DNA from: Bacteriovoracia bacterium
Lineage (GTDB): Bacteria > Bdellovibrionota > UBA1018 > CAIPTA01
DNA: 64,000 bases
Direction: 5' to 3'
Assembly: GCA_050246755.1 (NCBI GenBank)
Contig: JBFWVL010000001.1
Coordinates: forward strand, 224,001-288,000
Under the pieces are notes generated by a model. It had not been told where the DNA came from. It made no database searches and saw nothing but the letters and a program-made list of their open reading frames with translations. Each line of letters opens with the position of its first letter. The first letter of the stretch is position 1. The translations under genes and the position numbers were made by a program. This document shows, one piece after another, positions 1-64,000 of this stretch.

Positions 1-275
1 AATTCGTATTTTTGCTTGGGATCAAAGCGTCCTTTCGTGCCGGGCTTAACCGCCGGGCGGGTCGCTTCGATTTGTTTTAATTCTTTTTCGGCTTTCGCGA
101 GTTCACGCGCGGTTTCTCTCTCGTCTTTTTCTGCTTCTGCCTGCTTCTTCTCGAGCTTTTCCTTCTCTCGTTCTTTTCGAGAGATAGCAGCCTCGCGATC
201 GGCAAACGCCAGCGTAGGAGTCATGGCTGGTGCCATAACCAAAGAGAGGATCAATGCATAAATGAGTCGCTTCAT
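1..275 (-). CDS. Secreted hypothetical protein, partial (runs off window start); signal peptide then charged coiled-coil
   Basis: Not in ORF track. Read by hand from ATG at 275: MKRLIYALILSLVMAPAMTPTLAFADREAAISRKEREKEKLEKKQ..., open to base 1; GGGAG SD upstream. Confidence 0.8.
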   Translation of the reverse strand, partial: MKRLIYALILSLVMAPAMTPTLAFADREAAISRKEREKEKLEKKQAEAEKDERETARELAKAEKELKQIEATRPAVKPGTKGRFDPKQKYE

Positions 276-584
276 AGTACGCTCCCGTGTCTCTGAAATG
301 AGAGACTAACGATGGCTTAACGGAACTTTTTAAAGGGAAGTTTAGAGAAAGAGAGCGAAATTCGGATACCTAAGTCTCTTCCAATGAGACTTCCCACCTC
401 CTTTAATTGTAGGGAGAAGATCCAAAACCGACAAGGGCGCTTATGGATAAAAAGAAGATTTTGCGCGCCGCAACGTACCTTTTTTCCGGTAAGGAACTCT
501 CAGTCTGTGAGTTTTTACACGTTACCAGATGCAGCATAGATTTTGATGAAAATATTCATTCGTTATACTCACTACTTATCGCCA

Positions 585-600
585 TGGCATAAAAACTGCT
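585..600 (+). promoter_or_regulatory. Putative sigma54 (-24/-12) promoter of the M4 protease
   Basis: TGGCAT-AAAAA-CTGCT, exact GG-N10-GC spacing, 57 nt upstream of ATG 657. Confidence 0.55.
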
Positions 601-656
601 CTCAGGGCGCGTTGGGTGAATTTGCGCCGCGTTAGTTCAAAGCCTAGGGGGAGTAG

Positions 657-2249
657 ATGAAAATAAAAATCGCACTATTCTGTTTGAGCCTATTTGGCCT
701 CCCATCCTACGCGGCCTCTTTCGGGGCTTCGGTAGAAACCGGTAAAATTTACATTAACGGCCAATGGCTTGTCGCACAAAGCGCTGCCCTTTCTCCTAAC
801 GCTGGCCAAAGCAATGCGATTATGTCTGGTATGGGCGCGGGCGTCGGCACCGACCTTCGTAAAAGTGCCCTAAATTTCCTGAATGGGAACGCCGCTCTAC
901 TCCACTTGAATGCAGCTTCTTCCTGGGGCACCTCGGCGATTCAAAAAGGGAACGAGATCGAAACTCATCGCATCGGAAAAATTTGGCGCGGCCTTCCCGT
1001 GGTGGGCGGAGAAGCCCTCGTGCACTTTGCCCAGGGAAAAGTTCTCTTCGCAAACGCGGATGCCACGGAACTCGACCACCTTAGCAATCTTCCTCGCCTC
1101 AGCTCGATCGAAGCGCGCAATCTGGCTTTTGCCTCTTATTCCGGCTCGGCGGTGGCCACCGATCTCCCGAAGCTGGAAGTACTGATCTTAGAAAACGCTT
1201 CGTCGACCCGCGAAGCGCGCCTGGTATACGAGGTAACCGTGCACGACCGGGATGCTTTCGGCAGCGACGTTCACTTCATCGATGCGAATCGCGGCGATGA
1301 AGTGAAGGTGCGCTCGAATGTTCACACCCTTGCCCCACGTATTGTGCTGGGTGGCGCGGGTAACGAAACGGATTTCGACTTCGATGCCTCACGCTGGAAG
1401 CCCATCTACGCGGAACAAGGAGCCTGCAATCAGCCGGTCGCCAGCTGGTGGAATAGCGCCAATGCCATTCTCACCAGCGACGGCTCTCCGGTTGCCTGCG
1501 AGAACGTCGATTCTCGCAAACTCGCTTCAGCCAAGGCAGCATGGAACAACGCCGGCCAAGTTTACGAGTACTATCGTAGCGCCCATAACCGGAACTCGAT
1601 CGACGATCACGGGATGCAGATCGTATCTATCGCAAATTTCGGTGGCGAAAAATTCGCCAATGCCGCCTGGTACGTGGACAAGAAAGTTATGCTCTACGGC
1701 TATGGCGACGGCGTTAATTACTACGATTTTGCGGCCCCTCTCGACGTAGCCGGACACGAAATCACTCATGGCATTACCTCGGCCACCGCCGCCCTGGAGT
1801 ACTCCGATGAGCCGGGGGCGCTAAACGAAAGTTACTCCGACGTATTCGGCAAGCTAATCGCCTTTAAAAATGGGAAGCCCAGCGATTGGACCATTGGGCG
1901 CGAGCTCTACCGCGACGGGGTGAGCTTCGTGCGGGATATGGACCATCCGGAGATCGGCCACTATCGCGACTACCAATTTCGGGGGGAGCTCTGCAATCGC
2001 CTCAACGATTTCTGCGGAGTGCATTCCAACTCCGGCATCCCCAGCAAGGCCGCGGTATTGCTCGCCCGGAAAATCGGGCTAGAAAAGCTAGGCAAAATCT
2101 ACTACCTCACGCTCACGCAGCTCCTGCGCTCGAATTCGAATTTTCGTGATGCAAAGGCCCAAACGGAAGCCGCCTGCTCCTCGCTCTATGGCGCAAATTC
2201 TCCCGATTGCCGGGCGGTGCGCACGGCCTTTGAATCCGTAGGAATTTAG
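657..2249 (+). CDS. M4 family (thermolysin/bacillolysin-like) zinc metalloprotease preproenzyme
   Basis: Signal peptide, FTP/PepSY-like propeptide (WRGLPVVGG, RLVYEV...FIDA), NAAW, HEITH zinc motif, GALNESYSD, GVHSNSG. Confidence 0.92.
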   Translation: MKIKIALFCLSLFGLPSYAASFGASVETGKIYINGQWLVAQSAALSPNAGQSNAIMSGMGAGVGTDLRKSALNFLNGNAALLHLNAASSWGTSAIQKGNEIETHRIGKIWRGLPVVGGEALVHFAQGKVLFANADATELDHLSNLPRLSSIEARNLAFASYSGSAVATDLPKLEVLILENASSTREARLVYEVTVHDRDAFGSDVHFIDANRGDEVKVRSNVHTLAPRIVLGGAGNETDFDFDASRWKPIYAEQGACNQPVASWWNSANAILTSDGSPVACENVDSRKLASAKAAWNNAGQVYEYYRSAHNRNSIDDHGMQIVSIANFGGEKFANAAWYVDKKVMLYGYGDGVNYYDFAAPLDVAGHEITHGITSATAALEYSDEPGALNESYSDVFGKLIAFKNGKPSDWTIGRELYRDGVSFVRDMDHPEIGHYRDYQFRGELCNRLNDFCGVHSNSGIPSKAAVLLARKIGLEKLGKIYYLTLTQLLRSNSNFRDAKAQTEAACSSLYGANSPDCRAVRTAFESVGI

Positions 2250-2260
2250 ATTTACGGCAC

Positions 2261-2304
2261 AAATAGAAAGAGCCGATTGCGGAACGCATCGGCTCTTTCT
2301 ATTT
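2261..2304. terminator. Bidirectional intrinsic terminator between convergent genes
   Basis: Perfect 17-bp inverted repeat AAATAGAAAGAGCCGAT...ATCGGCTCTTTCTATTT. Confidence 0.85.
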
Positions 2305-2316
2305 TAAGGATTTCTT

Positions 2317-2778
2317 CTAGTGGAGTTTTGCGCGGCGGAAACCGGCAATGGTGCCCACGATCGTGCGCTCCAATACCAGGTCTTCGGCGAAAACTTCTTC
2401 TACGAACTTCGACTTCATGAAGTACTGGATCAAACGATCGGCAGTATACTTCACGGGCTCCTGGAAATAGAGACCATCTACTTCATTCTCGCCGTAACGG
2501 GAGAGCCAAGACTGCTTCAAGGTGCGGTACGCCTCGCCACCGGAAAGACGAAGCTCGTCGAGCATTTCGTTTTTCTCGCCGATCGAGCCCAAAACATTCT
2601 TTTCCATGTCTTCTTGGGTAAGAACGTGGGGGGCAAGAAAGCGAGCGAGGTCTTCGCAGAGCTCGGCTCTTTGCTCGCGGGAAATGGCGATCATCTTTTG
2701 CGATTCAAGCCGACGCACTACGCTCTGCGCGAGCAGCTTGATTGTTTCAAAATTGGTGCCCTTGCTTGGTGTCTTCAT
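2317..2778 (-). CDS. DUF507-like family protein
   Basis: Start moved to ATG 2778, which forms an ATGA overlap with the murJ stop; pattern resembles DUF507 (…YFMKSKFVEEVFAEDLVL). Confidence 0.55.
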   Translation of the reverse strand: MKTPSKGTNFETIKLLAQSVVRRLESQKMIAISREQRAELCEDLARFLAPHVLTQEDMEKNVLGSIGEKNEMLDELRLSGGEAYRTLKQSWLSRYGENEVDGLYFQEPVKYTADRLIQYFMKSKFVEEVFAEDLVLERTIVGTIAGFRRAKLH

Positions 2779-4418
2779 GAACTGGCCTTGCGGTGTATTA
2801 ATCGTTTCCATATATACTCTTGAATTCGCTCCAGTTCGCGCAACCCCAGTAGCCTGCCCGCCAAACCATAACTAAGTACGCCAATGGCGAGTGCTAGGAG
2901 CAGAAAAAGGAGATGCGCAAGAAAGTTAGCTTTAACCCACGCCCCCGTCAAGGGAATTGGTCCCAGCGGCGTCAACCCAACCAAATGCATGATAATATAG
3001 ACAAATATAGCCATAAAGAGCGAAGCGCCTAGTGCGGCAAACAAGCAGCGCAGCAGATCTCTAAATTGGATTTGTTTTAAATGCCGGCTAAGCACCCATA
3101 GCAGAGTGAGCGCGTTAAAAATCGCCGCAAACGACATTGCCAATGCGAGCCCCTGAAACCCCATCGGACCGATCAAAGCGTACGAGAGAGAAACGTTCGC
3201 CACCACGCTCACCCCGCTGGAAAAAATCGCCGAGCGAGAACGCCCCAAACTGTAAAGAATCGGCACCATTACCCGCACCGCCGAATAAGCCGTAAGGCCT
3301 AGCGCATAGGCCGCCAGGGCCTGCGCGGTAGCGATCGTATCTTCGGCCCCAAAGCGGCCATGCTGATAAATTACCGAAATAATGGGAGTGCCAAGCACAG
3401 CTAAACCAACGGCGCTGGGCACCGTCAGCACAATCACCATCCGCAGAGCATCCCGCAGAGACTTCTCTACCGATTCGAAATCGCTTTTGGCCACCTCGAA
3501 GGAAACCCTGGTAAGTGTCGCGGTCGAAATCGCCACGCCAAAGACACCTATCGGAAATTGCATCAGGCGAAAAGCGTAGTACAGCCAAGAAACGGGGCCA
3601 TTTCCCAGGCTAGCTGCGAGCACGGAATTCACCAGAATATTAATTTGCGTGGCCGCCAAGCCGAAGGTTCCGGCCCCCATCAATAGCACCATCCGCTTAA
3701 GGGCAGGATCTTTCAGATCGAGCAACGGACGGTAGCGAAATCCTTCCCGGCGTAAAGCCGGCACTTGCACGATCCACTGGGCTAGCCCGCCCAAAGTGGC
3801 GCCAATAGCCCATCCGTAAATGGCCGGCCAACCCATGAAATACGCCACCAGCGGACAAATCGTGAAAGCCGAAAGTGTGCTTACCACATTGAACAGCGTG
3901 GGGGCCAAAGCAGGCGTTCCATAGCGATCGCGTGCATTAAGAATTCCCATCCAAACTGCGGCCAGCACCACTAGGGGAAGAAAAGGCCAAAGAATCCGGG
4001 TCATCGTAACGGCCATTTCGTGCTTGCCCGGCACCTCATGGAAAGCAGGCGCATAGAGCGAAACCAAGGGGCCTGCAAAAATAATCCCGAGGACGGCTAC
4101 GGCAGTGAGCACGATGGCCAGGGTGGTGACCACATTGGAAACGAGCCGCCAGGCCCTTTCTTCTCCGTTCTCGTGCTTAAGTCGCGCATACACCGGCACC
4201 AAAGCCGAGCTCATTGCGCCTTCGGCAAAGAGGTCTCGCAGCAAGTTGGGGATGCGGAAGGCGATCTGAAAAGCGTCGGTGGCGGCATTGGCTCCGAAAT
4301 AGAAGGCAAAAACCTGCTCGCGCACTAAACCCAAAATCCGCGAAAGAAAGGTGGCGGACGCGATCAGGCTGGTAGCCCCATAAAATCCGGCCTTTTTTTG
4401 CTCTTTTTGCGGCTTCAT
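2775..4418 (-). CDS. murJ: Lipid II flippase MurJ (MviN)
   Basis: SRILGLVRE, DAFQIAFRIPNLLRDLFAEGA, RLMQFPIGVFG motifs; many TM segments. Confidence 0.96.
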   Translation of the reverse strand: MKPQKEQKKAGFYGATSLIASATFLSRILGLVREQVFAFYFGANAATDAFQIAFRIPNLLRDLFAEGAMSSALVPVYARLKHENGEERAWRLVSNVVTTLAIVLTAVAVLGIIFAGPLVSLYAPAFHEVPGKHEMAVTMTRILWPFLPLVVLAAVWMGILNARDRYGTPALAPTLFNVVSTLSAFTICPLVAYFMGWPAIYGWAIGATLGGLAQWIVQVPALRREGFRYRPLLDLKDPALKRMVLLMGAGTFGLAATQINILVNSVLAASLGNGPVSWLYYAFRLMQFPIGVFGVAISTATLTRVSFEVAKSDFESVEKSLRDALRMVIVLTVPSAVGLAVLGTPIISVIYQHGRFGAEDTIATAQALAAYALGLTAYSAVRVMVPILYSLGRSRSAIFSSGVSVVANVSLSYALIGPMGFQGLALAMSFAAIFNALTLLWVLSRHLKQIQFRDLLRCLFAALGASLFMAIFVYIIMHLVGLTPLGPIPLTGAWVKANFLAHLLFLLLALAIGVLSYGLAGRLLGLRELERIQEYIWKRLIHRKASS

Positions 4419-4476
4419 GCCCCAAAGTTTATAGTAAATGATCGAATTTAAACACCTTTTGCCCCAACTATAATAA

Positions 4477-4505
4477 TTGACTACTTTACTGTACTACGTT
4501 AAAAT
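4477..4505 (+). promoter_or_regulatory. Sigma70-type promoter of glt-like operon 1
   Basis: TTGACT-17nt-TAAAAT. Confidence 0.7.
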
Positions 4506-4513
4506 TGTTAATA

Positions 4514-4810
4514 ATGATTAACTCTTTTTCTCGCAAGCAGCTAAGCCGGGGCCGGATCGTGAGTGCGATTCTTGCCCTCCTGCTTTGCCCATTTTTCGCC
4601 GCCACCGCGAATGCCGAGAAAGCTCCCCGCTATAAGAAAAATACGGTGGTGGATTTCGAGGGCGCCCTGGTGGAAGGGAAAAGCCGTAAACCCTATTCGG
4701 CCTATCTCACCCAGCAAAAAGAGAGTGCCTTCTCCGACCTAAACCAATGGCAGCCCGACATCGGCAAAAGCCTAAAAGACTCCCGCGAAAGACTAGATAA
4801 ATCCTTATGA
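4514..4810 (+). CDS. gltF: Small exported GltF/CglF-like gliding protein
   Basis: Signal peptide then YKKNTVVDFEGALVEGKSRKP, resembling the CglF KKTVIDF..V.GEL.KP pattern; directly upstream of gltG-like gene; the TTG at 4505 lies within the -10 box, so ATG 4514 is preferred. Confidence 0.65.
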   Translation: MINSFSRKQLSRGRIVSAILALLLCPFFAATANAEKAPRYKKNTVVDFEGALVEGKSRKPYSAYLTQQKESAFSDLNQWQPDIGKSLKDSRERLDKSL

Positions 4811-6447
4811 GCAAAGCCATGGCCATAAACGAAAAAGAAAAATCGAGGGCATTGCGCCTTCAGGCCGAGCTGTTCGAAGAAAACGGGCAAAGCTTAGGCT
4901 CCTACGTAACCGAGGGCCAGGATAAACTCATCGTCGGCAGCTCGAAGCGCGCCGATCTCGTGGTCCCCCACGCCGCCGTTTCGCAAATTCACGCCATGCT
5001 GCGGATCATGAACGACGACCATATCGTGCTTTACGATTTAGGCTCCGAGCGCGGGACTTTTGTTTCCGGCCAGAAAATCATCGAGCGCAAGCTTCAGCAA
5101 GGTGAATTCTTCGAAATCGGCAGCCACCGCGTAAAAGTAAATATTCTCGATTTAGATAGCGAGAAGTTCGGCACCGAGCGCAGCCTGTTCTGGCAGGCCG
5201 ACTGCGGCGGCACTCCCGACTTCCTGGAAACCGTGCACATCCAAAGCGGCATCGTGCAGGACGAGCGCACCCTCGCGAAGAACGGCCGCATTCACTTCGG
5301 CCGCCGGAAATCGGAAATCATCTTCGACGGCGTGAAGCCCGGAGACCGTTTCGTAAATCGCAAAGACAACGGCGGCAGCGGCACCGTGGAGTGCTTCCTT
5401 CCTCCAGGCTATAAAGCCGAAGTATACGACGGCGAAAACGAACTGGTGCGCGTGATCGAGCAAGAAAGTTCGCTTTTTACCTTCAACGCCAAAGAAAAGG
5501 CTCGCCTATTCTCCGCAAACGACGCGGAAGTATTGCTCTTTTGGCGCCAGCAAGGCCTCCGCGGAAAACGCCTCTCCGCCGACGCGGAAAGTCCTGCCCT
5601 CCAGCGCGCCTACCTTGTCTGCTTCACGCTCGCCGCACTCGTGCTCGCCTTCATCAGCTACGTGCCGCTGAAGAAAGAAGTAGTGGAAGAAGCCGTGACG
5701 CCGAAAACCTCTTACTTCCGCATGTCGATGGAATCGGCTCCTAGCCAGCAGGCCGCGGAAAGCCAGGCTTCGGAATCGCAGGCCCCCCAACAAAGCCAGC
5801 CCGCCTCGAAGGCCGCGAGCATCAGCAATTCTCTCAGCAAGCTCCTAAACAAGAAAAGTGCGGTTTCGGCCGAATCCATCCAGCAGGCGATCAGCCAGAA
5901 CGGCCATCAGACCGTTCGCTCCAATGTTCAGAATTCCAATCTTAAGAGCCAGGAGATCGCCAGTGGATCGATCGGCGGCAGCGGCGCGAATATGAACGCC
6001 ATCAGCGCGGGCCTAAGCTCCGGCGCCGGAGCGAAAGCCGGATCCCTAAACGGTTTCGCTAGTGGAAAAGGCGCTACCGTGGGCGGATCGGGAGGCTTCG
6101 GCGGCAAAGGCTTCAGCATGAACCTAGGCGGCGATGAAGCGGAAGCCATCGGTGGCCTCGATAAATCCCTCATCGCGGCGGTGGTGCAGGCGAACATCGG
6201 CCAGATCAAGCACTGCTACGAGCGTCAGCTCATCGTGGACCCGAATATCTTCGGTAAGATCGTGGCCCAATGGACCATTAATAAAGACGGACTGGTTAGC
6301 ACCACTGGCGTAAAAAAGACTACAATGAATAACGCTTCCGTAGAAAACTGCATTCTAGGTAAAATTAAAAACTGGGAGTTCCCGAAACCGAAGGGTGGCG
6401 GACAGGTAGTAGTAAGCTACCCGTTCCTCTTCAAGTCGCTGAACTGA
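4807..6447 (+). CDS. gltG: GltG/PglI-like protein: N-terminal FHA domain, single TM, Gly/Ser linker, C-terminal TonB-like AgmX/PglI domain
   Basis: FHA (VGS...VSQIHA...DLGSERGTFV), TM ~aa 268-287, C-terminal IKHCYERQL...FPKPKGGGQVVVSYPFLF. Confidence 0.85.
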   Translation: MSKAMAINEKEKSRALRLQAELFEENGQSLGSYVTEGQDKLIVGSSKRADLVVPHAAVSQIHAMLRIMNDDHIVLYDLGSERGTFVSGQKIIERKLQQGEFFEIGSHRVKVNILDLDSEKFGTERSLFWQADCGGTPDFLETVHIQSGIVQDERTLAKNGRIHFGRRKSEIIFDGVKPGDRFVNRKDNGGSGTVECFLPPGYKAEVYDGENELVRVIEQESSLFTFNAKEKARLFSANDAEVLLFWRQQGLRGKRLSADAESPALQRAYLVCFTLAALVLAFISYVPLKKEVVEEAVTPKTSYFRMSMESAPSQQAAESQASESQAPQQSQPASKAASISNSLSKLLNKKSAVSAESIQQAISQNGHQTVRSNVQNSNLKSQEIASGSIGGSGANMNAISAGLSSGAGAKAGSLNGFASGKGATVGGSGGFGGKGFSMNLGGDEAEAIGGLDKSLIAAVVQANIGQIKHCYERQLIVDPNIFGKIVAQWTINKDGLVSTTGVKKTTMNNASVENCILGKIKNWEFPKPKGGGQVVVSYPFLFKSLN

Positions 6448-6454
6448 GAATTTT

Positions 6455-7204
6455 ATGAAAACCTTGGCATTAATAACCATGTTTGCGCTTTCGGCCAGCG
6501 GCCTCTCGCTCGCCGCCGAAGTACCGCAGCCTAAAGCCGACGATGCCAAAAAAGCAGAACCCGAAAAGAAAACGGAAGCCGTAGACATTTCCGACCTCGA
6601 AGAAAACTACTGGCGCCCCAATCAAGACGAGCTGGAAGTTCTGCAGAACCGCCGTTACGAAAAAGCCGGCCGCTTCGAACTCGGCGTGCACTACGGAATT
6701 TACCAGGGCAAAGATTACGTGAACTCGAAGTCCACGGGCGCATCCCTAACGTACAACCTCAGCAACGAATTTTTCTTGGAAGTCTCGCAGCACAAAACCT
6801 CCAACGAAGATAATGAGTTCCTGAACGCAGTCCGCAATCGCTACGGCTTCACCCCGGATTTCAATCGCGAATCGCAACAGACGGTACTTGCGGCCGGATG
6901 GACGCCGATTTACGCAAAGTTCAGCCTGCTCGGCAAAAAAATTAGCCACTTTGAAATGTACTTTGCGCCAGGAATCGGACGCACCAAAACCCTCGAAAAT
7001 CACCTGAGCGGCCACTTCACGATCGGCCAGAAATTCTATATCACCGACCATATTCTGTTCCGCTTGGAATGGCGCATGAGCCGCTACACCGACCGCATCA
7101 TCACTACCCAAGGGGCCACTTCCACGGCCAACGGGGGCCCCGGCTACGTGGACCAGGCCGACACCACCCACAATATTATTTTTGGCCTAGGCTGGATGTT
7201 CTAA
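6455..7204 (+). CDS. Outer-membrane beta-barrel protein, GltA/GltB/GltH-like
   Basis: Signal peptide, VLQNRRYEKAGRFEL and WTPIYAKFSL patterns typical of myxobacterial/Bdellovibrio OM barrels; terminal Phe (LGWMF). Confidence 0.8.
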   Translation: MKTLALITMFALSASGLSLAAEVPQPKADDAKKAEPEKKTEAVDISDLEENYWRPNQDELEVLQNRRYEKAGRFELGVHYGIYQGKDYVNSKSTGASLTYNLSNEFFLEVSQHKTSNEDNEFLNAVRNRYGFTPDFNRESQQTVLAAGWTPIYAKFSLLGKKISHFEMYFAPGIGRTKTLENHLSGHFTIGQKFYITDHILFRLEWRMSRYTDRIITTQGATSTANGGPGYVDQADTTHNIIFGLGWMF

Positions 7205-9238
7205 ATGCGCATACTTATTTTATCACTGCCAATCGCGATCTTCGGGCTGCAAATGGCCTGGGCCGGCTTTCGTCACCCGATCGAGCAAACCGGTGAACAA
7301 GCCGCGGCCGTGCAGAATACGGTGATTCAGCGCCCCGCCTACTCGCCATCCGTAAAATCCTCTCCCGTTGCGGCTCCCGTGGCTGCACAAAATAGTCCCG
7401 CCGACCGCCGTACCGCCGGCGTCGTATCGGCCACCACCGCTCCGAGAAATTTTGGGCCGGTGCCGAAATCTCCCGGCCTTCCCGATGCCCAGCAAATGAA
7501 GACCGGCAGCGTGAATTTGCCCAAGGGCAACGGAATCACGGTTTTTCGCGATTCCTTGCCCGCCATCGAATTCAAGGGCAGAGACCGCGCCCAGCGCATT
7601 CACAGCTACTCTCGCCAGGCCCGCATGCTCCCGCTTCCCAAAGAGGACCATGCCGCGCAAGTTCGCAGCCGCGCTATCGTGGAAAAATACCGATCTGCGC
7701 TCTCGCCGGTTCGCCACACGCCCATTCGCACCCCGCTCAATTTACACATCGATAGCCTCGCTAAGATTACTCTTCCGTCCAAACCCGCAGCGTTCCGTCA
7801 CATGGTAAAAAGAATCGACGCTCTCTTCGATGGGCTCGAAGGCAGCCACGCTCGCGGCGTGGTGGCCCTCTGGGAACTATCCCGATCCCGCCTCAATCCT
7901 CCCGAGCTCCGCGCGCGCGATTCGCTCTTTTCTGGGATCCTAAGCTTGCGGGCGCAATGGGAATCGGTAGCCGCTAACCAGTTCGAGACGAGCGCGGCCC
8001 AGGATATTCAGGAGCAGGAGCGCTACCTCAAGATTCTTTGGAGCCAACTAGACCACTTCGAGAATCCGCTGAACGTAGATAGAGTGGTAAATCACTTCGG
8101 CCTCGAAGCGATCAAAGAACTTCAGCCCGAGGGCAACAAAGCGAATTTCTCCGTGGCCAAAAAAGCCCTGCGTGAAAAAGACGGCGAATCGGCCGCCCAC
8201 TTCTCCGCGCAAATCACCAGCGGCACCCTCCATGACCGCTTCGATCTGCTGAAAGCCATTTCTTCCCTCCAGCCTCGCGAAAAGGCTAGCGCCGAAACCC
8301 GCGCCTCTCTTGAAAGGCTGGCCACCCAGGGAGACGTGAGCGTAAGAGACGAAGCACGCCTGGCCCTCGCCCGCGCCCTTCTCCGCGAAGGCTCTACGCA
8401 GGACTCGCTCGCTCAGTACAATGCTATTCAAAAAAATGGTGTAAACCGGCTCGAGGTGATGGCGGAGCAATCCTACGTGGAATTCCTTACCGGTAACCAC
8501 CCCGAAGCCCTCGGTAAAGCGATCGGCGTGGAAAGTAAATTTTTTCAGTACGGCTTCTCTCCCGACATCCATCTGGTGGAAACGCTGAGCCGGAAAGCCA
8601 ATTGCGATTTCGGCGGAGCCGAAGCGGCCTTACAGCGCTTTGCCGACCGCTACGCTCCCGAGTTCGGCGCCCTCGACGCTCTCCTGCGCGAGAAAAAAGA
8701 TCCCGCCGCCTACTACGAAGAACTGATCGCCTACCACGAGCAAAAAGCTGCGCCGATGCGCCACCAACGCTATCTCTTGCGCCTGCCGGTGGTTATGGAG
8801 AATCAGAAGCTCTTGAACCAGGCCGAAAGAGACCTGCATAAAATCGAAATGCTGGGAGTAGAACGCCGGATCCCGGGCCGCCCGGAAGGCTGGGATGCTT
8901 TCGCCCAAAGCATGCGCGCCAGCTGGCAAAAACGCATCCCGGCGATTAAGCAGGAGTCCGGCGCTGCCGCCCTCGCGGAAGCAAGCTATATGGCCACGCG
9001 CCTACGTCAAAATTTCGGTCAAGCCGAGCTAATGGGCCTCGATTTATCCACTTCGGCCGCCAAAGATTTCAATCTGCAAAATGCGCTAAACTTCCCCGTT
9101 CGTAAGCTAGCGGCCACCGAGCCCAAGAAGAACCAAGTTCTCTGGCCGTTCGAACAGGAAATTTGGGAAGACGAGCTGGACTCGCTGCGGATGAAAAATC
9201 CTTCGAAATGCGCACTGGCAAATAAGCCGACTCTCTAG
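7205..9238 (+). CDS. gltC: Exported TPR protein, GltC-like
   Basis: Signal peptide, TPR-like helices, C-terminal WPFEQEIWEDEL resembling the GltC WPF.GE.W.DELG motif; operon context. Confidence 0.65.
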   Translation: MRILILSLPIAIFGLQMAWAGFRHPIEQTGEQAAAVQNTVIQRPAYSPSVKSSPVAAPVAAQNSPADRRTAGVVSATTAPRNFGPVPKSPGLPDAQQMKTGSVNLPKGNGITVFRDSLPAIEFKGRDRAQRIHSYSRQARMLPLPKEDHAAQVRSRAIVEKYRSALSPVRHTPIRTPLNLHIDSLAKITLPSKPAAFRHMVKRIDALFDGLEGSHARGVVALWELSRSRLNPPELRARDSLFSGILSLRAQWESVAANQFETSAAQDIQEQERYLKILWSQLDHFENPLNVDRVVNHFGLEAIKELQPEGNKANFSVAKKALREKDGESAAHFSAQITSGTLHDRFDLLKAISSLQPREKASAETRASLERLATQGDVSVRDEARLALARALLREGSTQDSLAQYNAIQKNGVNRLEVMAEQSYVEFLTGNHPEALGKAIGVESKFFQYGFSPDIHLVETLSRKANCDFGGAEAALQRFADRYAPEFGALDALLREKKDPAAYYEELIAYHEQKAAPMRHQRYLLRLPVVMENQKLLNQAERDLHKIEMLGVERRIPGRPEGWDAFAQSMRASWQKRIPAIKQESGAAALAEASYMATRLRQNFGQAELMGLDLSTSAAKDFNLQNALNFPVRKLAATEPKKNQVLWPFEQEIWEDELDSLRMKNPSKCALANKPTL

Positions 9239-10380
9239 AAACCTTTGAATCCAAATGAGCTGCCGACCGAGAGCAGGTAGCGGCGATCGCGGCGTTGTCC
9301 GCCGTAGCTGCCCAGCTCTTCGCCGTAAGTGGCGGCGTTGATCTTCAGCGCCCAGAGATCAAATCCCACGCCGGCGGTGAAGGAAGTTTGGTTCAGGCCC
9401 AGTTGCAGGGAAAGGACCGGTAAATCCAGGTTCACGCCCAAATGGATATGCTTGGGAAAATGCTCTTGGGCGAGGCTATAGTTTAGGTGGGAATAATCGA
9501 AAGCAAAGCTGAGGTGACTCGTGGACCGGTCGGGTCCGTAACGCCGCTCCAGCCGGCGATTTTTTCTTCCGCCGATCGGCACTCTGATCCCGAGCCCCAT
9601 CACCATATTGTCGTCGGTCCGTGTCGGCCGATTCTGATCCATCGAAGCGCCATAAGAGGTCTTTCCTATGTCATGCCACACGAAGGAAGAAGTCACTTCC
9701 GTTCTTCCTTGAAAAGGGAGACGATACTGCATGCCGACCGTGCCCGCCATCCCGCTGCCGCTTTCGGAGAATTTTTCTTTCAGTGTGGATTTGCTGCCGG
9801 CGAACTCATCGATGCCCATGTAACGCATTCCACCCACGCGACTGATGAATCTTAAGCTGGCCCCTACGCGAAAAGCCTTTTTCGGGCCCGCGCTCGCGGC
9901 CGCGCCTAGGTTGAGCGCCAGATCTTTCGTGTAGCGAGTGAAGGTGGTGGGATACGCGGTATTCTGTAGATCCACATCTGCGTGCACATCGTAACCAAGC
10001 CCCACGGCAAAATTAGGCACCGTGATCTGGCTCTGGTTCGTCACGTCGGCCATGATATGCTTGCCCACAAACGAATTCATCGTGCTGGCCAAGCTATTCG
10101 ATTCTTTTCCCATATTGGAAATATTTTTGTAGCTGCCAAGCACATCACGATTCGACGCAAGCCTTACGTCGAAGAGCTGAATATCCACCTTTTTCACCAG
10201 CGCCAATCCGGCCGGGTTGTAGTGCAGAGCCAGCCAATCGTCGGCGATCGCGGAATAAGCGCGGCCCATTCCAAAAGGCACCACCCCCACGTCGGGCCCA
10301 TAAAGCTCCGCCGCCCTCGCCGGGAGAACCCCGGCCCAGAGCACGAAGCCGATTAGGAGTAGGCTTCTACCAGCTCGCAT
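9235..10380 (-). CDS. Outer-membrane beta-barrel protein (FadL/PorV/TraF-like N-terminal plug motif)
   Basis: Signal peptide, GMGRAYSAIADDWLALHYNPAGLA, amphipathic beta-strands, terminal Phe. Confidence 0.75.
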   Translation of the reverse strand: MRAGRSLLLIGFVLWAGVLPARAAELYGPDVGVVPFGMGRAYSAIADDWLALHYNPAGLALVKKVDIQLFDVRLASNRDVLGSYKNISNMGKESNSLASTMNSFVGKHIMADVTNQSQITVPNFAVGLGYDVHADVDLQNTAYPTTFTRYTKDLALNLGAAASAGPKKAFRVGASLRFISRVGGMRYMGIDEFAGSKSTLKEKFSESGSGMAGTVGMQYRLPFQGRTEVTSSFVWHDIGKTSYGASMDQNRPTRTDDNMVMGLGIRVPIGGRKNRRLERRYGPDRSTSHLSFAFDYSHLNYSLAQEHFPKHIHLGVNLDLPVLSLQLGLNQTSFTAGVGFDLWALKINAATYGEELGSYGGQRRDRRYLLSVGSSFGFKGF

Positions 10381-11164
10381 TCACCCCGCCCACCACGGCT
10401 TCGGCGGTCACGCTGCTGGCATTCGTGCCGTCGCAAAGAGACCGGTCCTTATTGAGAACAGCGCAGGAAGATAATCCCGCGCCCGTACAAATACTATTTA
10501 GGCTATTCTTCAGTGCGGTGCTATCGTCGTCGTTTAGCGAAGAATGATTGAAGCTATCGGAGAGAATTCCAAGCGCGGCGGTGAGCGCGCAGGCATCCAC
10601 GTTCTCCATTTCCCCCGCGGGGTTCGAGCCGGTGGCATACGATAGCGCGACCGTTTTCGCCCCGCTGGGATCAGGAGACCCATACGCCTTGAGAATCGAG
10701 CCGATCACGCCCATCTGCAAAAATACCATATAGGTATTTTCCCGACTCGTACGCTGATCGGCCGCGAGGCGCGCGCCGTTCTGGGTGATCACGTCGGTGG
10801 CGCTATAGAAATTTCCCTGCCCGCCCCCATCTATGACGGCCTTCACCATGCCGGTAAAAAAATTGCTGGTCCCGGAAATACTAGATGCCATGGTGAGTAG
10901 GCGGAATTTTCCGTAGCAGGCATAGGCGGAAGATTTGATGACTCTCACTTCATCGTCCACGTGGGGCGAGCTGAAGAGCGGATCGATGGCTTCCATCGCG
11001 GCTCCGCAATTTTCCTGGCTTAAAAAGAAGTTAGCTTCGTCGATTCGTGCGCGCCGGCCTCGCTCTTTCGCCAGATCGAACCGATCACCGCAGGCCACGA
11101 GCCCAATGAGGAAAAATAAGGGAACAAGAAAAACGATGCGACGCACGGAGAGGGAAACATCCAT
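10367..11164 (-). CDS. Cys-rich helical lipoprotein of unknown function
   Basis: Lipobox LVAC, GGAGG SD, overlaps the downstream barrel gene by 14 nt. Confidence 0.75.
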   Translation of the reverse strand: MDVSLSVRRIVFLVPLFFLIGLVACGDRFDLAKERGRRARIDEANFFLSQENCGAAMEAIDPLFSSPHVDDEVRVIKSSAYACYGKFRLLTMASSISGTSNFFTGMVKAVIDGGGQGNFYSATDVITQNGARLAADQRTSRENTYMVFLQMGVIGSILKAYGSPDPSGAKTVALSYATGSNPAGEMENVDACALTAALGILSDSFNHSSLNDDDSTALKNSLNSICTGAGLSSCAVLNKDRSLCDGTNASSVTAEAVVGGVNASW

Positions 11165-11190
11165 GTCAGCCTCCTAGTAAATAGGATACG

Positions 11191-12378
11191 TTAGGCGTCG
11201 ATTTTTTGCAAAGCGGCTTGAATTCGCTTTAAGCCTTTTTCTAAGGTTTTCACGTCTTTAGCGAACGAGATGCGAATATATTTATCATCACCAAATGGCC
11301 GGCCCGGCACCACGGCCACTCCGGCCTCATTCAGCAGGTATTCGGCGACCAAATCACTTCCGCCGCCTAATTTTTTTGCGTAATAGGACACGTCCGGAAA
11401 CAGGTAAAATGCTCCTTTTGGTTTCTCGACCAAAAGATGCGGAATCTCACGCAGGAGTGCAAAACTAAGATCCCGGCGCTTTTGCATATCCGCTAAGCGC
11501 ACCGTGAAATCGCACTCTTCTTTCTTTAGCGCCTCCACGGCTCCCAGTTGCACGAAGCTGGTGATATGCGTAGCGCTCTGCGCTTGTAGAATTCCCATGG
11601 CCTCAATGAGGGTTTGTTCTCCGGCCGCAAATCCAACCCTCCACCCCGTCATCGCGTGCGATTTCGAAAGGCCATTGAACGTGATCGTGCGTCGATAAGC
11701 GTCGGAGGAAAGAGAAGCGAAGGGAACAAACTCTTCGCCATCATAAACAAGAGAGCTATAAATTTCGTCGGACGCCACGAGCACGTCCGTGCCTTCTAGG
11801 GCCTTCGCCAGGTCTTCCATTTCTTTCCGGGAATACATCCCTCCACATGGATTATTCGGTGAATTTAAAATCACCAGGCGGGTTTTGGGGTTCAGCGTTT
11901 TTTTAATTTCAGAAATAGGAAGACGGAACTCTCCCGAGCCCGGTAATACCACGGGCGTGCCTCCCGCGAGCCGCACCATTTCCGGATAAGAAACCCAAAA
12001 AGGCGCGGGAATAATCACTTCGTCGCCCGCCCCCACGGCGGCCAGCATCAGGTGAAAGAGACCCTGTTTTACCCCGGCGGTAACGGTGATCTGCTTTGCT
12101 TCGTACTTCAGATGAAATTCCCGCTGAAACCAATCAGCGGCGGCACTGCGCAATTCGGGAATTCCGTGCGGAGCCGTATAGCGCGTCTGACCCTGCTGGA
12201 TAGCGCGAATCGTAACGGCCTTGATGGCATCTGGGGTCTCGAAATCCGTCTCGCCAGCCGTTAAATTCACCACGTCTTTACCGGCGCGGATCATCTCCTG
12301 CGCCATCGCATTCAAGCGCACGGTCGGAGAGCTTTCTACGCCCGTCATCCGCTTTGCTAAACGAAAAAGTCCGCTCAT
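11191..12378 (-). CDS. PLP-dependent class I/II aminotransferase (aspartate aminotransferase-like)
   Basis: NSPNNPCG, SDEIY, GLSKSHAMTGWRVG motifs. Confidence 0.93.
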   Translation of the reverse strand: MSGLFRLAKRMTGVESSPTVRLNAMAQEMIRAGKDVVNLTAGETDFETPDAIKAVTIRAIQQGQTRYTAPHGIPELRSAAADWFQREFHLKYEAKQITVTAGVKQGLFHLMLAAVGAGDEVIIPAPFWVSYPEMVRLAGGTPVVLPGSGEFRLPISEIKKTLNPKTRLVILNSPNNPCGGMYSRKEMEDLAKALEGTDVLVASDEIYSSLVYDGEEFVPFASLSSDAYRRTITFNGLSKSHAMTGWRVGFAAGEQTLIEAMGILQAQSATHITSFVQLGAVEALKKEECDFTVRLADMQKRRDLSFALLREIPHLLVEKPKGAFYLFPDVSYYAKKLGGGSDLVAEYLLNEAGVAVVPGRPFGDDKYIRISFAKDVKTLEKGLKRIQAALQKIDA

Positions 12379-12881
12379 CGAATGTCACCACCTTTAAGCT
12401 TTTGCTTTATCGATTGCCAAACGGGGGCGGGCACGTAGGGCCGGATATTTCCTCCGAACGCCGCTACTTCTTTGAGCACGGTGGAGCTTACGAAAAACAG
12501 ATTTTTACCGGTAACCATGAAAACAGTTTCCACTTTTTCGTTCAGTTCGCGGTTAATTGCGGCCATCATGAATTCACTTTCGAAGTCGCTGGCCGCCCTA
12601 AGGCCTCGCAGCACCGCGCTCACTTTATTTTTTCTCGCGTAGTCCATGATGAGGCCCTCGCAAAGATCTACCTTCACCCGCTTCTCGTTGGCGAAAACTT
12701 TACGGATTAAATCGATTCGCTCATCCGGGGAAAACCACCAGCCCTTTTGCGAGGATTTACGGAGGTTCATCGCTACCACCACGATGATTTCATCAAAAAC
12801 ATTGAGCCCACGGCGGATAATATCAATATGGCCATTGGTGATGGGATCGAAGGAGCCGGGATAAATTGCACGCCGCTTCAT
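12375..12881 (-). CDS. coaD: Phosphopantetheine adenylyltransferase
   Basis: YPGSFDPITNGHIDII, RGLRAASDFE, VSST. Confidence 0.97.
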   Translation of the reverse strand: MKRRAIYPGSFDPITNGHIDIIRRGLNVFDEIIVVVAMNLRKSSQKGWWFSPDERIDLIRKVFANEKRVKVDLCEGLIMDYARKNKVSAVLRGLRAASDFESEFMMAAINRELNEKVETVFMVTGKNLFFVSSTVLKEVAAFGGNIRPYVPAPVWQSIKQKLKGGDIR

Positions 12882-12929
12882 GGGAGCAGCATACCAATCT
12901 TAGACGCGCTTTCGAAACATATAATAGGC

Positions 12930-13505
12930 CTACGCATCGCGCAGAAACACACTAATCCCCGCCGGGCCTAACGTGCGTGTGGAATGAAGCCTTAAATTAG
13001 GCAGGCCAGCATAGCTCACTTTCGGATCATGCTCGAAAACTACGATAGCTCCCGGATTCAAAAGCGAACCTTCCGCGAACGAGGCGAGTAATTCTGGGAG
13101 ATAAGAATCCGCGTAAGGGGGATCGAGCAGAACGAGATCGAAAGGGCCTTCGCCGCGCCATTTTCCTTTTGTCACATCATCGTTCTTCACCTGGCATTGC
13201 GCCGAGCAGCCCAAGATTTTAATATTTTCGAGCAAGACCTGGCTAGTCTTTCGGTCTTTCTCCACGAAAACGCAGTGTTCTGCTCCGCGGCTTAATATTT
13301 CCAGCCCCAGACCGCCTACCCCGGCGTATAGATCTACGCAGCGCCACCCCGAATACGTTGGTGGCTCACCGCGCCTTTTCCATTCGATTGCTTCGATGAT
13401 GCTGAATAAGCCTGCTTTGACGCGCCCCGAAGAGGGACGCAAGCCCTCTCGCTCTAAGGCTTTTAAGCGCCGGCCGCTCCATTCTCCACCTAAAATCGAA
13501 AGCAT
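12930..13505 (-). CDS. rsmD: 16S rRNA m2G966 methyltransferase RsmD
   Basis: ILGGEWSGRRL, DLYAGVGGLGLEILSRGA, DPPY; classical rsmD-coaD pair. Confidence 0.92.
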   Translation of the reverse strand: MLSILGGEWSGRRLKALEREGLRPSSGRVKAGLFSIIEAIEWKRRGEPPTYSGWRCVDLYAGVGGLGLEILSRGAEHCVFVEKDRKTSQVLLENIKILGCSAQCQVKNDDVTKGKWRGEGPFDLVLLDPPYADSYLPELLASFAEGSLLNPGAIVVFEHDPKVSYAGLPNLRLHSTRTLGPAGISVFLRDA

Positions 13506-13536
13506 GGGCCGACACTATCTCAGAAAAGAAGGTTTG

Positions 13537-13863
13537 CTAAGCCGCGTGACGCTTCTTTTCCATACCCGTGGGAATGCGGAATTCGGTTCCATCGGCCATA
13601 CGGCAGACTAGAGCGTCTTCGTTACAAAGGATTTCAATGCTCCGCTCCCCATTGGAAAAACAAAGCTTTAAGTTAATCACACCCGTGAGCTCTAAATTAA
13701 GGGCCTGGTCAACGCGCAGTCCTGGAGCCTTCTTTGGAGTGTTTAGGGCAGGCGCAACAGCGGCCTTACTCTTCAATTCTTCTTCTTTAGAAATGCCTTG
13801 GATGATTTGGTCCAGGTCGTCATCGGACATTTCTTCTTCTTTAGTACTATTTACATCCGCCAT
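13537..13863 (-). CDS. Hypothetical protein with acidic N-terminus
   Basis: 108-aa ORF with GAGG SD and upstream FliA-like promoter. Confidence 0.65.
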   Translation of the reverse strand: MADVNSTKEEEMSDDDLDQIIQGISKEEELKSKAAVAPALNTPKKAPGLRVDQALNLELTGVINLKLCFSNGERSIEILCNEDALVCRMADGTEFRIPTGMEKKRHAA

Positions 13864-13890
13864 GATTTGCCTCGGTTAAATGCTGCTTTC

Positions 13891-13917
13891 CTATCGTCAA
13901 TTTCCTCAAATCCTTAA
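13891..13917 (-). promoter_or_regulatory. Putative sigma28/FliA promoter
   Basis: Minus strand TTAA-N15-GACGATAG versus consensus TAAA-N15-GCCGATAA. Confidence 0.5.
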
Positions 13918-14038
13918 AGGCAAAATAGCCTAAAAATCTTCTGTAATTTCGTAGATTTAGTTGACAGACTTTCTGATATTTTTGCTAGTGATCTCATCCC
14001 CCGCTTTGGTATAAAAGACGGCTCTCGGGGGATACTAG

Positions 14039-16825
14039 GTGGGGAACGATTCCAGTAAAAATCAGCTGCAGAATTTGCACGGCTTATTATGCCCGCAAAC
14101 GCTGAAAGGGGCCTTTCGCCATGCTCACGCGGCGAACCTACCCGCACGCGAAGGATTGAAAGAGCTTCTCTCTTCCGGACAAATGGCGGCTAACCCCGCC
14201 AATGGCTCCCGCTCCTCCCCCGACTTTGCTCGCTGGGACCACTGCCTCGAACTTTTGGTGGAAGAATTTCTTCTCCGCAAAGAAGAACTGAAGCGGCTCA
14301 ACAAAGCCCGCCGCCTGCAAATCGAGCAATTTCTCGCCGCCAAAGCGGGAACCGAAGTTTCGCTGGAATCCGCCGTCCAAAGCCGAATTGGCAGCAACGA
14401 ACATGAGGCCTTGCGCCTCTTCTCTTACCAAGTTTCCGTTTTCCACCTCCTGCAGATCCTTTTGCTGAAGCGCTGGACCGATACCGGGCTGATCACCGAG
14501 AAAAATTCTAACGGCCCCGAGCAAACCATTAATTGGCAGATCACTTCCTTCCTGAAGCGAAATGTGGCCAAGAAGATGCTCGGCCGGCATGACTGGTCTT
14601 TCTTAAAACAAAATATTTACAGCTGGTTTGCCCCTTCGCAGGAAACCCGTGAGCGGCTGCGGCTAATGCTTGAGCCCGTGAATCTCGCAAAATTCGACGG
14701 TGATTTTCCCGCCCATTTCCTCCAGGAAATGGGCCTGCGCACGCGGCTTTCCCTACTAGGATTCACGCCCTCCTCGATCGACTCCGCCTCGCTTTGGCGC
14801 CTTTTGCTGGAACAAAAAGTTCACGATCAGCGTCTTCCCTCCCTGGAGCAGCTGAATTTTGCTTCGCCCACGAGCGGGGCATTGCTGGTGAGCGGCCTCC
14901 GCAATGGAGAGAGCCTAAACTCCCTGCGCTCCCTGGCTAGCTCGAAAGAACTTCACGATGTTTGGGCATTTACCGATAGCGAGTTCGAGCGTTACCTTTC
15001 CGAAATATTCATTCTTTGGGATTCTGCGAGCGAAGTTCCCCGCATCAATATTCATCCCCGCTCGATCTTGCGCGAATCCACCCGTGGCGCAAAATCGGCT
15101 TCCTTATTCCAGGAAGGCGTGGTTGTTCCTTATCACGCCCAAATGGCGGCCTGCTTTCATGCGGGCGCAGGCCCCGAGCTCGACGATTGTACGGCCATGC
15201 TGGAGCAACTCCGGGAAGGTGGGCTTTTGCTGATCGTCTCCGATCAGTTCTGGCCAACCGATGCCCAAGATATTTCCGACAAAATGCGTGATACCACCCT
15301 CCGCAAGTCATGCCTGCGCTTGATTATCGATTTACGCCAGCTCTCGGCCAGTGAGGGCGAAACCCTGCCCAAGGGAATTTTCATTTTAGAAAAATGCACC
15401 AGCAAAGAAGTGCGCGACTCCAACCGCCCCCAAGTACTGCGGGCTCGCGGAACGCTGTACCCGCAGCTTGCATCCCAGTTTTGGGATATGATCCTGGATT
15501 GCGTGCGCCAGGATTCTCCTCCGGGAGAAGTAAACCTACGCACGATCGGCAGCGGCGGTGATGGAATTAAAATTGAATCCATGGCCGCCGCCGCTCAGCA
15601 GCTGCAGCTCCGCAATACGCCGTGGAATACCTTATCGGACCCTCAGTTCTACGAAGCGAGCGGCCGCCTAAGACGTAGTCCCAGTAAAGCCTTCACACTG
15701 GGTACGATCTTGCGCTGGAAGCCGGAGATGCAGTCTCCCTCGCCTCGTGCCGTATTATTGCAAGAAGAGGCCAATTGCCTGCGCGTTGCCTTGCCGGCCC
15801 AGGCTAACCAGCTCTCCCCGGAACTCCCCCAATTTCTTTTCCTTCCTGATCAAACAATGGTGGAGCATCCGAACTTTTTAACCGCTCAGCTTTATTCCGC
15901 CCCAATCCAATTTTGGTACCATCTTGAGTCAGAGCAAAATGCCGGGAAAAAAGCCAAAACGGTGGAACGCCAATCCGAGCAGCGCTTAAAGCTAATGCCA
16001 CTGATCCGGCTATTCGAGCCGGGCACCCTCCTGCCGGTATCTAGCTCCGGCAAGATTTTTGGCTCGCTCGACGAAGCTCGCTCCGCTCTGCAGGGAATTT
16101 TCCGGCAGCCCTTGCTCGGCGCGTCCGAACGCTCGCGGCTGCATGAGATAATTATTTCCCTGGAACGTTCGATCACGGCGAACTTAGAGAACTGCGCCGA
16201 GCTTTCCCGCCATTTATTCCCCGAGCTGGCCATCCTGCGCTGGAATATGCCCTCCACTCTTCCGCAGCCGGCCGCGAACTTTGTCTTCGAAATTTTCCGG
16301 CATCTCGACCACAGCCCCCTCCTGCACCATCCGGCGGTGCACATCACACGTTTGCGTAACGTGCAGGACTTCAAGGTAACCAATGTGGCCTGCGAAGAAC
16401 TGCCCATGGGAGGCTTAGCCGAGCTGCAGCTTTTTCATGGTACCGATGCGGTACTGCGCCTTAATGGCCCCTCACTTATCCTGCAGGCGACGCTCGGGCA
16501 CATTCAATCGCGCATTGGCCGTCCATGGAGAGAAATTTCCGATCAGCTCAAGTTCCCTACCGACTTCACCTTAGTGCGCAATCAGCTGCAAGAAGTAATG
16601 AAGAGCATCGATAGCCAGCTGCAGTTCACGCGTGAACATGTAGCCCTGCTCGATCAGATTTTTTGCTGCTTATTCGGATTAAGTAAATCCTTCGTGGATG
16701 AAAGTGCGCGGCAAACCATGCGCCGTCATCTATCGCCTGAGGAAACCAAGATCACGGTTCAATTTCAGAAAGAATCGCCCTTCAGACTAGCAGATTCTGA
16801 AATTCCCAGAGGCTTCCTACAATAA
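14039..16825 (+). CDS. Large protein with degenerate Eco57I/type IIG-like N6-adenine DNA methyltransferase and TaqI-like specificity architecture (probable pseudoenzyme)
   Basis: Collinear remnants: LQILLLKRWTDTGLI, LGFTP, VWAFTDSEFERYLSE, LREGGLLLIVSDQFW...LRLIIDL...GIFILEK, FLTAQLYSAPIQFWY...RLKLMPL, LDQIFCCLFGLS; no DPxCGxG or NPPY; exact start uncertain. Confidence 0.6.
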   Translation: MGNDSSKNQLQNLHGLLCPQTLKGAFRHAHAANLPAREGLKELLSSGQMAANPANGSRSSPDFARWDHCLELLVEEFLLRKEELKRLNKARRLQIEQFLAAKAGTEVSLESAVQSRIGSNEHEALRLFSYQVSVFHLLQILLLKRWTDTGLITEKNSNGPEQTINWQITSFLKRNVAKKMLGRHDWSFLKQNIYSWFAPSQETRERLRLMLEPVNLAKFDGDFPAHFLQEMGLRTRLSLLGFTPSSIDSASLWRLLLEQKVHDQRLPSLEQLNFASPTSGALLVSGLRNGESLNSLRSLASSKELHDVWAFTDSEFERYLSEIFILWDSASEVPRINIHPRSILRESTRGAKSASLFQEGVVVPYHAQMAACFHAGAGPELDDCTAMLEQLREGGLLLIVSDQFWPTDAQDISDKMRDTTLRKSCLRLIIDLRQLSASEGETLPKGIFILEKCTSKEVRDSNRPQVLRARGTLYPQLASQFWDMILDCVRQDSPPGEVNLRTIGSGGDGIKIESMAAAAQQLQLRNTPWNTLSDPQFYEASGRLRRSPSKAFTLGTILRWKPEMQSPSPRAVLLQEEANCLRVALPAQANQLSPELPQFLFLPDQTMVEHPNFLTAQLYSAPIQFWYHLESEQNAGKKAKTVERQSEQRLKLMPLIRLFEPGTLLPVSSSGKIFGSLDEARSALQGIFRQPLLGASERSRLHEIIISLERSITANLENCAELSRHLFPELAILRWNMPSTLPQPAANFVFEIFRHLDHSPLLHHPAVHITRLRNVQDFKVTNVACEELPMGGLAELQLFHGTDAVLRLNGPSLILQATLGHIQSRIGRPWREISDQLKFPTDFTLVRNQLQEVMKSIDSQLQFTREHVALLDQIFCCLFGLSKSFVDESARQTMRRHLSPEETKITVQFQKESPFRLADSEIPRGFLQ

Positions 16826-16989
16826 TAAAAATCCAAGAAACCCTGTCCATGCGCTGCAAACTCCCGCGGATCGGATGAATGCGCTCTAAATTCTTCGCCA
16901 CCTCGGGCATTTGCAGGGATAGCTGCAAAAATACTCCGCAAAAAAGAACGATTATTGGGAACCATAAGTCCATAGAACGATATCGGCAA

Positions 16990-17019
16990 TTGACCACCGG
17001 AAGTAAAGCGACATAAAAT
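16990..17019 (+). promoter_or_regulatory. Sigma70 promoter giving a probably leaderless transcript for the 17026 gene
   Basis: TTGACC-18nt-TAAAAT followed by 6 nt and ATG. Confidence 0.65.
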
Positions 17020-17025
17020 CTAGCG

Positions 17026-17739
17026 ATGATTCGCAAGATATCTCCTGAAATTGAAAGGGTATATTCTCAGCTGCGCTGGGTTCACCTGCGCACCTTTCGC
17101 ATTATCGAATCGGTTAAAGCACATTTCGGGCGCGAACAGGTAAGCAAAATAATAGAAAAGTCCGGTATTGGAAACTCGCCCCTCGCCAATGAGCCCGATT
17201 TTTTCAGCCTTCTCAACGAGAAAAGTGCTGAAGTCTTTTTATCCGAATTGGCCTGTTCGGTAGAAAAATACGAGGCCGGCATCGTAACGGCTCTGCGCCG
17301 CCACGTATCCATTTACCGTGAGCATGTGGATGAGCAAATTTTATTTGGGTCCCGCACCGCCGGCCAAGAAGCCGGCAGGCTTTTTCTCTCCCATTCCAAG
17401 CCTGCCATCCGCCAGCGCACTCATCTCGATGTTCCGGAAACGGTGCAGGCCGTTTTTGAGCTGACCTATAGCGGGCTGCCCGGCGATAAGAATTATTTCC
17501 TCAGCCTGCGCCCGATGGGCGGCTGTAGCGTGCACTTCAATCGGTCCCCTCATTTAGCGCCGTGGGCGGCGGTGGAAGCCGAACCGAAATTTCTCTACGG
17601 GATCAAGTCGGAATGGATTTGCGGGATCCTTGATATTCTTTCACCAGATACTATTTTCTCCACCACCTCTTCGCTGGAGCATGGAAACAAATACGGCCTC
17701 GCGCATTTCCACCTGCGTGGCCAGCACGCCGGCCCCTAG
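17026..17739 (+). CDS. Hypothetical protein, possible V4R/H-NOX-like ligand-binding fold
   Basis: 237-aa ORF with own promoter; C-terminal SPHLAPW...WICGIL...GNKYGLAHF resembles V4R-type layout without the usual Cys. Confidence 0.55.
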   Translation: MIRKISPEIERVYSQLRWVHLRTFRIIESVKAHFGREQVSKIIEKSGIGNSPLANEPDFFSLLNEKSAEVFLSELACSVEKYEAGIVTALRRHVSIYREHVDEQILFGSRTAGQEAGRLFLSHSKPAIRQRTHLDVPETVQAVFELTYSGLPGDKNYFLSLRPMGGCSVHFNRSPHLAPWAAVEAEPKFLYGIKSEWICGILDILSPDTIFSTTSSLEHGNKYGLAHFHLRGQHAGP

Positions 17740-19100
17740 TTTCCCTTATCCAGCTCGGGAAGCTTGCGGTAGATCGTCCGCTGGTTGATTCCCAGAAGCT
17801 CGGCCGCCCTAACTTTGTCTCCGCCCGTAAATTCAAGCGTGCGCCTAATCGCCTCAAGCTCCATCACGTGGAGCGGGGTGCCAAGCGGGAACTGTAAAAA
17901 TAAATCCGATGCCGCCGGAGCGCCGGGAACCAGCTCGGGCTGCCCTCCCAAAAGCCCTAAATTATGCGGGCCAATTTGATCACCGCCCTCGAGCATCACC
18001 ACGGTGCGCTCGATCACGTTTTTTAGCTCACGCACATTCCCCGGCCATTGGCCCCGTTGGATGGCGGTCAACGCCTCCGCCGAAAAAGAAATATCTTTCC
18101 GCCCGTATGTGTCTTTAGCCTGGTCGAGGAAATATTGTGCCAGTAAGCCGATATCCTCTCCACGTTCCCGCAGCGGAGGCAACGCGAGGGAAACCACGTT
18201 GAGGCGATAGTAAAGATCTTCGCGAAAACTGCCTTCCGCGATTTTCTTTTTTAAATCGGAGTTGGTGGCCGCCACGATTCTTACCTCAACCTTACGCACC
18301 TCGGTTCCACCGAGGCGGAAAAACACTCCGTCTTGCAGAACGCGCAGTAATTTTACCTGCAGCGTAAGGCTCATTTCCCCGATCTCATCTAGGAAAATAG
18401 TTCCCTTGTGCGCAAGCTCGAACATCCCGGGCTTCGCGATCACGGCGCCGGTAAATGCCCCTTTTTCAAATCCAAATAATTCGCTTTCCAGCAAAGACTC
18501 CGGGATCGCCCCACAATTTACGGTGATAAGCGCCCCTTCCCGCCCGCTTTCCGCGTGAATCGATTTGGCGACAATCTCTTTCCCCGTGCCGCTTTCGCCC
18601 TCGATTAAAACCGAGGCCGAGGTGCGCGCCAGCATTTTCACCGTGCGCTTGATCTGGGATATGCTGGCGGAGCTTCCAATAAAAGCCGCCTTGCCATTAG
18701 ATTCGACACCGACCTTTCTCTTGGCCAGCGTATCCTGCACGCAGCGGAGCAGGGTTTCCCGCCGGATCGGCTTGGAAAGAAAATCAACCGCGCCGAGCTT
18801 CATCACCTCTACCGCATCGGTTACGGTGCCGTAGGCCGTTAATACCACCACCGGCACGCTCAGGCCTTCTTTGCGGAGCGCGCGCAAGAGCTCCAGGCCC
18901 GAAACACCGGGCATCCGTAAATCGGTAAGCACCAAATCGAAGGACTGGCGCTTAAAGAGCGTGAGCGCCACGGCGGCCTGCTTCGCCGTCACCACTTGGT
19001 AGGCCTCCTGCTCCAGAATTCGCTGCATGGCCAGCAAATTACTTTCCTCGTCGTCTACCACTAAAATTTTCGCCCTAAACCCTTCCATGAGCCTCTCCAT
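17736..19100 (-). CDS. Sigma54-dependent response regulator (NtrC/PilR/ZraR family)
   Basis: Receiver (VVDDE, DLRMPG), AAA+ (GESGTGKE, GAFTGA, FLDEIGE, WPGNVREL), C-terminal Fis HTH. Confidence 0.95.
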   Translation of the reverse strand: MERLMEGFRAKILVVDDEESNLLAMQRILEQEAYQVVTAKQAAVALTLFKRQSFDLVLTDLRMPGVSGLELLRALRKEGLSVPVVVLTAYGTVTDAVEVMKLGAVDFLSKPIRRETLLRCVQDTLAKRKVGVESNGKAAFIGSSASISQIKRTVKMLARTSASVLIEGESGTGKEIVAKSIHAESGREGALITVNCGAIPESLLESELFGFEKGAFTGAVIAKPGMFELAHKGTIFLDEIGEMSLTLQVKLLRVLQDGVFFRLGGTEVRKVEVRIVAATNSDLKKKIAEGSFREDLYYRLNVVSLALPPLRERGEDIGLLAQYFLDQAKDTYGRKDISFSAEALTAIQRGQWPGNVRELKNVIERTVVMLEGGDQIGPHNLGLLGGQPELVPGAPAASDLFLQFPLGTPLHVMELEAIRRTLEFTGGDKVRAAELLGINQRTIYRKLPELDKGN

Positions 19101-20667
19101 TCTGTTCCGTCCAGTCGGCTACTGGCAGCCGCAAAGTGAACTTGGTCCCCTGCCGATAAGAACTATCAAAAGTAATATCTCCGCCGTGCGCCTCCAGCAC
19201 CTGGCGGGAATACGTGAGCCCCAGCCCCGTGCCTTGCGCTTTCGTGGTGTGAAACGGAGAAAAAATATTTTTTTGCTGCTCGGCCGACATTCCACCACCA
19301 TTATCGAAAATCGTCAGTTGAAGCTCGCGCTTAGCGGCATTAGCTTGCGTGATCACGCGGATATAAGAGGCTCCCGCGCGTTCCACGCCCTCGAATGCCT
19401 CGGATGCATTTTTCAGCAAATTACCCACCACTTGCACGAGTTGCCCTCGGTCTACTTCCACCGGCGGTAGCTCTCCGAGATCACAAGTGAAATAAATGCC
19501 TTTTTCCTTCAGCACCGGCTCGTAAAGATCGTGCAGCTCTTCCACAATCTCATTCAGTTGCACCGCCGAGCGCTGAAGGCGCGGTGCGCGGGCAAGATCG
19601 AGATAACTCTCGGTTACCGCAATCAGCCGATTGATCTCTTTCCGGATCGGTGCCATCGACTCTTTCGCGCGCGGGTTATCAGTAATCTGATCTTCGAGTA
19701 ATTCCGCATGAAGATTAAGCGCATTCAGCGGATTACGAATTTCGTGCGCCATTTGCGCCGCCATTCGCCCCACCACGCCCAACTTCTCTGAATGAATCAG
19801 CTTCGCCTGCGCGGTCCGCAGCTCTTCATTTTGCCTTCCCAGTTCCACGTGCGCCCGTTCTAGATTTTGCTTCTGGTCCTTAAGCAATTTCGTGTTGTCG
19901 AGTAGTGAGGAGGCCATTTTCAAGCTCTCGCGAGCCAGGGTGCCGATTTCGTCGAAATCCTGGGGAATTTCCGCCAGGTTTTTCACCGCGTTCTCGTCGA
20001 GGCCACGAGCGGAAATCCCGCGCATCACCTGGGCCAAGCTCTCCAGCGGGCGCAGCGATTTAGCTAGCCAGAGAGAAAAGAGAAAGGTCGCTAGGCCGCA
20101 GGTGGCCAGGAAAATCGCGAGCACGATGGCCAGCCGGCTTAACTGCTTTTGCACGTTGGTAGAAACCGAACGCATTTCCTGATCGAGATCCCTCACCAAG
20201 GTTTTTAGCTTCAGGCGAAAATCCGCGCGCTTAACAGAAAGCTCTTCGGCGTAGGTAGCGCGGCCTTCCCAATCGTTGTAGATCTTAGCCAATACGTCTG
20301 CGCAGGCCTGGTAGGAAACCCGCAAGCCGGAAATACCTCCGCTAAGCACCGGATCAGACGCGCCCTCGGCGGCGGCGAGCCTTCGCAAAAAATCTAGGCG
20401 CGAACTAATCACGGATTCTAGGGTATCGATCGGCCGGAAAATCCCTTCGTTGAGCGACTTATCCAAATCAGACTCGAGCAAAAAGAACGAGCTTTCCATC
20501 TGATTGAGTGCCTTGAGCGCGGGAACCTGCGAATCATTTACGGCTTCCATCCGCTTTTCGAGCTGGCGGAAGGTCCAGCTTCCGTAGCCGAAAGCGAGCA
20601 CGACCAGCACGGCGAGTAAGCCGAATCCAAGCAGGGTTTTCGCTTTTAGCCCGTAACGCAATGCCAC
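19075..20667 (-). CDS. Membrane sensor histidine kinase (2 TM, HAMP, HisKA, HATPase)
   Basis: AHEIRNPL, NLLKNA, DNGGGM, GTGLGL. Confidence 0.94.
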   Translation of the reverse strand: MALRYGLKAKTLLGFGLLAVLVVLAFGYGSWTFRQLEKRMEAVNDSQVPALKALNQMESSFFLLESDLDKSLNEGIFRPIDTLESVISSRLDFLRRLAAAEGASDPVLSGGISGLRVSYQACADVLAKIYNDWEGRATYAEELSVKRADFRLKLKTLVRDLDQEMRSVSTNVQKQLSRLAIVLAIFLATCGLATFLFSLWLAKSLRPLESLAQVMRGISARGLDENAVKNLAEIPQDFDEIGTLARESLKMASSLLDNTKLLKDQKQNLERAHVELGRQNEELRTAQAKLIHSEKLGVVGRMAAQMAHEIRNPLNALNLHAELLEDQITDNPRAKESMAPIRKEINRLIAVTESYLDLARAPRLQRSAVQLNEIVEELHDLYEPVLKEKGIYFTCDLGELPPVEVDRGQLVQVVGNLLKNASEAFEGVERAGASYIRVITQANAAKRELQLTIFDNGGGMSAEQQKNIFSPFHTTKAQGTGLGLTYSRQVLEAHGGDITFDSSYRQGTKFTLRLPVADWTEQNGEAHGRV

Positions 20668-20668
20668 C

Positions 20669-21649
20669 TCAATTCAAATAAGTCACCGGCAACGAAAGCA
20701 AATAGCCGCGTAAGTAAAGCTCTAGAATCGCCAGGTCCGCCTCGTTATTCGTTTTATCGCGATTCAAATCGAAGGCCGGAATGCAATTTTTCCCTTTGCA
20801 CTGGCTCGCGCTGGAGGCCTCGGCACAACTGCCGTTCTTCACTTCATTTGCCGGCCGGCCTACTTCCACAAGGTACGTAGTTTCGCCCACGTCGGCCCCG
20901 CCAGTTTCAAGGTAGCGCCGCGCCCAGCGAAGATCGTCCGTATTGATCACGGTGCTCAAAGCTCCAGAGCCTTCCGTGAGGCTTCCGTAGTAACGAGACG
21001 GCAGGTAGGCGCAGGAAGAAGTAGAGGCAGAGCCGCCCGGCACCGCTACCGTCACTCCGGTGAAGCTATCGCCAACGCAGGAGCTGAGCGTGCATACGTT
21101 GATCAACGTGGACCATTGACTGAACACGCTTCCATTGATCGCCACGCTCACCCGCACGTTCGCGTCTTGCGGGCAATCGTTAGACTGAGTCAAGTCGGTT
21201 CCCACCACCTGACCCACCGTAACCACGTATACTAAATTTTCTAAACTCACGGCAAGCTGTCGGCAGCCGGTACTACCAACCGGGGTGCAAAGATTAAATC
21301 TCTCGGTGGAGGATAACTGCGCGCCATGCTCCTTTGTTTGAGCAACCGCGTAGGACAAATTGCTCCCAAGTCCCGCGCTATTAGGATCGGCGGGAAGTTT
21401 TTCCAAACGCGAAAGCCGGCTATTCAAAACTTTAGGGTCGCAGCTCGACTCGTTCGCGTAAATCGTCTGCACTCTTTTAGTGGCGGCGGAAAGAACTTCG
21501 TATGCCGTTTGGCTGGCATCGAGACGGCTCACCAGCGTGGCCACGTTCTCCTGGCGCCGCGCCGCGAATAGGATGGTAAAGGCCATCAAAATTCCCATCA
21601 GCAAAACGGTCATCAAGATGCCTTGGCCCTTTTGGTTTTTTAAAGACAT
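20669..21649 (-). CDS. PilX-like minor pilin/pseudopilin with C-terminal dockerin-like Ca-binding repeats
   Basis: MSLKNQKG|QGILMTVLLMGILM class III-like signal (start ATG 21649 overlapping upstream stop); C-terminal FDLNRDKTNNEADLAILELYLRGYLLSLP. Confidence 0.65.
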   Translation of the reverse strand: MSLKNQKGQGILMTVLLMGILMAFTILFAARRQENVATLVSRLDASQTAYEVLSAATKRVQTIYANESSCDPKVLNSRLSRLEKLPADPNSAGLGSNLSYAVAQTKEHGAQLSSTERFNLCTPVGSTGCRQLAVSLENLVYVVTVGQVVGTDLTQSNDCPQDANVRVSVAINGSVFSQWSTLINVCTLSSCVGDSFTGVTVAVPGGSASTSSCAYLPSRYYGSLTEGSGALSTVINTDDLRWARRYLETGGADVGETTYLVEVGRPANEVKNGSCAEASSASQCKGKNCIPAFDLNRDKTNNEADLAILELYLRGYLLSLPVTYLN

Positions 21650-22737
21650 ACGCCACTCGCTTCTTGCTCGGAGCAACATTCCTCACCAGAGGAAGCGGCG
21701 GCCCCACTTGCCTTGCAGGCAATGCAGCTATGGGCAGAAGAGATCGCTAGGGAACAACAGTCACTCTTATTGCCCGCACTCTCGCCATTTACTATGCACT
21801 TTCTCTTTCCCTGTGCGCGCCACTGATACACTCCTCGCGTAGCGATATTCCGAAAAGAGTATTTTAGGCGCACCTCGCGTATCGTTCCGCGGAGATAATT
21901 TTTTCCGTCGGGGTGCCAGCTTTCATAGAGAAAACTCGAAGGTTTATTCTCCGTAGTGGCGCGGGTCTTTAGCTTCAGGTTGAGGGCAAAAAGCATTCCG
22001 GAAGATTGGGCCGTGGTACCCGATTGCACAAAACCACAGCTAAGCTGAGAGATTCCGAGCGCCGTGGATCCTCGGGAATCTGACTTTCCTATCCATAATC
22101 CGCCGGTTGAAGGATCTTGGTCCCCGATAACAATCTTAAGCTGCCCAGGCGTAGAGGCGTCAGCTCCCGCTTCTTTTACTGGGGCTTTGTACAGCAAACG
22201 AACCTGCAGCTTGCATCCTTTGGCGCTAACACCACTAAGCCCTGCTAAAGTCTCACAGTTTCCCGTTCCGCCGACCATGCTTCCCGATGTTTGCAGACCC
22301 AGAAGGCCAGCTGCTCCCGTAAGCGGAGCATTTCCGCCAAAAGACTCAAAATCACCTTTAAAAATCTCGAGCCCGGGATCCGCATTAGATCCCGCGTAGG
22401 TCGGCCCCAAAATCGGATCTTTCCCGATACTGGGATCTCCGGAAACCGGTTCTACCCAGGTACAACCCGACATAGCTGTACTAACGGTACCGTGACAGCC
22501 ACAGCTCTGGATCCTCACGATTTGGGGCATGATCGCATTGAGCTGAGAAATCGCGTCGGAAGAGCCTTCGATAGAATTCGCCGAACTATGAAAATAAGCC
22601 GCGAAATTAGTGGTTTGCCCAAGCAGGCTCATCAGCGCAAAAAACAAGAAACTGCCGAGCCCAGCGGCAATCAGGACTTCGATTAGCGTGTAACCGCCTT
22701 CTCGTGGCGATTTAGTCGGAATTGAGCAGTTTGGCAT
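21640..22737 (-). CDS. Prepilin-type N-terminal cleavage/methylation protein (PilW-like minor pilin) with C-terminal Cys-rich repeats
   Basis: REGG|YTLIEVLIAAGLG motif; start probably ATG 22737; tail CIVNGE...DCCS...CIACKASG...ECCS...C. Confidence 0.8.
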   Translation of the reverse strand: MPNCSIPTKSPREGGYTLIEVLIAAGLGSFLFFALMSLLGQTTNFAAYFHSSANSIEGSSDAISQLNAIMPQIVRIQSCGCHGTVSTAMSGCTWVEPVSGDPSIGKDPILGPTYAGSNADPGLEIFKGDFESFGGNAPLTGAAGLLGLQTSGSMVGGTGNCETLAGLSGVSAKGCKLQVRLLYKAPVKEAGADASTPGQLKIVIGDQDPSTGGLWIGKSDSRGSTALGISQLSCGFVQSGTTAQSSGMLFALNLKLKTRATTENKPSSFLYESWHPDGKNYLRGTIREVRLKYSFRNIATRGVYQWRAQGKRKCIVNGESAGNKSDCCSLAISSAHSCIACKASGAAASSGEECCSEQEASGVCL

Positions 22738-22790
22738 TCTGGCAAAAAGCTTAACAAGACCAAGAGACAGTGAGCAATGTCTTTGTTTTT

Positions 22791-22818
22791 TCAAGAAAAA
22801 GCGCTTCTTTGTCGATAG
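22791..22818 (+). promoter_or_regulatory. Putative sigma28/FliA promoter
   Basis: TCAAG-N15-GTCGATAG, 7 nt before ATG 22826. Confidence 0.45.
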
Positions 22819-22825
22819 TTAAGCG

Positions 22826-24649
22826 ATGGACCAGGCGAAGGAAAAACTCAAAATCCTGCTTATTCATCGCCCCCAAACGGAGGATGGCGATGTCTCGTGG
22901 ACTCGCTTCGCTAAAGCGTTGGCTAGTTTCACGAACCTCGAACTCGTGGAGTCGGATTCCTTTCTTCACGGCGATTTACCCGAGCATCCCCTCGCTTCGT
23001 TTCAACATATTTTTCTCGACTACTCACTCTGCGACTGGGCATTTCTCGATTCGTTTAGCGCAGCCCCACTCTCTCTGGTGACGAAAAACAACTTTAGCTT
23101 GGAATCCGAGGGGAACCGCGAGCTTATCGGCACGAAACTCAAGGGGCGCAGCTGCCTAAATATTTCGGACCTTAGCGCCACCGATATGGCGCGCATCCTC
23201 CACCTTTACTTAATTCCCAAACGGGTAGCCGGCGTGATTCCGCTTCTGGAAAAAAATGCCGTGATCCTCGGAGAGAAAATCCAGGGGCCCGAGTCCATCG
23301 GCTCCTCGCTGGATCGTTTGGCCACGTACCTGGAACAGATGGAAAGTTTCGAGCTGAAGCTGCGCATTCCCGATCTGCGCCAGGTGCTCTCCGCCGTATT
23401 GCTGGAAAGCTACCGCTTAGCGAAAGCCTCAAATACCTTCTATCCCACCATCGACTTTCAAGTCGGGATTTCGGCGAAGAAACTTGTCATTAACCTACGC
23501 TTTCAAAACAACAGCCTCTCTCTTTCCAACTTAGCCTCGGGCGCCCTCAATGGTACCGATCTTTTCTGGCAGCAGGCTTGGCTTTGCAGCGATCTCTCTC
23601 TCTTCACCGAGCACACGGCCCACCAAGAGCTTGAAGTTATGTTCATGCTATTTAAGCCGCAACGCGACTCCTCTGCCGTGTTTCACTCCCTGCTGCTGAA
23701 GACGCTGGAGAAAAGCGGTAAGCGCGAAAACTTACTTTCCAAGCCCCAGGATTTTACTTTTCAGTTTTTGTCCGACGTGCGCCTGAAAAAAGTAGACGTC
23801 GGCTCCGTGCAGATGGACGCGAACGAAATCTCCTCCGACATCGATCTCGGCACCCTTCCCGAGCCGGTGCAAGCCAAGCTTAAGGAATTGACCGAGAGCC
23901 TAGCTTTTAGCCAGGATCAGCTCGCGAGCCGGGAAAACGAGGTTCGCGAAATCATCGCCCGGCTTTCCGCCGTGGAGCTAGAAATGCAGCAAAAGCGCGG
24001 TGAGGTTCTCCGTTTAGGAAAAATCAACCAGGCTCAGTCCGGCACGGCCGCCAAACGCATTCGCGACCTAGAGCGCCGCCTCCAAAACCTACAGGCCCAG
24101 CAGCAGGCGGAGCAACGTGCGGTAAAAGAAACCAAATCCGACGCCGGCACGGCGGAAATATTGCCAAAGCTCGAGGCCAATATTCGGGTGCTCGAGGGAG
24201 AAAAACTACAGCTGCAGGAAAAGTTCACTTCCGAGCAAAGACGCTATGCGGCCCTCGAACAAAAGTACAATGCGCTCTACAAAGAGCTTTCCGCCAAAGA
24301 TAAGGACATCAACGAATTAAAGTCCGGCATGCTTAAGCTCAGGAAAGAAAACGACAAGAACGAGAATGCCGCCGCGGCCGCCAAGTCCGCCACCGCCGTG
24401 TCCTCTAACGACTCCGCGAAAGTAAAAGAGCTTGAACTGCGTGAAACCGCGCTTAAGCAAGAGCTTAAAAAAATGGTATTCAAAGTAGAGAATAATGAAA
24501 AGAATGTGAAGGCGATCCAAAACGAATCAGCCGAGAAAATGAAGCTTTTCGAGCAAAAACTTCAGGCAGCGAAAGCTAAGGAATTAGAGCTGCTGAAAAA
24601 AATCGACGATCTGGCGGCCTTGGTGAAAAAAGCCAGTAAGGCGGCGTGA
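22826..24649 (+). CDS. Hypothetical protein: pseudo-receiver-like N-terminus and long C-terminal coiled coil
   Basis: LKILLIH...HIFLDYSL receiver-like strands; last ~260 aa E/K/L/Q-rich heptads. Confidence 0.7.
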   Translation: MDQAKEKLKILLIHRPQTEDGDVSWTRFAKALASFTNLELVESDSFLHGDLPEHPLASFQHIFLDYSLCDWAFLDSFSAAPLSLVTKNNFSLESEGNRELIGTKLKGRSCLNISDLSATDMARILHLYLIPKRVAGVIPLLEKNAVILGEKIQGPESIGSSLDRLATYLEQMESFELKLRIPDLRQVLSAVLLESYRLAKASNTFYPTIDFQVGISAKKLVINLRFQNNSLSLSNLASGALNGTDLFWQQAWLCSDLSLFTEHTAHQELEVMFMLFKPQRDSSAVFHSLLLKTLEKSGKRENLLSKPQDFTFQFLSDVRLKKVDVGSVQMDANEISSDIDLGTLPEPVQAKLKELTESLAFSQDQLASRENEVREIIARLSAVELEMQQKRGEVLRLGKINQAQSGTAAKRIRDLERRLQNLQAQQQAEQRAVKETKSDAGTAEILPKLEANIRVLEGEKLQLQEKFTSEQRRYAALEQKYNALYKELSAKDKDINELKSGMLKLRKENDKNENAAAAAKSATAVSSNDSAKVKELELRETALKQELKKMVFKVENNEKNVKAIQNESAEKMKLFEQKLQAAKAKELELLKKIDDLAALVKKASKAA

Positions 24650-26493
24650 TGAGCGATAAATTCCTTAAAATCCCCATCTCCCGCTTCGAAGCTTCGAAAG
24701 TATTTTCTTGCGACGTCTTCCTACATCTCGTGCTGAACGGGCGTTACGTACGCCTGGCAAGCGCTGGCGACGAAATGTCTCCGGCCATGCTCGCCCGAAT
24801 GATCGAGAAGGGCGTGGCGTCGCTTTGCGTGCCCACTAACGGACAAGAAGGGCTCGATCCCAATACGATCTCCCTTTACGCGGCTCCGCCCGTTCCGGTA
24901 GAGACCATCGCTAGCATACCCACCGGAAGCAATGCGGTTGTGGAGCCCGTCCCCGTCGAAGCTTCTTTTGCGCCGAACCCTTCCACGCCGGAAGAAGCAA
25001 TCACCGTTGCCAGCACTCCCGAAGAAAATATTCCCGAGCAAACATTCAGCGCGGATAGCCCCGTGGAATTAACGTCCCAGTCCTTTTCCGCCTCCTCTCC
25101 GGAAAAGCCCGAGGAGATACACATTGCGGGCTCGCCGCCAGCCGAAAAATTGGAAGAGATTCACATCGCCGGAGCTCCGTCGCCGGAAGAGCCGGAACAG
25201 GTGTTCACCAACACGGCCGAGATTGAAGGCGAAGGAAACGATCTCCTTGCACGGCTAAAAAGCATCCTCCTGGGCGAAAAGCTCGCGAAAGAAACAGAGG
25301 AGTTTCACGAGAAGCTTTCCGCCTTGCCCGTGAAAGAGCGAAAAAAGCTTCGCCGTGAATTCACGGCCCTGAGCGAGGCCTCGGATCGCGTGAATTCAAA
25401 TCGGGTGGATGCCTCCCTCGAAAGAAAATATTCCGTCGTTTCCGAGATCGCGGAATTTCAAGCCCTCGGCACCCCCGCCGCCACGCCAGATCTTTTAGTC
25501 CGCGCTTCCGAGCGGATTGTGACGGCGCTAAAGGTGCTCGACATAGGCCGGGCGCAGCTAATCGTGTGCGGGCGCCTCATCACTGAATCGGAAGAATTTC
25601 GGGAGAGCGTAGCGCTCAGTCGCTTAGGAAAAATCTCGGGCGGACCGCCAAAAACCGAAAAAGAGAAAACCACGCTGGCCGAAGACGTTAAAAACTCCAT
25701 CATGGTAAACAGAATCTCAGAAGAGATCTTAAAATTCTCCGCTTCCCACGAGGAGGAAGAAGAGCAGAGATTTTCTCCGGAGCTCGCTTCGCTGGAACGC
25801 GCCCTGGAAACGGTTTCCGCTGGAGGAGCTCTTCCCGAAGAAATGGAGAATAGATTCTCGGCCGACGAAGAAGCAAAAGAGCTGATTACCGTTTTCTCCA
25901 GCTCGGGGGATGATGCCGCGAAAAAAATCGCCGAGCACGTGAAGATCACATCCGACCGCCGCGACCAAGCCATGGAAGAGCTCCACAGCCAACGGAACGA
26001 CGGCAGCTTGGTAAGGGCCAAAAGCCACCGCGATTTGCCGGCAACCGTCAGCCGCCTGGCGGCCTACCTAGGCTACTCGTTGGGGTATACCAACCTAAAT
26101 TTACTTTCCGATCTGGCTCTCACCGCGGTACTTCATTTTGCCCAAAAAGAAGAAGAGGTACGCTTTAGCAAAGAAGCAATTCCCCCTTTCGTCCAGGCAG
26201 TGATGGAAAAAAATGCTAGCACTGATTTTGTGGCGGGAGATGCCCAGGAAATCATTCAGGTGATCGACGCCTACATCAGTAATCCGGAATGCGACCGTCA
26301 GCAGAAGGATTTCGTAAAAAGGGTTTTCGACCAGACGCTAGAGATGCTCGCGGAAGAGTCAAAGCCTCTGGACGCGATTAATCTCGCAAAGTGGTCGAAA
26401 TTTGTGGAAAGGGGCGCCGATCTTACGGGGCACAGTATTTGTGTAAAGGCCTCGGCTAGCGCCATTAAGCTATCTAAGTCGGTGATAATCTAG
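24646..26493 (+). CDS. Hypothetical protein, degenerate HD-GYP-like with acidic Pro-rich linker
   Basis: N-terminal DVFLHLVLNGRYV...EKGVASL like HD-GYP accessory domains; C-terminal VSRLAAYLGYSLGY...DLALTAVLHF (HD replaced by HF); GTGA overlap with upstream gene. Confidence 0.55.
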   Translation: MMSDKFLKIPISRFEASKVFSCDVFLHLVLNGRYVRLASAGDEMSPAMLARMIEKGVASLCVPTNGQEGLDPNTISLYAAPPVPVETIASIPTGSNAVVEPVPVEASFAPNPSTPEEAITVASTPEENIPEQTFSADSPVELTSQSFSASSPEKPEEIHIAGSPPAEKLEEIHIAGAPSPEEPEQVFTNTAEIEGEGNDLLARLKSILLGEKLAKETEEFHEKLSALPVKERKKLRREFTALSEASDRVNSNRVDASLERKYSVVSEIAEFQALGTPAATPDLLVRASERIVTALKVLDIGRAQLIVCGRLITESEEFRESVALSRLGKISGGPPKTEKEKTTLAEDVKNSIMVNRISEEILKFSASHEEEEEQRFSPELASLERALETVSAGGALPEEMENRFSADEEAKELITVFSSSGDDAAKKIAEHVKITSDRRDQAMEELHSQRNDGSLVRAKSHRDLPATVSRLAAYLGYSLGYTNLNLLSDLALTAVLHFAQKEEEVRFSKEAIPPFVQAVMEKNASTDFVAGDAQEIIQVIDAYISNPECDRQQKDFVKRVFDQTLEMLAEESKPLDAINLAKWSKFVERGADLTGHSICVKASASAIKLSKSVII

Positions 26494-26496
26494 CGA

Positions 26497-26730
26497 CTAA
26501 GCGCCGTCGTCGCCGATGGCTTCAACCGGACATGCTGCTTTAGCTGCCTTACAGGCTTCTTCTTCCTCAGGACTCTGCGGCTGTTTCGCTACCGCAGAAT
26601 GACCGTCGGCATCATTCATCTTGAAGTTCTTGGGAGCCTCATTCACGCATGCATCACAGGCAATACACTGCTCATCCACGTAGTATTTTCCGGGGGTATT
26701 ATCAGGGTATTTGTGAGCTTTATCGGCCAT
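26497..26730 (-). CDS. Ferredoxin (single [4Fe-4S] type)
   Basis: CIACDAC...ACPVEAI; start ATG 26730 (MADK...). Confidence 0.92.
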   Translation of the reverse strand: MADKAHKYPDNTPGKYYVDEQCIACDACVNEAPKNFKMNDADGHSAVAKQPQSPEEEEACKAAKAACPVEAIGDDGA

Positions 26731-26776
26731 GGCGGCTATCCTCAAGTGCTTGCTATCTATATATTACGTTAAACCA

Positions 26777-26817
26777 GAAAAAGGAAAAGCCCCGAAGGAT
26801 TACTCCTCCGAGGCTTT
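26777..26817 (-). terminator. rRNA operon intrinsic terminator
   Basis: Minus strand AAAGCCTCGGAGGA-GTAA-TCCTTCGGGGCTTT followed by TCCTTTTT, immediately after 5S. Confidence 0.85.
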
Positions 26818-26821
26818 ATAA

Positions 26822-26937
26822 ATGGGCGTCGTGCTATCTTTGCACAGGGCTTCCCCTGCACTAGTTTTGCCGCAGACCTGCTTAACTGCCGTGTTCGGAA
26901 TGGGAACGGGTGGGACCAGGTCGCTATAAACACCCAA
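26822..26937 (-). rRNA. rrf: 5S rRNA
   Basis: Conserved CCCATTCCGAACACGG core, ~116 nt, downstream of 23S. Confidence 0.93.
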
Positions 26938-27115
26938 AGTGTTAGTAGCTAATTCTGTTCTTGATATCAAGGTGAAATCTGTAGAAGTGCGCTCTAGAAG
27001 AAGCGAATCAACAGTTGAAGATTAAACGTTTTATAGTTTCAGAAGATCAATATAGGTACAAATTCAATTTCTTGGATTTGTGTATTTCTTAGAGTCTTGC
27101 GACCTAAGAAAAAAA

Positions 27116-30118
<3,003 letters not shown>

Positions 30119-30240
30119 GATCTTTGGAACTATTTAACGAGTTCTCGCAAATACATGCGAGAACATACAACAATGAAATTGTGTTTATAATCTTCTACTA
30201 TTGACGTGCTCCCGCTTGAGCGCACATCAACAGACTTCAC

Positions 30241-30255
30241 CTTGTCAAAGAACAG
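30241..30255 (-). promoter_or_regulatory. rRNA antitermination boxA (spacer copy)
   Basis: Minus strand TGTTCTTTGACAA. Confidence 0.75.
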
Positions 30256-30299
30256 AGAGAGAATTGCTTCTCACTACAACATGCGAAAGAGAGTCAAAT

Positions 30300-30376
30300 T
30301 GGTGGGCCCGAGTAGACTCGAACTACTGACCTCACCCTTATCAGGGGTGTGCTCTAACCAACTGAGCTACGAGCCC
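30300..30376 (-). tRNA. trnI: tRNA-Ile(GAT) in 16S-23S spacer, CCA encoded
   Basis: GGGCTCGTAGCTCAGTTGGTTAGAGCACACCCCTGATAAGGGTGAGGTCAGTAGTTCGAGTCTACTCGGGCCCACCA. Confidence 0.97.
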
Positions 30377-30434
30377 CTGCTCTGCTCTTTCACAGCTAGG
30401 TAGGAAATTTCACGGTGCAAACATTAAAACTGTT

Positions 30435-31988
<1,554 letters not shown>

Positions 31989-32189
31989 AACTTAGAGATC
32001 CGATTTCTCGGATTAATCCTCGTGACGTCCCACTGCTGGGACAATCAAATTTTGCGTCCGTATCCCGTTACAGAGATACGTGCGACTTTATATTTTCAGA
32101 ATTGACGTTTGCATGTGTTGGTTTCTTTAGCCTTGAACCAGCGTTTAACGGCTGATTTAGGGCAAAAGAAACCCAAATTTCCTACCTAG

Positions 32190-32203
32190 TTGTCAAAGAA
32201 CAG
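32190..32203 (-). promoter_or_regulatory. rRNA leader boxA, adjacent to 16S processing stem
   Basis: Minus strand CTGTTCTTTGACAA; ATTTCCTACCTAG (~32177-32189) is complementary to CTAGGTAGGAAAT (~30396-30408). Confidence 0.75.
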
Positions 32204-32237
32204 AATTTCGAAGGAATCTCAATTCGTGTGTTTTGGA

Positions 32238-32266
32238 GTTATAGAGAAAAAGGTCCGCAGGCGCAA
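32238..32266 (-). promoter_or_regulatory. rRNA operon sigma70 promoter
   Basis: TTGCGC-17nt-TATAAC on minus strand with AT-rich upstream tracts. Confidence 0.7.
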
Positions 32267-32547
32267 GGCCCTTTTCATGGATTTTGCGAATTTTTTTCGA
32301 TTCTTTGCGGCAATTAAAATTTTGACCAAAAGCTTCTGTAGAGCCACTAAAATTGGCCTTTAGAGCCTGTTTTTAATACCAGAGGCCCGTTTTTCGACGA
32401 AAAAAACAAGCCCAAAAAGAGGTGTTTTTTATGACGCATTGCGCTTGGTGCGACGCGTTTATCAAAAATTTTGTCAAATTAACCACTTAGATGCCGGCAA
32501 ATTGCCCCTCCGCGGATTTTACACGGTATTAATTAAATTTAATTTAT

Positions 32548-33357
32548 TTAGTTGCGAGAAATCTTACGCACCAAAAGCGTCGTGCCGTCGGCGGCGTCTA
32601 GCAGAATCTCCACGTCGCCTAGAGGCGACCTAGGTATAGAGATAGTAAATTTATAAACAAGGGCTATGGCGCTGCCCGTTAGACGATAACCGAGTAAAGC
32701 ATGAATCAAAATATCGCTCGCGCTCACCGCCTCCCCCTCGTCTCCCTGAGAACGCCGGAAAATGGCGAGCGCCGCCTGAGCAGCCTGGGCCGCGAGCTCG
32801 GGAGTAACCACCGGGCCGCGAGCGGGCGTGGGGCCAGAATAAGAATTATTTGATAAATAAATTAAGTTTCCAGCGGAATCGAAGATGGTATTGATGCGGG
32901 AATCAAATACAGGAAGGCCGTTGATCGTTTGCGCCGAAATCACTTGCTGGCTCTGATCCATGCTTCGCCGGCTTTGCACGCGAAGCTCGCCCGCCGCAAT
33001 CCCGAGGAGGCCAGCATAGTCGCGCAGGAATTTTTTTGCCGCTTCGCCAGAATCAGTTTCTCCGAGCGATAAGCGCGCGCCCGACATCTCAGTTAGTACG
33101 CCTTCGACCCACGCCATACGCCAAGGCCCACTCGAATGACGCCGCAGGTTCTCCAGCAGCTCAGGCCGCGATTGCCCGACGGTGGCCGCCGGGGGAACAC
33201 TAGAAACAAGCGGGCGAAGAGCCGCCGCCGGCGAAGCCGGGCTTGCCGGCACCCGCGGAGAAGGCGAAGCGGGCGCTTCCGGCTGAGAATTATTCCGCAG
33301 GAAAAATAGCCCAAAACTAAAAAGGAAGGCCGTGGTGGCAAATAGTAAGTAACGCAT
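32548..33357 (-). CDS. Membrane-anchored stand-alone FTP/PepSY-like (metalloprotease propeptide) protein
   Basis: N-terminal hydrophobic anchor, Pro-rich linker, AAKKFLRDYAGLLGI, QTINGLPVFDSRI, LVYKF...ILLDAADG; no HExxH. Confidence 0.7.
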   Translation of the reverse strand: MRYLLFATTAFLFSFGLFFLRNNSQPEAPASPSPRVPASPASPAAALRPLVSSVPPAATVGQSRPELLENLRRHSSGPWRMAWVEGVLTEMSGARLSLGETDSGEAAKKFLRDYAGLLGIAAGELRVQSRRSMDQSQQVISAQTINGLPVFDSRINTIFDSAGNLIYLSNNSYSGPTPARGPVVTPELAAQAAQAALAIFRRSQGDEGEAVSASDILIHALLGYRLTGSAIALVYKFTISIPRSPLGDVEILLDAADGTTLLVRKISRN

Positions 33358-33366
33358 TTTTCCTTC

Positions 33367-34935
33367 CTAATTGGGCCAAAGGGCGGAGTTACTGCAACTC
33401 GAGCTCGTGGCGGCGGATCCCACCGTCAGAGAAAAACTCACGGCCACATCAGCGTTCGCGGCCAGCGCCCCGGTGGGATCCGAGTACATCGGCCTAAACG
33501 AGAGAGAGAAATTCTTTGCCCCCGCGCTGGTTGCCCTGATGAGGAATGCGGCCATGATGGTGGCGTCGCCGGTGGATCCGCCCGACATTGAAGTCACGAA
33601 GTCGCTATTGGCGTCGAGACGGTAGAACTCTCCCACCTGCCCGCCACTAGGTATACTCGTGCCGGCCGGCGCCGCACCTAAGGTGGCCACGCCCATGCCC
33701 ATCGCGGTACCACTGGGATTTTCCAGATTCACCAGCACCAGGGCGGTTTCGCCCACGTCGAGCTGGCCATTGCAGTTTCCGCCCGACTGGGCGCTGATGG
33801 AATGGTCGTCTATTATATAGACTTGCTTCACGGCGCCGCCCGCCGTGGAAAGACGAAGGCCGGTGGCGTCGTCGGCGCGGTGAAATCCTTTGGCCGTGAA
33901 TTTTGCGACTATTAGATTTCTCTCGGCGACCGAGAGATTTACGAAGGCCGGGCCAGAGGCGTCGTAGAAGGCCTGGTAGAAATCTTTGAACCGGGTGGTG
34001 CCGGGCAGAAGCTCAAGTGCGGTTTTCACCAGGCGATCCATCTTCGCTTTCCCTAAGTTCGCCGGATCGCGCAGATCCCAAAGAATCTCGGTGATGGGCC
34101 GGGCGTCGTCATGTACCTCGTACACCATGCTGGCGGGATAGGCATGATTTTGGGTGGCGTCGCGCACATAGCCCGCGCCGAGCGCCCCGAGAAACCATTC
34201 GGCAAGCTGCCCATCATTTAAAATGGAAAGAGCCCAGTAGTCGGCCAAGGCTTCGTCCAGGGCGCCCGCCTCCCCGCTCGAGTTCATGATCGCCGTGCTG
34301 GCAAGGGTGTGGTTGATCGAGTGGCCCGATTCGTGGATCACTACGTCGGCATCATCGGCGGCCCAGACTTTTTTCCCTCCGCCTTGGTCGATGTAACCGA
34401 GACAGACTGCTTTTGCGCTAGGAGAGTAGAAGGCATTATTCGAATAATTGCAGTGGGCGTCAATTTGCACCTTCCCGAGCGCGCCAAGATCGGCGTTAAG
34501 GGAGCTCATTAAATCACGAAGCTTGGTTGCATAATAAAAACTATTTAGCTGTTGGAATTCGGGGCTGCCCGGTCCGTAGGCTTGATTGGCCCTGTCCATC
34601 GAAGCCAGGCTATAAGGAAAGAGCGAGTCTCCCACCACAGAGAAACGATCACTCTCAAGAAAGCAGTTCCCGGCGAGGCCAGAAAGGGTGCCGCTGGTGG
34701 TATAGGCCGTCGAAAGCACGGAATTGAAGGCTAGGACACTGTTGCCGGAGCCGGTACGGGGATTCTCGCTAAAGTAATTGATAAGCACAGAGGTAGGTCC
34801 ATTTACGCAAGAACCCACTAGGGGCGGGGTGCCGCTCGTCTCTACCGTAGTCTTATTACTAGGGCCGCAGGCGGCTAGAACTAGCCACAGACCGTAGATA
34901 AGGAAGCTCTTTTTCCATGAGTCCTGCAAAATCAA
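33367..34935 (-). CDS. Lipoprotein zinc metallopeptidase (M36/M4-like catalytic domain) with C-terminal Ig-like domain
   Basis: Lipobox LAAC, NAFYSP, DADVVIHESGH, GALDEALADY, EVHDD...ILWD; C-terminal GNCNGQLDVGETALVLVNLEN. Confidence 0.85.
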   Translation of the reverse strand: MILQDSWKKSFLIYGLWLVLAACGPSNKTTVETSGTPPLVGSCVNGPTSVLINYFSENPRTGSGNSVLAFNSVLSTAYTTSGTLSGLAGNCFLESDRFSVVGDSLFPYSLASMDRANQAYGPGSPEFQQLNSFYYATKLRDLMSSLNADLGALGKVQIDAHCNYSNNAFYSPSAKAVCLGYIDQGGGKKVWAADDADVVIHESGHSINHTLASTAIMNSSGEAGALDEALADYWALSILNDGQLAEWFLGALGAGYVRDATQNHAYPASMVYEVHDDARPITEILWDLRDPANLGKAKMDRLVKTALELLPGTTRFKDFYQAFYDASGPAFVNLSVAERNLIVAKFTAKGFHRADDATGLRLSTAGGAVKQVYIIDDHSISAQSGGNCNGQLDVGETALVLVNLENPSGTAMGMGVATLGAAPAGTSIPSGGQVGEFYRLDANSDFVTSMSGGSTGDATIMAAFLIRATSAGAKNFSLSFRPMYSDPTGALAANADVAVSFSLTVGSAATSSSCSNSALWPN

Positions 34936-35010
34936 AGGGTTCCCTCCCTTAAGTTAATTTTACCACATGCGTCATAGGCTATGGAACCGCCTTATTCTTA
35001 AGATTATCCC

Positions 35011-35046
35011 TCAATAGTTGACTTCATTGCTCCGATAACTTACAAT
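35011..35046 (+). promoter_or_regulatory. Promoter of cglB-aglRQS-gltD-like operon (sigma70, overlapping a FliA-like site)
   Basis: TTGACT(35018)-17nt-TACAAT(35041); also TCAA-N16-TCCGATAA at 35011-35038. Confidence 0.65.
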
Positions 35047-35059
35047 AATAATTAACAAT

Positions 35060-36151
35060 ATGAACTTTTCTAAGCAAAACAAAATTGGCCTGAAATTACT
35101 GGGGGTTGCAGCCCTATCGGCCAGCACGCTCGTGGCCTGTGGCCCTAAAGCGCCTAGTTTTGCCATCTTGGCCGCAGGCCAAAGCACCTTCCAGGGCAGT
35201 ACCGCAAACAATAAAGTGGATGTGCTTTGGGTAATCGATAATACGGGCTCCATGTATACCAAGCAGCAGAAGCTTGGCGATGGATTCAGCTCCTTTATTG
35301 ACACCTTCACCACCAAGAGCTTCGACTTCCATATGGGAGTGACCACCACGGATATACTTGGGGGCACCGGGCAGGGCGGAGAACTGCAAGGACTCCCGTA
35401 TCCTTATACCCATCCTACCGACATCACTAAATCCATTCCGGTGAACTATAACGGCGCCAACGGATCGATCATAAAACTCCTAGACAACAATACCCCCGAC
35501 CTCGCCGGCCACTTTGCCGCAAACGCCCGGGTGGGAATTTTGGGTAACCCTAACGGAACCGGACTCGACGCGATCGAACTAGCCCTCAGCCCAAGCGTGC
35601 TCGCCGGCGCAAACGCCGGATTCCTCCGCAGCGAAGCCCACCTGGCCGTGATCGTGGTAAGCGATGCCGACGACAACGACTCTAACCCGGCCACCGTGGC
35701 GAGCGTGACCAGCACCCTGCAGGCCCTGAAGCCCGACCGTTTCGACGTTATTTCCCGAACTTATAAGAAGAATTTCACCGTATCGGCCGTGGTGGTAAGC
35801 GATCCGACCGACACGAACTGCGTGGCCCCTTTCGAGGAAGGCTTGAAATTCAAAGCCCTCGCTAGCGCCACCAACGGATCCATCGCCAATATCTGCGACG
35901 CGAACTTTGCCACCGGTCTGACCAGCATCAGCCAAAAAATCGCCGAGGCGATCACGGAGATCCCGCTTTCGCGCGTACCAGACACCTCGACCATCTCGAT
36001 CACGTTTAACGGAGTGGTCGTACCCAACGACGCCACTAATGGCTGGACCTATGTGAGCTCCGGCAACAAAATCGTTTTCCACGGCACGGCCATCCCTACG
36101 GACAATACTTCGATCGCCATTAACTATATTCCCGCAGACATCATTAGGTAA
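35060..36151 (+). CDS. VWA-domain lipoprotein, CglB-like adhesin
   Basis: Lipobox LVAC, MIDAS-type VDVLWVIDNTGSM, FLRSEAHLAVIVVSDADD; heads the aglRQS operon. Confidence 0.8.
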   Translation: MNFSKQNKIGLKLLGVAALSASTLVACGPKAPSFAILAAGQSTFQGSTANNKVDVLWVIDNTGSMYTKQQKLGDGFSSFIDTFTTKSFDFHMGVTTTDILGGTGQGGELQGLPYPYTHPTDITKSIPVNYNGANGSIIKLLDNNTPDLAGHFAANARVGILGNPNGTGLDAIELALSPSVLAGANAGFLRSEAHLAVIVVSDADDNDSNPATVASVTSTLQALKPDRFDVISRTYKKNFTVSAVVVSDPTDTNCVAPFEEGLKFKALASATNGSIANICDANFATGLTSISQKIAEAITEIPLSRVPDTSTISITFNGVVVPNDATNGWTYVSSGNKIVFHGTAIPTDNTSIAINYIPADIIR

Positions 36152-36169
36152 GGAAAGAGGAGAAGCAAA

Positions 36170-36856
36170 ATGTTAACGCACTTATTACCCATCATCGTAG
36201 TCGGAGCTTTCACGCTGGCCATCATTATCGAGCGCTCTTACGCCCTCTACTGGAAGTTCTCCATCGACAACCATAGCTTCCTCAATGAGGTAAAACAAAA
36301 AATCCTCAGCAATGATATGGCCGGAGCGATTCAAATTTGCTCTAACCAGGGCCACGCGCTAGCACCGAAAGTGGTGAAGGCCGGCTTGCTCCGCGCTTCC
36401 CGCGATAACCGCCAGATCCAAGCAGCGATCGAGATCGTAACCCACGAGGCCGTAGGTAACGTGCGCAAGCGCATCGCTTACCTCGCCATGTTCGCCAATA
36501 TCGCCACCCTATTCGGGTTGCTCGGTACCATCATGGGATTGATCAAGGCCTTCGGCGCCGTAGCGAACGTAGATGCCGCCACCAAATCCGTGATGCTCGC
36601 CGATGGTATCTCCACCTCCATGAACGCGACGGCCACCGGCCTTGCCGTGGCGATACCCGCCATGATCGCCTTCAGCGTGCTCCAGGCTAAAGCAAACCGC
36701 TTAACCGAGAACCTCGAAAGCGCCGCCATGATCGGACTCGACCTGCTCGCCGCCCGTGCTTACCGCGACGAATGGGACGATCTCGGAAATCCTAAAGACA
36801 AACCGGCCGCTCCCGTAATGAGTTCGGACAGCAATAAGCAAGCTAAGGCTTCTTAG
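36170..36856 (+). CDS. aglR: MotA/TolQ/ExbB proton channel, AglR-like
   Basis: IIIER, ANIATLFGLLGTIMGLI, GISTSMNATATGLAVAIP. Confidence 0.85.
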   Translation: MLTHLLPIIVVGAFTLAIIIERSYALYWKFSIDNHSFLNEVKQKILSNDMAGAIQICSNQGHALAPKVVKAGLLRASRDNRQIQAAIEIVTHEAVGNVRKRIAYLAMFANIATLFGLLGTIMGLIKAFGAVANVDAATKSVMLADGISTSMNATATGLAVAIPAMIAFSVLQAKANRLTENLESAAMIGLDLLAARAYRDEWDDLGNPKDKPAAPVMSSDSNKQAKAS

Positions 36857-36882
36857 AAAAAACGGAAAGAGCAGGAACTTTT

Positions 36883-37515
36883 ATGAAGCGCTTCGGACAC
36901 AACGAACACCTCGACACGGAACTGAACATCGTTCCGATCATCGACTGCTTCGTAATGCTCATATGCTTCCTGCTCTTTACCGCCGCCTTCACGCAGCTCG
37001 TATTCCTCGAAGCTAAGCTCACGAGCAATACCGCCGCCGCGGCCAATAAAAGCCGCTCCGAACTCGACCAGTTCCGCCTCGTGATCAGCTTCGAAGATCA
37101 GGGCATGCGCCTGACCACTACCGGCAGCTCGGCCCGCAAGCTAAACGTAGCGTTGCCTAAACAGGGCGGTGAATACGATTTCAAAACCTTGCATTCGCAC
37201 CTCATCGGCCTCAAGACCGAATATCCGGAACGCTTCTCCGCCGACGTGGAGTTCAAGCAGAAACGCGAATCCGTGGACTACGAGAGCATCATGAAGACGA
37301 TCGATTCCGTACGCCATCTAAGCGACGACGAATACTCCACCATGCGCATCGCCCAGAAAAAAGCGAGCAAACTGGAGCTTAACGACACGGAAAAGGAAAA
37401 AATCGTCTCAGAAGAAATCGATAAACTCGCCCGTAGCCTCGCCTCAAACGACGTGGCCAAGAATACTGACCCCAAACTACTTTTCCCGGACATCGCCCTC
37501 GTTGGATTGGAATAG
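36883..37515 (+). CDS. aglQ: ExbD/TolR family, AglQ-like
   Basis: ELNIVPIIDCFVMLICFLL with conserved TM Asp. Confidence 0.8.
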   Translation: MKRFGHNEHLDTELNIVPIIDCFVMLICFLLFTAAFTQLVFLEAKLTSNTAAAANKSRSELDQFRLVISFEDQGMRLTTTGSSARKLNVALPKQGGEYDFKTLHSHLIGLKTEYPERFSADVEFKQKRESVDYESIMKTIDSVRHLSDDEYSTMRIAQKKASKLELNDTEKEKIVSEEIDKLARSLASNDVAKNTDPKLLFPDIALVGLE

Positions 37516-37517
37516 AT

Positions 37518-37997
37518 ATGGAAAGCACTTTCAAAAAACGCCACCACGAAGACGGAGCCTTCGAGCTCCAGATCACCGCACTAATTGACACGCTCGTGAT
37601 CATCCTGATCTTCTTGCTGAAAAGCATTGCCACCGATACTCTTGATCTAGAGCAAAGTAAGGGCATCACGATGCCGATGGTAGTGAACGGCATGACCACC
37701 GGTGCCGGCAGCAGACTGGACATCTCAGCCGAGGCCGTGAGCTGGAATGGCCAGAAGTTCTTGGAAATGAAAGCCTTTGATGTGAAGAAGCCGCTAAACG
37801 GCGCCGAGGGCTGGAAGGGCCTGGAAATGGCAATGAGCGCGACCGTGGAGAAGGAAAAAACCGAAAAAACCTTCGACGGGAAGCTGCTTCTTCAAGCCGA
37901 CAAAAAAACCCCCTTCCCCGTTTTGCAGGAAGTTTTGAAAGTAGCGAAGAGCCACGGCTATAAAGACATTCGCTTCGTGGGCGCGAAGTACAACTGA
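37518..37997 (+). CDS. aglS: ExbD/TolR family, AglS-like
   Basis: LQITALIDTLVIILIFLLKS, LLLQADKKTPF. Confidence 0.8.
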   Translation: MESTFKKRHHEDGAFELQITALIDTLVIILIFLLKSIATDTLDLEQSKGITMPMVVNGMTTGAGSRLDISAEAVSWNGQKFLEMKAFDVKKPLNGAEGWKGLEMAMSATVEKEKTEKTFDGKLLLQADKKTPFPVLQEVLKVAKSHGYKDIRFVGAKYN

Positions 37998-38004
37998 GGC
38001 TGAG

Positions 38005-41000
38005 ATGAAACGAATTCTATTCCTACTTTTTCCCCTGAGCGCAATGGCCACCGAGGCTCCCCTACAGCCGCCGAAACCGGCGCAGTTCACGGCGTCGGAG
38101 CGGAACGATCTCTACGGTGAAAATGGAATGGATTACGCCAAAGATCTATACCTCAAGCTCGACGGCACTCCGGAAGACGATTTGCGCAACCGGAAGTCGG
38201 AGGCCCTCAACTCACGCGTACGCGAGCGCGGGATCGAGAAGCTCGAAAAGCATTTGGCCAAGAATAAAGACCTGCGAATCCGCCGCGAGCTCTTGCATCG
38301 CTTATCCCAGATGCACGAGCAGCAGGCCGAGATCACCTCTCGCCGCGCCGACGTAAAAAATAAAGAAATGGTCATCCAGGCTTCTCTGCGCAATTCGAAT
38401 AAATATCTCGAGCTTTTGCGCAAAGAATTTCCTGCGTTTTCTCCCGACGCCGTTTTATTCAACCTCGCCGAGAACCACAGTAAGCTTAAAGAGAATGAAC
38501 GGGCCGAGCGCTACTACCGCGAAGTTATTTCCCGTTTCCCCAAGAGCTCCGTGGTGGCCGACTCACTGCTGTCCCTCGGCAATCTCTACTTTGAGCGCCA
38601 AGGCTTCCAGGTGGCTCGCTCTTTCTTTCAGCGCATCTTAGAAACCACGGAAGTAAACCTTTACCCTTACGCGCACTACAAAATGGCGTGGTGTTATTTC
38701 AACGAGAGCAATTTCCCTTCCGCCGTGGCCCGCCTGGAGCAATCGATCTACGACAGCCGCAAGCTGCAGGCGAACGGAGAGAAAAAGCTCGGTGTGGAAG
38801 AAGAAGCCCTCAGCGACTTGGTGCTCTTCTTCGCCGAATACGGCAACCCCGACGAAGCCAAAGCTTATTTCGAAAAACTGGTAACCAAGCAAAAGGCGAA
38901 CGAGCTCCGCTACAATCTTTCGCAACGCCTATTTGATCACGGCAAGCACCTCCTGGCCCGCAACGTGGCCAAGCAGCTGCTCGCCGAAGAACCCCAGAAA
39001 GAATACGTGAACCGCCTCTACCTGATCTTGATCAGCGTAGCGGAACGCCTTAAGGACCGGGATTCCGGGCTCGAAACTGAACAAAAACTTTCCACCTGGA
39101 TCAAAGGCGAAAAACTCGCCAAGGAAGATACTTCGCGCCTAGAGACCGAAGAATATATGCGCCAGTATACCCAGAAGCTACACTACGAAGCCGAAACAAT
39201 GAAGCAAACGGAAGTCTGGGCCCAGGCGAAGAAATCTTACGAGATTTACCTCGAAACCTTTCCGGATGAAGCCGATACGGCCGACGTGAAGTTCCGTTAC
39301 GCCGTGCTTCTGATGAACCGTAAAGAGCAGCTGAAGGCCTACCAATCCGTGAGCGAAGCGCTCGCGAAGATGGATAATAAGCACGCCCGCTATAAGGAAG
39401 CCCTGCGCCTCAAGATCCAGAGCGTAGAACTGGCGAAGGCGGATGAGCGCAAGAAAATGCCTGATGCCGACCTCATGGCCACCTACGATGCGTACGCCAC
39501 GAACTTCAGCAGCGAAGATCTGGGCGTAGAGGCCGCCTATAAAGCCGCCGGCTTAGCGAAAAACTTGGAAACGCCCGAGCTCGTGGCGGCCCGCTTCCGC
39601 GCGATCGCCCAAAACTTTCCTAAGCACGCCCTCGCGAAATCGGCCCTCACCGAGGCCCTGGCCGTGCTCGTGAAAGCCGAAAAATGGGAAGCCCTCCGCA
39701 GCGAATCGAAGATGATGGCCGAAAAATCGGAAATTCAGTCCGGCCTGCTCGATAAAGACGACGATCTGAAAAAGAAGATAGCCGAAGCCAGCGAGCTCTC
39801 CCAGGTGAAGATCGCCGAAGGCCTCGAGGCCCAGGGAAAGCCGGAAGAAGCCAAAGCCCATTACGAGCGTATTCTTTCCGAGAAACCTTCCCAAACCCTC
39901 GGCGTCTATTCGTTGGTGCGCCTCGCGGCCCTCGACGAGCAGAAATTTCACCAAAATCGCGACGCCATCAAGCACTACGAAGAGCTGCGTGAGCGCTACC
40001 CTTCCGCGAAGGAATCCCGCCAGGCCGCGCTCGAGCTAGCGCGCCTCTACGATAAAGTGAACGAGCCACTCGAGGCCGTGGCGCGCTACCAGGCTTTCGC
40101 CGGCACGGGCACTGGCAAAACCGAGCTGCAGGCGCTCACGAACGTGGCCGTAATCCTCGAAAGCCTGGGCGAGCGCGAACAGGCCGCCGAAGCTTTTTAC
40201 CGCCTGCATGAAACCATGCGCGCCGCTAAGGCCCCAGAAAAAGATCAGCTCTCCGCTCTCGAGGCTGGTTGCAATAATTCCTTGCTCGCTTCTCACCAGA
40301 ATCGTGAACGTAAAACGATGCAGAGAATCCTTGATTGCGCGAAAAAATTGACCGCCGCGAATAGTCAGGCCCTAGTTTGGCAGGCCCGCGCCGCGTGGGC
40401 TCTCGACCAAATGGCCGATGGCCTTCAAGCTGAAGAGAGCTGGAAAAAACTGGCTGCGCGGAATCTAAAGGCCACCCCGGAAGCCGAACGCGCCTATGTG
40501 GCCATGGGTAAAGTAAAGCTCCTTGGTCACTCCCTCGAAGACTTCAAAAAACTGAAGTTCTCCAAAACCAATGAGCGCCCGGAAGCCAATATCGGCAATA
40601 AAACGAAGGCTCTCGAAGAATTCGAAAAGCTCGCCGAGAACGTGATTAAGGTGGGAACGCCCAAGCAAATCGGCCAAGCCCGCAATATGCTGCGCCTGGC
40701 TTACCTCGATTTCGCGGAAACGATGGAAACCGCCGCCGTTCCCTCGAAGCTGAGCGACGCGGAAAAAGAAGAGCTGAAGAAAAGCTTCGTGACCTTCGCC
40801 AAGGATTTCCACGATCGCGCGAACGCGCTGGAAGGAACTCCGGAATCCCGCAATCTTGCATCGGCGGCACCGGCTCCCGAGCTAAAGATCGGTTCGCTGT
40901 CGAGTTCCGACGAACGCCTGCTAAAAAGCGGGGAAGTTCCCAGCGACCGTGCCGTAGAAATCTTCGCGAAGAAGGCTTACGACTCGTATAAAAACGGCCG

Positions 41001-41157
41001 ATTCGGCGAAGCTCGTTACTTTGGCGAGAAGTGGAAGCGTCAATTGGCCAGTAGCTCAGCTCCTGCCGAGTACGGTAGCCCGGAACTGGATCGCTTTCAG
41101 GCCGTACTGGCCGAGAAGCTTCCCGAAGTGGATCCGCTTACGCGGGATCTGTTCTAA
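38005..41157 (+). CDS. Large exported multi-TPR protein, GltD/AgmU-like
   Basis: Signal peptide; many TPRs (DAVLFNLA, ADSLLSLGNLYF, YAHYKMAWCYFN); follows aglRQS. Confidence 0.75.
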   Translation: MKRILFLLFPLSAMATEAPLQPPKPAQFTASERNDLYGENGMDYAKDLYLKLDGTPEDDLRNRKSEALNSRVRERGIEKLEKHLAKNKDLRIRRELLHRLSQMHEQQAEITSRRADVKNKEMVIQASLRNSNKYLELLRKEFPAFSPDAVLFNLAENHSKLKENERAERYYREVISRFPKSSVVADSLLSLGNLYFERQGFQVARSFFQRILETTEVNLYPYAHYKMAWCYFNESNFPSAVARLEQSIYDSRKLQANGEKKLGVEEEALSDLVLFFAEYGNPDEAKAYFEKLVTKQKANELRYNLSQRLFDHGKHLLARNVAKQLLAEEPQKEYVNRLYLILISVAERLKDRDSGLETEQKLSTWIKGEKLAKEDTSRLETEEYMRQYTQKLHYEAETMKQTEVWAQAKKSYEIYLETFPDEADTADVKFRYAVLLMNRKEQLKAYQSVSEALAKMDNKHARYKEALRLKIQSVELAKADERKKMPDADLMATYDAYATNFSSEDLGVEAAYKAAGLAKNLETPELVAARFRAIAQNFPKHALAKSALTEALAVLVKAEKWEALRSESKMMAEKSEIQSGLLDKDDDLKKKIAEASELSQVKIAEGLEAQGKPEEAKAHYERILSEKPSQTLGVYSLVRLAALDEQKFHQNRDAIKHYEELRERYPSAKESRQAALELARLYDKVNEPLEAVARYQAFAGTGTGKTELQALTNVAVILESLGEREQAAEAFYRLHETMRAAKAPEKDQLSALEAGCNNSLLASHQNRERKTMQRILDCAKKLTAANSQALVWQARAAWALDQMADGLQAEESWKKLAARNLKATPEAERAYVAMGKVKLLGHSLEDFKKLKFSKTNERPEANIGNKTKALEEFEKLAENVIKVGTPKQIGQARNMLRLAYLDFAETMETAAVPSKLSDAEKEELKKSFVTFAKDFHDRANALEGTPESRNLASAAPAPELKIGSLSSSDERLLKSGEVPSDRAVEIFAKKAYDSYKNGRFGEARYFGEKWKRQLASSSAPAEYGSPELDRFQAVLAEKLPEVDPLTRDLF

Positions 41158-41780
41158 TATATTCTGCTAGCGGTGGTAGCGGGAGAGATCCCCACCTGCC
41201 GGATGGCGCTCGGCGAAAATACCGATTGGTTTCCGTTCGGCAGAAGCGTCTGCATCGGCGTGGCGACTACCGCCGCGGGGGCCGCTTGCATTCCCGTGAA
41301 AGGCTGCAAGCTGGGCTTAGCGGAAAATCCCCAGAGATTCGTGAGCTGTGGGCCGGGATTGAAGGTCAGCAGAGAGGGAGCCTTGCTAAAATCGAAGATC
41401 GGCGTAACTCCTTGGTTCCAGATATTTTGAACTTGGGACTGGTATTGCGCCCAGGGGAGCGGAGAAAAATTGGCGAATACGGGAGACTTCACTCCGTAGC
41501 CGTTTAGGGCCGCCTGAGTGTCCAAGTAATACTTAAGTTCGTTTTGGCTGAGGAAATTATAGTATTCCAGCGCGCCTTTTTTAATGACCGCTTCTTCGGC
41601 CTCGCTTCTTACGGCCGCAAATAAATCGCCCTGCAAAGGAAGCTGGGTCACCTGAAGGGCCGGGGAACTGCCGTCTACGCAGGCAATCTTGCGCCAAGGA
41701 CTCTCCGCGCCTCCGCTTAAAAAGCTAAGAGAGAGAACGGCGATTAGGATCGGGCCTACTTTGGTGCTTGGAATCTTCAT
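41154..41780 (-). CDS. Exported hypothetical protein
   Basis: Signal peptide; Pro/Gln/Phe-rich C-terminal half; sigma54 site upstream. Confidence 0.65.
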   Translation of the reverse strand: MKIPSTKVGPILIAVLSLSFLSGGAESPWRKIACVDGSSPALQVTQLPLQGDLFAAVRSEAEEAVIKKGALEYYNFLSQNELKYYLDTQAALNGYGVKSPVFANFSPLPWAQYQSQVQNIWNQGVTPIFDFSKAPSLLTFNPGPQLTNLWGFSAKPSLQPFTGMQAAPAAVVATPMQTLLPNGNQSVFSPSAIRQVGISPATTASRIY

Positions 41781-41791
41781 AGCGAAGGAAT

Positions 41792-41808
41792 CGCAAGGGC
41801 CATACCAA
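41792..41808 (-). promoter_or_regulatory. Putative sigma54 promoter
   Basis: Minus strand TTGGTAT-GGCCC-TTGCG (GG-N10-GC); IHF-like TTTCAGCAAATTA just upstream. Confidence 0.6.
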
Positions 41809-41894
41809 GTTAATTTGCTGAAATTAAAAGACTTTTATCTGTTTTCCCGGCCCGGAAGTCGTTTTCCTTGGACAAGCGTTTAAAGCTTAAACAC

Positions 41895-42158
41895 CTAGGG
41901 AAGGATCTCGATGGGAATCTCTTTCGCAAGGCGATCTACCATTGCCCGAACTTCATCGAGTAAATCAGGAGACTGGTGAAGAAGAATATCCCGGTAAGGA
42001 AGCTGCTTTTCTCCGGGCAAGGTGGAGTAATTCGTAAGCCCGTCGGAAGCTTCGAGGATTTGATAGAGAAAGGCGGAATCTTCTTTACGGACTCTGAGTA
42101 TCATTTGACCCCTAAAATAGCCTCTTACCTTGACCATGGAACGCGAGCTTTCTATCAT
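41895..42158 (-). CDS. DUF4911-like small protein
   Basis: LRVRKEDSAFLYQILEASDGLTNYSTL pattern. Confidence 0.65.
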   Translation of the reverse strand: MIESSRSMVKVRGYFRGQMILRVRKEDSAFLYQILEASDGLTNYSTLPGEKQLPYRDILLHQSPDLLDEVRAMVDRLAKEIPIEILP

Positions 42159-42178
42159 AAGAGCAACAAGGGGACATT

Positions 42179-43039
42179 ATGAAAAAAGCCATTATTTTCG
42201 GAGCTCTGGGCACTCTTTTGCTAGGCTCCTGTTCACTGCTTCAGCGCCACGACGATGGCGAAGACCTCACGCGTGAATCCGAAAATATCGAAGCCCCCGA
42301 AAGTGGCAGCCCTACCGTGGAGTCAGAAGTATCACGGCTAAATACCAAAATTTCCGCGCTGGAGACCAAGCTCGACGTTTTAACGTCCAATATGGAACGT
42401 ATGGAAATGCAGCGCTCCCAACCGGTGATCGAGGCGCAAGGTATCCCCCAGCCCACCATGGCGGCACCAGTGGAAGTTCCGGAAAGCAGCCAAGTAAGCG
42501 CCGCTCCCGTGCAGCCTTCGGCGATTCTGCCCACCAGCGTGAAATCACCCGGCGCCATCGCGGCCGATTCCGCGGCGGAAAAAGAATTTCGGGCGTCGAT
42601 GGTGCTTTTCCAGAACGGCAAGAATATGGAAGCGGCCGCTAGCTTCGCGCTCGTCGCCAAAAAATTTCCCCAGCACCTCTTGGCGTCCCATTCCCTCTAC
42701 TGGGCCGGCGAAGCGAGTGCGCGAGGCCAGCAATGGTCTTTAGCCACCGAAAACTGGGAAGAATTGGAAAGGCGCTACCCAAGAAGCGCCTACGTTCCGG
42801 AGGCTCTGGCCGGTCTCGCCCGTGCCTACGAAAATCAGGGCGATGCTGGAAAAGCCAAAACCTACCGCGACAATCTTCTGCGTGCATTTCCGAAGTCTCC
42901 CGTGGCCCTCAGCTTCCATTCTTCGGGAACACAATCCGCCAGCCCGACAAAACGCGTAAGCACCCTCAAAGCAGAAGTTTCTGAAGACATTGAGGCCCCC
43001 GCCTACCAAGAGGAGACCTCTGAGACGGAGGGCGAATGA
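42179..43039 (+). CDS. CpoB/YbgF-like TPR lipoprotein
   Basis: Lipobox LGSC, coiled coil, three TPRs (FPQHLLASHSLYWAGE, YPRSAYVPEALAGLA). Confidence 0.8.
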   Translation: MKKAIIFGALGTLLLGSCSLLQRHDDGEDLTRESENIEAPESGSPTVESEVSRLNTKISALETKLDVLTSNMERMEMQRSQPVIEAQGIPQPTMAAPVEVPESSQVSAAPVQPSAILPTSVKSPGAIAADSAAEKEFRASMVLFQNGKNMEAAASFALVAKKFPQHLLASHSLYWAGEASARGQQWSLATENWEELERRYPRSAYVPEALAGLARAYENQGDAGKAKTYRDNLLRAFPKSPVALSFHSSGTQSASPTKRVSTLKAEVSEDIEAPAYQEETSETEGE

Positions 43040-44415
43040 GAACTTTCGTCCTCAGCTTTTTGCTGCTTTCGCTTTCTTCCCCGGCGCATAGCTTCGTGCA
43101 AGATTTCACGGAGAACGGCAATCAACACCGCGAAGGAATCGACAAACAGGAATACGATAATTTCAAATCCAAATCATCGGATCAGGACAAATACTACGGC
43201 GGCTTCCGCGATCTTTACCGCAAGTTTAACGAAAAAGTGGTGGTGCCCGGATTCATCTCCTCCGCCCCGCAAAACGAAATCGCGAAGATCGTAGGCCCCG
43301 ACGTGCTCGGCACCAGTTTCAGGGTGGGCGATACCATTTATTTGCGATGGGGAGGCGGAGCGAGCCCCGCTGTGGGCGCGATTTATTCCACTTATACTCC
43401 GGCCATCGTTAGCCAAAATATGGCTAATCCTACCGATTTCATGGTGGGCCTAGCCCCCACCGACCCAAGTGATACTCTCCCTAAGGAGAACCGCCTGGCT
43501 GGATACTTTTTTGAAGGCACGGGCCGGGTGCGGATCACCAAAGTGGGTCAAAGCTTAGTGGAAGCAGTGATCGAGAGACAGATGGGACAAATAAAAATGG
43601 GCGATAAGTTAATGCCCCCCCTTCCCATCCACGAAGCTTTGCGGCCATCTTACGGCAGCATCCCCTTATCGGCCGCCATCGTCTGCGGCTCGCCCCCCGA
43701 TCGTATTTCTACCACGCGAAATTCGTTTATTTACATCAACCGCGGGTCGCGTGACGGGATCAAAGTGGGCCAAATGTTTGAAGCCGTAGAGCGAGTGCAG
43801 CTGGACGGCGGCGAAACGGCCGCCGGCCCAGAAGTTTCGGCCGGAGAAGCGATCGTAGTGTACGTGTCTGACTCCTACTCTACCGCGATGATCACGAAAC
43901 AGTTCGACGTAATCCGCATGGGTTCACTCCTGCGCACGATGAATCCGCTTAACCCTACCGTATCAAAATCTCCTTTTTCGGGAATGGCGAGCCGATCGGC
44001 CGCGAAAGGCCCGAAGACCGACGAACTTCCCGAGCTGCCTTCGCTCGATGACGAGCATAATAATGCACCTAATTTGCCCGACCCCATGAGAAAAATGCCG
44101 GAACCTAATTCGAGCTTAGATTCTAGTTTGAATCCTAAAAAATCGGCGCTCTCCGAACTTGATGCCCTGGAACGATCCCATAATTTTCAGAATCTGAGCG
44201 CCGAAGAAAAATCCCGGCTCAGTAAACTTAGCCGCCAGGAGCGCGTGGGCGAAACGGGGCCCAAAGTGGAAGGATCAGAAGACGCCGCCGATCCATCCGC
44301 CCCCGGGCTAGAAAGCTCTTTTGCGAAAAGCAAAAAGCCCACGAAGAAACCCGCGAAAAAAACCAAACATTCAAACGACGAAGAAGAGCTGAATATGCTC
44401 ATGATGCAGAATTAG
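43036..44415 (+). CDS. Exported TsaP/FlgT-C-like protein (no LysM domain seen)
   Basis: Signal peptide, GDTIYL, GRVRIT, IYINRGSRDGIKVGQMF, STAMIT; lies directly upstream of dprA as tsaP-like genes often do. Confidence 0.6.
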   Translation: MRTFVLSFLLLSLSSPAHSFVQDFTENGNQHREGIDKQEYDNFKSKSSDQDKYYGGFRDLYRKFNEKVVVPGFISSAPQNEIAKIVGPDVLGTSFRVGDTIYLRWGGGASPAVGAIYSTYTPAIVSQNMANPTDFMVGLAPTDPSDTLPKENRLAGYFFEGTGRVRITKVGQSLVEAVIERQMGQIKMGDKLMPPLPIHEALRPSYGSIPLSAAIVCGSPPDRISTTRNSFIYINRGSRDGIKVGQMFEAVERVQLDGGETAAGPEVSAGEAIVVYVSDSYSTAMITKQFDVIRMGSLLRTMNPLNPTVSKSPFSGMASRSAAKGPKTDELPELPSLDDEHNNAPNLPDPMRKMPEPNSSLDSSLNPKKSALSELDALERSHNFQNLSAEEKSRLSKLSRQERVGETGPKVEGSEDAADPSAPGLESSFAKSKKPTKKPAKKTKHSNDEEELNMLMMQN

Positions 44416-44435
44416 GACGGCCTTTCGTCCTAATT
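44410..44435 (+). terminator. Possible terminator hairpin
   Basis: AATTAGGACG-GCCTTT-CGTCCTAATT overlapping the stop codon; weak U tract. Confidence 0.4.
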
Positions 44436-44516
44436 TCGGACTCCGAAAGAAATTCTTTTTCCTGTTCCATGCCTTCTCGCATCTGTGACTGGCGCGGCGA
44501 TTGATAGCGCGCCGCC

Positions 44517-45581
44517 ATGGAAATCTTACGCTTTATTCATCAATTTTTTCATCTTACCGTGGCCGACTACCAAAAGCGTTGGCCGCAAGGCGAACCGAAA
44601 TGGGAGGATCTGCACGCCCTCTTTGCGGAACCGGTTCTCCCGCGGCGAAGCCTATCGGTGGGAGACGTTCCTAACCTCACGGCAGCTCGCTACCTCTACG
44701 AGTCCATCCTGCGCGAACAGGAAGAGCTCGGCATTCGCACCCTGGCCTACCCGGAAAATGGCTTCCCCAGCGCTTTGGCCGCGCATATTGCGCCCGAGCG
44801 CCGGCCCGCCCTTCTCTACCTTCGCGGCCACGATATTCCCCGCGAAGAAAACTGCGTAGGGGTCGTGGGCACGCGCAGGCCGAGTCCCTTGGGCGCAGAT
44901 GCGGCCAGCAACTTCGCCACTTATTTTTCTGGCATGCAGCTGCACGTGATAAGTGGCCTCGCCCGCGGGATCGACTCGATCGCCCATCGCGAGAATCTGG
45001 ATATCGGCACGGTGGCGGTGCTCGGAAGCGGAGTGGGTACGGTGTATCCAAGAGAAAATCAGGCGCTCGCGGAAGATATTCTCGCTGAAGGGGGCAGCCT
45101 GCTCTCACCCTTTCCGCTCTACCAGGTTCCACTTCCGCAAAATTTTCCGGCACGTAACGAGGTCATCGCCGCTCTTGCCTGCGGGACGGTAGTAGTGGAA
45201 GGCGCCGAACAGAGCGGGGCCGCGATCACGGGCAAACAAGCCCTGGCGATGGGCAAAACGGTGGTGGTGCTCGGCCAAGATTTTCGCACCAGCTTCGGCC
45301 GGGGAGCCATACGCCTACAACAAGCGGGCGCGGTAATGGCGGCTAGCGAAGAGGAAGCGCTACAGGCCATTTTCGCGCCGCTGGGAGGTTTCTCTCGTCA
45401 GGAAGAACTAAAGGGCCGCTCCTCCCGCAAAATTTTCGGCATCGAGGAATTTCGGATGGCGAGCGGCAAAAGCTACGGCGAAGCGGTGGTGCTGCTGGAA
45501 GAGGCTATTTTGCGGGGACGCATAGAACGAGTAGGCTTGCGGCAATACCGATTCACCCGTAAACCGTCAATTGACGCCTAG
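44517..45581 (+). CDS. dprA: DNA processing protein DprA
   Basis: GVVGTR, ISGLARGIDSIAH, NFPARNEVIA, VVVEGAEQSGA. Confidence 0.92.
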   Translation: MEILRFIHQFFHLTVADYQKRWPQGEPKWEDLHALFAEPVLPRRSLSVGDVPNLTAARYLYESILREQEELGIRTLAYPENGFPSALAAHIAPERRPALLYLRGHDIPREENCVGVVGTRRPSPLGADAASNFATYFSGMQLHVISGLARGIDSIAHRENLDIGTVAVLGSGVGTVYPRENQALAEDILAEGGSLLSPFPLYQVPLPQNFPARNEVIAALACGTVVVEGAEQSGAAITGKQALAMGKTVVVLGQDFRTSFGRGAIRLQQAGAVMAASEEEALQAIFAPLGGFSRQEELKGRSSRKIFGIEEFRMASGKSYGEAVVLLEEAILRGRIERVGLRQYRFTRKPSIDA

Positions 45582-45638
45582 CGCAGACAGCGCCAAACCC
45601 TGGGATTTTATGGTCCTTCTTGCTAGAGTGAAATTCTC

Positions 45639-47222
45639 ATGGCCGTACTTCAATCTAAAGTAGACAAACAAAGCGCCGCTTACAAAAAAAACTACCTGTT
45701 TCACGCCCAACTCGCCGCCGAGCTGGCGGAAAAAAGCGGCCGCGTGGCCCAAGGCGGAGGCGAAGCCTCCCGGAAAAAGCACGAAGAACGGGGAAAGTTA
45801 TTCGTCCGCGAAAGAATCACCAAGCTAATCGATCCCGGAACTCCTTTTTTAGAAATCGCCCCTCTCGCCGCCTACGGCCAATATGAAGATCAGGCGCCCG
45901 GCGCCGGGATCGTGACCGGTATTGGGCGTGTTTCCGGCCGCGAGGTAATGATCATCGCCAACGATGCCACCGTGAAGGGCGGGACCTATTTTCCCCTCAC
46001 CGTAAAAAAGCACCTGCGCGCCCAGGAAATCGCCCGCGAAAATTTTCTTCCCTGCCTCTACCTCGTGGATTCGGGCGGCGCTTTCTTGCCGATGCAAAAA
46101 GAAGTATTCCCCGATCGTGATCATTTCGGCCGTATTTTTTTCAACCAAGCCCAGATGAGCGCGCTTGGTATTCCGCAAATCGCCGCCGTGATGGGATCCT
46201 GCACCGCGGGCGGCGCCTACGTGCCCGCCATGAGCGACGAAACCATCATGGTGAAAAACGTGGCCACGATTTTTCTCGCTGGCCCGCCGCTCGTGAAGGC
46301 CGCCACCGGTGAGGTAGTTACCGCGGAAGAACTCGGCGGCGCCGACACGCACTGCCGCAAAAGCGGAGTGGCCGACCACTACGCAGAAAACGACGAACAT
46401 GCGATTGAGATCCTGCGCGAGATCGTGCTGCACCTCGGGAAAAGAAAGCGCGCGGCCTTCGAACGCCTGACTCCCGAGGCTCCGCTATTCGAGGCCGAGG
46501 AGATTCTCGGCGTGCTATCATCCGATCTCCGCACCCCCTACGATGCCCGTGAAGTGATCGCGCGGCTGGTGGACGGAAGCCGCCTACATGAGTTCAAGCC
46601 GCTCTACGGAACCACCATCGTTTGCGGTTTCGCCCACATCGAAGGGTACCCCGTGGGAATTCTCGCCAATAATGGGGTTCTGCTTTCGGAAAGCGCGCTC
46701 AAAGCCACGCACTTCATCGAGCTTTGCAACCAACGGAAAGTTCCGCTGCTCTTCTTGCAAAATATCACCGGCTTCATGGTGGGCAAAGATGCCGAACAAC
46801 GCGGGATCGCCAAAGACGGCGCGAAGATGGTGCTAGCGGTGAGCAATGCCTCGGTGCCAAAATTCACCGTGATCACCGGCGGAAGCTTTGGCGCAGGAAA
46901 CTACGGGATGTGTGGGCGCGCGTTTTCTCCCCGCTTCCTCTGGATGTGGCCTAATGCCCGCATCTCCGTGATGGGCGGTGAACAAGCCGCCGACGTGCTG
47001 ACCGCGGTGAAGAGCGCCTCCGACAAAGAAAAGGCGGAATTCCGTAAACAGATCCTCGCCGAATACGAACAGGATGGCTCCGCTTACGCTTCTACCGGCC
47101 GCCTCTGGGACGATGGCATCATCGATCCGCGGCAAACCCGTAAAACCCTCGCGCTCGCGCTCGCCACCGCTCTGGAAAATAGCCCAGTGCCGGAAACGAA
47201 GTACGGCGTATTCCGGATGTGA
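45639..47222 (+). CDS. liuB: Methylcrotonyl-CoA carboxylase carboxyltransferase (beta) subunit
   Basis: [46 protein letters not shown]. Confidence 0.9.
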
Positions 47223-47224
47223 GC

Positions 47225-48043
47225 ATGAGCATAACCCCCAAGCACCTCAAACTAAGCTTCGAACAAGGCGGGAAAACTCTCCGGGTAACGATCAATCGCC
47301 CGGAGGTCCGGAATGCGTTTAACGCCGAGCTGATCGCCGATTTTCAGAGTGTATTTTCCGCCCTCACCGAAGAGGCGCAAGAATTCGCCGGCGTGAAAGC
47401 GGTTCTCCTCCACGGTGCCGGCCCGGCTTTCTGCGGAGGCGGCGATCTCAACTGGATGAAGAATAGCCTCGATCTTTCCCACGAAGAAAACTTGGCCGAT
47501 TGCCTGCGCCTAACCCATATGTTCCACACCATGGACCGCTGTCCGGTGCCGGTGGTGGGACTAGTGCACGGGTTCGCGATCGGCGGCGGCGTTGGCCTCG
47601 TGTCGATTTGCGACCACGTGATCGCGGCCGAAGATACGGTGTTTTCTCTTTCGGAAGTGCGCCTCGGCTTGATCCCGGCCTGCATCGGCCCGTTCGTGAT
47701 CGCCAAGATCGGCGTGAGCCAGGCTCGCTCCCTCTTCGTATCGGGAGAACGCTTTAAAGGCGAAAAAGCGGCAAGAATTAGCCTCGTGCACGAGGTTTGT
47801 GCCGCCGCCGACCTCGAAGCGCGCGGCCAAAAAGTGCTGGCCCAGATGCACGAGGGCGGCCCGGTGGCGATCAAGGCCGCAAAATTCCTGGTGCACACTC
47901 TTTCCCGCGATCTGGTGGGCGAAGATTTTTCCAAAGCACTCGATTTCGCCGCCGGCGAGCTCGCGCAGTTACGCGTGCTTCCCGAAGCCCAGGAGGGCGT
48001 GCGCGCTTTCCTCGATAAGCGCACGCCGAAGTGGAGAACCTGA
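47225..48043 (+). CDS. liuC: Methylglutaconyl-CoA hydratase (crotonase family)
   Basis: NRPEVRNAF, FCGGGDL, GGGVGL, SEVRLGLIP; liu context. Confidence 0.8.
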   Translation: MSITPKHLKLSFEQGGKTLRVTINRPEVRNAFNAELIADFQSVFSALTEEAQEFAGVKAVLLHGAGPAFCGGGDLNWMKNSLDLSHEENLADCLRLTHMFHTMDRCPVPVVGLVHGFAIGGGVGLVSICDHVIAAEDTVFSLSEVRLGLIPACIGPFVIAKIGVSQARSLFVSGERFKGEKAARISLVHEVCAAADLEARGQKVLAQMHEGGPVAIKAAKFLVHTLSRDLVGEDFSKALDFAAGELAQLRVLPEAQEGVRAFLDKRTPKWRT

Positions 48044-48044
48044 G

Positions 48045-49517
48045 TTGGCCAAAATCACCAAAGTTTTGATCCTGAACCGCGGCGAGATCGCTTGCCGTCT
48101 GATTCAAGCTTGCCAGGAGCTCGGCCTAAAAACCGTAGCTCTCTATAGCGATCCCGATAAGAACTCGCGCCACGTGGAGCTCGCCGATGAATCCATTCCT
48201 CTGCCCGGCGCCTCGCCCCAAGAAACCTACCTTAATTTGGACAAAATCCTGCCCGCCGCCAAAGCGCTGAACTGCGATGCCGTGCACCCGGGCTACGGTT
48301 TTCTCTCTGAGCGAGCTCACGCCGCGGAAGCTTTTTTGAAAGCCGGCATCGAATGGATAGGCCCTCGCCCCGAAAGCATCCGCCTGCTCGGCGATAAGCT
48401 CGAGGCAAAAAAGTTATTGGATAAATACCAGGTGCCCACGGCGCCCTGGAGCGAAGTAAATATTTCCGATGGAACGGCCCTCGAGAAGGCCGCCGCAAAG
48501 GTGGGCTTTCCCCTTCTGCTGAAGGCCGCTTCGGGCGGCGGGGGAAAAGGCATGCGGCTGGTGCGCGAAAAAAGCGCTCTACTGGAGAGCGCCGAAAGCG
48601 CGGCCCGGGAGGCCAAGTCTAGCTTCGGCGACGCCACCCTGCTGATGGAAAAATACATCGAAGAACCGCGCCACGTGGAGATCCAGATCCTCGGCGACCT
48701 GCACGGCAACCTCATGCATTTTGGCGAAAGAGAATGCTCGCTCCAGCGCCGCCACCAGAAAGTGATTGAGGAAGCGCCGGCCCCGAATCTTTCCCAGGCC
48801 ACGAAAGATAAGATCGCGGCCTCTGCGCTCGCGCTCGCCAAAGGCGTGGGCTACGCTAGCGCCGGCACCGTGGAATTTCTTGTGGACAATAAAGAGAATT
48901 TCTATTTCCTCGAAGTGAACTCCCGCCTCCAAGTAGAGCATTCCGTTACCGAAGCCGTTTGGGGCATCGACCTCGTGAAAAGCCAACTTTTGATCGCTCA
49001 GGGCGCAAAACTCACGGATCTTTTTTCGCGAAATGAAATGAAGCCGCGCGGGCATTCCATCCAGGCACGTATCTACGCCGAGGACGCCGCCCAGCAGTTC
49101 GCCCCCTGTCCCGGCACTCTGAACCTGGTAGAATGGCCACAAGCCGTGGGCCTACGCATCGATACCGGCGTGCGCACCGGCTCCGTGATCGGGCTCGACT
49201 ACGACGCGATGATCGCAAAAATGACCGTGACCGCTGAGGACCGTGAACGCGCGATCGAGAGACTGCTCTGGTGCCTGCGGCATACGGTGATCTTCGGCAC
49301 AGTAACGAACGTCAACTACCTGCAGGATATTTTGCTCCAACCCAAAGTGCGCGCGGGAAAGATGTACGTAAAATTTCTCGAGACCGAAATGAAGGATTGG
49401 TGCGACCAGCCTCCCGAAGAATTAGTGGCCATGCAGCCTTCGCTCGTTCGCTCGGCCTCTGCTTTGGGCGCACAGAGCATTTCCAGAAAATTGCCATCTC
49501 CCTGGGAGACCGCATGA
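48045..49517 (+). CDS. liuD: Biotin carboxylase subunit (methylcrotonyl-CoA carboxylase alpha, N-terminal part)
   Basis: TTG start at 48045; NRGEIA, HPGYGFLSE, GGGGKGM, ECSLQRRHQK, RLQVEH. Confidence 0.88.
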   Translation: MAKITKVLILNRGEIACRLIQACQELGLKTVALYSDPDKNSRHVELADESIPLPGASPQETYLNLDKILPAAKALNCDAVHPGYGFLSERAHAAEAFLKAGIEWIGPRPESIRLLGDKLEAKKLLDKYQVPTAPWSEVNISDGTALEKAAAKVGFPLLLKAASGGGGKGMRLVREKSALLESAESAAREAKSSFGDATLLMEKYIEEPRHVEIQILGDLHGNLMHFGERECSLQRRHQKVIEEAPAPNLSQATKDKIAASALALAKGVGYASAGTVEFLVDNKENFYFLEVNSRLQVEHSVTEAVWGIDLVKSQLLIAQGAKLTDLFSRNEMKPRGHSIQARIYAEDAAQQFAPCPGTLNLVEWPQAVGLRIDTGVRTGSVIGLDYDAMIAKMTVTAEDRERAIERLLWCLRHTVIFGTVTNVNYLQDILLQPKVRAGKMYVKFLETEMKDWCDQPPEELVAMQPSLVRSASALGAQSISRKLPSPWETA

Positions 49518-49837
49518 AATCCCAGCGCGTAAAAGATAAAATTTGGGTGCAGTGGCGGGGCCGGCTTTATTCGCTGGCCGCAAATCCCGGGCGGGCTTCG
49601 CGCGCTTCCGCCGAAGAAGCCCAGCAATTGGTAGCCCCATTCTCATGCAAAGTACTCAAGCTTCACGTAAAGGACGGCCAAACCGTGAAAAAAGGCGACC
49701 TCGTCGTGGTAGTCGAGGCCATGAAAATGGAATATTCCTACGCCAGTCCACGGGATGGTAAGATAGCCAAGGTGCAAGCGAAAGAAGGCGAGATCGTTCC
49801 CGCCGGACTGCAGTTCGTGCTTTGGAGTACGCCATGA
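49514..49837 (+). CDS. Biotin carboxyl carrier protein
   Basis: EAMKME biotinylation motif; ATG 49514 in ATGA overlap. Confidence 0.88.
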   Translation: MKSQRVKDKIWVQWRGRLYSLAANPGRASRASAEEAQQLVAPFSCKVLKLHVKDGQTVKKGDLVVVVEAMKMEYSYASPRDGKIAKVQAKEGEIVPAGLQFVLWSTP

Positions 49838-50763
49838 AAATTCGCGTAGTGGAAGTGGGCCCCAGGGACGGCCTGCAAAATGAAAATCCTATCCGTTCCC
49901 TGCCGGTGGCGGAGTTAGTGGATGCACGCGTCCGTTACGTTTCTCAATTAGCCCAATCCGGCCTGGAAGACGTGGAGGCCGGTGCCTTCGTACGCGCCGA
50001 TCGTATCCCCGCCATGGCGGGTACGGACCAGGTTTTGAAACGGCTGCAGACGGAATTTCCGGAGCTATGGAAAACGAAAAAATTTTGGACCCTCGTCCCC
50101 AATCATAAGGGCCTGGAAATGGCCTTGGCCGCGGGCGCCAAGCATATCAGCGTATTTACCGCCACGAGCGATGCCTTCAATTTAAAAAATATCCAGATGA
50201 CGGTGGAAGATTCTCTCAAGGGCCTGAAGCCAGTGGTGGAAGAAGCCAAGCGCGCTGGTCTCGCCGTGCGCGGTTATGTGTCTACCGTTTGGGGCTGCCC
50301 CTACTCCGGCTTCGTACCGCCCGAGCGTGCCCGCTTCGTAACCGATCAGCTGCTCACCATGGGCGTGGAAGAGGTTTCCCTCGGTGATACCATCGGCGTG
50401 GCCAGCCCAAAGCAAGTAGAAGAAGTGCTGAGAATTTTCCCCAAAGATATGCCGCTCGCCGCGCACTTCCACGATACCCGCGGCACCGCGATCGCGAATT
50501 GCCTGGAGGCAATTCAGCTCGGGATTAAAACCGTGGATTCTTCCGCCGGCGGCTTGGGTGGTTGCCCCTACGCAAAGGGGGCTTCGGGAAATCTCGCCAC
50601 CGAAGATTTGCTCTATATGCTCCACGGGATGGGTTTCACCACCGGCGTGGATATCGAAAAGGTTTGTGAAGCTTCGGCCTACTTGGAAAAAGAGCTGCAC
50701 TTGAATCTACCCTCCCGTTTTTTCAAAGCGTGGAAGGGCTCTACCGGCCGCGCGCAGTGCTAA
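49834..50763 (+). CDS. liuE: Hydroxymethylglutaryl-CoA lyase
   Basis: EVGPRDGLQNE, SLGDTIG, HFHDTRG, GLGGCPYA, GNLATED. Confidence 0.93.
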   Translation: MKIRVVEVGPRDGLQNENPIRSLPVAELVDARVRYVSQLAQSGLEDVEAGAFVRADRIPAMAGTDQVLKRLQTEFPELWKTKKFWTLVPNHKGLEMALAAGAKHISVFTATSDAFNLKNIQMTVEDSLKGLKPVVEEAKRAGLAVRGYVSTVWGCPYSGFVPPERARFVTDQLLTMGVEEVSLGDTIGVASPKQVEEVLRIFPKDMPLAAHFHDTRGTAIANCLEAIQLGIKTVDSSAGGLGGCPYAKGASGNLATEDLLYMLHGMGFTTGVDIEKVCEASAYLEKELHLNLPSRFFKAWKGSTGRAQC

Positions 50764-51134
50764 AGAGCATTCACCACGTGGCGATCATTTGCTCCAATTA
50801 TGAGCGCGCTAAGGATTTTTATACGCGGGTTCTGGGCCTGAGCGTGGTTCGCGAAACTTTCCGGGCGGAGCGGAACTCCTGGAAACTGGATCTCGCGATT
50901 GGAAATTCCACCCTTGAGCTATTTTCTTTTCCCAATCCTCCCGCGCGCGTTTCACGGCCGGAAGCCTGTGGACTCAGGCATTTGGCGTTTGCGGTGGAGG
51001 ATTTGGCGGCGGCGGTGAAACGGTTGAGCGCGGAGGTGGAGGTAGAACCGATTCGGGTGGATGAGCTCACCGGCCGCCGTTTTACTTTTTTCACCGATCC
51101 CGACGGCTTGCCCTTGGAAATCTACGAGGTCTAA
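50757..51134 (+). CDS. VOC/glyoxalase family protein (YaeR/GloA2-like)
   Basis: IHHVAIICSNYE, ELFSFP, GLRHLAF, DPDGLPLEIYE; GTG start 50757. Confidence 0.9.
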   Translation: MLKSIHHVAIICSNYERAKDFYTRVLGLSVVRETFRAERNSWKLDLAIGNSTLELFSFPNPPARVSRPEACGLRHLAFAVEDLAAAVKRLSAEVEVEPIRVDELTGRRFTFFTDPDGLPLEIYEV

Positions 51135-51173
51135 CGCGGTAGTTCCGCGAGTTCGCAGTTTTGTTAAATGGTC

Positions 51174-52079
51174 TTAACGAATCCGTGATAGCAGCGGCTG
51201 AATTTTCTGCACTTCCGAGCCATTGGCATAGCCTTCCGTCGCTACGCAAGAACCAGATTTGCAGAAATTCCAGCGGCGGCAATCGGCGCGAATATCTTCA
51301 ACGAAATCCGCGTCCGGAAAAGAACGAACCAATACGCCCGCCACTGCGCCCTTGGAATTCAGCACCGGGCTTCCGCTATTGCCGCTCGCCACGTCTAGGT
51401 CGGTGCGGAAAAAATCCTGACCGTACTCGAGCGTTTTGCCGGAACTCACCTTCGCGGGTAAGCCAAGAGGATAACCCACCATGGAAAGCTTTTCGCCAAG
51501 TGCGGGAACCTTACCCGACAGGACAAGCGGCTCACGATCCGTGACGGCGCGATCGAGCCGGATGAGGGCGATATCTTCGCCAAAAATACTTTTCCCCTTC
51601 ACGTTCTGCAGAAAGAAATTCGCGTAGATCACCGATTTGCACTTCACGAGATTGGCCGAAGGAATCCCCGAAAGCGGCGGGCCTTTCCCTTCCGCATCCA
51701 CTTGGTAGTCGAAAAGCCAGCCGAAGGCCTCGCACTGCGGAGTTACGGTATTTTCCACTTTGGTCCAGTTCACGGCGCAGTGACCGGCCGTAACGAGGAG
51801 ATCGGGCGCCACGAGGAAACCGGTGCAGGCGATGGGAGAAACTTTTTCGCTCGCGAAAGACTCGTCGCTGCAGAAATTATAGTTGCTGCGATCGGACAGG
51901 GCGGAGAAATCCAAATCGAGTTTTCCGTTCCCTTCCGAGACGAAGTTCAGCGGCACCTGAAGGGCGGTGCTGCGAGCAACGGCACGGAAGGCACCGGAGG
52001 GCTGAACGCGGTCGTCGGTGCCAAAAATAGCGGCTATGGCCGGAAGAGAGAACAAAAGATAGAGGCCCAGGACGTTCAT
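51174..52079 (-). CDS. Secreted trypsin-like (S1) serine protease
   Basis: IFGTDDR, CTGFL, TAGHC, DIALIRL, GNSGSPV. Confidence 0.92.
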   Translation of the reverse strand: MNVLGLYLLFSLPAIAAIFGTDDRVQPSGAFRAVARSTALQVPLNFVSEGNGKLDLDFSALSDRSNYNFCSDESFASEKVSPIACTGFLVAPDLLVTAGHCAVNWTKVENTVTPQCEAFGWLFDYQVDAEGKGPPLSGIPSANLVKCKSVIYANFFLQNVKGKSIFGEDIALIRLDRAVTDREPLVLSGKVPALGEKLSMVGYPLGLPAKVSSGKTLEYGQDFFRTDLDVASGNSGSPVLNSKGAVAGVLVRSFPDADFVEDIRADCRRWNFCKSGSCVATEGYANGSEVQKIQPLLSRIR

Positions 52080-52135
52080 GCTCAGGGAATAGCCGAAATT
52101 AACGCGATGGTCAATTTCTCAATAACTCCGAGCGG

Positions 52136-52705
52136 CTAAGCCTTTGGTTTCACGTGGGCGCGAATATACTCGATGATGGAATCGATCGAAGTACCGGGGG
52201 TGAAAACCATGCTCACGCCGGCCTTCTTGAGGGCGGGGAAATCGCTATCGGGAATAATACCGCCGATGAGGATCAAAATATCCGACCCTACTTTTACGCC
52301 CTGAGCGCTGAGGCCTTTGATCACCGCGGGCACTAGGTGGTTATGGGCACCGGAAAGGATCGATAGCCCTACTACGTCCACATCCTCTTGGATCGCGGTA
52401 TTCACGATCATTTCGGGAGTTTGGTGGAGGCCGGTATAGACCACCTCGAAACCGGCGTCGCGGCAGGCCCGGGCGATCACTTTAGCACCGCGGTCGTGGC
52501 CATCGAGACCGGCCTTGCCAATCAGCACACGAATATTTCCGCCTTCGCGTTCCACGATAGGAGAATCGGCGAAGATCTGGCGCACGTCGAATTTCATTTT
52601 TTTCGCGGGAGCCGCGGCCGGCTTCTTAGAAACTTTTTTCTTTGGCGCGGCTTTTTTCTTCGCTACCGGTTTCTTCTTCGCTACTGCTTTTTTCTTTTTC
52701 GCCAT
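52136..52705 (-). CDS. Acyl-CoA mutase small cobalamin-binding subunit (IcmB-like) with Lys/Ala-rich N-terminal tail
   Basis: [22 protein letters not shown]; start ATG 52705. Confidence 0.88.
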
Positions 52706-52717
52706 AGTCACTTCCAA

Positions 52718-54412
52718 TTAGAAATTCGCGGGATCGCGGTAGATACCATACACTTCGCGGAAAATATCGCAGATCTCGCTTACCGAAGCGTAGGCCTTCA
52801 CGGCTTCGAGAATGGAAGGCATTAGGTTCTTATTGGCCTTCGCGTCTTCCCGGACTTTTTTCAAAGCCGCGGCCAATTTGTCCTTATTGCGCTTTCCCTT
52901 AACTTTTTTCACGAAGGCGATCTGCTCGTCTTCCTTTTCCTGCTCGATCTTCAGCGTAGGAATATCGTGGTCGTCTTCGTCGGTATACTTGTTCACGCCC
53001 ACGATCACTTTTTCTTTGCGGTCGAGCTGCTGTTGGTAGCGGTACGCGGCGGCCGCGATTTCCTTCTGCGGATAGCCTTCGTCGATCGCTTCCACCATAC
53101 CGCCGAGCTCGTAGATTTTATTGATATAGCCGAGGGCCTCTTGCTCGATCTTCGTGGTGAGATGCTCCACGAAGTAGGATCCACCAAGCGGATCCACCGT
53201 ATTCGCCACGCCACTCTCTTCGGCGATGATTTGCTGCGTACGAAGCGCCACTTTCACGGCTTGCTCGGTGGGCAACGCGAGGGTTTCGTCCATGGAGTTG
53301 GTATGGAGGGAATTCGTACCGCCCAATATGGCCGCGAGGGCCTGGAGGGTTACGCGGGCCACGTTGTTCATCGGCTGCTGCGCCGTGAGCGATACGCCGG
53401 CGGTTTGCGCGTGGGTGCGAAGCATCCAGGATTTCGGATTTTTCGCCTTAAAGCGATTTTTCAATTCGCGCGCCCAGATACGGCGGGCGGCTCGGAATTT
53501 GGCGATTTCTTCGAAGAAATCGTTATGCACGTCGAAGAAGAAGGAGAGGCGGGGCGCGAAATCATCCACGTCGAGTCCGCGCTTGATCGCTTCCTCCACG
53601 TAGGCGAGGCCGTCGGCCAAGGTGAATGCCAGCTCCTGGGCAGCCGTGGCCCCGGCTTCGCGGATATGGTAGCCGGAAATAGAAATCGAGTTCCAGCGAG
53701 GTAGCTCGTTGGTGCAGAACTCCACCATGTCGGTCACGAGCTTCACACTCGGGCGCGGCGGGCAAATCCATTCCTTCTGCGCGATGAATTCCTTGAGCAT
53801 ATCAGCCTGAATGGTGCCGCCTAATTTCGCGCGGGAGATACCGCGGTTATCGGCGAGCGCCACGTACATCGCGAGCAGCACGATGGCGGGCGCGTTGATC
53901 GTCATCGAAGTGGTCACTTCATCGAGGGGAATACCGTCGAAGAGAATTTCCATGTCGGCGAGCGTGGTCACGTTCACGCCCTCCCGCCCTACTTCGCCCT
54001 GACTCATTTTATGATCGGCGTCGTAGCCCATGAGGGTGGGCATATCGAAGGCGGTGGAGAGGCCCATCATTCCCTGTGAGAGCAAATACTTGAAACGGGC
54101 ATTCGTATCTTTGGGAGTTCCGAAGCCCGCGAATTGGCGCATGGTCCATTGGCGCCCGCGGTACATATCGGGCTGCACGCCGCGCGTGAAAGGAAATTGA
54201 CCAGGAAAGCCGATATCTTCCAGGGGATCGATGCCCTCGAGGTGGGAAGGGCCGGCCACCAGCGGAACTTCCATATCGGAAATCGTGGTGAAGGAGCGGC
54301 CTTCGTAGGCTTTTTTATTTTTCTCCAAGTGAGGATCGAGAACGGTTTTCCGCCACTCGGCCTCTGCCGCCAGCATTCGTTTCTGTTCGTCGCTTAGATC
54401 GCGTTTCTTCAT
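52718..54412 (-). CDS. Acyl-CoA mutase large subunit, isobutyryl-CoA mutase (IcmA)-type specificity residues
   Basis: [44 protein letters not shown]. Confidence 0.88.
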
Positions 54413-55569
54413 CGCGCGTGCTCCGCTAGTTCGGCGCTCGCGATCACCAGGCGCTGGATCTCGCTCGTGCCTTCGTAAATCTCCGTGATGCGCTGATCGC
54501 GGAAATGGCGCTCGGCCGGATACTCATTCACGTAACCGTAGCCGCCGTGGATTTGCAGTGCTTTGTCCACGATGAAGTTCGCGGCTTCGGAAGCGTAGAG
54601 CTTACCCATCGCGGCTTCACGGGTAAATTTCATACCTTTGTCCTGCATGATGGCGGCCCGCCACACGAGCAAGCGCGCGGCGTCGAGGCGCATGGCCATA
54701 TCGGCGAACATGAACTGGATCCCTTGGTGCTTGGCGATCGGTTTGCCGAAAGTTTCGCGCTCATGGGCGAAACGCTTCGCCGCTTCGATGGCCGCGCGAG
54801 CGATCCCGATGGCTTGCGAAGCGATCCCGATGCGGCCGCCATCGAGGGTGGCCATGGCGATCTTGAAGCCGTCGCCTTCTTTACCGAGCATCTGGTCCAC
54901 GGGAATTTTTACGTTCTCGAAAATCAGCTGCGAAGTGCCGGAGCCGCGGATGCCTAATTTGTGCTCCACTTTACCCACGGTGAGGCCGGGAGTATTCTTA
55001 TCCACCACGAAGGCGCAAACCCCTTTATGCCTTAGGTCGGTGCCGAGGGTAGCGAAGAGAATGATGGTATCGCTCTCGGGTCCGTTGGTGATCCAATTTT
55101 TGGTGCCGTTCACGAGGTAGTGGTCACCCTCTTTCTTGCAGATGGTGATCAGGGCTCCAGCATCGGAGCCCGAGCCCGGCTCGGAAAGCGCGAAGGCGCC
55201 GATTTTTTCTCCGCGCGCCATCGGGGCTAACCATTTTTTATTTTGCTCGGGCGTGGCCCATTTTTTCATGGGGCCGCAAGCAAGGGAATTGTGGGCCGAA
55301 AAAATCACGCCGGTGGAGGCGCAGGCGGCATTGATCTCTTCGCCCACGAGCGCGTAAGTGAGATAGTCGAGGCCGGCGCCGTCGAACTCGGTGGGCACGT
55401 TAATGCCCATCAGGCCCATGGCGCCCATCTGCTTCACGATATCCATGGGAAATTTTCCGGTCTGGTCGATCTCGGCGGCTTTCGGAACGATCTCCTTCTG
55501 AGCGAACTGCTTCACCTGCTCCACGATCATTTTCTGTTCTTCATTGAGATCGATGATACCTAAATCCAT
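54409..55569 (-). CDS. Short-chain (butyryl) acyl-CoA dehydrogenase
   Basis: [45 protein letters not shown]. Confidence 0.92.
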
Positions 55570-56396
55570 TATTCTCCCTTGAAGGCCGCTTTGCGTTTTT
55601 CCGCGAATGCCCCCATGCCTTCCCGCTGGTCGTGACTGCCGAAGATGCTGCCGAAGAGAAGGGCTTCTTCCCGGAGGGCAGTATCGAGCGGTAGATGATA
55701 AATTTGGTTCATCAGGCGCTTGGAGCGCGAAACCGCCAGCGGCGAGTTACGGCGTATCTCCTGCGCGATTTCCATCGCCCGGGGCAGCAGCGCGGCCAGG
55801 GGAAGAACCTCGTTCGCGAGGCCGATGCGCAGGGCTTCCGCCGCCTTGATCTTACGCCCGGTATAGATCAATTCGCGGGCGCGGGGCAATCCCACGAATC
55901 GCGCCAGACGAATCGAGCCACCGAAGCCCGGAATAATTCCGAGCGCCACTTCGGGCTGGCCGAACACGGCATTCTCCGAAGCTAAGATAAAATCACAGGC
56001 GATCGCGAACTCACAGCCGCCGCCCAAAGCAAAACCATTTACGGCCGCAATCACGGGCTGGGGAAGCAATTCGATCGCGCGGGTCACGGACTGACCGAAA
56101 CGCGCGAAGGCCTCCCCTTCTTCGTGGGACTTATCCTTCATCTCGAGGATGTCCGCGCCGGCCACGAAGCTTTTTTCGCCGGTGCCGGTGAGAATTACCA
56201 CGTCTACGCGCTGCTCTCCCGCCAACGCGGCCCCTTCGCGGCCCGCACCGTGGTGCTCGATCCACACGAGGGCGGAGCGCAGCTCCTGCAAAGTAGCCTG
56301 ATTCAGCGCGTTCAGCGCTTTGGGGCGGTTGAAAGAAAGCGTGGCCACGCCATCTTTCACTTCCAGCAATAGGTTTTCAAATTTGGGAGCCGCCAC
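55569..56396 (-). CDS. crt: Enoyl-CoA hydratase (crotonase)
   Basis: NRPKALNAL, FVAGADI, GFALGGGCE, GQPEVALGIIPGFGG. Confidence 0.88.
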   Translation of the reverse strand: MAAPKFENLLLEVKDGVATLSFNRPKALNALNQATLQELRSALVWIEHHGAGREGAALAGEQRVDVVILTGTGEKSFVAGADILEMKDKSHEEGEAFARFGQSVTRAIELLPQPVIAAVNGFALGGGCEFAIACDFILASENAVFGQPEVALGIIPGFGGSIRLARFVGLPRARELIYTGRKIKAAEALRIGLANEVLPLAALLPRAMEIAQEIRRNSPLAVSRSKRLMNQIYHLPLDTALREEALLFGSIFGSHDQREGMGAFAEKRKAAFKGE

Positions 56397-57280
56397 TAGA
56401 AAGCACCCGGCTTAGTGGGCTTAGCTTCGCCCGAACGATAATCGTAGAAACCGATGCCGGATTTTTTCCCGAAGAGTCCGGCATCCACGTACTGCTTCAA
56501 TAGTGGGCAAGGGCGATACTTGGAATCACCGAGGCCGTCGTGAAGCACGTTCATGATGGCCAAGCAGGTATCAAGGCCGATGAAATCCGCCAGCGTGAAG
56601 GGGCCCATGGGCTGGTTCGTGCCAAGCTTCATCGAAGTATCGATGTCTTCGATGGAAGCCACGCCTTCGTAGAGCGCATAAACCGCCTCGTTGATCATAG
56701 GCATAAGGATGCGGTTCACGGCGAAACCCGGATAATCTCGAGCTTCCACCACCGTTTTGCCCATTTGTTCGGCGAGAGAACGCATCTCGGCGAAAGTTTT
56801 ATCGGAAGTGCGCAAACCGCGGATGCCCTCCACGAGCTTCATTAGAGGCACGGGATTCATGAAGTGCATGCCCACCACTTCGGAAGGTCGTTTCGTTTGG
56901 GCGGCGATCGCAGTGATCGAGATCGAGGAAGTATTCGTGGCGAGGATTACTCCGGGTTTAGCCACTTCGTCTAATTTTCGGAAAATCTGGTATTTCAGTT
57001 CCACTTTTTCGGTGGCGGCTTCCACGATGAAATCGGCGGCTTGGAGATCGGCCATATCGCCGATGGGTTGAATGAGGCCGAGGATCTCTTTCACCTTGCC
57101 GGCATCCATCTTTCCTTTTTCCACCAGGCGGTTGAGGCTCTTTTCGATACCGGCTTTACCGGCCTGCGCGCGGTCTAGGCCTACGTCGTTCAATAGAACC
57201 TTCATTCCGCTTTGGGCCGCTACTTGAGCAATGCCCGCGCCCATCTGCCCTGCGCCCACAACGGCGAATACTTTAACCAT
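56396..57280 (-). CDS. hbd: 3-hydroxybutyryl-CoA dehydrogenase
   Basis: GAGQMGAGIA, TNTSSISIT, GMHFMNP, PMGPFTLADFIGLD. Confidence 0.92.
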   Translation of the reverse strand: MVKVFAVVGAGQMGAGIAQVAAQSGMKVLLNDVGLDRAQAGKAGIEKSLNRLVEKGKMDAGKVKEILGLIQPIGDMADLQAADFIVEAATEKVELKYQIFRKLDEVAKPGVILATNTSSISITAIAAQTKRPSEVVGMHFMNPVPLMKLVEGIRGLRTSDKTFAEMRSLAEQMGKTVVEARDYPGFAVNRILMPMINEAVYALYEGVASIEDIDTSMKLGTNQPMGPFTLADFIGLDTCLAIMNVLHDGLGDSKYRPCPLLKQYVDAGLFGKKSGIGFYDYRSGEAKPTKPGAF

Positions 57281-57375
57281 GATTCTCCCGATATTTTATT
57301 GATGCCTGGATCGTGGGGCAGTCTACCAAAAGGACTAGAAAGCTCAATACTTTATGCCACCCGCGGCACGGCGCA

Positions 57376-58305
57376 TTACTTGGAATTTCCGGCCTTGGGA
57401 TGGGCGTCCTGGTACTCACGTAGGAGCTGCTCCATCTCGATATGCGTATATTTTTGCGTGGTGGAGAGGGAAGAGTGGCCGAGCAGCTCCTGAATCACCC
57501 GTAAATCAGCGCCGCGCGCAAGCAGGTGGCTGGCGAAACTATGACGTAGGGTATGGGGGCTCACGTCGGAAGGAAGCCCGGCAAGTAGAGCCGAATCATG
57601 CACGATCCTTTCGATTCCCCGCACGGATAGCCTACCTCCCCGCGAATTTAAAAAGAGCGCGGCCTCTCCTTCCGCGGAGAGAAAATCGCCCCGCTTCACG
57701 AGATATTTTTGGATCGCCGTTTGCGCAAAAGCGCCAAACACCACGAGCCGCTCTTTACGGCCCTTGCCGACCACGCGAATCGTTCCGCCCTCTTTTCCCG
57801 CCGCGGAGATATCTTCCAAATCGAGACCCGCTAGCTCGCTCACGCGCAGCCCGGTGGAATAGAGAAGCTCGAGAATGGCGCGGTTGCGCAGCCCTTCGCG
57901 GCTTTCCGCCTCGGGTGCGTCGAGCAGCTTTTCGGTTTCGCTCACGCTAAGATACACGGGCAGCTTCTTTTCCGCTTTCGGAAGAGGGATTCTCGCGGCC
58001 ACGTTGCTCCCGATCAGGTTTTTCTTATAGAGAAATCGGTAAAAAGAGCGGATGGCCGCCATGTGCCGGGCGATGCTCGAACGCGCCTGCTTTCCATATA
58101 GACTAGAAAGGTAGGTGCGAATATCCAGCTCACTCACGGAGCGTAAATCGCAGCCAGTCCCGCGCAGGGAGCGTTGATGGCGCCGAAAAGATTCCAAATC
58201 GAGGCCGTAATTGCGCAAGGTATGATCCGAAGCCCGCTGCTCCGAACGAAGGTACTCGAAGTAGCGCTCGATCCAGGGGTCGCCTTTTGACGCGGGTTTC
58301 TTCAT
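57376..58305 (-). CDS. xerC: Tyrosine recombinase XerC
   Basis: RNRAILELLYSTGLRVSEL, GKGRKER, HTLRHSFASH, LGHSSLSTTQKY; true start probably ATG 58305. Confidence 0.88.
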   Translation of the reverse strand: MKKPASKGDPWIERYFEYLRSEQRASDHTLRNYGLDLESFRRHQRSLRGTGCDLRSVSELDIRTYLSSLYGKQARSSIARHMAAIRSFYRFLYKKNLIGSNVAARIPLPKAEKKLPVYLSVSETEKLLDAPEAESREGLRNRAILELLYSTGLRVSELAGLDLEDISAAGKEGGTIRVVGKGRKERLVVFGAFAQTAIQKYLVKRGDFLSAEGEAALFLNSRGGRLSVRGIERIVHDSALLAGLPSDVSPHTLRHSFASHLLARGADLRVIQELLGHSSLSTTQKYTHIEMEQLLREYQDAHPKAGNSK

Positions 58306-58383
58306 CCCCTTGAGTATAGCGCTTCTCCCTATTTCGCTCGGAGAAAAATTGACTTCCATTCGGGCAAACTGAACAATATCCCC

Positions 58384-59430
58384 ATGGAAAAGACCGACGC
58401 CCCCGCTTCGCCCGCCGCCCAAGCCGCGCAAACCACGCTGATTGCGGGCTGTCTTTTCGTGATCGCCGCCATCATGCTTGGCGTGGCCCTTTCCTATACC
58501 CGTTCGGTGATGATTCCTTTCGCTTTCGCGCTCTTCCTCTCTTATTTCATCGTGCCCTGGGTAACTTTTTTCCAAAAAAACCTGCGCTTTCCCCGCTGGC
58601 TGGCCATCACCTTTTCCCTGCTCGGATTCTTGCTCATCATGGTGGGAGTGGTGCTGATACTGCGGGGCTCGATCATCCGCCTGATCGACAGCTTCTACCT
58701 TTACGAGGAGCGCCTCACGCACCTTGCCCAGGTGATTTCCGAATTCGCCCAGCGTTTCGCCGTGAACCTCGATCAGGCCTACGTGCTTGCGCGCATCAAA
58801 GAGCTTCCTCTCTTTTCCTTCGTGCAAAGCGCGGCCGGCACCGTTATGACGTTCGTAGCGGATTTCCTGCTCGTCATGATTTTCTTAATCTTCCTCGTGG
58901 GCGGTAAAGGCGCCGGAGACGAAAAGTCCGGGCTGCAGCTGGAGATCAACCAGAAAATCCGCGGCTACGTTTTAACCAAGCTTTTCACCAACTCGATCAC
59001 CGCAATCTTGATCTGGATCGTGCTTTCGCTTTTCGGCCTCGACCTCGCGTTCATGTTTTCCATGCTCGCCTTTTTCCTCTGCTTCATTCCTACCCTGGGA
59101 TCCATCGTGGCCACCCTCCTACCCCTGCCCATCGCGCTCATCCAGTACAACGAAGCCTGGCCCATCTGGGGCGTAATTCTTTTCCCGGCCCTGATCCAGA
59201 TCCTGATCGGCAATTTCGTGGAGCCGAAAATGCTGGAAAAAGGCCTTGATCTGCATCCCGTCACGATTCTGCTCTCCTTGATGTTTTGGGGACTGATCTG
59301 GGGCCTCGCCGGCATGTTCCTCGCCGTGCCGATCACCGCCGTAATGAAAATCCTTCTCTCGAAGATGCCCTTTACCCGCCGGCTTTCCCTTATGCTCGCG
59401 GGAAGATCTCCTTTACGGGACATGATTTGA
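58384..59430 (+). CDS. AI-2E family transporter
   Basis: Multi-TM; FIPTLGS, IGNFVEPK, LHPVTILLSL, WGLAGMFLAVP. Confidence 0.92.
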   Translation: MEKTDAPASPAAQAAQTTLIAGCLFVIAAIMLGVALSYTRSVMIPFAFALFLSYFIVPWVTFFQKNLRFPRWLAITFSLLGFLLIMVGVVLILRGSIIRLIDSFYLYEERLTHLAQVISEFAQRFAVNLDQAYVLARIKELPLFSFVQSAAGTVMTFVADFLLVMIFLIFLVGGKGAGDEKSGLQLEINQKIRGYVLTKLFTNSITAILIWIVLSLFGLDLAFMFSMLAFFLCFIPTLGSIVATLLPLPIALIQYNEAWPIWGVILFPALIQILIGNFVEPKMLEKGLDLHPVTILLSLMFWGLIWGLAGMFLAVPITAVMKILLSKMPFTRRLSLMLAGRSPLRDMI

Positions 59431-59480
59431 CGCATTGCTCCCTCCTGGTAGTTCGCACTGCTCCGTGCTAAATCCACCCT

Positions 59481-60878
59481 ATGTTTTCCCCCAAAGTTCA
59501 GGTGATCGGTGCCGGCCTCGCCGGTTGTGAAGCAGCATTCTGGCTCGCCAAGCGCGGGATCCAAGTAGACCTCTACGAAATGCGCCCGAAAAAAATGACG
59601 GAAGCCCATAAGACCGAGGGCCTCGCCGAGCTTGTTTGCTCGAATTCCTTCAAGAGCCTGAGCCCCGTGAGTGCGCCCGGCATGCTCAAGCGCGAGATGG
59701 AAATGCTCGGCTCGCTCGCGATCACCTCCGCGAAAAAAGCGGCCGTGGGAGCCGGCGAAGCCCTCGCCGTGGACAGAGATATTTTCTCCGCCGAAATGAC
59801 GGCCGCGATCGCCGCCCAGCCGAATATTCGTTTACGCCGCGAAGAAGTGCTCACCCTTCCTGATGATCCGTCCATCCTCACGATTCTCGCCACCGGCCCC
59901 CTCACCTCGAGCTCCCTCGCCGAAAGCCTGCAAAAACGCACCGGCACCGAACATTTTTATTTCTACGATGCGATCAGCCCGGTGGTGGACACGGCTTCGC
60001 TGAACATGGACATCATCTTCGCGGCCAACCGCTACGACAAAAAAACCCGCTCCCTCGATGGCACCGAGGTGAATACCGAAGACAGCTCCGACTACCTCAA
60101 TTGCCCGATGACGATGGAACAATACGACGCCTTCATCGACCTTCTCCTGCGCGGCGAACGCGTGGAAGGCAAACCGTTTGAGAAAGTGAAGCACTTCGAG
60201 GGCTGCATGCCGATCGAAGAGATGGCCGACCGCGGGCGCAATACTCCCCGCTTCGGCCCGATGAAGCCCGTGGGCCTCGTGGATCCCAAAACCGGACGCG
60301 AAGCCTTCGCCGCCGTGCAGTTGCGCCCGGAAAATCAGAGCAAGAGCGCCTACAACTTGGTTGGCTTCCAAACCAAGCTAAAATACGGCGAGCAAACGAA
60401 AGTATTCCGCTCCATCCCCGGCCTCGAGAACGCCGAATTCCACCGCTTGGGATCCATGCACCGCAATTCTTTCGTGGATGCTCCCCGCGTGATGAATTTG
60501 GACCTTTCGCTCAAGGAAGCGCGCCACGTGATGCTGGCCGGACAGATCACCGGCGTGGAAGGCTATATGGAGAGCGCCGCGATCGGCATAATCGCCGGGA
60601 TTTTCGCGGAAGCGCGCCTGGCCGAAAGGCCCATCCCGAATCCTCCCGAAGAATCCGCGTTCGGAGCCCTGCTGAGCCATCTCCGCAATACGGCGAACAC
60701 GAACTACCAGCCGATGGGAATTAATTTTTCCCTCTTCGATGATATCGTGTTCACGCAGGCGCTGGCACCGCTGCGCGAGAAATTCAAAAAGAAATTACCC
60801 AAAGACGAAAAGCGTAAAGCCCTCGGCGAGGCCTGTGCCAAAAACGGCGCGGAGTACGCGGCGCGGTTTGGATTGTAG
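59481..60878 (+). CDS. trmFO: FAD-dependent tRNA (uracil-5)-methyltransferase TrmFO/Gid
   Basis: IGAGLAGCEAA, AELVCSNS, FYDAISP, FEGCMPIE, FGPMKPVGL, AGQITGVEGY. Confidence 0.96.
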   Translation: MFSPKVQVIGAGLAGCEAAFWLAKRGIQVDLYEMRPKKMTEAHKTEGLAELVCSNSFKSLSPVSAPGMLKREMEMLGSLAITSAKKAAVGAGEALAVDRDIFSAEMTAAIAAQPNIRLRREEVLTLPDDPSILTILATGPLTSSSLAESLQKRTGTEHFYFYDAISPVVDTASLNMDIIFAANRYDKKTRSLDGTEVNTEDSSDYLNCPMTMEQYDAFIDLLLRGERVEGKPFEKVKHFEGCMPIEEMADRGRNTPRFGPMKPVGLVDPKTGREAFAAVQLRPENQSKSAYNLVGFQTKLKYGEQTKVFRSIPGLENAEFHRLGSMHRNSFVDAPRVMNLDLSLKEARHVMLAGQITGVEGYMESAAIGIIAGIFAEARLAERPIPNPPEESAFGALLSHLRNTANTNYQPMGINFSLFDDIVFTQALAPLREKFKKKLPKDEKRKALGEACAKNGAEYAARFGL

Positions 60879-61120
60879 TGAAGTTTTTAGCCGCGATTTT
60901 TCTGGTTTTTACTTTTTGCGGCTGCACTTCGGTCCGCATCCTCTCCGACCAAGAACGCGACCAGCATGGCCTCAACGGAATCATCTACGACGCCCGCCTC
61001 TGCCCAGGAAAATTCGATCCCCAGGGCAAAGAGCTCGAGTTCAATCGCCCCTGTGAGATCGTGAACTGCGGGCCGAAGAAGAATAAAATTATTTGTGAGG
61101 CGAGACCGGAAGAAAAATAA
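60878..61120 (+). CDS. Small Cys-containing lipoprotein
   Basis: Lipoprotein signal ending FCGC; GTG overlaps trmFO stop. Confidence 0.6.
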   Translation: MKFLAAIFLVFTFCGCTSVRILSDQERDQHGLNGIIYDARLCPGKFDPQGKELEFNRPCEIVNCGPKKNKIICEARPEEK

Positions 61121-61211
61121 CGCGCCGCTTCTCCGCTATGGAGTTTCCTCGATTTTACTCTCCGCAACGCCCCCCTTTTCCTGCTAAACTCCCAGCAAAA
61201 CGAGGTTTTAG

Positions 61212-62540
61212 ATGGCAAAGATCAAATCGGTTCACGCGCGCGAAATTCTGGATTCCCGGGGCAACCCCACTCTCGAATGCGATATCACCCTAGACGACGG
61301 CTCCTTCGGCCGCGCCTCCGTTCCGAGTGGCGCTTCCACTGGATCCCGCGAGGCCCTCGAGCTCCGCGACGGAGTGAAAGCCCGCTACCTCGGCAAGGGC
61401 GTGCAGAAAGCCGTGGAAAACGTGAATAAGGTTCTCGGCCCCGCTATTTTAAACAAAGAAGCCGATTTCCGCGCCCTGGATAAAATCATGATCGAGCTCG
61501 ACGGCACCGACATGAAGAAAAAATACGGCGCTAATGCCCTGCTCGGCGTCTCGATGGCGGTATGCCGGGCCGCGGCCGTGAGCAAAAAAATCACTCTGCA
61601 TAAATTTTTGGAAAACGCCTACTACGATAATTTCCTCGGCAGCAAGGAGCCAGCGCCTTACCGCGGCGTTACGCTCCCCACTCCGATGATGAATATCATC
61701 AACGGCGGCAAGCACGCCGACAACAACCTTTCCATCCAGGAGTTCATGATCCTCCCCTCGGTAGGACGCACCTTCAAGGATTCGCTCCGCGCGGGCGTTG
61801 AGATTTTCCATAACCTGAAAAACGTGCTCCACGAGAAAAAGCTTTCCACCAACGTGGGCGATGAGGGCGGATTCGCGCCCATGCTCGAATCCAACGATCA
61901 GGCCTTCGAAGTGATCCTCGACGCCATCGGACGCGCGGGCTACCGGCCCGGCCAAGACGTGTACCTCGCCCTCGACTGCGCTGCTTCAGAATTCCGTCTG
62001 GAGAACGGCACCTACGATATGAAAGGTTCCGGCCAACCCCCGATGAACTCGGCGGCCCTCGTGAAGTACTATGCGGACCTATGCATGAAGTACCCGATCG
62101 TGAGCATTGAGGACGGCCTCGACGAAAGCGACTGGGACGGATGGAAATTACTCACCCAAGAGCTTGGCAAAAAAATCATGCTCGTGGGCGACGATCTCTT
62201 CGTGACGAACGAGAAAATCCTGCAAAAAGGCATAGACCAAAAGACCGCCAACTCCATCCTGATCAAGATCAATCAGATCGGAACGATCTCGGAAACCCTG
62301 CAGACGATCGCCCTCGCCCGCAGCGCCCACTACAATACCGTGATCTCCCACCGCAGCGGCGAAACCGAGGACACCTTCCTCGCGGATTTGGCCGTGGCCA
62401 CCGATTCCGGGCTCGTAAAAACGGGCTCGGCTTCCCGGGGCGAGCGGATGGCGAAGTATAACCAGCTCCTCCGCGTGGAAGAAGAACTGGGCGATAAGGC
62501 CCGTTTCAATGGGCTGCAGTCCCTGGGAATGAAGTTTTGA
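61212..62540 (+). CDS. eno: Enolase
   Basis: [38 protein letters not shown]. Confidence 0.98.
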
Positions 62541-62800
62541 AACTAGGTTATTTCTTTCTCGCCGCCTTCGCGGTATCGGTGGGCATCGTGATTTTCGGGG
62601 AAGCGGGCCTGCTTTCCGCCTACCGGGCAAGCCAGAACAACGCTCGCCTCGAAGCCCGAGTGGATAGCCTGCAAAGCGAAAATGCGCAGCTCCTGCACGA
62701 TATCGAATCGGTGCAGAAGAACTCCCGGAAGCTCGAGCATACGATTCGCTCCAGCCTCTCGCTGGTGGGTCCCGACGAAATGGTTTTTGAGTTTCAGTGA
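62537..62800 (+). CDS. ftsB: Septum formation initiator FtsB/DivIC
   Basis: TM + coiled coil, downstream of eno (classical eno-ftsB order). Confidence 0.8.
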
Positions 62801-62807
62801 GGTTTGA

Positions 62808-63815
62808 TTGAAAACATTGATCGTAACCGGCGCAGCAGGCTTCATCGGCTGCAATTTCGTGCGCCTCGCCCTGAGCCGCGGCTACCGCGTGGTGGGTTTC
62901 GACGCGCTCACCTACGCTGGCCACCGCGAAAATCTAGAAGGCGTTACCGGTGAGTTCGAGCTCGTGGTGGGCGATATCCGTGATGCTTCCGCGGTGAAAG
63001 ATTTATTCGCGAAATATAAGCCCAGCGCCTTCCTGAACTTCGCGGCGGAATCCCACGTGGACCGCTCGATCGCGGAACCCTTGGTGTTCGTGGAGACGAA
63101 CGTGATGGGCACCGCGAACCTGCTCGTGCACAGCGTGGACTACTGGAAGAAGAATCCCGATTTCCGTTACCTTCAGGTTTCCACCGACGAAGTATACGGC
63201 GCCCTCGGCGAAACCGGAAAATTCTCGGAAAAAACTCCGGTAAATCCTCACTCGCCTTATTCCGCCTCGAAAACCGGCGCCGACCATTTAGTGCATGCCT
63301 GGCAAAACACCTACGGCCTGCCCACGATCACCACGCGCTGCTCGAATAACTACGGCCCGTTCCAGTATCCCGAGAAACTTATTCCTCACCTCGTCAATTG
63401 CGCGCTCGCGGGCAAGCCTTTGCCGGTATACGGCGATGGGAAAAACGTGCGCGACTGGATCCACGTGGAAGACCATTGCGCCGGCATTCTCGCTGCCTTG
63501 GAAAAAGGCAAAACCGGCGAAACCTATTGCCTCGGGGGAAATGCCGAACGCCGCAATATCGATCTCGTGAAACAAATGTGCGCCGAGCTAGACCAGCTAC
63601 GCCCGAGGAAAGACGGAAAATCCTATGGCGAACAAATCACCTTCGTGAAGGATAGGGCCGGTCACGATTTCCGTTACGCCATCGACGATTCCTACGCGGC
63701 CAAAGAAATCGGCTTTACGCGTAAGCATTCCTTCGATTCCGGCCTACGCTCCACGATTCAATGGTACCTCGCTCACGAAAGCTGGAGCGCCCAGGTACTG
63801 AAAGGAAAAAAATGA
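62808..63815 (+). CDS. rfbB: dTDP-glucose 4,6-dehydratase
   Basis: [39 protein letters not shown]. Confidence 0.96.
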
Positions 63816-64000
63816 AGGGCATCATCCTCGCGGGAGGAAGCGGCACTCGTCTCTATCCCGTAACGAACGCGATCTCCAAGCAGCTCCTGCCGATCTACAA
63901 TAAGCCCACGATCTATTATCCGCTCTCGGTGCTGATGCTCGCCGGTATCCAAGAAATCCTGGTGATCTCCACGCCCCGCGATCTGCCGCTCATTAAAAAC
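63812..64000 (+). CDS. rfbA: Glucose-1-phosphate thymidylyltransferase, partial
   Basis: [18 protein letters not shown]...[11 protein letters not shown]; ATGA overlap with rfbB; truncated by window end. Confidence 0.95.

Follow-up and report, generated by a model that had tools for sequence, protein, structure and literature searches.

It is still an open question which role dockerins play where cellulosomes are lacking, and non-cellulosomal dockerins were reportedly described by Peer et al. in 2009. The question is raised again by a minor pilin gene with a dockerin-fold C-terminal domain, which lies at 20669..21649 on the minus strand of the window, ie the whole 64-kb stretch of DNA analysed here. 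All features of this gene and its operon described below are on the minus strand. The gene encodes 326 aa (P0001) in one open frame. The protein begins MSLKNQKG|QGILM and continues with a hydrophobic stretch; there is a class III-type leader (residues 1-8, cleavage at G8|Q9) and a hydrophobic N-terminal helix (residues 9-30), encoded together at 21560..21649, with Met and not Glu at +5. This agrees with the earlier note, which had described a PilX/GspK-like N-terminus without Glu5, and the arrangement is conserved in the family: the G|Q site is present in 39/40 close and 54/60 distant relatives (those where a site was found), and Glu is not among their common residues at +5. An alternative ATG is also present further upstream; the start given here is at the same site as in the relatives, and overlaps the stop of the upstream pilin gene by 10 nt.

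Single-sequence searches of Pfam, NCBIfam and the PDB with P0001 gave nothing significant, and the domain search gave no match to the N-methylation motif. Matches to PrgH and lanmodulin were confined to the N-terminal helix and were put down to chance, and a weak match to ComGG in NCBIfam (E 0.0038) was under the cut-off. G|Q starts occur in Tad pseudopilins, and TadG/CpaL of the Tad pili were considered; no Tad family match was obtained for P0001 or in the window, and the Glu5 motif of its partner pilin is of the type IVa/T2SS type. P0001 was assigned to the K class because it has no Glu5 and its gene is located after a Glu5-bearing PilW/GspJ-like gene; Glu5 is invariably missing from K subunits (PMC12918778, partial text). 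P0001 would appear to be processed as a prepilin and to take up a position at the filament tip.

In the AF2 model, and from its structural matches, residues 31-187 (21089..21559) form a pilin globular domain consisting of a long helix and a four-strand sheet. The full-length model has a pLDDT of 78 and a pTM of 0.57. The best three structural matches of the pilin fold (residues 39-187) are EpsI (Z 6.0), GspK (3ci0_K, Z 5.8, rmsd 2.5 over 89 aligned residues) and XcpV (Z 5.2); all the structural Z-scores in this study are below 8, which the tool rates as middling. Foldseek with the full-length model gave no relevant match. The four strands of the modelled sheet run unbroken over residues 131-182 and the extra domain comes after them; an alpha-domain inserted in the beta-sheet, as in GspK, is absent from the model. 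L182, N184 and C186, at the end of the pilin domain, are 97-100% conserved.

The earlier note had pointed to two related C-terminal segments, the second near canonical and the first with a degenerate loop, separated by a Cys-containing insertion. Both segments were found, at residues 220-247 and 292-322, and the description holds in each respect. Repeat 2 (residues 294-321, with a tail at 322-326; 20672..20770) has an intact Ca-loop pattern in D294-G315, where loop positions 1, 3, 5, 9 and 12 are D294, N296, D298, N302 and D305, ie all five Ca-ligand positions are kept. The loop scores 5/5 in 46/47 close and 63/65 distant relatives, with positions 1 and 12 used as anchors, and E303, E310, R314, G315 and Y316 are the conserved residues of the repeat. 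The loop pattern of repeat 2 suggests that P0001 binds Ca. The loop of repeat 1 (residues 219-250; 20900..20995) keeps positions 9 and 12 only (N236 and D239); none of 47 close relatives has more than 3/5 positions there, and 6 of the 55 distant relatives with a scored repeat 1 have 5/5. The helix of this repeat (D239-G250, including R241, W242, R244 and R245) is the most conserved stretch of P0001, with a mean of 0.93 and 9/12 positions at 90% or more in 37 close relatives, and nowhere does the protein vary less than in its dockerin helices. Like cellulosomal dockerins, repeat 1 has Arg-Arg at positions 17/18; the conservation of R241/W242 does not extend to distant relatives. The inter-repeat insertion (43 residues; 20771..20899) has three invariant Cys (C275, C284 and C289), and its median length is 41 aa in close and 20 aa in distant relatives.

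The Pfam scan for Dockerin_1 (PF00404) proposed in the same note gave a divided result: P0001 itself had no match at the gathering score of 22.9 bits, and the domain was detected in its relatives. Weak matches were obtained in 18/37 close relatives (best E 0.0011), while 63/79 further relatives had a match at E ≤ 0.05 and 33/79 reached the curated cut-off, all of these 33 being within the 69 distant relatives. The best single-sequence match of P0001 to a PDB dockerin had an E of 0.13. A profile of 37 close relatives matched the PDB dockerin 2vn5_B at E 4.8e-4, and 8/12 of its PDB matches were dockerin-bearing chains, aligned at the repeat-2 region. When a profile was made from distant relatives only (the C-terminal regions of 65/69), residues 205-321 of P0001 scored 51.4 bits, compared with a maximum of 6.5 in 1000 shuffles.

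A C-terminal dockerin-like domain, as first proposed from the letters of the DNA, is also what structural modelling returns. The model of residues 190-326 has a pLDDT of 92.5, and in a search of 48,161 chains all 14 with Z ≥ 2 are dockerins. The best fold match is 4dh2_D (Z 7.7, rmsd 2.2, 69 residues aligned). The dockerin chains align from residue 219 of P0001 and the matches cover both repeats; an isolated EF-hand was rejected on this ground. All ten Atlas structure rows carry Dockerin_1 (TM 0.50-0.56). Foldseek with this model gave no match at E ≤ 0.001, and 19 of the 21 matches listed are dockerin entries. Because the matches are exclusive to dockerins and extend over both repeats, the fold is established despite Z-scores below 8; this copy lies outside strict Pfam membership.

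About 119 relatives of P0001 were collected, including 79 new ones among the 87 matches from a search of 1.84 billion representatives. Where taxon labels were given (four proteins) they were Bdellovibrionota, and the titles of four related MAGs read Bdellovibrionota, Oligoflexia and, in two cases, Bdellovibrionales. The profile search for the taxonomy of the distant relatives gave 9 matches, one of them named (Bdellovibrionota, included above), and one distant relative is named 'dockerin type I domain-containing protein' by NCBI. A profile of the pilin part only detects 59/79 new relatives at E ≤ 0.001, and 55 of these 59 carry repeat 2, the remaining four being short sequences which stop before it; the fusion is therefore no artefact of a dockerin-based search. 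The pilin-dockerin fusion is family-wide. In a tree of the pilin part (104/105 rows, quick method, unrooted) the close group lies on one side of a branch with an SH-aLRT of 99.

The gene directly upstream (21640..22737) encodes P0120, a J-class (PilW/GspJ-like) minor pilin of 365 aa that has Glu5 and ends in a Cys-rich cap. Its relatives have Glu5 in 17/20 cases, and one of them is named 'PilW family protein'. A conserved segment of this pilin, residues 296-314 (21796..21852), contains the conserved residues N297, R301, G302, Y304, W306, R307, R312 and C314, of which N297, R301, G302, W306 and C314 are 95% conserved. The cap itself (about 50 residues; 21643-21798) has two Cys-Cys-Ser repeats and conserved Cys, and, at low TM, it is overlapped by Atlas rows with Myxococcota proteins of the Dickkopf_N/EB type. 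P0120 is a second modular pilin. One of its homologues, P0134, lies on a contig of 3.08 Mb that may be a nearly complete genome.

Downstream of P0001, a membrane sensor histidine kinase (19075..20667) begins 1 nt past the pilin stop and is followed by an NtrC/AtoC-type sigma-54 response regulator (17736..19100). The operon order is PilW/GspJ-like pilin, PilX/GspK-like pilin, kinase, sigma-54 regulator. A genome scan with close-clade patterns found four related loci. The kinase and regulator follow the pilin gene in all four, and a J-like pilin is directly upstream in 3/3 of those reaching that far; in addition, for 9/19 J homologues the longest contig listed is equal in length to that of a K homologue, which is indirect evidence. 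Identification of the two regulatory genes as PilS/PilR was unsupported, the best NCBIfam matches being AtoS/AtoC, far under the cut-off. When the window and the related loci L001-L004 were scanned by pattern for an I-class (PilV/GspI) pilin, no third prepilin motif came up, and the I pilin gene may be located elsewhere in the genome. No PilY1 was seen within the 64-kb window. That the upstream pilin contains a cohesin was rejected, as its Atlas matches (TM 0.41-0.43) are to pilins and the lone Cohesin row has a TM of 0.20.

The upstream pilin had also been named in the earlier note as a partner for AlphaFold-multimer. The complex model of the soluble parts of the J and K pilins scored 0.81 (runs 0.69, 0.81 and 0.87), and the best of three controls scored 0.00. 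This score mark is reached by 116/157 solved pairs and by 2/215 mismatched pairs, figures which are approximate with custom-made alignments such as those used here (20 and 37 rows). The runs had at least 51% of contacts in common, and the partner pLDDT was at least 77. The contact list was taken from the best run only. In that run the interface is predicted to consist of the two long helices and 23 residues of repeat 2 and its tail, with none in residues 219-293, and it takes in positions 10, 11, 17, 18 and 22 of repeat 2, which are the recognition positions of dockerins (PMC6487960, partial text). The best-defined contacts are those of J 302-314 with the last strand of the K pilin domain (residues 173-183; 21101..21133); their index sum is constant at 485-487, which indicates an antiparallel strand pair. 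The conserved J segment is thus predicted to be both a donated strand and a dockerin-contact site, Y304 also contacting L311 and Y316 of the dockerin in the model. The charges fit at the level of the interface, with conserved E303/E310 on the dockerin, not assigned to individual J arginines, and conserved R287, R301, R307 and R312 on the J side.

Position 10 of repeat 2 is Glu in 83% of 47 close and 83% of 65 distant relatives, and position 17 in 100% and 85%, respectively. The solved dockerins aligned to the 37-relative profile have Ser/Ile at position 10 and Lys/Arg/Ser at position 17. The interface is only slightly more conserved than the rest of the two proteins (0.62 versus 0.55 for K, 0.59 versus 0.53 for J). 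The J-K interface is a prediction from one model, whose score may stem from likeness to solved J-K pilin pairs; the model indicates that likeness and supports binding. The XcpVWX crystal of P. aeruginosa has no solid J-K contacts (PMC6211770, partial text) and the pair was modelled without an I subunit, so that an I subunit could change the J-K picture.

The gene, its leader, the two folds, the family-wide fusion and the operon order are computational observations, and a mechanism can be proposed that takes in the predicted interface. In a lineage of Bdellovibrionota, P0001 would belong to the tip complex of a type IV filament, either a type IVa pilus or the pseudopilus of a type II secretion system, and would be its K-class minor pilin, which is the most apical one and has no Glu5. 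The prepilin would be cut at G8|Q9 and would then pair with the co-translated upstream J-class pilin, whose C-terminal segment 302-314 would run antiparallel along the last strand of K. The Ca-binding repeat 2 (helix 303-319 plus the tail) would fold over this segment and the head of J, and the cohesin-binding surface of cellulosomal dockerins would have been reused to hold a pilin. We think it probable, with some reserve, that the dockerin acts within the J-K tip complex as a latch stabilised by Ca; its role would be mechanical or one of priming. A larger scheme can be put forward more tentatively, as a possibility that we would not yet favour: J, and not PilY1 or K, would donate the strand completing the K sheet, a Ca-dependent dockerin on K would lock that strand, a natural dockerin would have a pilin and not a cohesin as its partner, and the repeat-1 face may recruit tip cargo, which together would give predatory Bdellovibrionota an additional mode of tip construction for type IV filaments.

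The latch leaves the conservation of the repeat-1 helix unexplained, since the J-K model has no named contact there. Repeat 1 could bind a further protein through its Arg/Trp face while repeat 2 latches J; candidates are an I or H pilin, an adhesin or enzyme that is secreted, and a cohesin-like domain. That helix is the most conserved region, with 9/12 positions at 90% or more, and has the Arg-Arg pair of cellulosomal dockerins at positions 17/18. However, the repeat-1 residues may instead pack on the Cys-rich insertion or on helix 3 within the domain, R241/W242 vary in distant relatives, and absence from the contact list makes a residue uncertain, not free; we consider a second binding face of this kind unlikely. 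Another reading is that of the earlier note, in which the dockerin is free at the tip and serves, in the manner of a cellulosome, as a modular socket for adhesins or enzymes that bear a cohesin. The fold is a true dockerin fold and the Pfam cut-off is passed by 33/79 relatives; moreover, asymmetric dockerins without one Ca loop still bind cohesin (PMC12484212, partial text), and putative cohesin/dockerin adhesins exist in non-cellulolytic bacteria (PMC10553843, partial text). Other results weaken the proposal. The J pilin sits on the recognition face in the model, the repeat-2 Glu at positions 10 (83%) and 17 (100%) of the close relatives are unlike the solved type I dockerins, and 0/93 ORFs in the 64-kb window had a Pfam Cohesin match at E ≤ 0.001. 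A pure cohesin socket now seems to us very improbable.

The dockerin might also be a direct adhesin or a calcium sensor, standing in functionally for the GspK alpha-domain that binds Ca or for the PilY1 Ca loop, and might contact prey or surfaces or signal to the co-encoded kinase. Ca is bound by the extra domain of GspK/XcpX (PMC6211770, partial text), modular pilins are often adhesins (PMC8179133, partial text), and the dockerin repeats of predatory Omnitrophota have been suggested to serve as modules for attachment (10.1101/2023.11.21.568195, partial text). The kinase and regulator follow in 4/4 loci, but the tie between kinase and pilin is one of gene order, and the least-variable dockerin helices would suit a constant partner of the cell's own better than ligands that differ between prey. 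An adhesin or sensor of this kind is very improbable.

Compared to other K-class minor pilins (PilX/PilK, GspK/XcpX, ComGG), P0001 has the same Glu5-less class III leader, the same pilin fold, a gene directly after that of a J-class pilin and, as in GspK, an extra module which would bind Ca. It differs in that the module is a C-terminal dockerin and not a sheet-inserted alpha-domain, and in that no I-class pilin or PilY1 gene adjoins it. Tip assembly has been proposed to require that PilC/PilY1, MshQ or K itself contributes a strand to the K sheet (Ellison et al., PMC12918778, partial text), whereas in our model the sheet-edge strand comes from the J pilin. The J-supplied strand may lie at the same K-edge position, in which case the family could be an exception to what was recently proposed as a rule for which component supplies the tip-licensing strand. 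With type I cellulosomal dockerins (PF00404; 4dh2_D, 4fl4_A, 5nrk_B and 2vn5_B) the module shares the fold over 56-69 residues (rmsd 1.8-2.3), the repeat-2 Ca-loop pattern and R-R at positions 17/18 of repeat 1. Unlike them, it has a degenerate repeat-1 loop, a 43-aa Cys-rich linker and acidic positions 10/17 in repeat 2, it is fused to a pilin, and it is predicted to bind a pilin in place of a cohesin.

Modular pilins are already known, and pilin-dockerin fusions have already been tabulated without comment. The table in question, Dataset S1, gives accessions only, and we take IPR002105 there to be the dockerin type I repeat. Dataset S1 of PMC8179133 has IPR012902-IPR002105-IPR002105 in two proteins and IPR012902-IPR002105 in one; its rows require an N-methylation motif, to which P0001 has no match. 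Matching neither that motif nor Dockerin_1, the gene would be missed by Pfam/InterPro surveys. The partial main text of PMC8179133 does not mention dockerin or describe a family, lineage, operon or partner for these fusions; the paper is a survey of modular pilins. In those of S. sanguinis (PilB/PilC), as in P0001, a functional domain is grafted C-terminal to a pilin module. The dockerin-type giant proteins of Omnitrophota likewise place dockerins outside cellulosomes in a likely predatory lineage, but they are not pilin-fused and no defined non-cohesin partner is described for them (10.1101/2023.11.21.568195, partial text). No pilin-dockerin fusion appears in the partial texts of PMC3672088, PMC10553843 and 10.1101/2023.11.21.568195, and a search over titles and the starts of abstracts, covering few subscription papers, found no paper on contacts between dockerins and pilins or on a pilin-dockerin family of the K class. 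With the partner and the residues concerned already named, the family offers a small, soluble two-protein test of non-cellulosomal dockerin function. It also offers a conserved tip module from a lineage with cultured relatives that prey with the help of type IV pili (PMC3818213, partial text).

Several other features of the window were noted. A pair of proteins of 928 and 237 aa without a Pfam family is encoded at 14039-17739 (plus strand) and has the same position in 3/4 related loci; those three have an extra gene of about 500 aa between the pair and the regulator, which is absent from the window. Two divergent unannotated proteins of 607 aa (long coiled coil) and 615 aa (acidic), at 22826-26493 (plus), are also found upstream of the pilin pair in L004. 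A complete rRNA operon (16S, one tRNA, 23S, 5S) lies at 26821-31988 (minus). At 4807-9238 (plus) an FHA-domain GltG-like protein with an AgmX/PglI C-terminal domain precedes a beta-barrel protein of the outer membrane and a 677-aa protein without annotation. Protease-like secreted genes occur at 657-2249 (plus), 32548-34935 (minus) and 51174-52079 (minus); the set comprises an M4 thermolysin-type peptidase, a pair which by eye resembles a split propeptide and metallopeptidase, and a trypsin-like peptidase. Finally, a cluster at 35060-41157 (plus) encodes a MIDAS-adhesin/CglD-like lipoprotein (NF052240, E 5e-18, under the cut-off), a MotA/TolQ-like protein, two ExbD-like proteins and a 1050-aa TPR protein, and resembles a gliding-motility or Ton-type system.
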